This document shows, in pieces, positions 1 through 34,108 of a DNA stretch of 34,108 nucleotides (the first letter of the stretch is position 1; every line of letters starts with the position of its first letter). This DNA comes from an uncultured Bacteroidota bacterium (GTDB lineage: Bacteria; Bacteroidota; Bacteroidia; 2-12-FULL-35-15). The notes beneath the pieces were generated by a model. It was not told the origin of the DNA, ran no database searches, and saw only the letters and a list, made by a program, of their open reading frames with translations. The stretch spans positions 1 to 34,108 of the forward strand of contig CAIRRW010000506.1 of NCBI GenBank assembly GCA_903881065.1, given 5' to 3'. Position numbers and translations under genes: made by a program.

Positions 1-2
1 AG

Positions 3-119
3 CAGCTAAGAAAGCAATTATTGCAAATTAACAAGTCCTTAGCTACTGAATACCTTAATGATATCCGTATCAATTATAAACGAAGGCGCAACCTGATTGC
101 ACTATTATTAAAATTATAG
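3..119 (+). CDS. 3' end of a gene truncated by the window edge (hypothetical protein; not NusG)
   Basis: Frame from base 3 is open and reads QLRKQLLQINKSLATEYLNDIRINYKRRRNLIALLLKL-stop (TAG 117-119); a terminator-like hairpin follows at 300-332. It lacks the NusG KOW C-terminus (FGRxTPxEL). Confidence 0.55.
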   Translation, partial: QLRKQLLQINKSLATEYLNDIRINYKRRRNLIALLLKL

Positions 120-234
120 TTTTACTCTGGAAGATATGGAAGGGGTTTTCTGTATATAAGATTTATCCTCAAACAGGAATGTCCATTTGTTTATATCAGG
201 AAACTTAAAAGACAACTCAAAGAAAATAGGATAA

Positions 235-296
235 ATTGCGGATTGCGGATTTTTGATTGCGGAGAAATCCGAAATTGAAATCCAAAATCCGAAATC
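235..296. repeat. Inverted pair of 7-nt microrepeat runs (ATTGCGG-type then AATCCGA-type)
   Basis: attgcgg attgcgg atttttg attgcgg ... aatccga aattga aatccaa aatccga aatc; the two runs are roughly complementary and could form an imperfect stem. Confidence 0.7.
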
Positions 297-299
297 AAC

Positions 300-332
300 A
301 AAATCCTGCTCTTGAAAAAGGGCAGGATTTTT
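300..332 (+). terminator. Intrinsic terminator upstream of the rplK promoter
   Basis: aaaatcctgctctt-gaaa-aagggcaggatttt stem-loop followed by T-rich sequence. Confidence 0.75.
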
Positions 333-398
333 ATGTTTTCCTTTTCAGTAAATAAAAATTTATTTTGAACAGGATGTTGTTTATACAAATAAATTTCC

Positions 399-406
399 TA
401 CTTTTG
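399..406 (+). promoter_or_regulatory. Bacteroidota primary-sigma -7 element (TACTTTTG) for the rplK operon
   Basis: Exact match to TAnnTTTG, just downstream of a terminator and about 170 nt upstream of the rplK ATG. Confidence 0.65.
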
Positions 407-578
407 CCCTCCCTAAAAAAATCGGTAGGGGATATTATAGTAAAAATTACAAACGATAACAGGCAGAAAATAATAAGCTTCCATTAGTATTTACGCAGGT
501 TACAAGGGAATAGAGAAATAAAAAAAGATAGTGCCAAAAAGGTACTTTAATCATACTACAAAATATTAAAATAAGCAA

Positions 579-1025
579 ATGGCAAAAGAAGTAAGTGCAA
601 TGATTAAGTTGCAAATTAAAGGAGGAGCAGCAAATCCTTCACCTCCAATTGGACCTGCATTAGGTGCAAAAGGTGTTAATATCATGGAGTTCTGCAAGCA
701 GTTTAATGCAAGAACACAGGATAAAGCAGGAAAAGTAATTCCGGTAATTATTACTGTATATAACGATAAATCATTTGAATTTATTACTAAAAATCCACCG
801 GTAGCAGTTTCGTTATTGGAGATTACAAAAGTAAAACAAGGTTCAAAAGAATCAAATCGTTTGAAAGTAGGTAACGTATCATGGGCACAGATACGTGAAG
901 TGGCAGAAGCAAAAATGCCCGATTTAAATTGTTTTACAATTGAATCGGCAATGAGCATGGTAGCTGGTACTGCCCGCAGTATGGGATTAACCGTAACAGG
1001 TGAATCTCCGTTGGAAAAAAAGTAA
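579..1025 (+). CDS. rplK: 50S ribosomal protein L11
   Basis: [20 protein letters not shown]...[13 protein letters not shown]...GTARSMG signature; 148 aa. Confidence 0.99.
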
Positions 1026-1035
1026 GAGTTTAACA

Positions 1036-1070
1036 GGTGGAGTCTGAACAAAGTAAGACGCTCGAACACC
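1036..1070 (+). promoter_or_regulatory. Probable ribosomal protein L1-binding autoregulatory RNA, between rplK and rplA
   Basis: ggtg-gag-tct-(loop)-aga-cg-ctcgaa-cacc: two helices flanking an asymmetric GAG / CG-N6 internal loop, the architecture of the known L1-binding mRNA site; ends 14 nt before the rplA ATG. Confidence 0.65.
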
Positions 1071-1084
1071 ATAAATTAATAAAA

Positions 1085-1777
1085 ATGAAAATTTCAAAGA
1101 AAAGAAAAGCTGCCTTGGCAAAATATGATTCAACAAAATCATACTCTTTGGCAGAAGCATCAAAAATTGTAAAAGACATCACTTCTACAAAATTCGATTC
1201 CTCAGTAGAAATAAGCGTTCGCTTAGGAGTTGATCCTCGGAAAGCAAATCAAATGGTTCGTGGTTCAGTATCTTTACCACACGGAACCGGAAAAACATTA
1301 AAAGTATTAGCCTTGGTTACTCCTGATAAAGAAGCAGAAGCAAAAGCTGCAGGTGCTGATTTTGTTGGTTTGGATGAGTATATCGAAAAAATTAAAGGTG
1401 GCTGGACAGATGTTGATGTTATCATCACAATGCCTTCAGTAATGGGTAAAGTAGGTGCTTTAGGGCGTGTACTTGGACCTCGTGGTTTAATGCCGAATCC
1501 AAAAACAGGAACTGTAACAATGGATATTGGAAAAGCTGTTACTGATTCAAAAGGAGGTAAAATAGATTTTAAAGTTGACAAAGCAGGAATTGTTCAGGCT
1601 TTGGTAGCTAAAGCATCGTTCGATAGCAATAAAATTGCTGATAATGCAAATGAATTATTACAAACGATAATGAAATTAAAACCATCGTCAGCAAAAGGAA
1701 CATATGTAAGAAGCATTTTTATGTCATCTACAATGAGTCCAAGTATCGAAATCGATTCAAAATTTTTAGGGCAATAA
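1085..1777 (+). CDS. rplA: 50S ribosomal protein L1
   Basis: [50 protein letters not shown] and STMSPS motifs. Start moved from the track's GTG at 1037 to ATG 1085 (A-rich context, typical ~230 aa length). Confidence 0.99.
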
Positions 1778-1848
1778 TTCTGCAGTATTTGCAGAAAAAA
1801 TCACATTTGCACTGGCTTCCACTGGGCAAATAAATTAACTTAATAGAA

Positions 1849-2373
1849 ATGAAAAAAGAAGAAAAAACAGAAGTAATAGACTCGTTGGTAAAGCAATTAG
1901 CAGACAACAGTCATTTCTATTTAACCGATGTTGCTTCTTTAACTGCTGAAAAAACATCACAGTTGAGAAGATTATGTTTTAAAAAGAACATCAAAATGCT
2001 GGTAGTTAAAAATTCTTTGCTTCAAAAAGCAATGGAACGTAGCGAAGGCAAAGATTATCAACCGTTGTTCGGCTCATTAAAAGGCTCAACAGCAATTATG
2101 TTTTCGGAAGTAGGAAGTGATCCTGCAAAGCTTATCAAAGAATTCAGAGTGAAAAATGATAAGCCGGTTTTGAAAGCAGCATTTGTTGAAGAGTGTGCTT
2201 ATATAGGCGATAATCAATTAGAAGTTCTTGCTAGTATCAAATCTAAAAATGAGCTTATTGGCGACATTGTTGGATTGTTACAATCACCTGCTAAAAATGT
2301 TATTTCTGCACTTAAATCAAGTGGTGGTAAATTGGCAGGTATAGTTAAAACATTATCGGAAAAAGAGAATTAA
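1849..2373 (+). CDS. rplJ: 50S ribosomal protein L10
   Basis: LRRLCF...VVKNSLL...LASIKSKNELIGDIVGLLQSPA; position between rplA and rplL. Confidence 0.98.
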   Translation: MKKEEKTEVIDSLVKQLADNSHFYLTDVASLTAEKTSQLRRLCFKKNIKMLVVKNSLLQKAMERSEGKDYQPLFGSLKGSTAIMFSEVGSDPAKLIKEFRVKNDKPVLKAAFVEECAYIGDNQLEVLASIKSKNELIGDIVGLLQSPAKNVISALKSSGGKLAGIVKTLSEKEN

Positions 2374-2430
2374 AATAGTAATAGTAAAATCAATAAAAAA
2401 GTAATTAACAATTAAAAACAATAAATAAAA

Positions 2431-2805
2431 ATGGCAGATTTAAAATCATTCGCAGAGCAATTAGTAAACTTAACTGTAAAAGAAGTTAATGAGTTAGCTC
2501 AAATTTTAAAAGATGAGTATGGTATCGAACCAGCAGCAGCAGCAGTAGCAGTAGCAGTAGGTGGTGGTGCAGGAGCAGCAGCAGTTGCTGAAAAAACTAC
2601 TTTTGATGTAATCCTTGTTGAAGCAGGAGCAGCAAAATTAGGTGTTGTTAAAATCGTTAAAGATTTAACAGGTCTTGGATTAAAAGAAGCAAAAGACTTA
2701 GTTGACGGAGCACCAAAACCATTGAAAGAAGGCATCTCTAAAGAAGAAGCTGAAACAATGAAGAAACAATTAGAAGAAGCAGGAGCAAAGGTTGAGATTA
2801 AATAA
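2431..2805 (+). CDS. rplL: 50S ribosomal protein L7/L12
   Basis: Ala-rich hinge, [35 protein letters not shown]. Confidence 0.99.
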
Positions 2806-2830
2806 GCTTTTCGCTGATACACAATATTAA

Positions 2831-2874
2831 GGTTTAGACCTTGGTCTGTCAATTTGATGGACAAGGTCTATACC
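2831..2874 (+). terminator. rplL-rpoB intergenic hairpin (attenuator or partial terminator)
   Basis: ggt-t-tagacctt-g-gtctgtcaa-t-ttgatggac-aaggtcta-t-acc followed by gttttgttgtttat. Confidence 0.6.
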
Positions 2875-2953
2875 GTTTTGTTGTTTATAGTTGTTTTATC
2901 TTATTAACCAGTTTGCTACTTAAAAAATAGTAACAAACATAAATCTTAACAAA

Positions 2954-5900
2954 TTGGCTCAAACAAAAAAATCTCAAAGAATAAGTTTCGCATCTATAAA
3001 AAGTCAAATTGATTACCCTGACTTTTTAGATATTCAACTTAAATCGTTTCAAGACTTTTTTCAGTTGGAAACAACTTCCGAAAATCGTCAAAACGAAGGA
3101 TTGTATAAAGTTTTCGCAGAAAATTTTCCAATCTCAGATGCACGAAATAATTTCGTGTTAGAATTCCTAGACTATTTTATCGATCCTCCACGTTATGCTC
3201 TTGAAGAGTGTATTGAAAGAGGATTGACATACAGCGTTCCGCTAAAAGCGAAGGTACGTTTGTATTGTACTGACCCTGAACATGAGGATTTCGAAACCAT
3301 TGTTCAGGATGTTTATTTAGGTACAATACCTTATATGACTCCTAAAGGAACGTTTGTAATAAATGGAGCAGAACGTGTTATCGTTTCTCAGTTACATCGT
3401 TCTCCTGGTGTGTTCTTTGGTCAGAGCCGCCATGCAAACGGAACAAAACTTTATTCTGCCCGTGTTATTCCTTTCAAAGGATCATGGATAGAATTTGCTA
3501 CGGATATCAATAGCGTTATGTACGCTTATATTGACCGTAAGAAAAAATTACCTGTTACAACACTTCTTAGAGCTATCGGCTTTGAAAGCGATAAACAAAT
3601 TCTTGAAATATTTGGTTTAGCTGACGAAGTAAAAGTAAGTAAACCGAATTTAAAAGGAGCACTAGGTCGTAAGTTGGCTGCAAGGGTATTAAAGACATGG
3701 ATAGAAGATTTCGTGGATGAGGATACCGGTGAGGTGGTTTCAATCGAACGTAATGAGGTAATCATTGACCGTGAAACTATACTAGATGAAAGCCATATTG
3801 AATTGATTATTGATGCAAACGTAAAATCTGTAATTCTTCATAAGCAAGATGTGAATGCAGGTGATTACGCCATTATATATAATACATTACAGAAAGATAC
3901 TTCCAACTCTGAGAAAGAGGCTGTGGAGCATATCTATCGTCAATTGCGTAATGCAGAACCACCTGATGAAGAGACAGCTCGTGGTATTATTGACAAATTA
4001 TTTTTCTCTGATAAACGTTATGATTTAGGAGAAGTTGGCCGTTACAGAATCAACAAAAAGTTGAATCTTACTACTCCGATGGATCATAAAACATTGACTA
4101 AAGAAGATATTATCTGTATCATCAAATATTTGATTGAACTTATCAATTCAAAAGCTGATGTGGATGATATTGACCACTTGAGTAACAGACGTGTGCGTAC
4201 AGTTGGAGAACAATTGTATTCTCAGTTTGGTGTTGGTTTGGCTCGTATGGCTCGTACAATCCGTGAGCGTATGAACGTTCGTGATAACGAGGTATTCACT
4301 CCAACTGATTTGATTAATGCTAAAACATTATCTTCAGTTATCAACTCATTCTTTGGAACAAATCAGTTGTCTCAATTTATGGATCAAACAAATCCATTGG
4401 CTGAAATAACTCATAAGAGAAGGTTATCTGCCCTAGGGCCAGGTGGTTTATCCCGTGAGCGTGCTGGTTTTGAAGTTCGTGACGTTCACTATACTCACTA
4501 CGGACGTTTATGTACAATTGAAACTCCTGAAGGTCCGAATATCGGTTTGATTTCTTCACTTTGTGTATTCGCAAAAATAAATAAATTAGGCTTTATCGAA
4601 ACTCCATATATGACTGTTACAGACGGTAAGGTGGATATTGAAAAGAGTGTTACTTATTTAAGTGCTGAAGAAGAAGATTCAAAAACTATAGCACAAGCAA
4701 ATGCGCCAATTGATGCGAAAGGAAACTTTGTAGAAGCAAAAGTGAAAGCTCGTTACGAAGGAGATTTCCCCGTTGTAGAGCCTGAAAAATTACAATTGAT
4801 GGACGTTGCTCCTAATCAAATCGCATCTATTGCAGCTTCATTAATTCCATTTTTGGAACATGATGATGCTAACCGTGCATTGATGGGATCAAACATGCAA
4901 CGTCAAGCTGTACCCTTATTACGCCCAGAGGCTCCAATTGTTGGAACTGGATTAGAGCCATTAGTTGCTCGCGATTCTCGTGTGTTAATTAATGCTGTTG
5001 GTGAAGGTGTAGTAGAATATGTAGATTCAAACGAAATTGTAATCCGTTACAATCGCACGGAAGATGAAAAACTTATTAGTTTTGATGAAGATGTAGTTCG
5101 TTATAAACTAACTAAATTCCGTAAAACCAACCAAAGTACCTGTATCAACTTAAAACCAATTGTAAAGAAAGGTGAAAAAGTTTCTAAAGGTCAGGTATTA
5201 TGTGATGGTTATGCAACACAGAATGGAGAATTGGCATTAGGTCGAAACATGAAAGTGGCATTCATGCCATGGAAGGGTTACAACTTTGAGGATGCTATTG
5301 TTATTTCTGAACGTGTTGCTCGTGAAGATATTTTCACTTCAGTACATATTGATGAATATTCATTGGAAGTACGTGATACAAAACGTGGTTTAGAGGAATT
5401 AACTGCTGATATTCCAAATGTTTCGGAAGAAGCAACAAAAGATCTTGATGAAAACGGATTGATACGAATCGGTGCTGAAGTAAAAGAAGGTGATATTTTA
5501 ATAGGTAAGATTACTCCAAAAGGTGAAACCGATCCTTCTCCTGAAGAAAAACTTTTACGTGCTATTTTTGGTGACAAAGCTGGTGATGTGAAAGATGCAT
5601 CTTTAAAAGCACCTCCATCATTACGTGGTGTTGTTATTGAGAAAAAATTGTTTTCAAAAATTATTAAAGATAAGAAAGCAAAACAAGAAGAAAAACCTTT
5701 GTTAGAAAAAATTGACAAAGAACATAATGTTGAAGTGGCAGCATTGAAAAACAAGTTAGTTGATAAACTTACTAGTTTAGTTAATGGAAAAACTTCGCAA
5801 GGTGTTTATAATCTTCTAAAAGAGGAAGTTGTTCCAAAAAGCACTAAATTTACTCAGAAACTTCTTGAGAAAATTGATTTTAGCTCAGTGAATCCAGGTA

Positions 5901-6763
5901 AATGGACAACTGATAAAGAAACCAATGAGAAAATAAAAACATTGCTTCATAACTATTCAATACGTTTCAACGACTTACTTGGCGCTTATAAACGCAAAAA
6001 ATTTGCTGTAACTATTGGAGATGAGCTGCCATCTGGAATTGTACAACTTGCGAAAATTTATATAGCTAAAAAGCGTAAATTAAAAGTAGGGGATAAAATG
6101 GCTGGTCGTCACGGTAACAAAGGTATTGTTGCGAGAATCGTTCGTGATGAAGATATGCCATTCCTTGATGATGGAACGCCTGTTGACATTGTGTTGAATC
6201 CACTTGGTGTGCCTTCACGTATGAACTTAGGTCAGATTTATGAAACTGTACTTGGTTGGGCAGGACAAAAATTAGGTGAGAAATTCTTTACCCCTATTTT
6301 TGACGGTGCAACTACTGAACAATTGAATGAATGGACAGATAAAGCCGGCTTACCTCGTTTTGGTCGTACCTTCTTAACAGATGGCGGAACAGGTGAGAAA
6401 TTTGATCAACCAGCAACTGTAGGTGTTATCTATATGTTGAAACTTGGTCACATGGTGGATGATAAAATGCACTCTCGTTCAATAGGACCTTATTCATTAA
6501 TTACGCAACAACCTTTAGGAGGTAAAGCACAGTTCGGTGGACAGCGTTTTGGTGAGATGGAGGTTTGGGCATTGGAAGCATTTGGTGCTGCGAACATTCT
6601 ACAGGAAATCCTTACTATTAAGTCGGATGACGTAATAGGAAGAGCAAAAGCCTACGAGGCAATTGTAAAAGGTGAAAATATGCCAACTCCAGGAATCCCT
6701 GAATCGTTCAATGTATTATTGCACGAATTAAGAGGACTGGGATTGAATATCACTCTTGACTAA
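2954..6763 (+). CDS. rpoB: DNA-directed RNA polymerase subunit beta
   Basis: 1269 aa, TTG start; [65 protein letters not shown] motifs. Confidence 0.99.
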
Positions 6764-6772
6764 CAACTGGTA

Positions 6773-6822
6773 TAAAGTTTCAGGTTTTAAGCTAACTTAT
6801 GTTTCTTAAAACCTGAAATTTA
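6773..6822. repeat. rpoB-rpoC intergenic inverted repeat
   Basis: taaagtttcaggttttaag ... cttaaaacctgaaattta arms around a 13-nt loop. Confidence 0.65.
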
Positions 6823-6862
6823 AAATTTCAAAAAATAACTTTAAACTATAAATTAATAATAA

Positions 6863-9800
6863 ATGGCTTTCAACAGAAGAGATCAAAAACTTAAAAGCAA
6901 TTTCTCGAAAATTACTATAAGCCTGGCGTCACCTGAAGCAATTCTGGAACGTTCAAGTGGTGAGGTAGTAAAGCCCGAAACCATCAATTACAGAACTTAC
7001 AAACCAGAAATGGGCGGATTGTTCTGTGAACGAATTTTTGGTCCGGTAAAAGATTGGGAATGTGCCTGTGGAAAATATAAACGTATTCGTTACAAAGGTA
7101 TTGTTTGTGACCGTTGTGGGGTAGAGGTAACGGAAAAGAAGGTTCGTAGAGAGCGTATGGGGCACATTGGTTTAGTTGTTCCTGTTGCACATATTTGGTA
7201 TTTCAAATCTTTGCCAAATAAAATAGGATATCTATTAGGTTTACCAACAAAAAAATTGGATACTATCATTTACTATGAGCGCTATGTAGTAGTAAATGCT
7301 GGTGTAAAAGCATCTGATGGTGTAAACTATCTTGACTTTTTATCTGAAGAAGAATATTTGAATATTCTTGAAACATTACCAAAAGATAATCAGCATTTGG
7401 ATGATGAAGACCCTAATAAGTTTATCGCTAAAATGGGTGCTGAGGCATTGCAGGAATTATTGAAGCGCGTAGATTTAGATGCTTTATCTTTCGACTTGCG
7501 AATAAAAGCAAATACAGAAACATCTCAACAACGTAAAAACGAAGCATTGAAACGTTTGCAAGTGGTTGAAAGTTTCCGTCATGCAAATGATCATGTTGAA
7601 AATCGTCCTGAGTGGATGATTGTAAAAATTGTACCTGTAATTCCACCGGAATTACGTCCGTTAGTTCCATTGGATGGCGGTCGTTTTGCGACATCTGACT
7701 TAAATGACTTATACAGACGTGTTATTATCCGTAACAACCGTTTGAAACGATTAATAGAAATTAAAGCTCCGGAAGTAATCTTACGTAACGAAAAACGTAT
7801 GTTACAGGAGTCTGTGGATTCATTATTTGATAACTCACGTAAATCGAATGCTGTGAAAACAGAATCGAACCGTGCTTTGAAATCACTTTCTGATTCATTG
7901 AAAGGTAAACAAGGTCGTTTCCGTCAGAACTTACTTGGTAAACGTGTAGATTATTCAGCACGTTCGGTAATTGTTGTAGGACCTGAATTGAAATTACACG
8001 AATGCGGATTGCCGAAAGATATGGCAGCAGAGTTATTCAAGCCATTCATCATTCGTAAAATGATTGAGCGAGGTATTGTTAAAACTGTTAAATCAGCAAA
8101 GAAAATAGTTGACAAGAAGGAGCCTGTAGTTTGGGATATTTTGGAAAACGTATTGAAAGGACATCCAGTTCTTTTGAATCGTGCTCCGACATTGCATAGA
8201 TTAGGTATCCAGGCTTTCCAACCAAAATTAATTGAAGGAAAAGCGATTCAGTTGCATCCTTTGACTTGTACTGCGTTTAACGCGGATTTTGACGGGGATC
8301 AAATGGCAGTTCACGTTCCATTGGGACATGCTGCAATATTGGAAGCTCAGTTATTAATGCTTGCTTCGCATAACATTTTGAACCCAGCTAACGGTGCTCC
8401 GGTAGCGGTACCTTCTCAGGACATGGTGCTTGGTCTGTATTACATGACCAAAGGAAAAAAATCTACTAAAGAAGAAAAAGTAAAAGGCGAAGGTCTTGTA
8501 TTTTATTCTGCAGAAGAAACTATTATTGCTTACAACGAAAAGAAAGTTGATTTGCATGCTTTTGTTAAGGTTCGTTTGCAAGTAAAAGAAGGCGGCAAAA
8601 TTGTTAATAAATTAATGGAAACTACTGTTGGTCGTATCTTGTTTAATCAAGTGGTACCGGTAGAAGTAGGTTACATTAATGAGCTATTGACTAAAAAATC
8701 TTTAAGAGATATTATCGGAACTATTGTTAAGGAAACAGGTATGGCTAAAACAGCTAAATTCCTTGATGATATTAAAGGCTTAGGTTATATGAGTGCATTC
8801 CGTGGCGGTTTATCATTTAACTTGGGAGACGTAATGATTCCTGAAGATAAACCGAAAATGATTGCAGATGCAAATGCTCAGGTGGAAGAAGTGGTAGGAA
8901 ACTATAACATGGGTTTCATCACTAATAATGAGCGTTACAATCAGATTATCGATATCTGGACACATACTAACTCACGTATTACTAAAAAAGTATTGGATAC
9001 ATTGACGAGCGATCGTCAAGGATTTAATCCGGTATTTATGATGTTGGATTCTGGTGCGAGAGGTTCAAAAGAACAGATTCGTCAGTTGGGCGGTATGCGT
9101 GGATTGATGGCGAAACCTCAAAAAGGTGCCGGCGGCGGTGAGATTATCGAAAACCCAATCCTTTCTAACTTTAAAGAAGGATTATCCATCCTTGAGTATT
9201 TTATTTCTACTCACGGTGCACGTAAAGGGCTTGCGGATACGGCGTTGAAAACAGCGGATGCAGGTTACTTAACCCGTCGTTTAGTGGATGTGGCTCAGGA
9301 TGTTATAATCACAATAGAAGATTGCGGTACATTACGTGGATTGATTGCTACTCCATTGAAGAAAAATGATGAAGTGGTTGAATCGTTATACGATAGAATA
9401 CTTGGAAGAACTGCAGTTCATGATGTTTATAATCCATTAACAGGTAAAAAGATTATTGCTTCAGGAGAAGAAATTACTGAAGATTATGCAAAACAAATTT
9501 CTGATTCTCCAATTGAGCAAGTAGAGATTCGTTCCGTATTGACCTGCGAAAGCAAAAACGGTGTTTGCGGTAAATGTTACGGACGTAACCTTGCTACAGG
9601 CAGAATGGTTCAGCGAGGTGAAGCAGTAGGTGTTATTGCTGCACAATCAATCGGTGAGCCGGGAACACAGTTGACATTACGTACATTCCACGTTGGAGGT
9701 GTTGCGGGTGGCTCTGTTGCTTCTTCTAAAATAGAAGCTAAATACGATGGTATCCTTGAAATAGATGAGTTGAAAACAGTAAAACGTAAATCAGGAAAAG

Positions 9801-11158
9801 AAATGGTTGACGTTGTTATCGGCCGTTCTGCTGAGATGCGCATTATTGATGCTACTACTAAAATTGTATTGACTACAGGAAATATTCCTTACGGTTCACA
9901 GGTTTATGTGACTGGAAATACAAAAATCAAAAAAGGTACTTTGATTTGTGACTGGGATCCATACAATGCTGTAATTGTGTCTGAATTCGGTGGTAAACTT
10001 GAATTTGATAATATCGAAGAAGGCATTACTTTCCGTGAAGAATCGGATGAACAGACAGGATTTAAGGAAAAAGTGATTGTTGAAAGTCGTGATAAATCCA
10101 AGAACCCTGCAATCAGAATTATTGCAAACAAAGAGGTTTTACGTACCTATAACATTCCGGTGAGTGCACACGTTATTGTAAATGACGGAGCGAAAATAGA
10201 GCCGGGACAAATACTTGTTAAGATTCCTCGTTCGTCAGGTAAATCAGGCGATATTACAGGTGGTTTACCACGTGTAACTGAGTTGTTCGAAGCACGTAAC
10301 CCAAGTAACCCAGCTGTGGTTTCTGAAATTGACGGTATTGTTTCTTTCGGAAAAATCAAACGTGGTAACCGTGAGGTATACGTAGAATCGAGAACTGGTG
10401 AGCGTAAAACATATCTTGTACAGTTGAGTAAACACATACTTGTTCAGGAAAACGACTTTATCAAAGCCGGTGAGCCGCTTTGCGACGGTGCAATTACTCC
10501 TAGCGATATACTTGCGATAAAAGGACCTACTGCGGTTCAGGAATATTTAGTGAATGAGGTGCAGGAAGTTTACCGTTTGCAAGGTGTGAAAATCAATGAT
10601 AAACATTTCGAAGTAATTGTTCGTCAGATGATGAGAAAAGTGGATATCAGCGAAGCTGGAGATTCTACTTTCCTTGAAAAACAATTGATAAACAAAGCAA
10701 CGTTTATGGAAGAAAACGATAACCTGTATGCTAAAGTAGTGATACTTGATGCAGGCGAATCGACTCTTTATAAAGCAGGCCAGATTATCAGTGCGCGTAA
10801 ATTAAGAGATGAAAATGGCTCGTTGAAACGCAGAGATATGAAACTTATTGAAGCTCGCGAAGCTATGCCGGCTACATCCAATGCGGTGTTGCAGGGTATT
10901 ACACGTGCTTCGTTGCAAACCAACAGCTTTATGAGTGCTGCATCGTTCCAGGAAACTACAAAAGTATTGAACGAGGCTGCTGTGAGCGGAAAAGTGGATC
11001 ATTTGCTTGGATTGAAAGAAAACGTAATTGTTGGACATTTAATACCTGCAGGTACCGGCTTGAGAGCTTATGATAAGATGATTGTTGGATCTCAAGAAGA
11101 GATGGATAAATTGATGGCTTCGAAAAAAGAAGCTATGGAAGTGGAAGATGATGAATAG
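6863..11158 (+). CDS. rpoC: DNA-directed RNA polymerase subunit beta'
   Basis: 1431 aa; Zn ribbon CACGKY...CDRCGVE, catalytic [37 protein letters not shown]. Confidence 0.99.
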
Positions 11159-11202
11159 TTCATTGGTTCATAAGTTGATTGGTTAACTAGTCAATAGAAG
11201 TA

Positions 11203-11240
11203 TAAAAAGAGGGATGACGAAAGTTGTCCCTCTTTTTTTT
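11203..11240 (+). terminator. Intrinsic terminator of the rplK-rpoC operon
   Basis: aaaaagagggatgac-gaaa-gttgtccctctttttttt: GC stem, GAAA tetraloop, long T tract. Confidence 0.9.
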
Positions 11241-11289
11241 ATTCGTTTAAGTATTACTCATTTTTCTCAATTTTTTTCTTTACAGAAAT

Positions 11290-11478
11290 GAAAACCGGAC
11301 GTTCCAGTCGCACAGCCGGAACTTCGGGAAGTTCAGCCCGATTGTTCAGCCGCCCAGCCGGAACATCGGGCAGCTCAGCCGGACTATCCAGACACCCAGC
11401 CGGACAATCCAGACGCCCAGCCAGAACATCGGGCAGCTCAGCCGAACCGTCCAGACGCCCAGCCGGAACATTCGGCAG
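11290..11478. repeat. GC-rich 21-bp tandem array, 9 degenerate units
   Basis: Units start at 11290, 11311, 11332, 11353, 11374, 11395, 11416, 11437 and 11458, e.g. cccagccggaacatcgggcag and ctcagccggactatccagaca; shared CAGCCGG-like core. Confidence 0.9.
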
Positions 11479-11672
11479 GAAGAATAATAGCACGAACTTG
11501 CTTAAAATCAAGTCCTTGTTCGAGTAACGCGATACTTCGAGGCTCTGCTTCAGGGTTATTCTTTTTTTCTCTTTTATTCATTCTCTCTTTATTTTGACAT
11601 AAGCAAAATAGAATAAATAATAAAAAAGTACTTTCCGTAATTGCCCGTTATTTCCGTCATTCAACTTATTTT

Positions 11673-11704
11673 TTTGTATATAATAATTTAATGAACTAAC
11701 TTTG
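11673..11704 (+). promoter_or_regulatory. Bacteroidota primary-sigma promoter (-33 TTTG, -7 TAACTTTG)
   Basis: TTTG at 11673-11676, 20-nt spacer, TAACTTTG at 11697-11704, 40 nt before ATG 11745. Confidence 0.7.
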
Positions 11705-11744
11705 AGAGTTATTAATAGTGCAAAGGCTTTTGTTATATACAAGA

Positions 11745-14700
11745 ATGAAGATATATTACTTTACATATTTTTTACTGGTTATCTTCCTTTCTAGTATTGA
11801 TAAAGGTTATGCCATCGGCATAAAATCTCCGCATCTGGAGTCTGCAATTAAATTTACCGAAAATAAAAAACAATGGGATAAACAAATTCTCTATCGTGCT
11901 CAATTGGATGGTGGGGTTCTTTTCCTCGAAAAGAATTGTTTCACCTATAGTTTCTATGATAAGGAAACGCTCCGCGAAAATCATATAGGAAATTATAAAA
12001 AGGCATCAACAAAAAAGAATGCACCTATACATTCACATGCTTTCAGAATGACTTTTATTAATGCTGAGAAATCTCCAAAAGTGTCGTCAACAAAGGTAAC
12101 AACTGATTACTGCAATTATTATATAGGTAATGATGAGAAGAAGTGGGCAGGTAATGTAAAAAATTATCGTGAGGTAAATTATAAAGGTTTGTATCGTGGC
12201 ATTGATATGCAAATTGAGGGCATGGAGAACACTGTGAAATATAATTTCATAGTGGCTCCTCATGCAAATACCAACGAAATTATATTGTTATATGAAGGAC
12301 TTGAAAAAATTTATCTTGATAAAGGAGCTTTAAATTTTGTTACTTCTGTAAACCAAATGCAGGAGCAGCCGCCTGTTACGTATCAAATTATTGAAGGAAA
12401 AAAGGTAATGGTGAATTGCGAATTTGTTTTAGAAAACAATACAGTACATTTTAATTTTCCGGAAGGGTATGATAAAAATAAAGAACTGATAATAGATCCA
12501 GTGCTTGTGATGGCTTGTTCTTCCGGTTCATTTGCAGATAATTTTGGAATGACTGCTACTTATGATTCACGCGGAAATTTATATTCGGGTGGTACTTGTT
12601 TCGGACAGGGATTTCCTACTACGCTTGGAGCGTATGATACTGTATATAATGGATTGGTGCAGCAAGGAAGAACGGATGTGGTGATAACAAAATATGATTC
12701 GGCAGGTACAGCTTTAGTTTACTCTACCTACTTAGGTGGTGCTACCGGAACAGAAATAGTAACAAGTCTGGTAGTTGACTACCAAAATAATTTACTGCTA
12801 TACGGAGCCACCGGTTCGTCTGATTTTCCTACCAGTACCACTGCTTACGACCAAACATTTAATGGCGGAACTTATTTAAGTTTTGTTGCAAATGGAACTA
12901 GATTTAATGGCGGAACAGATATTTATATTGCTAAATTTAATGCGACAGGCACTTCCTTATTAGCATCTACTTATATTGGCGGTAGTGGCAATGATGGTGT
13001 AAATAATAATAACGATACACTTTATATTCCTTCGTGGGGGGTGTATGAATATCCGCTGGACTCGCTGCAATACAACTATGGCGACCAATACAGAGGAGAG
13101 ATAAATGTGGATGCTTCGGGCAACGTTTATATTGCGAGTTCAACACGGTCAGCAGATTTTCCTATTGTAAATGGTTTTGATAATTCACTAGGCGGAAAAC
13201 AGGATGCGGTGGTTTTTAAAATGAACAGTAATTTATCTCAGCTAATATGGAGTACTTATCTTGGCGGAACGGATAATGATGCAGGGTATGCTTTGGTGCT
13301 GGATGATTCGCTTAATTTATATGTAACAGGAGGGACAAGGAGCAATAATTTTCCGACTACAGCAGGAGTTTTAAAGCCTAATTACTGTGGAGGGAAAGCA
13401 GATGGATATATTACGAAGATAAAAAAGGATGGTTCGGCAATTCTGAATTCTACCTATTGGGGTACTGCCAGCTACGACCAGAGTTACTTTGTACAACTGG
13501 ATCAGAATTCAAATGTATATGTTGTTGGTCAGTCGGAGGGCGCAATGCCAATAACACCGGGTGTTTACAATAATCCAAATAGTGGACAGTTTATTACAAA
13601 AATGAACAGCACCTTGAGTACACTTGTGTTTTCAACTGTTTTCGGAAATGGAAATGGTTTGCCAACTATTTCTCCTGCTGCATTTTTAGTTGATGATTGT
13701 GGTAATATTTATATGACAGGGTGGGGTGGAAATATTATTACCGGTGCTCCTACTTATAATATGCCGCTAACGCCGAATGCTATTCAGCCAACAAATCCAG
13801 ATGGTTTTAACTTTTATTTATTTGTGCTTACTACCAATGCAGCTTCATTGAATTATGCAACTTATTTTGGAGGAGCGCAAAGTAGAGAGCACGTTGATGG
13901 TGGCACGAGCAGGTTTGATAGAAAGGGAGTAGTGTACCAATCGGTATGTGCAGGTTGTCAGGGACATGATGATTTTCCTGTGAAGCCTGGTTGCTGGCCG
14001 TATACAAGTCCAAATTATACTGCTACCACAGGAATCAATTTTGCAAGTAATTGTAATAACGGAACATTCAAATTTGATTTTCAAGTTCCACCTATTACTG
14101 CTGTTTTCAGCGCAGATAGTCTGAAAGGCTGTGCGCCATTCTCCGTTACTTTTCATAATCAAAGTACTTCATGGGGAAATTATTTATGGAACTTTGGAAA
14201 TGGCGATACTACTTCAACAATATTCAATCCAACTCATGTGTTTAATACAGCAGGTACCTATCCCGTAACTTTATTTGTAAATAACGGAACTTGTTCCTCT
14301 AAAGATACAGCTATACATACTGTGATAGTTTATCCGCCAATCACCAGTGATTTTAATTTTGTAAATCCGCCTTGCACCAATACTGTTGTTTTTAAAGATT
14401 CATCTTATGCTTCACCTGCTGTGTGGCAATGGAATTTTGGTGATGGCAGTTCTACATCAACGCTTCAAAATCCTACACATATATATGCTACATCTGGAAA
14501 TTATAATGTAACACTTATAACAGCAAATGCTTTTGGTTGCAAGGATACAACAGTAATTAATTTTGATAATCTTTCAGGAGTAAGTGTCAATCCTTCTACA
14601 AGTATATGTACGGATAACAGTACGCAGTTATCTGCATTAGGCGGAATAGCTTATCATTGGTCGCCTTCGGCAGGTTTGAGCAATACTGCTATTCCCAATC

Positions 14701-15341
14701 CTACTGCTAATCCTGCAGTAACTACCAGTTACAGTGTAAATGTAACGTATGTTACAGCGCATCATGATACTTGTTCGCAGATATTGACTACAACAGTTTC
14801 AGTGTTTACACCCAGTACTTTCCCTCTTTCGGCAACCACCAATAAAGACACTATCACTCAGGGACACTCAACAATAATACATGCTGTTACAGATACGACG
14901 CTTTCAATACAATGGAGTCCGGCTAACGGGTTGAGTAGTGCAACGTCGTTTAATCCTGTTGCATCACCTTCTGTTACCACTACTTATACTGTTACAATTA
15001 CTGATTCATCAGGTTGTCCGAAAAATGCATTTATAACAATTTATGTTATCTCCATGAAATGTAATTCCGATGACGTGTTTGTTCCTAATACGTTTACACC
15101 CAATGGTGATGGGAAGAATGATATATTATACGTAAGGAGTAATAGTGTACAGGAAATTTATTTTGCCGTTTATAATCGTTGGGGAGAAATGGTATTTGAA
15201 ACCAATGATATTCATAAAGGATGGGATGGCATTTACAAGGGAGAGTTGGCGAATACTGATGTTTATGCATGGTATGTAACTGCAAAATGTTACAATGGCG
15301 ATGAGGTGAAGAAGAAAGGAAATGTAACATTAGTTAGGTGA
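11745..15341 (+). CDS. T9SS type-B cargo surface protein: signal peptide, SBBP-like beta-propeller repeats, PKD domains, gliding-motility-associated C-terminal domain
   Basis: N-terminal FTENKKQW...LIIDPVL module; repeated YSTYLGG/ASTYIGG/WSTYLGG/YATYFGG; PKD motifs WNFGNG and WNFGDG...QNPTHIY; C-terminal FVPNTFTPNGDGKND...YNRWGE...WDG...KKGNVTLVR. ATG 11745 preferred over GTG 11718. Confidence 0.9.
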   Translation: MKIYYFTYFLLVIFLSSIDKGYAIGIKSPHLESAIKFTENKKQWDKQILYRAQLDGGVLFLEKNCFTYSFYDKETLRENHIGNYKKASTKKNAPIHSHAFRMTFINAEKSPKVSSTKVTTDYCNYYIGNDEKKWAGNVKNYREVNYKGLYRGIDMQIEGMENTVKYNFIVAPHANTNEIILLYEGLEKIYLDKGALNFVTSVNQMQEQPPVTYQIIEGKKVMVNCEFVLENNTVHFNFPEGYDKNKELIIDPVLVMACSSGSFADNFGMTATYDSRGNLYSGGTCFGQGFPTTLGAYDTVYNGLVQQGRTDVVITKYDSAGTALVYSTYLGGATGTEIVTSLVVDYQNNLLLYGATGSSDFPTSTTAYDQTFNGGTYLSFVANGTRFNGGTDIYIAKFNATGTSLLASTYIGGSGNDGVNNNNDTLYIPSWGVYEYPLDSLQYNYGDQYRGEINVDASGNVYIASSTRSADFPIVNGFDNSLGGKQDAVVFKMNSNLSQLIWSTYLGGTDNDAGYALVLDDSLNLYVTGGTRSNNFPTTAGVLKPNYCGGKADGYITKIKKDGSAILNSTYWGTASYDQSYFVQLDQNSNVYVVGQSEGAMPITPGVYNNPNSGQFITKMNSTLSTLVFSTVFGNGNGLPTISPAAFLVDDCGNIYMTGWGGNIITGAPTYNMPLTPNAIQPTNPDGFNFYLFVLTTNAASLNYATYFGGAQSREHVDGGTSRFDRKGVVYQSVCAGCQGHDDFPVKPGCWPYTSPNYTATTGINFASNCNNGTFKFDFQVPPITAVFSADSLKGCAPFSVTFHNQSTSWGNYLWNFGNGDTTSTIFNPTHVFNTAGTYPVTLFVNNGTCSSKDTAIHTVIVYPPITSDFNFVNPPCTNTVVFKDSSYASPAVWQWNFGDGSSTSTLQNPTHIYATSGNYNVTLITANAFGCKDTTVINFDNLSGVSVNPSTSICTDNSTQLSALGGIAYHWSPSAGLSNTAIPNPTANPAVTTSYSVNVTYVTAHHDTCSQILTTTVSVFTPSTFPLSATTNKDTITQGHSTIIHAVTDTTLSIQWSPANGLSSATSFNPVASPSVTTTYTVTITDSSGCPKNAFITIYVISMKCNSDDVFVPNTFTPNGDGKNDILYVRSNSVQEIYFAVYNRWGEMVFETNDIHKGWDGIYKGELANTDVYAWYVTAKCYNGDEVKKKGNVTLVR

Positions 15342-15350
15342 AATTGAAAG

Positions 15351-16385
15351 ATGAAAAGAGTAGTGATAATATTATTTATTTGTTTTTCTTCTCTTTTCTG
15401 GAGCGGAGCAGGAGGTGATTTGTCTGCACAGGATATTCATTTTTCTCAGTTTAATGCTTCTCCTCAAAATTTAAATCCTGCACAAACAGGTTTATTTAAT
15501 GGTGATTGGCGATTTGTTGGAAACATTAGAAGTCAATGGGCTGCTGTGCCTGTGCCCTACCGAACGCTTTCTGTTTCTGCAGATAATCGATTGAAAAAAG
15601 ACTTTGCGGGAGGAACCATTGCGGTGGGATTAATTGTAAATACTGATAAGTCCGGCGATTCCAAATTAAGTACAACCAATGTTTATCTCTCACTATCATA
15701 TATAAAAAAGTTGACAAAGGACTCTACACACTTTATTTCCATTGGAGTACAACCTGGCGCTACAACAAAAAATTTCAATCCTTCGGCTTTAACATTTGAT
15801 AGTCAGTATGACGGCGATAGTTTTAATCCTGCATTACCTACTGGTGAAAACTTTACAAATTATAGAATAACTTATTTTGATATTGGGGCAGGATTGGCTT
15901 ATTTATATAGAAAAAATAACAGGTTGTTTGCAAATATTGGTGTTTCGGCATTGCATCTTACTCAGCCTAAAGAATTATTTTTCGGCAGTAGCAGCAGCCA
16001 ATTGGATATTAAAACTGCCGTAAGCAGTATTGTTGAATTCCCTGTTTCGGAGAAGCTGGATGTGGTGCCAACTGTCTTATATCAACATCAAGGAACGTAT
16101 AACGAAACAGTAGCTGGAGGATTTGCAAAATATTATTTAGCCCATGAAGATGGCATGACATCAGCGATTGCCTTGGGAGGTTTCTATCGTATTAAAGATG
16201 GTTTTATTGTTGCTGCGAATATGGATTATCGGAATTTCAATATAGGAATAAGTTATGATGTGAATACTTCTAAACTTATTGCGGCAACAAATCATAGAGG
16301 AGGATTTGAAGTTTCAGTGATTTATATCTTCAGAAAAATTGTTCCTTTTGTTGCGAAAAAAAGAGTCTGTCCTATTTATATGTAG
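15351..16385 (+). CDS. PorP/SprF family type IX secretion system outer-membrane protein
   Basis: AQDIHFSQF...LNPAQTG...RSQW N-terminus, GISYDVNTSKL...GGFEVSVIY C-terminus; 9 nt downstream of a type-B CTD gene, the usual pairing. Confidence 0.9.
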   Translation: MKRVVIILFICFSSLFWSGAGGDLSAQDIHFSQFNASPQNLNPAQTGLFNGDWRFVGNIRSQWAAVPVPYRTLSVSADNRLKKDFAGGTIAVGLIVNTDKSGDSKLSTTNVYLSLSYIKKLTKDSTHFISIGVQPGATTKNFNPSALTFDSQYDGDSFNPALPTGENFTNYRITYFDIGAGLAYLYRKNNRLFANIGVSALHLTQPKELFFGSSSSQLDIKTAVSSIVEFPVSEKLDVVPTVLYQHQGTYNETVAGGFAKYYLAHEDGMTSAIALGGFYRIKDGFIVAANMDYRNFNIGISYDVNTSKLIAATNHRGGFEVSVIYIFRKIVPFVAKKRVCPIYM

Positions 16386-16462
16386 GTAACTGGTCACGAT
16401 TTAATTTAACTTATCCTCCACTTATAATTTTTATGTGGATAATTTATTTTACAGAAAATAGA

Positions 16463-18364
16463 TTATTTCCCTGCAATAGCATCCAATCCTTTTTTAGCGT
16501 CTTCTTTATTAGGATTTAACTGAAGGGAATTATTCCATGCGTTTCTTGCCTTCTGATAATCATTAATTGTGTAATAGGCACCTCCTAGATTATACCAGTA
16601 GTCAGCATTTTCAGGATCCAACTGAACGGCTTGTTCAAGAAATTTAATAGCTTCTAATGGTTCCTTACCACCTTTTTCCATTCCTCTGTTATAATAAACT
16701 GAGGCAAGCACAGCGTAATTTCGCTTTAGAAAAGGATTGCTAGGATACAGTTCATTTACCTTATCCCACTCCACACGGGCACTGTCATAGTTTTTTAATT
16801 TATAATATGCTACGCCCATATTCAAGTAGCCATTTACATATTCTTTATGAACATTTACAGCACGGTTGAAATGAACAATTGCTTTACGAATCAATTCTGT
16901 TTCCTGTGATTTATTTTCCGGCTTTTCCGACAAATCTAGATATGCTTTTCCGGCATTTCCATTAACCAGTGCACTGTTGGGTGCCGTTTCAGCATCAGCA
17001 ATAAACAGGCTTGTATCATTCTTCCACTCGGCATTCCTAGGGATTACTTTTGCCGCGCAAAATATTGTAATTAAACTAAGAACAGAGATTGTAGTTATCT
17101 TTTTTACTTGAGGAGAATTGATTTTCTCAACCAACCAATTAATGAAAATAGCAATGATTAATAAGAACCCGAATGATGAATGATAGATTAATCGTTCACC
17201 CATTGTTGCGCCAATATCCATTATTAAGTTACTTACCAAAAATAGATGAAGCAAATAAAAGGCTAGAGCGAAAGCAATAATATTTCTTCTTACAAATAAA
17301 ACAATGGTTGCTGCAATAGCTGATAGATGAAAGAGAATGGCAAACCAAACCATCGGGTTTCCGAAGTTAGTGTAGGCAATGGTACTGTACGAATAATCAC
17401 TGGAAAGCGGGTGTGGGAAAAATAATAATCGCAAATAGTGATTCAGAATTTCAATTTTGGTAGCCCACTTTTCCGGCTGAGTAGCAAACTTATATGGGTT
17501 ATTTAAAACATCAGGATTTTCCATTGTTGCTCCCTTTCCTACAATAGAAAAACGAATTATTAAATATATTGCGGCTATAAATACATATGGCAACACACCT
17601 ATAATTGCATCTTTCATTGAATCGCCTTTTGCAATATACAATAACATTGGAATAAGAATTAGTAAGGTTACTGCATATTCTTTTGAAAGTAATGCACAGA
17701 AATAAAATACTAAAGCAGCTAATAACTGTCCCGTTTTCTTCGATTCTCTATATCTAAATACTTTTATAAACGTGAGAATGATAAATAAAAAAGATAAAAT
17801 TTCGTCCCTGCTTTTTACGTTTGAAATAACTTCGGTATGTAAAGGATGTATTAAAAATAATAAGCAAGTAATAAAAGCAACTAGCGGAGTGTCTTTAAAT
17901 ATAAAGGTTTGGAGAAAATATAACAGTACAATAACAGACAATATATAATACACAACATTTAATACATGCCTGATAAAAGCGACGTCGGCAGCAGGTTTTA
18001 CTTTTTCATTACTTCCAAATAATTGCTGTTCGATTGCAAAAGTAATAACAGATAGCGGACGGTAACGGCCACCTGAAAGCTGTTGTTTTGCATTCATCGA
18101 TCTGTAAAAGCTATCATAAGCATCTGTTTTTAATATTTTCGGAATACCTTTAAACCCTTGCTGTACATAATCATTCTTTTCAATTACAATTCCATCATCT
18201 AAGGCGTATTCATTTAAAAATGAATTTCCATAAATAATAAGTCCAATAATAGCCAACACAATTACTTGAATTTTGAATTCGGGGAAGAGGTTGATTTTAT
18301 TGAGATTAGAAGAAATATTAACTTCTTTGATCTTATTCTTTTTATTTATTGCCTGTTTTCCCAT
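16463..18364 (-). CDS. TMTC-like membrane protein (GT-C fold plus C-terminal TPRs), putative protein O-glycosyl(mannosyl)transferase
   Basis: YALDD in first loop, YRPLSV, HPLHTEVISNVKSRDEIL, ALLSKE, PHPLSSDYS, MGERLIY, RNAEWKND; multiple TM helices, then TPRs. Confidence 0.8.
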   Translation of the reverse strand: MGKQAINKKNKIKEVNISSNLNKINLFPEFKIQVIVLAIIGLIIYGNSFLNEYALDDGIVIEKNDYVQQGFKGIPKILKTDAYDSFYRSMNAKQQLSGGRYRPLSVITFAIEQQLFGSNEKVKPAADVAFIRHVLNVVYYILSVIVLLYFLQTFIFKDTPLVAFITCLLFLIHPLHTEVISNVKSRDEILSFLFIILTFIKVFRYRESKKTGQLLAALVFYFCALLSKEYAVTLLILIPMLLYIAKGDSMKDAIIGVLPYVFIAAIYLIIRFSIVGKGATMENPDVLNNPYKFATQPEKWATKIEILNHYLRLLFFPHPLSSDYSYSTIAYTNFGNPMVWFAILFHLSAIAATIVLFVRRNIIAFALAFYLLHLFLVSNLIMDIGATMGERLIYHSSFGFLLIIAIFINWLVEKINSPQVKKITTISVLSLITIFCAAKVIPRNAEWKNDTSLFIADAETAPNSALVNGNAGKAYLDLSEKPENKSQETELIRKAIVHFNRAVNVHKEYVNGYLNMGVAYYKLKNYDSARVEWDKVNELYPSNPFLKRNYAVLASVYYNRGMEKGGKEPLEAIKFLEQAVQLDPENADYWYNLGGAYYTINDYQKARNAWNNSLQLNPNKEDAKKGLDAIAGK

Positions 18365-18417
18365 GTTAAGTTTGGTATAATTTATGAGGTTTTAAAAACG
18401 TCCCCAATATATTTCTT

Positions 18418-18425
18418 TACTTTTG
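18418..18425 (+). promoter_or_regulatory. -7 element TACTTTTG upstream of the sensor kinase
   Basis: TAnnTTTG match about 60 nt upstream of the TTG start, in the divergent intergenic region. Confidence 0.55.
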
Positions 18426-18486
18426 TTAAGAATGTAAAAATAAAATTCAGTTCTAAAAGTAATTAATAGTTCGCAATTATAATAAA

Positions 18487-21400
18487 TTGAAAACAATTTT
18501 TAAAAATAAAATCTATTTGATTTTTTTCGCTTTCCTGTTATTTGGGATTGCTTATTTTTTGCATCACTCTTTTGACAACAATTCCTCCACATCTGTTTCC
18601 AGATTTGAAACTACGCTGCATTTAAAAGAAAAACGGTTAAATGATGAAATGGCTTTGCTTGCAGCACAAGCAGTAACTAAAAATTACAATCAACTTTTTA
18701 CCGAAAAGCCCGCTTATTATAATGAAATGCTTGAAGAAGATGGCTTGGCATTGTTAATTTATGAGAATGATACATTAAAATTTTGGAGTGATAATTCCAT
18801 TGCGGTTGAAAACTGGATAAAGGAAGTTTGTCTGGATACAAAGATGGCAAAGCTCCATAATGGCTGGTTCGAAGTGATGCACCCAAATACTAATGCCACA
18901 ACCACTAAAACAATTGTAGGGCTAATTTTAATTAAAAATGTTTATCCATATCAGAATAAATATTTGGTAAATGAGTTCCAGAAAGATTTTGATGTTTCTA
19001 CAGAAACTAAATTGCATACAGATCGTCCTAAAAGTAATTATAGCATTAAGAATTCGAAAGGGGAATATTTATTTTCACTTGAGTTTAATCCGGCAGGTTA
19101 TTCCAATAACACATCTGTATTATCGGCATTGCTCAATGTATTAGCATGTCTTTTACTGTTGGTTTTTATGAAGGTGTCTTTCCAAGAGCTAAGTGGAAAA
19201 ATTGGGAAAAACGTATCAGTATTCCTTTTTGTGATAAGCATAGCTATACTTCGTTTTATATCAATTAAGTTTTCCTTACCTGAAAGCTTTTATTCTTTTG
19301 AAATGTTTTCTCCAAAAATATTCGCTGATGCTAATTCAATTTGGCTTTCATCACTAGGTGATTTGTTTGTAAATGTTGTTTTGCTTTTCTATTTGGTATT
19401 TTATGTTTTAAATGAGATAGATTTTAAACTAATTATCTTTCGTATAAAAGGTGCAAGCAGAGTTGTTATTTCTCTAATTCTACTTCTTCTCTTATTCTTG
19501 TTCTCTTGGATAATTACAGAACTATTTACCGGCTTAATTAAAAATTCAAACATTGTTTTCAGTATTAATAATTTATTTAGTCTCAATAGATATAGTTACA
19601 CTGGTATTGTAATCATCGGCCTTTTATTATTCGTTTATTTTTTAATAGTAGACAAAATCGTCGGAATATTAATTGATCTGAAGTTACAAATAATGCAGTA
19701 TTTAATTATTTTCCTTATTTCGTGTTGTTTTCATTTAGTCATTTCGCTTTTTCTTGGCGCATTTGATATAATGGTAGTTGGATTACCTATTATTATAATT
19801 ATATCGATTGCCATTTTAAAAAGAAAACAAACTGTTTATTCTTTTTCAGGTATTGTTTTACTTGTATTTATTTTTTCGCTGTATTCTGTTCATGTTTTTA
19901 TTAAGTATTCGGGAATCAAAGAAAATGAAGCAAGAAAGATTTATGCAGAAAAATTAGCTGCAGAACAGGACCCTGTGGCTGAGCTTTTATTTCAGGATCT
20001 AGATGATGACATTCAAAACGATGTTTTGTTGATGTCATATATTTATCGAATTGATAAACAACCTGCAAATTTTGAAAAACGAATTAAACAGCAATATTTC
20101 AGTGGTTTTTGGGATAAATATGATTTGCACATTGCTCTGTTTGATACCATGTGTCTTCCTGTTTTTAAGTCTCGAAATCCGATCTTTGACAATATCTTTT
20201 ATTTCGATGATTTAATTGAAAGAAAGGGAAAGCCTACATCTTGCGAACATTTTAATTTCATAAAAAACGAATCCGGTAAAATTAGTTATTTAGCGAAGCT
20301 GGATTTTTATAGAAACCAGCAAACGAAGCAAAAGTTTGGAACATTATATTTAGAACTTGATTCGAAATTTATTTCGGATGAAATAGGGTTTCCTGAATTA
20401 TTGCTAGATAAAAATATCGGTTTGTCAGAAGAAATATCCAACTATTCTTATGCTAAATATAAACATCATCAACTTATTAATCAGTACGGAAAACTCACCT
20501 ATGGTTTAACAAGTAAAAATTTTGATGAGAAAAAAAGTAAAAATGAATTTCAGTTTGTAAATTATGAAGACTACAATCATCTTTTGTTTCAGCCAAATCC
20601 GGAAACATTGATTGTATTGAGTAAGCGCACCGAAGGTTTTATAGGGCATGTAACCACATTCTCCTATCTGTTTGCTTTTTTTAGCTTGTTGTTGTTGTTA
20701 GTTTTATTTCTTCGGCAACTTTCATTAGGAGTTTTATTTGAGAATATTTCTTTTAAATATCGAATACAAGCGGTGTTGGTATTAATTGTTTTAATCTCCC
20801 TTGCATTGTTTGGCGGAGGTACCATTTATTATATTAAACAACAGTTCGAAACACAAAATCAGGAAAGCATAAGTGAAAAAATTCATTCTGTTTTAATTGA
20901 CGTTGAAAGTAAATTGGCTGCTGAAGATAATCTGAATAAAAGTCTTACTGATTATGTTTCGTTTATTTTAAAGAAATCTTCGACCGTTTTTTTTACTGAT
21001 ATAAGTTTATACGATGCAAAGGGAAATCTTTATGCATCATCTCGTTCGCAAGTATTTGATGAGGGATTAACTTCAAAGAAAATGAATCCGGAAGCATTTC
21101 TTCAAATTGCTGTTTTAGGGAAAACAGAATTTGTGCATGAGGAACGAATTGGTAAATTAAATTATGTTTCAGCTTATATTCCATTCAAAAATAAAGATGG
21201 AAAATTGCTTGCTTATCTTAATCTGCCTTACTTCGCGAAGCAAAGCAAACTTGAAAAAGAGATTTCTGAATTTCTTGTAGCATTGATAAATATTTATGTT
21301 CTGCTGTTTGCATTATCTATTATTACGGCCATTTTAATTTCTAATTATATTACAAAACCACTTAAGTTAATTCAGGATAAATTAAGTAAAATTAAACTTG

Positions 21401-22194
21401 GCAAAACAAATGAACCTATTGAATGGAGGGAAAAAGATGAGATTGGAAATCTGGTGAGTGAATATAACAGAATGATTGCCGAGTTGGCAAATAGTGCTGA
21501 TTTACTTGCGCGGTCGGAACGTGAAAGTGCATGGCGGGAAATGGCGAAACAAGTGGCGCATGAAATTAAAAATCCATTAACACCGATGAAATTAAGTGTT
21601 CAGCATTTACAGCGTACTTGGAACGACCATGCACCGGACATGAATGAAAAGATGGAACGTTTGACAAAGATTATTATTGAGCAAATTGATACGCTTTCTA
21701 CCATTGCTACTGAGTTTTCCAACTTTGCAAAGATGCCGAAGTCAAATCATGAGAAAATAAATGTGAAAGAGTTGCTACTAAATTGTATTGGGTTATATAA
21801 TGGAATGCAACATATTCACTTCAATTTTTCGTGCGCTGAAAATGAATTGTATTATGTAAATGCGGATAAAGAACAGTTGCTGCGGGTGTTTAATAATCTT
21901 ATAAAAAATGCGATGCAGGCAATCCCTGAACAGCAACAGGGAATTATTAACGTAGCGATAAATATAGAAAACCAACAGATTATTATAAGTATCGCTGATA
22001 ATGGAACTGGAGTGGATGCAGCGCTGACAGATAAAATATTTTCACCGAACTTTACTACAAAAACAGGCGGTATGGGACTTGGTTTGGCGATTGTGAAAAG
22101 CATCCTCGAAGATATTAATGGGGAAATAGGGTTTACCACTAAAAAGGGAGAAGGAAGTGTGTTTTATATCACCTTGCCATGTTTTAAAGGTTGA
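18487..22194 (+). CDS. Large multi-pass membrane sensor histidine kinase (HAMP, HisKA, HATPase; NtrY-like kinase core)
   Basis: H-box AWREMAKQVAHEIKNPLTP, N-box FNNLIKNAMQA, DNGTG, FTTK, GMGLGL; HAMP ITKPL...DEIGNLVSEYNRM; many hydrophobic segments. Confidence 0.93.
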   Translation: MKTIFKNKIYLIFFAFLLFGIAYFLHHSFDNNSSTSVSRFETTLHLKEKRLNDEMALLAAQAVTKNYNQLFTEKPAYYNEMLEEDGLALLIYENDTLKFWSDNSIAVENWIKEVCLDTKMAKLHNGWFEVMHPNTNATTTKTIVGLILIKNVYPYQNKYLVNEFQKDFDVSTETKLHTDRPKSNYSIKNSKGEYLFSLEFNPAGYSNNTSVLSALLNVLACLLLLVFMKVSFQELSGKIGKNVSVFLFVISIAILRFISIKFSLPESFYSFEMFSPKIFADANSIWLSSLGDLFVNVVLLFYLVFYVLNEIDFKLIIFRIKGASRVVISLILLLLLFLFSWIITELFTGLIKNSNIVFSINNLFSLNRYSYTGIVIIGLLLFVYFLIVDKIVGILIDLKLQIMQYLIIFLISCCFHLVISLFLGAFDIMVVGLPIIIIISIAILKRKQTVYSFSGIVLLVFIFSLYSVHVFIKYSGIKENEARKIYAEKLAAEQDPVAELLFQDLDDDIQNDVLLMSYIYRIDKQPANFEKRIKQQYFSGFWDKYDLHIALFDTMCLPVFKSRNPIFDNIFYFDDLIERKGKPTSCEHFNFIKNESGKISYLAKLDFYRNQQTKQKFGTLYLELDSKFISDEIGFPELLLDKNIGLSEEISNYSYAKYKHHQLINQYGKLTYGLTSKNFDEKKSKNEFQFVNYEDYNHLLFQPNPETLIVLSKRTEGFIGHVTTFSYLFAFFSLLLLLVLFLRQLSLGVLFENISFKYRIQAVLVLIVLISLALFGGGTIYYIKQQFETQNQESISEKIHSVLIDVESKLAAEDNLNKSLTDYVSFILKKSSTVFFTDISLYDAKGNLYASSRSQVFDEGLTSKKMNPEAFLQIAVLGKTEFVHEERIGKLNYVSAYIPFKNKDGKLLAYLNLPYFAKQSKLEKEISEFLVALINIYVLLFALSIITAILISNYITKPLKLIQDKLSKIKLGKTNEPIEWREKDEIGNLVSEYNRMIAELANSADLLARSERESAWREMAKQVAHEIKNPLTPMKLSVQHLQRTWNDHAPDMNEKMERLTKIIIEQIDTLSTIATEFSNFAKMPKSNHEKINVKELLLNCIGLYNGMQHIHFNFSCAENELYYVNADKEQLLRVFNNLIKNAMQAIPEQQQGIINVAINIENQQIIISIADNGTGVDAALTDKIFSPNFTTKTGGMGLGLAIVKSILEDINGEIGFTTKKGEGSVFYITLPCFKG

Positions 22195-22302
22195 TTTCTT
22201 TCAAGACGGAATCAATTTTTATACCTTCTTCAACCTCATAATTGCCTTATTACTATAAGGATATAAGTTAATTAGTCAGTTTAGTATTTGTTTTCCTTGA
22301 TA

Positions 22303-22512
22303 AAAAACTAAGTTCCTTTATTTTATTCGGGGACTCCTTTATTTTAAAAAGGAGTTCCTGTATTTTAAAAGGGAGTTCCTGTATTTAAAACAGGAGCTCC
22401 TGTTTTTAAAAGGGAGTTCCTGTTTTTTATAAGGGAGTTCCTGTTTCTAATAATTGGCTTCCTTTATTTAAAAAGGGAACTCCTGTTTTTTTTAAAGGAA
22501 CTCCTTTATTTT
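22303..22512. repeat. AT-rich 21-bp tandem array of about 10 self-complementary units
   Basis: TCCT anchors at 22314, 22335, 22356, 22377, 22398, 22418, 22439, 22460, 22481 and 22502; consensus near AAAAGGGAGTTCCTGTWTTTT; one unit contains the perfect palindrome aaaacaggagctcctgtttt. Confidence 0.9.
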
Positions 22513-22633
22513 TACTTTGAAAAGGTAAAATGAAGAAATAGCCTAAACTATTTCTAATTCCTGTTGTTTTTGAAAGTAGTTTTTTGGTTGAATATCTTAC
22601 TAGTTATATATTAAATGGTCAAGCGCCGAACAA

Positions 22634-24316
22634 TTAATAATTTATCTCGTACAGATAAGCAGGTTCGTCAGTTCCTTCCGTTTTCAGAAGTTTCAATTTT
22701 TCAGGATATTTCTGAACTACAGGTCCAAGCATTCGTTGAATAGTATTAATAATTCGTCCGTTGTTTTTCTTTGGATTCTGACGCAGGTTAGGCATTATAA
22801 CGTATTTCACATTTTCTTTTTTCCAATCCATCAGCACCGTATCTGCATTCTCGGAATTTACAATATACTGACCAACAAACTTTTTGCCCTTACCATATAT
22901 AAAACTCATGTTAGGTTTGCGCGATAATACCTGTGCATCTTTCGGCAAGCTGTCGGCACAGTACTTACTAAGTTTAAGGAAATTTTCCCAATCAGGAGTG
23001 TATCCATAATACATATCTCCACTCATATTTTTCTTTAATGCAACGAAATTTTGTTTCGCATTAATACTTGATTTACCTAAGGAAATAACCAGCATAACGA
23101 TTGAAAACGCGATGAAGAAAAATTGTAATGTCGAATTTCGTTTTGCAAATTCATACATTCCATAAAATAGTACCAGAAAAATAAGGGGAATGGCAATTAT
23201 AATTAATCGCGACTGCATGTTGTTTGCCTGAACACCAAAAAATACGCCACCTACAAGAGCAATCAGATAAATGCTAGAGAAGAAAATAAATTTATTTTTC
23301 TTGTAACTAAAGAATGTAAATACCGCAAGAATTATTGTAGATACAAATGAAAGTGCAGGTAAAGGAGTAATTGTTTCACCATCTAGAACCTCTATGCTGC
23401 CAATCAACCGGAGGTTAAAAATTCGATACATATGATAGGAAACGTACGTATTAAAATTAGCGAAGAAGCGGTCTATCATTCCACCCATATCTTCATGTCC
23501 ACCTTCTGGTTTATACAAGTCTTTTCGTAACATTAGTTCCAGTTGATTTGAATCATTGGCTCCATACATTGAAGTGGTAATTAACTGGTAGATGCCACGG
23601 AATACAAGGTAAGCGGCGAGTGCATAAACGATTTGCTTATAGTTTTTATTTAATAAGAAGTAGAGTAAAACCCCTGCAATGGTAACAAAAGCAATACTCT
23701 TGGAAATAGTTAATACAACAAACATCAATCCGAACAGCAGCCATAATTTATAGTTCTCCTTGAAACCTTCTGCCCATCCTGCTTTCTCGTTGATGTTGTC
23801 AATAATATTAAAGGTGATGTACAAACAGATAGATTGAACAAATAGAAAAAATGTTTCGGTATAGGTCTGACTGGCATAATACTGAACGAAATTATTCACA
23901 GAAATAAATGCAATCAACGCGAAAAGAACAGTATATGGTATGCGTTTGCGGAAAGTGAGATACGTTACCCATACAAAACCGAACTGACAAAGAACAGATA
24001 GAAATTTAAGAGCAACAATATTTAATCCGAATATTCTCATGAAAAAAGAAAGTATCACAGGATAACCTGGCCCTTGAAAATAAGGGAACTTGCCTTCGTT
24101 TATCAACGACCATGCTCGTTCAATATAACTGGAATCATCCCCACCTAATGACACTTTGGAATCGAACAAAAGCAAAGTAAATAATGTAGAAAGAAATAAT
24201 ATTGAGTAAAATACTTTCTTGTCCCTGGCTTCTAGCCATTTATTTAAATTGTCCAGCATACCTGTCTTAACTGGTTGCGAATTTTTCTTATTTGCGGGTT
24301 GATTCTTTTTAGACAT
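22634..24316 (-). CDS. Polytopic membrane protein, probable GT-C (ArnT/PMT-like) glycosyltransferase
   Basis: GGDDSSY after first TM, PGYPVILS, YTETFFLF, SRLIIIAIP, and a small C-terminal soluble domain (VLSRKP...VKYVI). Confidence 0.65.
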   Translation of the reverse strand: MSKKNQPANKKNSQPVKTGMLDNLNKWLEARDKKVFYSILFLSTLFTLLLFDSKVSLGGDDSSYIERAWSLINEGKFPYFQGPGYPVILSFFMRIFGLNIVALKFLSVLCQFGFVWVTYLTFRKRIPYTVLFALIAFISVNNFVQYYASQTYTETFFLFVQSICLYITFNIIDNINEKAGWAEGFKENYKLWLLFGLMFVVLTISKSIAFVTIAGVLLYFLLNKNYKQIVYALAAYLVFRGIYQLITTSMYGANDSNQLELMLRKDLYKPEGGHEDMGGMIDRFFANFNTYVSYHMYRIFNLRLIGSIEVLDGETITPLPALSFVSTIILAVFTFFSYKKNKFIFFSSIYLIALVGGVFFGVQANNMQSRLIIIAIPLIFLVLFYGMYEFAKRNSTLQFFFIAFSIVMLVISLGKSSINAKQNFVALKKNMSGDMYYGYTPDWENFLKLSKYCADSLPKDAQVLSRKPNMSFIYGKGKKFVGQYIVNSENADTVLMDWKKENVKYVIMPNLRQNPKKNNGRIINTIQRMLGPVVQKYPEKLKLLKTEGTDEPAYLYEINY

Positions 24317-24383
24317 AATTAATTTGTTTGATGGTTTAAAATTAGAGAAAAAAAGGATAGTGGGAAATATTAAAGTAAAATAG

Positions 24384-24439
24384 AACCTCTCACTTTTATT
24401 CTGCTGTCATAAATTATTGCAGAATGAAAATGAGAGGTT
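24384..24439 (-). terminator. Long hairpin downstream of the PqqD/ATP-grasp operon; probable terminator
   Basis: aacctctca-c-ttttattctgc ... gcagaatgaaaa-tgagaggtt; T-rich sequence follows on the minus strand. Confidence 0.55.
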
Positions 24440-24584
24440 TAAATAAAGTGTTCTGAAAATATAATTGGCTATTATATTCTGAAGAAATACTATGTGGTGT
24501 TTAACTAAATTCTATAATACTTATATTTTTAAAAAGTACTTTATTTAAAACCTTATCAGGAATGAATAATTAAATATCGATTTT

Positions 24585-25667
24585 CTATTTTATCAATGCC
24601 AATCCTTGCAATGCTGATGTATCACCAGGAGCAAGCATTAATACTTTATTAAACAAGAGTTTAGCTTCTGCTGTTTTGCCTGTTTTGAAATTTGCCCATG
24701 CGTATAATATTAAACCATCGTAACTAAAAGGATATAGATTTACTACTTTCTCGAGATATTGATAAGCAGCGGAATAATCGTTTTTTGAATAATAATAAGA
24801 TCCAAGACCATAATTCGCAAAACTATTTTGAGGATTTATTTCAACAATTTTCTTGTTTTGTTTGCTTATTTCATCATAGTTACCTAATGCACCTAGCGGA
24901 TAATTGATGCCAAAGCGAGGTTCAATAGAATTTGGCTTTAAGTCAATTGCTATCTGATAATATTTAATCGCCTCCTTATTAAGCCCTGAAAGGTAATTTA
25001 ACCATCCCATACGCAAGTTAACATCATAATATTTAAGATCGTAAATGTCTTTTATTGAAGTTATAGCGGAAGCATAATCTTTTTTATATTCAAAATCATA
25101 ACTTTTCGCAAATGCAGCAATTACTTTATCGCTTTGCTTCTCCGACTTGTTTATCTGTTGCCAGGTGTCTCTTAAATAAGGCTCATAACCGGAAGGATAT
25201 AAACTAATTATCTTCTCGAATTGTTTTTTGGCTAGGTCATAGTTCTTTTTGTTGTAATAAATATAGCCTAACTGATAGTTGGAATTAACATCAAGCGGAT
25301 CAACTTCCAATATTTTTTTATAAACTACTTCTAATTCATCCATTTGATTTTGTGCATAAACAGGATAAATGAGTCCAGTTTTTGCTTCAATGGAATAAGG
25401 CATTAATTTAACAGCATTTTGGTAATAAGTAGCAGACTCCTTATTCTTTCCTGCTTTATAGTACAACCAGCCCAACCGAAGATTCTCTTCGTAAGAAGTA
25501 GTTTCATAACTATCCATAAGCGCTTTTATTGCGCCATCATAATCTTTATTTTTTTCAGCTGCATAACTTTTAGAAAAAGCACTTGCCAACTTAACATTTT
25601 GAGCAAACGAATTGTTGATACTCAATAAGAGGATACCTCCGATAATAATTTGTTTGATTTTTTTCAT
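24585..25667 (-). CDS. Secreted TPR protein with an internal ~155-aa tandem duplication
   Basis: Signal peptide ending SFA-Q; TPR patterns (NLRLGWLYY, NYQLGYIYY); AFSKSY at aa 30 recurs as AFAKSY at aa 185. Confidence 0.85.
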   Translation of the reverse strand: MKKIKQIIIGGILLLSINNSFAQNVKLASAFSKSYAAEKNKDYDGAIKALMDSYETTSYEENLRLGWLYYKAGKNKESATYYQNAVKLMPYSIEAKTGLIYPVYAQNQMDELEVVYKKILEVDPLDVNSNYQLGYIYYNKKNYDLAKKQFEKIISLYPSGYEPYLRDTWQQINKSEKQSDKVIAAFAKSYDFEYKKDYASAITSIKDIYDLKYYDVNLRMGWLNYLSGLNKEAIKYYQIAIDLKPNSIEPRFGINYPLGALGNYDEISKQNKKIVEINPQNSFANYGLGSYYYSKNDYSAAYQYLEKVVNLYPFSYDGLILYAWANFKTGKTAEAKLLFNKVLMLAPGDTSALQGLALIK

Positions 25668-25684
25668 GATTCTAATTGAAGGGT

Positions 25685-27217
25685 TTATTTATTTGTAAAT
25701 TTATTAAAGTTTTTAATTCGTATTCCAATAAAAAAACTGTTGTAATAATAATTAAGTGTTACAGGTAAATTTGTTCGTTTATCTGCAGGAACGGGCAAAG
25801 TAGTTAAATTGTTTTCATAGGTGTAAATTGCAAAAAAGTCAAGATGCTTTCCTGCAGGAATATTGCCAATAATTGAAAGTCGAGAAAGTGTTTTATCTGA
25901 TGAATTATTTATGAAAAGTCCGTTCCCTTCAATAATATTATTATTTGTATCGTCTTTTTGTTTATCATTAAAATCAACCAAATAGTTTAATGTAAACGAA
26001 ATCTTACTAGTAGGCATAAATGTAATATAAGGTGATATTGCTGCCCTTCCTTCAGCCGAATCAATAGTATAAACATAGTGTGCATCACATCCAATTACAA
26101 GTCGGTTATTACCAAATGGGGCATAGGATATAGAAAGAGTACTCTGTACCCTCTTAGTGTTGTTAATATTTGAAAAAGTATTTCCAAGAGCTAAAGATAG
26201 ATTGGAAATGTATTTCGAGACAGTAAATGCCTCAACAAAATAACTACTATGTGAGGTTGATTGTGAACTTAGTAATTTTGGGTTGAATGGTACTTCTACA
26301 ACTGTAGGAGGACCCATAGGAGGATGACCAATAATAGTACCAAATACAGTATTTTCTGTTTTGTGAAGAATATTACTACTAATATAATGTACTGCTGGTG
26401 ATATACTCCAATTTTTTTTTAAAGGAATATTTGCTCCCAGATAATATTGATATTGATTGGTAATATCGTCATTATTATTTATTATTGGTGCAGAAAAATG
26501 GTTGGTTGAATTCACTGGAAAAGGAGGAGGGTCGTGTAAATCAAAAGTTTTAAAGCCATGATTATAATGCGAACTTTCCTGATTAAAATAGGTAAAGGCA
26601 TGAAATAAATAAATCCTATTCTTTACGTAATGCCCCAAAGCAACCTGAAAATACTTGGCGGTGGAATAATGGATTGAATCAGTTTTATTTACAGTAATTG
26701 AATCATTATTGCGAATATTATTTAATTGTTCAGGATGTGGGTTTTCTAAATAAGATGAACTTGGCTGTTTAACACCACCACTCATCTGTATTAAAGCTAG
26801 TGATGATATTTTATCTATTCCTGTTTTAGCTATCAACTCGGTATCAAATGACTTACTTAGAACTCGCGCATCAACATATCTGCCTGAATAAATATAACAA
26901 TAGTATAGATATTCTTTCGAAAGATTATCACCTGAATAAAACGTTAAAGCCTTCTGAAATTGTTTAGTGGCAAACAGATATTTTTTTTTCTCATAATAAG
27001 CAATCCCGAGTCTCAAACGCAAATAGTAATAATCAAAATCCTTTTTTATTGCTTTGTTAGAGAAGGTAATAAGTTCGTTCCAATTCTTGTCAATATAAAG
27101 CTGATAAGATTTTTTTTCAACAAAGGCCGTATTTAGTGTGTCTTGGGCATAAGTTTTCCCTAAAGTAAAAATGAAAAGTAAGATAATTATTCTCCGATAT
27201 TTTCCGCTGAAATCCAT
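25685..27217 (-). CDS. Exported protein with N-terminal TPRs and probable C-terminal outer-membrane beta-barrel
   Basis: Signal peptide ending TYA-Q; YYYLRLRLGIAYYEKKKY TPR; later alternating aromatic/polar strands (YQYYLGANIPL, WSISPAVHY, LDFFAIYTY, FFIGIRI). Confidence 0.65.
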   Translation of the reverse strand: MDFSGKYRRIIILLFIFTLGKTYAQDTLNTAFVEKKSYQLYIDKNWNELITFSNKAIKKDFDYYYLRLRLGIAYYEKKKYLFATKQFQKALTFYSGDNLSKEYLYYCYIYSGRYVDARVLSKSFDTELIAKTGIDKISSLALIQMSGGVKQPSSSYLENPHPEQLNNIRNNDSITVNKTDSIHYSTAKYFQVALGHYVKNRIYLFHAFTYFNQESSHYNHGFKTFDLHDPPPFPVNSTNHFSAPIINNNDDITNQYQYYLGANIPLKKNWSISPAVHYISSNILHKTENTVFGTIIGHPPMGPPTVVEVPFNPKLLSSQSTSHSSYFVEAFTVSKYISNLSLALGNTFSNINNTKRVQSTLSISYAPFGNNRLVIGCDAHYVYTIDSAEGRAAISPYITFMPTSKISFTLNYLVDFNDKQKDDTNNNIIEGNGLFINNSSDKTLSRLSIIGNIPAGKHLDFFAIYTYENNLTTLPVPADKRTNLPVTLNYYYNSFFIGIRIKNFNKFTNK

Positions 27218-29385
27218 TTATCTTTTTCCTTAATTGTAAACTTTGATATTCTATTGTTAGATAATTCCAACTCGAAATTAATTTCTCTGTTATTTCCTCC
27301 TACAGCTTTGGCAATAGCGTTAGAAGCAATCTTTATTTTTGTAGGGTGTTGATAGTCGTCAATTTCTTTAAATGTGGATGAGTATTTTGCTTTTAGGAAT
27401 ATAGAGAATGGTGCAATAAAATCCTGCAGTGTTTTTATAATGCCAGGATAGAATCCGCTTATCGGTAAAGCATCAGTTACCTTCATTTCGTGGAAATAGC
27501 TCAATAAAACTTTATGTGTTCCCAAGTAGAAATAATAAAGTAAAGAGTCAGTATCACCTTTAAATGAAGTAAAATAATGCAGTGTTTCATTATTCACAAA
27601 ATAAGCAATTGATTTTGTTTGGTGACAATACATATAAGTTAGGTTTGCCGAATCGACAAATACTTCCCATTTCACTTTTGATTTCTTATCACCATTCGTC
27701 ACTTCAAACTCCATAACCATTCCTGGTGTAAAATGAAATGCTTGAGTCAATAATGGAGTAGGAGTAGTCCTGAATATTTGCTGACCCTCCAAAGGATAAT
27801 CGAAGGAATGAAATTCGTATTTATTATTTTGTTTTGATACATAATATGCAATAGGATATTTCAATGTCTTCGCCCCAACAAACTCAGTTGACTGAAGTTG
27901 GAAATGAATATGCGGTTCAGGCGAACGGCCTGAATTACCACAATTAGCAAGGATATCACCTTTCTTTACATAATCTCCAATTTTAACTTTAAAACTATTT
28001 GCTTTAATATGACTTATCTTGCTGAAAAAATAATCACCATGTTTTATTACTATTGAATTGCCCCAGTTTTCTCCAAGATTCACATCTCCAATAGCATTAT
28101 CTTCTATTCCATCCACAAGGTTAATAATGTAACCTGCACAAGGAGCGAGGATCGGCAATGAATAACAAAAGAAATCTGAAACTTCTTTTCCTGGAAGTTT
28201 AAATGTTTTTTGTGTTTCATCTGTTACTACAAAGTCCCAAGCGTAGCGATAATCTTCCTTGTGAGTTATTTCTCCTTCATGCGCCTGCGATACAAACCAT
28301 TGTCCATAAAAAGGAAGATGAATATGAAAATAAGTGTCATTTTTAAATCGCTCCAAACTATTAGTATAGGCATATAAATTCTTTTCAGGGGAAAACTGCT
28401 GGTATTGAACAAGGTTAAGTTTGTGCACGAAATACCTATTGTTCAATGTGAATATTATTAAAATAACTACTAGTGAAAAAGGAAGAGAATATAATGGCAA
28501 TTGAAAAACTCCAATCATATTTCCTAACGCACTTATCATTAACCCTACCAAAGGAACAGATATTAATGCCCATAAATAGGAGCGAGTAGAAGCAATTAAA
28601 AAATATCCACCGATGGCAATTGCAGATAAAATATAATTAAAACCTATATAACTATATTCCAGTTCAGATAAATTCCCTTTGACAAAATAGCAAAACAGAT
28701 AACCGGTAAAGAAGCCTACAATAGAAAGTGAAAATGCAATGCGCGAGTATATAAATAATCCAATCATTATTAATAACCCTGATATAATATTGTATTGAAA
28801 GAAGATTGCTCCTAATGATTTTAGATATACTTCAGCAAGTAATGGGAATTTCCAAGAGTTTGTTTTTTCATAAATATTAACGAGTGTCGCTCCTCCAATA
28901 TTCCATAATTCATTGAAAGAATAAATGCTTCTTTCACTTAATTGTAATGCTCCAAAACTTCGTGAACACAGAAGAATCATCCAAATGCCTATTATGAAAG
29001 GCAAACTTAAAAATGGAACTTTATAAGCTGAAAATACGGATGCAATTGAAACAGTAAGAATAAGTGTTAGGAAAGAAGCGATTAGTAGCATCACGAAAAA
29101 TGGTATGGTACAATGGAAAAATATTCCCATCGCAAGACCAGTAAGTAATGAATTGTAGCTGTATGTTCCACTTCGGATTATAATTGGATTAAGACCTAAT
29201 AGTTTTGCGAAAAAGATAGAAGAAAGTGCACAGATAATCCCGCTTAATCCGGTAAAAGGATCAATAAAAGAGGCAGCAATAACAAAAAGTGCAAGCCAAA
29301 TGTTGTTCGAAAACAACATTTGGCTGTAACTATTTGTTATACTATCTCTATAAAACTTTACCTGCTCTTTTACGCTACCCTGCAC
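27187..29385 (-). CDS. Urea-transporter-family-like membrane domain fused to an M23 (DD-metalloendopeptidase) domain and a C-terminal unknown domain
   Basis: Two-repeat membrane half: SYSQMLF..N / SGTYSYNSLL / PFLSLPF and SLGAIFFQYN / GFNYIL / PLYSLPF. M23 motifs TH...YAWDF, PILAPCAG, WGNSIVIKH, SHI, GNSGRSPEPHIHFQ. GTG start 3 nt after the upstream stop. Confidence 0.8.
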   Translation of the reverse strand: MQGSVKEQVKFYRDSITNSYSQMLFSNNIWLALFVIAASFIDPFTGLSGIICALSSIFFAKLLGLNPIIIRSGTYSYNSLLTGLAMGIFFHCTIPFFVMLLIASFLTLILTVSIASVFSAYKVPFLSLPFIIGIWMILLCSRSFGALQLSERSIYSFNELWNIGGATLVNIYEKTNSWKFPLLAEVYLKSLGAIFFQYNIISGLLIMIGLFIYSRIAFSLSIVGFFTGYLFCYFVKGNLSELEYSYIGFNYILSAIAIGGYFLIASTRSYLWALISVPLVGLMISALGNMIGVFQLPLYSLPFSLVVILIIFTLNNRYFVHKLNLVQYQQFSPEKNLYAYTNSLERFKNDTYFHIHLPFYGQWFVSQAHEGEITHKEDYRYAWDFVVTDETQKTFKLPGKEVSDFFCYSLPILAPCAGYIINLVDGIEDNAIGDVNLGENWGNSIVIKHGDYFFSKISHIKANSFKVKIGDYVKKGDILANCGNSGRSPEPHIHFQLQSTEFVGAKTLKYPIAYYVSKQNNKYEFHSFDYPLEGQQIFRTTPTPLLTQAFHFTPGMVMEFEVTNGDKKSKVKWEVFVDSANLTYMYCHQTKSIAYFVNNETLHYFTSFKGDTDSLLYYFYLGTHKVLLSYFHEMKVTDALPISGFYPGIIKTLQDFIAPFSIFLKAKYSSTFKEIDDYQHPTKIKIASNAIAKAVGGNNREINFELELSNNRISKFTIKEKDKWISAENIGE

Positions 29386-29388
29386 AAT

Positions 29389-30747
29389 TTATAATTTGAA
29401 ATCTTTTAAATATTTTGGCGTTACTTCGTCTCCCTGAATACTATTTAATGTTTCTCGGTTCCTTATAATATGAGCTTTTTCTTCCATATCAATCATTATA
29501 ATTGCCGGTCGCAATGCAATAAACTGCATCCATTGTGTCATATTATACGCTCCCACTGTATGCACTACCACATGGTCATCTCGTTTTAATGGTGGCAAGG
29601 TAATGTTTTCACGAATAACATCAATATTCATACACAATGGGCCATACAATACAGCGTCTTCGGTATATTGGCTAAACTCCTGTGCCGGACTAACTTTATG
29701 GTCATACCAGAAAGAAGTGAATAAAATATTTACTCCGAAATCCATAATTGTTGCACGTCTTCCATCTGCTAATCGTTTGTTCGAGATAACTGTTCCTAAC
29801 AATGATCCTGCTTCATCTATTAACGCCCGTCCTGTTTCAAGTATTAATAAAGGTAACTCGTTCTCAACAAAACCTGCATTTAAAATCGCTGTAGTTATTG
29901 CTTCAGCAAACTGATCAAAGGATGGAGAAGAGTCCGCACCTTGTAAATACGAGCCTTTTAGCGTGTTTTTAGATGCAAAACCTCCACCCATATCAATGTA
30001 TTCAACATTCTTTTTATATTTCTTTTTGATGCTTAAAGCAAGTTCCGAAAGTTTGGAAGCTGCCACACCGTAAGCACTAGGAGCCAACATAAATGTTCCT
30101 ATATGTGAATGCAAGCCTACTAAATCCATAGTGTCATTCAACATTATTTTGTTGATGGCATCCCAAGCCTGTCCATTCTCATAGTTGAAACCAAATCTGT
30201 CCCACATCGGATATACTCCAGTGTCCATATTCACTCGTATTGCTACTCTAGGTCGCTTTTTGGCATTTGTTGCCAACTCTTTTATCAAATATAATTCATC
30301 TAAATGATCAATATGAATCAATGAATTATTCTCAATAGCAAGTTTTAATTCTGCTTCTGTTTTATCTGGACCGTTAAAAATAATCTTATTTCCCGGTACC
30401 CCATTATGTAAAGCTTTGTTGTATTCAAAACCCGATACAACCTCCGCCCACGAACCTTCTTGGTGAAATACATTACAAACTGCATTGTTGTAATTCGTTT
30501 TGTACGACCAGGCAAACTGCACTTTAGGATAACGTGTTTTAAACGCTCTATTCGCATCTCTTAAAGTCCTGCGGATGGTCTTTTCGGAGATTACAAATAA
30601 TGGTGAACCATATTTATTTATAAGTTCTTCTACCGAATTCCCATCAATATGAGTTACCGGTGCGTATTCAGTTTTCTTTCCGAATTTGTTCATTACCCCA
30701 ACGTTCAAACGTTGTATTACGGGGCGTTCATACTGTAGTCTTTTCAT
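29389..30747 (-). CDS. Fold-type III PLP-dependent decarboxylase (LysA/ODC superfamily), substrate probably not DAP, with N-terminal extension
   Basis: YGSPLFV, WSYKTN (PLP Lys), IIFNGPDK, HSHIG, DMGGGF, ETGR, GPLC, VGAY. ATG 30747 preferred over TTG 30771. Confidence 0.88.
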   Translation of the reverse strand: MKRLQYERPVIQRLNVGVMNKFGKKTEYAPVTHIDGNSVEELINKYGSPLFVISEKTIRRTLRDANRAFKTRYPKVQFAWSYKTNYNNAVCNVFHQEGSWAEVVSGFEYNKALHNGVPGNKIIFNGPDKTEAELKLAIENNSLIHIDHLDELYLIKELATNAKKRPRVAIRVNMDTGVYPMWDRFGFNYENGQAWDAINKIMLNDTMDLVGLHSHIGTFMLAPSAYGVAASKLSELALSIKKKYKKNVEYIDMGGGFASKNTLKGSYLQGADSSPSFDQFAEAITTAILNAGFVENELPLLILETGRALIDEAGSLLGTVISNKRLADGRRATIMDFGVNILFTSFWYDHKVSPAQEFSQYTEDAVLYGPLCMNIDVIRENITLPPLKRDDHVVVHTVGAYNMTQWMQFIALRPAIIMIDMEEKAHIIRNRETLNSIQGDEVTPKYLKDFKL

Positions 30748-30830
30748 ATTCTGTATTGTTATATTGTTCAATGGTTATATTGTTGTTGTGTCACTTGATT
30801 TTCAAATTAGCACATTCAAAAATTTAATCT

Positions 30831-31880
30831 CTATAATTCTCCTAAAGTTGAAATCTTTTCAAACTCTTCTAACTCTACAATTAAATCGTATGAATATCTA
30901 ACAAATAATTTACCCACATCATACTTTTTAAAAGGTTTTACATCTTCACCTAATGCCAGACTTACCAATGCTTCCGGATGGTTTTGTCCACAACCTACTG
31001 CCAGGTAAACCCATGCTGGGAAACGAGGATTAATCTCCAACAAATAATAATCACCTTCATTGGTTTTAATAATCTCTAGTTCCATACCACCTCTCCATTT
31101 ACAGCCTTTAAAAAGCTTTTTCGTCATATCCAGCAAGTTTTTATCATCCAGTGATATACCTGACCATGCTTTCCCTTTGTCTGTAATGTACTGTTTACGC
31201 ATCGGTACAGCACCTATCACATTTCCTTTGCCGTCTCCTATGGCTGTTACATTTACTTCCTGGCCATATACCATTTCCTGAATGATAATTGGCAAGCCCC
31301 ATTTAGCGCTTATCTTATTGAAATAAGTGGCAGCTTGTTCAGGTGTATAAGCAATCGAAGCATCATAAAATTTACCTTTAACAACTAATGGATAAGTAAA
31401 TTCATCTTTAAGTGCAGGTATTTCAGCAGTACTGAAAATCATTTTTCCATACGGAACTTTAATGCCGTGTTTCCTTCCATACTCCGAAAGATTTGCTTTG
31501 TGACGCTCCTCAAACTGTTCCAAAGTAGGTAGAAATGTTTTTATCTTCATTTCCTTTTTTAACGTATCCGCCAACGTGATAAAATTATAAAGCTCAGCAT
31601 CAAAGTTTGGAATCAATACATCAATCTTTTCTTTTTCATGTATATATTTCAATCGTGTAAGCAATGCAGCCTTTCCTGTCGATGGAAATGGAATCTGGTA
31701 TGTTTTGTCAACAAGATCATGCATATAAATACCCGGCTCCAATGTCTCATACGAAAGCCCAATGATGCGTACATCATATAGTTTACTTTCTTTCAATGCA
31801 CGTATTACCGGCACTCCCGGGCCGGGACTGTCAATGGCATTTAAGCCGGTAACAGCTACATTAATCTTTTTTCTTTTCAT
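30831..31880 (-). CDS. ATP-grasp ligase (stand-alone, CarB-like single domain)
   Basis: VAVTG...GPGVPVIRAL pre-ATP-grasp start, IDVLIP, YPLVVKG, IIIQEMVYGQE, MELE, YLLEINPRF. Confidence 0.9.
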   Translation of the reverse strand: MKRKKINVAVTGLNAIDSPGPGVPVIRALKESKLYDVRIIGLSYETLEPGIYMHDLVDKTYQIPFPSTGKAALLTRLKYIHEKEKIDVLIPNFDAELYNFITLADTLKKEMKIKTFLPTLEQFEERHKANLSEYGRKHGIKVPYGKMIFSTAEIPALKDEFTYPLVVKGKFYDASIAYTPEQAATYFNKISAKWGLPIIIQEMVYGQEVNVTAIGDGKGNVIGAVPMRKQYITDKGKAWSGISLDDKNLLDMTKKLFKGCKWRGGMELEIIKTNEGDYYLLEINPRFPAWVYLAVGCGQNHPEALVSLALGEDVKPFKKYDVGKLFVRYSYDLIVELEEFEKISTLGEL

Positions 31881-32121
31881 CGTTTTCTGTAAGTTTTATT
31901 TTACTTAACATCTCCACAAAGTCGAAATAATCTTTTTCAAAACTTACCTCATCTATCATGTATAGTTTTACAATGGCAGCTTTTATTTCCTGAGGAGTTT
32001 TCTCTTCCTTAAGCATTTTTATTATCTCCAACCCTATCGGATTAGTTGAATAGGAGTCGCCTGTTGATGGATCAAATACAAATCCCGAATCGCTTAATGC
32101 TACGTTTCTTTTTATTTTCAT
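31861..32121 (-). CDS. Stand-alone PqqD-family protein (RiPP recognition element fold)
   Basis: 86 aa with the PqqD pattern FVFDPSTGDSYSTNPIGLEIIKML...TPQEI...IVKLYMID...DYFDFVEML; overlaps the ATP-grasp start by 20 nt. Confidence 0.85.
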   Translation of the reverse strand: MKIKRNVALSDSGFVFDPSTGDSYSTNPIGLEIIKMLKEEKTPQEIKAAIVKLYMIDEVSFEKDYFDFVEMLSKIKLTENDEKKKD

Positions 32122-32153
32122 TGATATTATTATTTGTAAGTCTATATTAATGT

Positions 32154-32161
32154 CAAAAGTA
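32154..32161 (-). promoter_or_regulatory. -7 element TACTTTTG driving the PqqD-ATP-grasp operon
   Basis: Plus-strand caaaagta = minus-strand TACTTTTG, 32 nt upstream of the PqqD ATG; no clear -33 TTTG seen. Confidence 0.6.
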
Positions 32162-32209
32162 ATAATTTATTTTCCCCTTAATCTATTTACTGCTAAATTG
32201 GAACTGTTC

Positions 32210-32905
32210 CTAATTAGCTAAATGGCGCATTGCATCCTTCCTGTATTTATTACCAATCGGAATCTCTCGTCCGGCAATTGAAATGATTCTGCTTTTTACA
32301 TTTTCGATTCTATTCAGAGGAATAATATATTTACGATGAACACGTATAAATTCATTCGTGTTTAATTTCGATAGCATCATTTTCATAGTAAGTCGGGTAG
32401 TTATCCGCTTCTGATTCTGCAGGTAAATATTAATATAATCTCCCAGTGATTCAATATAAAGTATATCCGAAAGTATAAACTTCCTCAATCCATAATCAGC
32501 ACGCAGAAACATATTTGGTTTTTCTTCTGCATTATTGCTATTCAATTTAATGTTGTAATTTAAAATAGCTTTATTCAACGCTACAGATAATCTGTCTTCC
32601 GAATAAGGTTTTAGCAGAAAGTCAATAGCATTCATGTTATATGCATCCACAGCAAGGTCTTTTGTTTCCGAAACAAAAATAACCATGGTGTTTAGCTCCG
32701 ATAATAATCTGAAATCAACCCCCGAACCTTTTGCCATCTCAATATCTATAAACAGCAAGTCAACTGGCGATTTGTGCAAATATTTCAGTCCTTCATTAAT
32801 AGTAGTAAATAGCTTTTTGAGTTGAAACCTTTGCGAATCAATACACCCTTTTTCTATAATTTCTTTAAACAAAGGTTCTTTATCTATAATTATGGCTTGT
32901 AACAT
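32210..32905 (-). CDS. LytTR (LytR/AlgR) family response regulator
   Basis: REC domain DLLFIDIEM...AIDFLLKP; LytTR domain DILYIESLGDY...FIRVHRKYII...IPIG. Confidence 0.92.
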   Translation of the reverse strand: MLQAIIIDKEPLFKEIIEKGCIDSQRFQLKKLFTTINEGLKYLHKSPVDLLFIDIEMAKGSGVDFRLLSELNTMVIFVSETKDLAVDAYNMNAIDFLLKPYSEDRLSVALNKAILNYNIKLNSNNAEEKPNMFLRADYGLRKFILSDILYIESLGDYINIYLQNQKRITTRLTMKMMLSKLNTNEFIRVHRKYIIPLNRIENVKSRIISIAGREIPIGNKYRKDAMRHLAN

Positions 32906-32942
32906 CTCTAAAATAATTAAAATGAACTCCCTTTTAACGACA

Positions 32943-32950
32943 CAAAGATA
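32943..32950 (-). promoter_or_regulatory. -7 element TATCTTTG for the LytTR gene
   Basis: Plus-strand caaagata, 37 nt upstream of the ATG. Confidence 0.6.
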
Positions 32951-33047
32951 TGCCGACTAAAAAATAGCCACGTTACAGTATTATAAAAAAATGTAATGAA
33001 ATTTAGTTCGACCTTGACTCTATTGATCAAAAAAACGCTGATGACGC

Positions 33048-33650
33048 TTAATCCAACAGCGAATTCAGAGATTTTCTGTCCTTTTTACCCAGATTTTTAT
33101 AGTCGCTTACCGTATAGCCTGTAATCTGTTTAAACTGATTGCTCAAGTATTGAACACTGCTGTATCCCATAAAATAAGCTATTTCACTAAGCGTATATTC
33201 ATCATAGCTTATCATCTCCTTTATTTTCTCCGCTTTTATAAGTATAATATATTTCTCCAAAGTCATTCCGGTAGTTTCCGAAAACACCTTGCTCAAATGC
33301 TGATACGATTGTTGCAGCTTCTCACTCAAATAATCCGAATTCTTGATCAGCGAAGTATTATTATTACCATAAAAAACAAACTGAATCACTGTAGTCTTTA
33401 TCTTTTCCACCAGCTTTTTATTCGTATCCCGCAACAGTTCGAAACCATTTTTTTTCAGAATCTCATTCACCACATCCAAATTAAATACCTGCGTATCCAG
33501 CTGAATCTCCGCTTCACCCAAGCTCACATTTATCACTTCTATAAACCCCGTCCGTTCCAGTTCCTGCCGCACTAGTTTAATGCAACTATCACTCACCATA
33601 TTTTTAATATAGATAATCGTTCGTGTAGTATTGAAGTTATGTTTTTGCAT
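33048..33650 (-). CDS. AraC-family transcriptional regulator with N-terminal HMA-like domain
   Basis: IYIKNMVSDSCIKLV...LGEAEI...GFELL HMA-like start; YQHLSKVFSETTGMTLEKY, LSEIAYFMGYSSVQYLSNQFKQITG AraC HTH. Confidence 0.92.
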   Translation of the reverse strand: MQKHNFNTTRTIIYIKNMVSDSCIKLVRQELERTGFIEVINVSLGEAEIQLDTQVFNLDVVNEILKKNGFELLRDTNKKLVEKIKTTVIQFVFYGNNNTSLIKNSDYLSEKLQQSYQHLSKVFSETTGMTLEKYIILIKAEKIKEMISYDEYTLSEIAYFMGYSSVQYLSNQFKQITGYTVSDYKNLGKKDRKSLNSLLD

Positions 33651-33671
33651 TTTCCTATTTCAAATCCACAT

Positions 33672-33679
33672 CAAAGGTA
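33672..33679 (-). promoter_or_regulatory. -7 element TACCTTTG for the AraC gene
   Basis: Plus-strand caaaggta, 21 nt upstream of the ATG. Confidence 0.6.
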
Positions 33680-33858
33680 TAAAAAGTTAGAGTATAACTC
33701 AATTCGTCTCGCAGGTCGGAAGTTTCAATATTTACAGAAACAAAAACCGCTTTACATTATTAAATTGGAAGAAACATCAACTGAAGTTCAAATCTATAAA
33801 ATCATCCTTCTCAAATTTCTTTACACATCTTTCCTCTCGAAACTCGAAATTATGTCCA

Positions 33859-33942
33859 CGCGACATCAAATTAAACACTCGCGATGTCAAATTAAACACT
33901 AGCGACATCAAATTAAACACTCGCGATGTCAAATTAAATGCT
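33859..33942. repeat. 21-bp tandem array, 4 near-identical units alternating as a 42-bp dimer
   Basis: cgcgacatcaaattaaacact / cgcgatgtcaaattaaacact / agcgacatcaaattaaacact / cgcgatgtcaaattaaatgct. Confidence 0.92.
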
Positions 33943-34108
33943 ATTTTATTTGAAAAAAACACCCTCAGAAAAATGTTTCCCCCTTTTTGTGCCCGCCAGT
34001 CCGCTTCCTATCCTAAAAACCTCTTTTCTCGTTTTCTAAAGAAATCCTTCATTTTGAGCGATTTTCGAAAAGCGCAATTATTTCTGAAAACAAAGAACGA
34101 GTTTCCAG

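Follow-up and report, generated by a model that had tools for sequence, protein, structure and literature searches.

In butirosin biosynthesis, an ATP-grasp ligase (BtrJ) and then a LysA-fold decarboxylase (BtrK) act on a tethered amino acid. Rhizoferrin, staphyloferrin B and vibrioferrin chemistry involves the decarboxylation of a conjugate, and in vibrioferrin synthesis the ATP-grasp enzyme PvsA is paired with the LysA-like decarboxylase PvsE. PqqD proteins accompany ATP-grasp enzymes and HprK-related kinases in the GAK/HPr-rel-A system; to our knowledge, the PqqD fold is known solely as a peptide binder. Urea transporters (UT) pass molecules of about the size of urea through a pore that is far too narrow for a peptide. 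In pearlin pathways, tRNA-dependent PEARL ligases work with a scaffold peptide encoded in the cluster, according to the available text of two reports (PMC9303977, PMC9016710). The joining of a UT domain to an M23 peptidase domain has been noted in print, in the available text of that report with its function left unexplained (PMC12998343).

We analysed a stretch of 34,108 nt from an uncultured Bacteroidota bacterium (lineage 2-12-FULL-35-15; GCA_903881065.1, CAIRRW010000506.1, positions 1-34,108), hereafter the window. Its list of open reading frames holds six co-oriented genes on the minus strand at 24585-32121, and our literature search found no paper describing this six-gene set. The features of the cassette and its surroundings are as follows.

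33048-33650, minus strand: AraC-family regulator (HTH_18 + HTH_AraC), associated, not core
32210-32905, minus strand: LytTR-type response regulator (Response_reg + LytTR), directly upstream, associated, not core
32154-32161, minus strand: match to the Bacteroidetes-type -7 promoter box, TACTTTTG, 33 nt upstream of the PqqD start ATG
31861-32121, minus strand: PqqD-fold/RRE protein, 86 aa (PF05402, 30.3 bits against a cut-off of 23.4)
30831-31880, minus strand: ATP-grasp ligase, 349 aa (PF15632, PF02655), overlapping the PqqD gene by 20 nt
29389-30747, minus strand: PLP decarboxylase of the alanine-racemase fold (FslC/LysA-like), 452 aa (PF02784 + PF00278)
27187-29385, minus strand: three-part fusion of UT channel, M23 and beta-rich C-terminal domain (UT::M23), 732 aa (Pfam UT + M23)
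28447-29346, minus strand: UT channel domain of the fusion (PF03253, 205.8 bits)
27886-28323, minus strand: M23 metallopeptidase domain of the fusion, residues about 355-500 (Peptidase_M23, 48.6 bits against a cut-off of 28.7)
27190-27873, minus strand: beta-rich C-terminal domain of the fusion, residues 505-732, a confident region of the AlphaFold2 model
25685-27217, minus strand: secreted TPR and outer-membrane beta-barrel protein, 510 aa (AlphaFold2 pLDDT 80.6)
24585-25667, minus strand: secreted TPR protein, 360 aa (many TPR Pfam families)
about 24384-24439, minus strand: candidate terminator hairpin followed by a U-rich stretch, 20-bp stem, -26.2 kcal/mol

Computed from these coordinates, the junctions agree with those given in the initial annotation: going down the operon, the first two genes overlap by 20 nt, the next gene follows after 83 nt and the fourth after 3 nt, the fourth and fifth overlap by 31 nt, and 17 nt precede the sixth. 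The second value depends on the start codon of the decarboxylase, whose reading frame (29389-30771) encodes 460 aa from a TTG and 452 aa from the ATG at 30747; the gap to the ATP-grasp gene is 59 nt from the TTG and 83 nt from the ATG, and the homologues usually have the length of the ATG-start form. Pfam confirmed the earlier domain calls for the PqqD, ATP-grasp, PLP decarboxylase, UT-M23 and TPR proteins, and the TPR-barrel call on the 510-aa protein was borne out by its AlphaFold2 model and fold matches. The hairpin reported after the last gene is also real: it lies about 146 nt past the stop codon with a stability z-score of -6.8, and none of 200 shuffled sequences was equally stable, while a terminator scan did not include it in its output. 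The promoter box reported at the head of the operon matches the consensus in the right place, but we regard it only as a positional match because the window contains no excess of the motif (47 occurrences versus 53 expected). As for the two upstream regulators, a response-regulator cluster lies near the cassette in 37 of 160 loci (LytS-type kinases in 17 of 160), and a homologue of the AraC-family regulator is immediately upstream in 36 of 160.

The six genes are a real, conserved unit. The order PqqD-ATP-grasp-decarboxylase-UT::M23 is conserved in 64 of 80 genome loci, across which ligase identity ranges from 68 to 92%; the remaining 16 run into a contig edge (10) or contain other genes (6). 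The same order occurs in 63 of 80 metagenome loci, which span GC contents of 0.24-0.72 with ligase identities down to 38-48%. Among 151 genomes evenly drawn from the phylum, the ligase is present in 12 and the full-length UT::M23 protein in the same 12, and in all ten genomes inspected UT::M23 is found 1.4-2.5 kb downstream of the ligase on the same contig and strand. The genes thus do co-occur in other genomes, whereas the failure to do so had been named beforehand as grounds for abandoning the proposal. PqqD+ATP-grasp (P0094) and ATP-grasp+decarboxylase (P0051, L085) also occur naturally as single polypeptides, from which we conclude that ligation and decarboxylation are coupled, as had been proposed. 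Six loci have PqqD, ligase and decarboxylase with no adjoining UT::M23, and L085 likewise lacks it, so these three proteins can work without UT::M23, at least locally.

We compared the cassette with the described systems that share its components. None of the six proteins reached an NCBIfam equivalog, and none matched a PADLOC model of anti-phage defence. A PQQ operon does not fit, as PqqB, PqqC and radical SAM domains are absent from the other five proteins. The cassette resembles lasso peptide machinery in that an RRE of the PqqD fold, encoded as a protein of its own, occurs together with a protease and an enzyme that uses ATP to form amide bonds, but the latter two are of the M23 and ATP-grasp families instead of the transglutaminase-like B2 protease and the asparagine-synthetase-like cyclase of lasso clusters. 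The two lasso PqqD models of NCBIfam gave only 25.9 bits (cut-off 70) and 19.3 bits (cut-off 80), and no conserved small ORF was found. The absence of radical SAM, lasso cyclase and B2 protease domains from the cassette thus agrees with the earlier exclusion of PQQ, lasso peptide and ranthipeptide loci. We also rejected the GAK/HPr-rel-A system (TIGR04353 PqqD_rel_X reached 18.6 bits, with a cut-off of 35, and the cassette lacks kinase genes), a microviridin-type graspetide pathway (no precursor found; no graspetide-specific NCBIfam model among the 12 matches listed for the ligase) and a butirosin BtrJ/BtrK module (no acyl carrier protein (BtrI) domain in the six proteins).

A profile built from 15 homologues of the PqqD protein found the lasso B1 protein TbiB1 as its best solved match (6.6e-11). 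The N-terminal motif LA(L/I)S-x-x-GF-x-F-x-P-x-x-G-x-S-x-x-x-N is retained even in distant loci, the C-terminal tail is variable, and the gene is the only member of the PqqD family in its own genome. A search of 80 loci for a conserved small ORF that could encode a precursor or scaffold peptide was negative, although peptides that are very short, evolve fast or are encoded at another site escape such a search. The largest small-ORF family covers 8 of the 80 loci and resembles an anti-sigma factor, and the gaps upstream of the cassette hold no recurrent peptide. Because no conserved precursor gene was found within the cassette or next to it, the earlier statement that the product is made on a peptide scaffold is left with the PqqD fold as its one ground; such a scaffold is plausible but unproven.

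The ligase belongs to a very large group, with at least 6822 sequence clusters at E<=1e-40 that carry generic names only. Its nearest NCBIfam models are of the PRK12767 "carbamoyl phosphate synthase-like" type, far under their cut-offs; a weak match to Ddl was also found (PF07478, 5.9e-4), and Ddl models of NCBIfam are listed as well. The motif E282/N284/R286 is invariant in 15 sequences. Judged by its sequence, the closest relationship of the decarboxylase is with FslC rather than with LysA or BtrK. Its best solved relative is the N-citrylornithine decarboxylase FslC (7kh2, 4.6e-58), followed by DAP decarboxylase (DAPDC; 1.3e-38) and, far more weakly, BtrK (2.4e-23). The PLP lysine is retained. 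In the active site, the protein has GPLCMNID where FslC has GPSCMQHD and DAPDC has GGLCESSD; the Cys-Met pair is common to FslC, and the Glu and Ser of the CES motif of DAPDC are missing. The protein can be assigned to neither family, since it scored 218.3 bits for lysA (TIGR01048, cut-off 297.9), with CMNID in place of CESSD, and 237.5 bits for FslC (NF041039, cut-off 500), with no IucA/IucC-type (NIS synthetase) domain in the cassette. The butirosin analogy drawn in the initial annotation is therefore loose: BtrK is indeed a detectable relative, but the decarboxylase is far closer to FslC and a carrier protein is absent.

The relationship to FslC raises an alternative in which no scaffold is involved. 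FslC of the Francisella rhizoferrin system (FslA/FslC) decarboxylates an amide-conjugated amino acid, N-citrylornithine, according to the title of the PDB entry. The ATP-grasp ligase might correspondingly join a free amino acid to an unbound di- or tricarboxylate or similar free acid, FslC-like decarboxylation would follow, and the product would be a metallophore or polyamine conjugate, with the PqqD protein serving only as an adaptor of the ligase. The negative precursor search is in keeping with this scheme, as are metal- and redox-related neighbours: SCO1/SenC, LTXXQ/Metal_resist proteins (12 loci), ZnuA (9 loci), a multicopper oxidase and a peroxiredoxin between decarboxylase and UT::M23 (L045) and a cytochrome c (L030). 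However, each of these neighbours accompanies only a minority of loci. Unlike in the Francisella system, the ligase is an ATP-grasp enzyme, and neither an NIS synthetase nor siderophore transport genes, a TonB-dependent receptor or the usual exporter are among the conserved genes. The binding-face motif of the PqqD protein is conserved across lineages, the peptidase would have no obvious role, and a metallophore would be too big for the UT pore. We consider a scaffold-free conjugate unlikely, if still worth serious attention.

The fusion protein carries the most unusual features of the cassette. Its AlphaFold2 model (pLDDT 84.5) matched the Desulfovibrio urea transporter (3k3f) with a TM-score of 0.85, as well as M23 folds. 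The whole protein scored 202.9 bits for Pfam UT against a cut-off of 25, and the LPxxSLPF pore signature is present in both halves of the channel, with Ser in place of the Thr of urea transporters. Score, fold and the signature in both repeats place the domain in the Pfam UT family. The Yut equivalog was not reached (130.7 bits against 274.6). The channel thus resembles dvUT, UT-A and UT-B in fold and pore, but differs from them in its Ser residues and in its fusion to M23 and a further domain. Membership of the M23 domain in Peptidase M23 is indicated by its score, fold and conserved metal and catalytic residues: H375, D384, H459, H492 and H494, which we take by analogy to be zinc ligands and catalytic histidines, do not vary in any of 16 close or 18 distant homologues. 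The peptidase is apparently active, with a first motif spaced H-x8-D instead of H-x3-D. The beta-rich C-terminal domain matched no Pfam family, and its best ESM Atlas look-alike reached just 0.81. The model has no membrane helix between the last UT helix and M23, the tail past the UT domain has 6.1 K+R, and the central loop is net-negative. Homology and this modest charge bias suggest that the M23 domain is probably cytoplasmic. Cleavage would then precede export, in contrast to the earlier idea of a product cleaved across both membranes.

The two remaining proteins both have signal peptides. The 510-aa protein matched no Pfam family itself, but TPR families match 15 of the 19 members of its family. 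Its model has a signal helix, TPR-like helices (30-132) and beta-barrel strands (140-502), and Foldseek matched FadL, OmpG and porin outer-membrane barrels. YaiO-type barrels with TPR are its look-alikes in the Atlas (0.96, a language-model likeness); membership of the YaiO family (PF19413) was rejected, as none of the 19 members matched at E<=0.1. The 360-aa TPR protein consists of two tandem copies of a unit that usually has about 205 aa; its halves are 43% identical, and its homologues have 200-217 aa in most loci. PgaA, BcsC and AlgK/AlgE are TPR-plus-porin outer-membrane exporters, and the pair resembles them in having an N-terminal TPR part, a C-terminal barrel and a separate periplasmic TPR protein, but the cassette has no glycosyltransferase or polymer synthase.

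Taken as one biosynthesis-and-export cassette, the six genes could work as follows. In the cytoplasm, the ATP-grasp enzyme would attach an amino-acid unit by an amide bond to a partner bearing a carboxylate or an amine. It would be helped by the PqqD/RRE protein, to which it is translationally coupled and which would most likely present a peptide from a gene at another site in the genome. Next, the FslC-like PLP enzyme would strip the alpha-carboxyl group from the attached unit, and the M23 domain, on the cytoplasmic side of the UT-type channel, would free the small decarboxylated product. The product would leave through the UT pore, which limits what can be exported to about the size of urea, and the TPR and TPR-barrel proteins would help it across the periplasm and outer membrane. 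The domain identities, the conserved order and co-occurrence of the genes, the natural fusions and the intact catalytic residues are what the data show. We put this scheme forward tentatively, as a possibility short of even odds, and within it the order of reactions, the peptide partner, the cytoplasmic M23 domain and passage through the UT pore are all presumed. It keeps from the initial annotation the single unit, the coupled ligation and decarboxylation and the distinction from PQQ, lasso and ranthipeptide loci, but treats its scaffold as unproven and drops its cleavage across both membranes. Pearlin pathways and peptidase-containing exporters are similar in that an amino-acid product is made on a peptide and protease release is coupled to export; as far as the available text of the pearlin reports goes, the cassette differs in that its ligase is an ATP-grasp enzyme, its membrane part is a UT channel instead of an ABC transporter, and no scaffold gene was found.

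As improbable as the scaffold-free conjugate, in our estimate, is a stress and remodelling system for the envelope or peptidoglycan peptides, in which a Ddl-like ligase, a DAP-decarboxylase-like enzyme and the M23 peptidase would all work on peptides of cell-wall type and the TPR proteins would link the activity to the outer membrane. Van resistance cassettes, in which a ligase is paired with a zinc peptidase, offer a loose parallel. All three enzyme families have cell-wall members (the weak Ddl match, LysA-like, M23), envelope-stress-type regulators lie nearby (LytS/LytTR, an ECF sigma factor with an anti-sigma-like protein) together with CpxP/Spy-like LTXXQ proteins, and the 360-aa TPR protein weakly resembles YbgF/CpoB and BamD-type models of NCBIfam. 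Its patchy distribution among the sampled genomes, combined with its high conservation, is also reminiscent of an accessory resistance cassette. However, the decarboxylase lacks the DAP-binding motif, the M23 domain is probably cytoplasmic, the neighbourhood has no conserved Mur, Pbp or amidase genes, and neither the PqqD protein nor the intact pore signature of the UT domain would be accounted for. Uptake and assimilation of urea or a urea-like amide, with the UT domain importing and the fused hydrolase and other enzymes processing the substrate, would account for the genuine UT domain with its retained pore motif, and the outer-membrane barrel could let small solutes in. Yet the urease alpha subunit was not found in the own genome (96.8% complete), which makes classical urea uptake unlikely; ATP-grasp and decarboxylase activities are anabolic chemistry, M23 enzymes are peptidases and not ureases or amidases, and the PqqD protein would have no explanation, so that we give this scheme very little credence. 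Finally, that the genes are unrelated housekeeping neighbours and the decarboxylase is the cell's LysA is hardly believable: the own genome and G006 do lack a canonical lysA above 297.9 bits and have the cassette decarboxylase as their best LysA match, but G007 and G027 carry both types and G008, G009, G015 and G016 neither, and the strict co-occurrence, the fusions, the restriction to 12 of 151 genomes and the altered DAP-binding motif contradict it.

Returning to the biosynthesis-and-export cassette, its most far-reaching form would make it the first of a new class of small-molecule pathways, templated by a peptide and coupled to a channel, in which M23, docked at the cytoplasmic mouth of the channel, releases the unit directly into the UT pore, a proposal that we regard as speculative and rather improbable. 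The cassette is common in environmental bacteria, in lineages of very different base composition, and joins a peptide-recognition protein to enzymes outside the known RiPP tailoring set. If the scheme is true, UT-family channels would gain a second natural role, the export of a small amide or amine signal or protectant. Elucidating the cassette could bring to light an unfamiliar natural-product or signalling chemistry, show UT channels in another function and give M23 peptidases a part to play in the cytoplasm.

The six genes of the cassette form one unit. In the 80 genome loci carrying the ATP-grasp ligase, the gene for the PqqD-fold protein (a leader-peptide binder, or RRE) lies just upstream in all 80 and the decarboxylase gene is present in 77. 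Downstream follow the UT::M23 fusion, a urea-transporter-type channel joined to an M23 peptidase and a β-rich C-terminal domain, in 64 loci, the barrel protein in 55, and the TPR gene in 52, with median gaps of -7, 15, 19, and -21 nt along the cassette. Ten of the 16 loci without UT::M23 lie at a contig edge, and six have other genes in its place, three of them a LytS-type kinase and a LytTR regulator. A metagenome scan seeded with distant relatives yielded 80 further loci (GC 0.24-0.72), whose spread over lineages was judged from GC and identity only. The fusion follows the decarboxylase in 63 of these 80 loci, even at 38-48% ligase identity to the copy in the window, and the ~205-aa TPR protein follows in the annotated ones. 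We also sampled 151 genomes evenly from the phylum. The ligase was found in 12 of them (E<=1e-40) and full-length UT::M23 in exactly those 12, and two further genomes had an ordinary M23 match only. Ten of the 12 were inspected, and in each a single contig carries both genes in the same orientation at a distance of 1.4-2.5 kb. Inserts between the decarboxylase and UT::M23 genes are sporadic, comprising a T9SS cargo, a multicopper oxidase with a peroxiredoxin, a cytochrome c, and an IS200 transposase, the last at the following position of one cassette locus:

L013, 12545-13033: IS200-like transposase between the decarboxylase and UT::M23 genes

The window comes from a low-GC genome (~33%) that is 96.8% complete and whose relatives in the collection are Bacteroidota. 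The ORF listing of the window places the six ORFs on the minus strand within 24585-32121, and the junctions reported in the initial annotation (20-nt overlap, 83-nt gap, 3-nt gap, 31-nt overlap, and 17-nt gap) agree with the ORF coordinates. The 83-nt gap presupposes the ATG at 30747 as start codon of the decarboxylase gene, giving a protein of 452 aa, the usual length of its homologues. The -7 box TACTTTTG is located 33 nt upstream of the first ATG of the cassette, at a motif frequency in the window not above chance, and a hairpin of very high stability (z = -6.8) is found ~146 nt past the last stop codon. The left part of the window contains rplA-rplJ-rplL-rpoB-rpoC, a T9SS cargo with PorP/SprF, a TPR protein, and a large histidine kinase. 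Individual features of the window are as follows:

11718-16385, plus strand: 1207-aa protein that combines DUF7948 and PKD with a CHU_C signal for type IX secretion; the PorP/SprF gene comes after it, making a typical cargo/partner pair
22634-24316, minus strand: weak PMT_2-like membrane glycosyltransferase gene downstream of the cassette
24585-25667, minus strand: TPR gene, a tandem duplication with halves 43% identical, found also in the two closest relatives (loci L001 and L002)
29294-29325, minus strand: perfect 14-bp stem hairpin from the terminator scan, in the 5' coding region of UT::M23, ~60 nt past its start

The PMT_2-like gene is beside the cassette in none of the 80 genome loci and is therefore not part of the unit. 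The last gene of the cassette encodes a secreted TPR protein, in which the usual ~205-aa unit, single in most loci, is duplicated in tandem. The 510-aa secreted protein encoded before it combines TPR helices with a β-barrel of roughly 16 strands.

The best-supported reading of the cassette is that an amino-acid unit would be ligated and then decarboxylated in the cytoplasm, and that the product would be processed by the channel-tethered peptidase and leave across both membranes. The 349-aa ligase matches Pfam ATPgrasp_Ter and ATP-grasp_3. In NCBIfam, it matches only 'carbamoyl phosphate synthase-like' models, far under their cut-offs, and its best solved relatives are 2pn1, an unstudied 331-aa protein, and CPSase. 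Many relatives of the ligase (P0010, P0018, P0027, P0032, and others) are ~710 aa long and contain two ATP-grasp modules in tandem. Among the 150 ligase-family representatives listed, we found one single-protein fusion of PqqD with ATP-grasp and one of ATP-grasp with the decarboxylase; at locus L085, a PqqD gene precedes an ATP-grasp-decarboxylase fusion gene.

The PqqD protein (86 aa) scores above the Pfam cut-off and reaches the cut-off of none of the NCBIfam PqqD subfamilies. A profile of 15 homologues matches the lasso B1 proteins TbiB1 (6.6e-11) and TfuB1. The PqqD fold, a conserved motif on the binding face, and the PqqD-ligase fusion together argue for a peptide partner. We clustered all ORFs of 20-130 aa that do not overlap large genes at 80 loci. 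No conserved candidate precursor emerged; the largest family was present in just 8 of the loci, ~880 nt upstream of PqqD. Similarly, no recurrent peptide was found upstream of PqqD among ATG-started ORFs of at least 12 aa in the gaps of 73 loci. Because no small ORF is conserved, the putative peptide partner, if any, would be encoded elsewhere or within another protein. A LysW-like role as attachment site was considered for the C-terminal tail of PqqD and rejected, given the variability of this tail. The predicted complex of PqqD with the ATP-grasp protein scored 0.02 (mark 0.32), which speaks neither for nor against their association.

The PLP decarboxylase has the alanine-racemase fold and scores under the cut-offs of both FslC, the N-citrylornithine decarboxylase of the rhizoferrin pathway, and LysA, the diaminopimelate (DAP) decarboxylase. 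FslC is by far the best of its solved relatives (4.6e-58), followed by DAP decarboxylase (1.3e-38) and the butirosin enzyme BtrK (2.4e-23). The motif CMNID of the cassette decarboxylase corresponds to CMQHD in FslC and CESSD in DAP decarboxylase, and the Arg of the 'RPamY' stretch of the latter is missing from the cassette enzyme and FslC alike. We take the CESSD residues and this Arg to bind the distal site of DAP. In a rival reading, the cassette may make a metallophore or another conjugate that needs no scaffold. A housekeeping LysA role for the decarboxylase was rejected, as two related genomes (G007 and G027) have a canonical lysA in addition to the operon-type gene; four of 30 relatives have neither. 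Canonical lysA (>297.9 bits) was not found in the genome of the window or in the same-genus relatives G006, G008, G009, G015, and G016, which could be due to gaps in the assemblies, to the use of another enzyme, or to lysine auxotrophy. Of 19 genomes of the genus, 3 have a full-length decarboxylase in the operon's score class (~211-218 bits). The cassette is an accessory trait.

On the side of ligation, decarboxylation, and export, the part assigned to processing and exit is the 732-aa fusion. After the UT channel, its model contains an M23 fold and then a confidently modelled β-rich C-terminal domain. This last domain matched no family; its best Atlas score was 0.81, and Foldseek with the whole model gave UT and M23 matches only. 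The peptidase looks active from its sequence, because H375, D384, H459, H492, and H494 do not vary among the 16 close and 18 distant sequences compared, the first motif being H-x8-D. In a second rival reading, the cassette may be a cell-wall-peptide remodelling system. The UT domain has the channel fold (TM 0.85 against the Desulfovibrio urea transporter) and carries the signature LPxxSLPF in both halves, with Ser in place of the usual Thr. The fusion is the sole UT gene of its genome, in which no urease alpha subunit was found. Its family includes a Spirosoma protein. Amide uptake by the cassette is the third rival reading.

Mammalian UTs have their N and C termini inside the cell and their central loop outside. 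In the structural model of the fusion, the UT domain is not followed by any membrane helix. Over 16 members of the family, the segment that comes after the final UT helix contains 6.1 K+R and 3.1 D+E, against 3.0 and 3.6 in the central loop. From the lack of a later helix, the mammalian topology, and this charge bias, we place the M23 and C-terminal domains in the cytoplasm with moderate confidence. In the complete genome G045, a frameshift in the conserved PEK-NLY linker motif (L165, G045:C1, ~5475-5520) splits the UT and M23 frames. We rejected this split as a topology test since the frameshift falls within PEK-NLY and marks no true gene boundary; it may stem from a sequencing error, mark a pseudogene, or be a deliberate split. 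Of 73 shorter matches, seven on long contigs were inspected. None of the seven has a signal-peptide-like start, an observation of little weight, as they may be fragments.

No regulator is universal over 160 loci. The most recurrent non-core neighbour is a response-regulator cluster (37 loci, 31 best matching the LytTR protein of the window), followed by AraC (36), a LytS-type kinase (17), an ECF sigma factor and an LTXXQ/Metal_resist protein (12 each), an anti-sigma-like protein and a ZnuA-ABC (9 each), and AcrB (7). These recurrent neighbours suggest that envelope stress or metal stress controls the cassette. At a minority of loci, copper, zinc, and redox genes adjoin or interrupt the cassette (L041 8979-9617, L045 6243-8576, L054 9206-9745, L116 8172-9917, and L030 2740-3108); they encode SCO1/SenC, a multicopper oxidase with a peroxiredoxin, an LTXXQ heavy-metal-resistance protein, ZnuA, and cytochrome c, a possible hint of a link to metal stress.

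The cassette is alike in logic to the lasso machinery, with its RRE, protease, and ATP-dependent amide ligase; its decarboxylase resembles FslC in chemistry, and its likeness to butirosin BtrJ/BtrK is only loose. Membership tests placed it outside all three. A known anti-phage defence system was rejected, as 0/6 cassette proteins match PADLOC, and none of the NCBIfam equivalogs or PADLOC models describes the cassette. No description of its gene set was found in the literature searched, and supplementary tables, which lay outside the search, might list these fusions. Passages of PMC8939145, PMC12710340, and PMC13622209 do not describe the gene set, and one in PMC12998343 (2026) gives the UT+M23 architecture alone, with no function. 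There is a real chance that the cassette is something further afield; we class it as a biosynthetic cluster of the RRE-associated kind whose export part, a channel-peptidase, is unprecedented.

Follow-up and report, generated by a model that had tools for sequence, protein, structure and literature searches.

A leader-like N-terminal tail on a PLP decarboxylase as the probable ligand of a discrete PqqD-family RRE

The gene module described here is best explained if the first ~23 residues of its PLP-dependent decarboxylase form a cis-encoded, leader-type RRE recognition sequence carried on a full-length enzyme, a reading to which we assign a probability of roughly 0.65. RREs serve as a class-independent handle in mining for natural products of peptide origin, and those that lack a precursor nearby are commonly treated as unsolved or false cases. 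In this module, the likely RRE ligand is the N-terminal end of a complete PLP enzyme. If the binding is true, recognition of leaders by RREs would no longer be confined to peptide maturation but would also cover enzyme assembly or enzyme-borne carriers, a class of orphan RREs would be explained, and an entry would be gained to an uncharacterised pathway comprising an ATP-grasp protein, a decarboxylase and a UT/M23 membrane protein. This pathway would probably make an amine or polyamine-like compound at the cell envelope. Literature searches for PqqD combined with ATP-grasp and decarboxylase, or with urea transporter/M23, returned no description of such a system; the RRE-Finder groups of PMC12710340 may list this RRE.

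A compact module around a tailed decarboxylase

The module lies on the minus strand of the window, i.e., the whole 34,108-nt stretch of DNA analysed here, and comprises the following genes:

31861..32121, minus strand: discrete PqqD-family RRE, 86 aa (PF05402, 30.3 bits versus a cut-off of 23.4)
30831..31880, minus strand: ATP-grasp ligase, 349 aa (PF15632, 39.7 versus 29.1; PF02655, 26.3 versus 23.2)
29389..30747, minus strand: fold-type III PLP decarboxylase, 452 aa, with a disordered tail (residues 1 to ~30) and a LysA/FslC-like core
27187..29385, minus strand: membrane protein, 732 aa, with a urea-transporter-like channel (PF03253, 8e-60), an M23 peptidase-like domain (PF01551, 1e-12) and a C-terminal region without known family
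25685..27217, minus strand: 510-aa protein with a signal-peptide-like N-terminus and no family matched, a conserved member of Bacteroidota-group loci
24585..25667, minus strand: TPR-repeat protein with a signal-peptide-like N-terminus, the conserved last gene of the module

This arrangement of four to six compact, overlapping or closely spaced genes is conserved in 160 loci, consisting of 80 close orthologues from genome contigs and 80 more distant, still tailed homologues from metagenomes. They cover the Bacteroidota group and other, more distant lineages, some of them labelled Proteobacteria. The ATP-grasp and PqqD genes overlap by 20 nt in the window and overlap or abut in most loci, and the gene for the UT/M23 membrane protein comes next after the decarboxylase gene in nearly all sufficiently long loci. 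An initial sequence-only reading of this DNA had proposed a check of whether the decarboxylase motif is restricted to operons with a PqqD gene. For tailed homologues with readable context the link held throughout: a PqqD-like gene is located upstream in 134/134 loci that have at least 1500 nt upstream of the decarboxylase, and the 25 loci without a visible PqqD gene all have less than 1500 nt there. This count covers tailed forms. Of 41 relatives, six have a match to the PqqD profile, and these six are also the ones with the tailed decarboxylase, which amounts to a patchy spread.

The AlphaFold2 model of the ATP-grasp ligase (pLDDT 93.8) has 2pn1 as its nearest Foldseek match (E 1.4e-19, TM 0.76/0.86), with biotin carboxylases, PurK, PylC and the L-amino-acid ligases RizA and 3vot also among the near ones; this structure search returned generic relatives only and no pointer to the substrate. 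In the decarboxylase, profile searches matched both the PF02784 barrel and the PF00278 sheet domain. The lysA profile (TIGR01048) scores 218.4 bits, under its cut-off of 297.9, and the FslC profile (NF041039), the closest NCBIfam profile for the core, scores 237.6 bits, under its cut-off of 500. The closest solved structure is that of FslC (7kh2, E 4.4e-58), which aligns from residue 33. Invariant core residues are K83 in SYKTN, H213, GGG254-256, E304-x-G-R307, C372, D376 and Y401, positions with catalytic roles in this class of enzymes. That the tail is an extension ahead of the LysA core, as had been read from the sequence, is in line with these comparisons, in which neither the lysA profile nor the structure of FslC aligns ahead of residue 32-33. 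Relatives of the decarboxylase without the tail also occur (P0142, P0145, P0146, P0150 and P0161-P0166).

The decarboxylase is encoded within a minus-strand ORF (30771..29389) that opens with TTG and has an internal ATG at 30747, translation from which yields MKRLQYERPVIQRLNVGVMNKFGKKTEY...; the N-terminus from this position is MKRLQYERPVIQRLNVGVMNKFG, with residues 1-23 corresponding to 30747-30679. A start downstream of the motif had been named as a finding that would speak against the proposal. Since the best 120 database homologues (82-95% identity) are nearly all 452 aa long (range 448-461), and since a Met is located five residues ahead of the aromatic residue in 99 of 148 unique tails, we regard ATG 30747 as the true start and the motif as translated.

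The tail and its fit to the RRE

The tail contains two conserved blocks:

30715..30732, minus strand: block 1, Y6-E-R-P9-V-I11, of the lasso-leader type [Y/W/F]xxPx[ILV], with K3 at -3
30679..30699, minus strand: block 2, G17-V-M-N20-K21-F22-G23, with Lys21 at +15 from Tyr6

Block 1 corresponds to the leader motif as defined in the accessible parts of PMC13381572 and PMC10368454, and the YERPVI that the sequence-only reading had placed at 30732-30715 was confirmed in both coordinates and translation. Conservation of YxxPx[IL]...KFG among homologues, which that reading had proposed to check, was examined in 148 unique tails from 158 of the 160 loci (L067 and L174 left out). The aromatic residue at position 0 (Y125, F12, W11), P(+3) and I/L/V(+5) are each present in 148/148 tails, accompanied by E(+1) in 136, R/K(+2) in 142 and K(-3) in 130. 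For block 2, the corresponding counts out of 148 are 131 for G(+11), 134 for N(+14), 146 for K(+15), 142 for F/Y(+16) and 140 for G(+17), and [YF]ERPx[ILV] is found in 80/80 genome loci. Tail conservation equals that of the catalytic core. The disordered N-terminus also carries the lasso-type recognition pattern [Y/W]xxPx[L/V/I/F/A], with the Phe of some tails lying outside this published first-position set. A PDB search with the 40-residue tail gave no match at E up to 10, leader chains being too short for the tool. The AlphaFold2 monomer of the decarboxylase (mean pLDDT 89.4) has residues 1-30 as coil at pLDDT 46-58, and such disorder in a conserved tail is what linear motifs that engage another protein typically show. 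Very probably, the tail is a recognition sequence of the leader type that is joined to a complete enzyme.

The PqqD protein, the sole PF05402 match in its own genome, has lasso B1 proteins as its nearest solved relatives (TbiB1, 1.1e-12; TfuB1, 3.1e-7; PbaB1, 2.1e-4). Its residues N27, D64 and F68 align with N51, D88 and F92 of 9x8z_B, which are N33, D70 and F74 of LppB at a constant offset of 18; among RRE homologues N27 is invariant, and D64 and F68 are conserved at 90% or more. According to the accessible text of PMC13381572, LppB D70 forms a hydrogen bond with the leader Tyr, the kink at Pro is fixed by N33 and the cleft is split by F74, and the D70A and N33A variants bind the leader more weakly. 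By analogy, the tail would add as a strand in the beta3/alpha3 cleft of the RRE, with Tyr6 placed in the first pocket and its OH bonded to Asp64, Pro9 held by Asn27 and Phe68, and Ile11 filling the second pocket.

Covariation of the two proteins fits this arrangement. Tail position 0 and PqqD column 64 combine as Y/D 114 times, F/Y 6, F/S 5, F/D 0, W/D 7 and W/N 1, such that tail Tyr is accompanied by D64 in 114/114 cases and tail Phe by Asp in 0/11, with Tyr or Ser instead. The normalised mutual information of 0.79 exceeds the best value of each of 248 variable decarboxylase core columns and derives from coupled changes that arose independently about twice, with all Phe lineages in one basal grade (2 independent pairs, sign test not significant). 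Complex prediction for PqqD with tail residues 1-45 yielded an ipSAE of 0.44 (runs 0.45, 0.44 and 0.44; best of three controls 0.00), which is graded weak support: our ipSAE mark is passed by 58/80 solved complexes and 2/110 mismatched pairs, and the passes at or below 0.60 comprise only 7 of the 80 solved complexes and both passing mismatches. The runs share at least 77% of contacts, with a partner pLDDT of at least 52. As RRE-leader complexes have already been solved, the score may reflect learned likeness.

An alternative is that the tail belongs to the decarboxylase's own architecture, for instance as a dimer-swapped arm, an active-site lid or an autoinhibitory segment, that its lasso likeness is coincidental, and that the PqqD protein binds something else, such as an ATP-grasp segment or an unseen peptide. 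Fold-type III decarboxylases are obligate dimers and the model is monomeric, which leaves room for packing of the tail against the other subunit; the motif is moreover retained, as YVRPSI, at the junction of a natural ATP-grasp::decarboxylase fusion (P0129), and the prediction of the PqqD-tail complex was weak. However, neither FslC, the nearest structural relative, nor the lysA profile has such a tail, the RRE retains the three Tyr/Pro-binding residues of YxxP-leader RREs, tails with Phe in place of Tyr are paired with RREs that have lost the Asp, and the module offers no other accessible conserved motif, the remaining conserved motif matches within it being located in folded strands or a TM helix. 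We consider an intrinsic tail improbable.

Co-occurrence, a lasso-B1-like RRE with the Tyr/Pro-binding residues, the Tyr-Asp covariation, the conserved yet disordered tail, the lack of a free precursor and the weakly supportive complex prediction together suggest that the PqqD protein probably binds the decarboxylase's own tail. The comparative lines and the modelled complex thus agree with the central proposal of the sequence-only reading, which stands as a prediction. From sequence comparison, we think it quite probable that the discrete RRE engages the tail in the manner of a lasso B1 protein with its leader.

The RRE also occurs in other architectures. In two metagenome lineages (L107/L108 and L114) it is fused to a TetR DNA-binding domain (TetR_N::PqqD). 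Longer PqqD proteins found by profile search are P0296 (164 aa) and P0297 (361 aa) only, the latter joining a PqqD N-part to ATP-grasp with an internal piece missing, possibly as an assembly or frameshift artefact; as evidence on fused forms, the two weigh little in either direction.

The search for a free precursor peptide

A further possibility is that a free, very short precursor was missed, being encoded elsewhere or too short or divergent, and that the tail competes with or mimics it, e.g., as a regulatory decoy. In the accessible part of PMC13622209, the 21/22-residue YxxP precursor of fosfazinomycin was overlooked by routine ORF searches, the genome at hand is a 551-contig draft of 96.8% completeness, and the TetR fusions hint at a sensing role. 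On the other side, genes in the compact module overlap or are closely spaced, and none of our searches produced a candidate family. When small ORFs (12-100 aa) within the module and its surroundings were clustered, only PqqD itself and shadow ORFs emerged. Among ORFs of 10-70 aa from 129 loci, matches to the motif were no more frequent on the module strand than on the other one, and they were not related in sequence. Likewise, a six-frame motif scan of the genome returned 12 matches and no credible precursor. The database search for short tail-like proteins gave eight matches, all single-member and probably fragments, seven of which are on contigs of at most 2.2 kb or have none listed, with P0311 on a 114-kb contig. 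The earlier statement that no separate precursor ORF lies near the decarboxylase is consequently supported by both ORF clustering and motif scan. Overall, we see only a slim chance that a very short or divergent free precursor was missed.

Components of a lasso pathway were not apparent either. The lasso B2 protease profile (PF13471) has no match in the genome, and among nine window proteins scanned neither a lasso protease nor an Asn-synthetase-like cyclase was found. Carrier-protein families were also absent from these nine proteins.

Possible roles of the tail and relation to known systems

Binding of the tail by the RRE is compatible with several functions. By analogy with other RRE systems, those of lasso peptides and PQQ among them, the tail might be passed by the RRE to the ATP-grasp ligase. 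The G-x-x-N-K-F-G block extends beyond the usual RRE footprint and is probably read by a partner enzyme, as the Tyr-Lys21 spacing of 15 is the one that lasso leaders have between Tyr(-17) and Thr(-2). Judged from the alignments, the near-invariant Lys(+15) favours some role beyond RRE docking. Lys(+15) is missing in the distant relatives P0123, P0127 and P0155 and replaced by Arg in the fusion P0129, which speaks against a universally required acceptor Lys. A graspetide-type Lys-Glu staple in the tail was considered and dropped, given that Glu27 (TEY) is kept mainly in Bacteroidota-group loci and diverges in more distant ones. Glu7 was likewise discarded as acceptor, with V, I, L, Q or T instead in 12/148 unique tails, mostly from W-tail lineages.

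In one reading, the RRE contact would serve as a tether only, holding the decarboxylase close to the ligase for transfer of the ligase product. We regard this as a rather unlikely full account. The P0129 fusion retains the motif although tethering seems redundant in a fused enzyme. Tentatively, Lys21 could be the amine that is acylated by the ligase, with the decarboxylase then acting on the appended amino acid; this, too, is doubtful. If so, leader, carrier and tailoring enzyme might be one polypeptide in an RRE-guided, RiPP-style pathway, for which we see perhaps a minor chance. The RRE would dock Y-E-R-P-x-I and offer Lys21 to the ATP-grasp ligase, which would acylate it via the distal carboxylate of the amino acid, in the manner of BtrJ and its carrier. 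Decarboxylation of the tethered amino acid would follow at the PLP site of the same dimer, as in BtrK or FslC, and the cytoplasm-facing M23 domain would release either the product or the modified tail, which would then be exported by the UT-like channel.

Alternatively, the contact between RRE and tail could be regulatory, with PqqD switching the decarboxylase or controlling its stability without the ATP-grasp protein. A disordered, terminal tail would suit such a role, and the TetR_N::PqqD fusions couple the RRE to transcription control. Against this, the RRE gene overlaps or directly adjoins the ATP-grasp gene in most loci, as is typical of partner proteins, discrete RREs are known as substrate-delivery subunits of an enzyme from the accessible parts of PMC12710340 and PMC10368454, and the conserved NKFG block would be left unexplained. 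A regulatory contact is therefore quite improbable, and we retain the leader-type recognition sequence on the enzyme as the preferred reading.

Among known systems, butirosin biosynthesis by BtrI, BtrJ and BtrK likewise pairs an ATP-grasp ligase with a fold-III decarboxylase. It comprises a carrier protein, an ATP-grasp ligase and a PLP decarboxylase that acts on carrier-bound glutamate. The PDB matches of the decarboxylase include two structures of BtrK, 7ru7 (titled L-glutamyl-[BtrI acyl-carrier protein] decarboxylase) and 2j66, at 2e-23, with low identity and FslC being closer. In contrast to BtrIJK, the present module has no acyl carrier protein, and any carrier would be the RRE-presented tail Lys. 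FslC decarboxylates N-citrylornithine in the rhizoferrin pathway, a substrate in which the distal amine of the amino acid already carries an acyl group; it differs in having no tail, and the module lacks a siderophore-synthetase partner. The borosin enzyme OphMA is self-modifying, with the RiPP substrate as part of a full-size enzyme, but its core is located at the methyltransferase C-terminus and an RRE is not involved. NHLP/Nif11 protein-like leaders are a further precedent for a leader that is part of, or derives from, a full-size enzyme (for NHLP leaders PMC12537861, accessible in part); NHLP leaders are inactive enzyme relics, whereas the decarboxylase keeps all invariant core residues. 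Fosfazinomycin FzmZ also combines a YxxP motif with a discrete RRE and an ATP-grasp enzyme, a small molecule being built on the peptide (PMC13622209, accessible in part). FzmZ and the PEARL/pearlin systems, however, use a free 21/22-residue peptide with assembly at its C-terminus, and the only candidate site here is an internal Lys. Closest in recognition are the lasso B1 RREs with their leaders (TbiB1-TbiA, 5v1v/5v1u; TfuB1/FusB1, 6jx3; PbaB1, 9x90) and LppB-LppA (9x8z), which, as in the present module, are discrete PqqD-family proteins of ~85 aa. They share the [Y/W/F]xxPx[ILV] ligand, with the Asn in beta3 and the Asp and Phe in alpha3 kept (PMC13381572, in its accessible part), and the lasso leader has the same Tyr(-17)-Thr(-2) spacing as the tail from Tyr to Lys(+15) (PMC10368454, likewise). 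In lasso systems, however, the motif is carried by a short precursor, whereas here it heads a 452-aa PLP enzyme, and the partner enzymes are an ATP-grasp ligase and a decarboxylase.

The decarboxylase tail and its gene neighborhood

The window carries a compact row of minus-strand genes, in which the ATP-grasp and PqqD genes overlap by 20 nt.

Genes of the module (forward-strand positions)
32121..31861, minus: PqqD-family protein, 86 aa (PF05402, 30.3 bits vs cut-off 23.4)
31880..30831, minus: ATP-grasp ligase, 349 aa (PF15632, PF02655)
30747..29389, minus: fold-type III PLP decarboxylase, 452 aa (PF02784 + PF00278)
29385..27187, minus: membrane protein, 732 aa, with urea-transporter-like channel (PF03253) and M23 peptidase-like domain (UT/M23)
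27217..25685, minus: protein of no known family, 510 aa
25667..24585, minus: TPR protein

Directly upstream of the PqqD gene lie genes for a LytTR-type response regulator (32210-32905, minus) and a small AraC-type regulator (33048-33650, minus). ORFs matching both occupy the same place in the closest relative (locus L021), and other module copies (L022, L023) are likewise flanked by response-regulator or LytTR-like genes. The module is followed directly by a gene for a 560-aa multi-pass membrane protein with a weak PMT_2 (glycosyltransferase family 39-like) match (22634-24316, minus). The UT/M23 protein (27187-29385, minus) has a C-terminal region of ~230 aa of no known family and conserved PHxHFQ and SH motifs; the usual M23 HxxxD spacing was not evident in the alignment. 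Several loci contain 0.8-3 kb of extra DNA between the decarboxylase and UT/M23 genes (L092:8359-11453, L062:8359-9312, L087:7501-8368, L069:7880-8667). The modelled ATP-grasp (pLDDT 93.8) is structurally similar to 2pn1, biotin carboxylases, L-amino-acid ligases, PurK and PylC, a likeness that does not identify the substrate.

The decarboxylase begins with MKRLQYERPVIQRLNVGVMNKFG. The lysA profile aligns only from residue 32-33 onward, and so does FslC (7kh2, E 4.4e-58), an N-citrylornithine decarboxylase and the nearest solved structure. Some 30 N-terminal residues therefore form an extension ahead of the LysA core, as the sequence-only reading had proposed; its motif coordinates are exact (residues 1-23 at 30747-30679, Y6-I11 at 30732-30715). 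Assignment as LysA or FslC itself was rejected because scores fell under both cut-offs (lysA 218 vs 298; FslC 238 vs 500). The motif is real and translated: the best 120 database homologues (82-95% identity) are nearly all 452 aa long, and the start lies 4-5 residues ahead of [YF]ERPx[ILV] in 80 of 80 genome loci. In a further set of 80 metagenome loci the tail is again present, its motif opening with Tyr, Trp or Phe; the homologues encoded there are distant, sharing 46-61% identity with a Proteobacteria-labelled representative, of which two exact copies are included. Tails extracted from 158 of these 160 loci (L067 and L174 were left out) gave 148 unique sequences.

Conservation among 148 unique tails (position 0 = Y6)
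K(-3): 130
aromatic(0): 148 (Y125, F12, W11)
E(+1): 136
R/K(+2): 142
P(+3): 148
I/L/V(+5): 148
G(+11): 131
N(+14): 134
K(+15): 146
F/Y(+16): 142
G(+17): 140

The tail pattern is strongly conserved among homologues, with the aromatic residue, P(+3) and I/L/V(+5) in every tail and K(+15) in all but two. In a library of 1.8 billion proteins, representatives sharing 38-48% identity likewise show Y-E-x-P-x-[ILV] or, as a variant, Y-E-P-P-x-hydrophobic. A further conserved position is that of Lys3 (30739-30741), three residues ahead of the aromatic, where 130 of 148 tails have Lys and 11 have Arg; this matches the spacing of the K in the KPxWxxP recognition sequence of StsA-StsC, as given in the accessible text of PMC12710340. 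The tail is as conserved as the catalytic core, and in an AlphaFold2 model of the decarboxylase (70 sequences, mean pLDDT 89.4) residues 1-30 are coil with pLDDT 46-58. A highly conserved yet, as modelled here, disordered segment is the usual signature of a partner-binding short linear motif.

Predicted pairing of the tail with the RRE

Among PDB entries, the single PqqD protein best matches the lasso-peptide B1 protein TbiB1 (8.3e-6), and a profile of 63 orthologues places genuine PqqD (0.053) behind the RiPP recognition elements (RREs) TbiB1 (1.1e-12), TfuB1 (3.1e-7) and PbaB1 (2.1e-4). According to the accessible text of PMC13381572 (Nat Commun 2026), RREs of the LppB kind grip [Y/W]xxPx[L/V/I/F/A] in a sheet-helix cleft, where Asp70 hydrogen-bonds the leader Tyr hydroxyl, Asn33 fixes the kink at Pro and Phe74 splits the cleft into two pockets; complex formation is weaker in D70A and nearly lost in N33A. 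HMMER alignment to 9x8z_B, from the LppB-LppA complex, sets profile residues N27, D64 and F68 on N51, D88 and F92, corresponding to N33, D70 and F74 at a constant offset of 18. As these residues align with the LppB trio and are conserved among the 63 orthologues (N27 invariant, D64 and F68 each at least 90%), the module RRE is judged from its sequence to retain the machinery for a YxxP ligand.

Both the genome and the metagenome loci repeat the gene order PqqD, ATP-grasp, decarboxylase, UT/M23. PqqD was detected in 135 of 160 loci; in all 25 loci without it the contig stops less than 1500 nt upstream of the decarboxylase, too soon to reach the gene. The proposed restriction of the motif to PqqD operons is borne out in one direction, among tailed homologues: every one with readable context, i.e., at least 1500 nt upstream, has PqqD (134/134). 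Of the 41 genomes related to that of the window, the same six contain both the tailed decarboxylase and a match to the PqqD profile, so the module is a patchy accessory unit, gained and lost whole. One relative, G007, holds two copies (C71 and C126, i.e., L022 and L026), whose decarboxylases share 88% and 70% identity with that of the window.

Two natural fusions were also observed. The 871-aa database representative P0129 (4-member cluster) joins ATP-grasp and decarboxylase, keeping YVRPSI at the junction with Arg at +15, and its architecture shows that the two enzymes work together. In two metagenome lineages of the module (L107:4051-4848, same in L108; L114:1497-2294), a 266-aa protein combines an N-terminal TetR DNA-binding domain with a C-terminal PqqD (PF00440 + PF05402), which suggests that the RRE can also act as a transcription regulator's sensor.

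Tail position 0 covaries with PqqD column 64.

Residue combinations in 133 tail/PqqD sequence pairs
Tyr(0) / Asp64: 114
Phe(0) / Tyr64: 6
Phe(0) / Ser64: 5
Phe(0) / Asp64: 0
Trp(0) / Asp64: 7
Trp(0) / Asn64: 1

Normalised mutual information over the 128 distinct pairs is 0.79, above the best value of any of 248 variable decarboxylase-core columns against the same PqqD alignment; only ~2 coupled changes explain it, and a sign test on 2 independent pairs is not significant. The decarboxylase-core tree places the Phe lineages in a single basal grade within the Bacteroidota-group clade. The covariation makes chemical sense, the Asp partner being lost where the Tyr hydroxyl is lost.

Complex prediction of PqqD (63-row alignment) with tail residues 1-45 (68-row alignment), a check suggested by the sequence-only reading, gave ipSAE 0.44 (runs 0.45, 0.44, 0.44), where the best of three controls scored 0.00, with at least 77% of contacts agreeing between runs and partner pLDDT of at least 52. 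This was graded as weak support. Of 80 solved complexes 58 reach the mark, as do 2 of 110 mismatched pairs, and the band at ipSAE ≤0.60 holds only 7 of the 80 solved complexes plus both passing mismatches. RRE-leader complexes have already been solved, so a likeness to them may account for the pass, which would then be no proof of binding.

The search for another ligand

A free precursor peptide would offer the RRE a different ligand. Clustering of 12-100 aa ORFs in and around module loci revealed no conserved precursor; apart from PqqD itself it gave just shadow ORFs at the ends of genes. Because a YxxP precursor of 21/22 residues was once overlooked (accessible text of PMC13622209), ORFs of 10-70 aa in 129 loci were scanned for the motif near their start; such ORFs were no more frequent on the module strand than on the other one and were not related to one another in sequence. 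Scanning all six frames of the own genome for [YF]E[RK]Px[ILVM] returned 12 matches, the tail and 11 in long ORFs or in short frames without tail-like continuation. Residues 1-40 matched eight short database proteins, all single-member and probably decarboxylase fragments; seven are on contigs of ≤2.2 kb or have none listed, and P0311 lies on a 114-kb contig. The remaining conserved motif matches in module proteins lie within strands of the folded ATP-grasp and M23 domains or within a transmembrane helix. The earlier failure to find a separate precursor ORF was thus repeated in each of these searches. The own genome (completeness 96.8%) also yielded no second PF05402 gene and no lasso B2 protease (PF13471).

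Proposed mechanism and known systems

We favor, with a probability of roughly 0.65, the explanation that the decarboxylase tail is a leader-type sequence bound by the PqqD RRE. Such binding, put forward in the sequence-only reading, is predicted from the linkage, the RRE residues, the covariation, the conserved disordered tail and the searches for another ligand, with weak support from the model. Taken alone, the first step, in which the RRE would bind Y6-E-R-P9-V-I11 as lasso B1 proteins do leaders, is likely. Discrete RREs pass their ligand to a partner enzyme (accessible text of PMC12710340 and PMC10368454), and by analogy the RRE would deliver the tail to the ATP-grasp, whose gene overlaps its own. 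A second tail block, G17-x-x-N20-K21-F22-G23, extends beyond the usual RRE footprint; the 15 residues from Tyr to Lys21 equal the spacing from Tyr(-17) to Thr(-2) in lasso leaders, whose Thr(-2) is read jointly by RRE and partner enzyme (PMC10368454, same portion).

What would follow delivery can be read in two ways. Possibly the RRE contact merely tethers the decarboxylase to the ligase. With a slightly higher but still low probability, the ligase might instead acylate the Lys21 amine, and the decarboxylase would then act on the tethered amino acid, a reading that borrows the pathway logic of the butirosin ligase BtrJ and decarboxylase BtrK. BtrK structures are among the PDB matches of the decarboxylase. 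Lys(+15) is missing in representatives P0123, P0127 and P0155 and is Arg in the fusion P0129, which speaks against a need for this acceptor Lys in every homologue. On the boldest reading, a single polypeptide would combine leader, carrier and tailoring enzyme, with the M23 domain releasing the product or the modified tail; we give this a low probability.

As a leader-type tail bound by an RRE, the module would resemble lasso and LppB-type RRE-leader pairs in recognition mode. With neither a B2 protease nor a free precursor found, and with no cyclase encoded in the module, it is not a lasso, PQQ or conventional RiPP cluster. The borosin OphMA exemplifies an enzyme-borne substrate. NHLP provides enzyme-derived leaders (accessible text of PMC12537861). 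Both are precedents for a blurred line between enzyme and peptide; neither is known to have a YxxP leader on an active PLP enzyme read by a discrete RRE, as predicted for the module. A full-text literature search found no description of this gene combination; the supplementary RRE tables of PMC12710340, which lay outside that search, might list the RRE group. The predicted recognition mode is known from lasso and LppB-type systems, and what would be new is a YxxP leader-type tail on a PLP decarboxylase.
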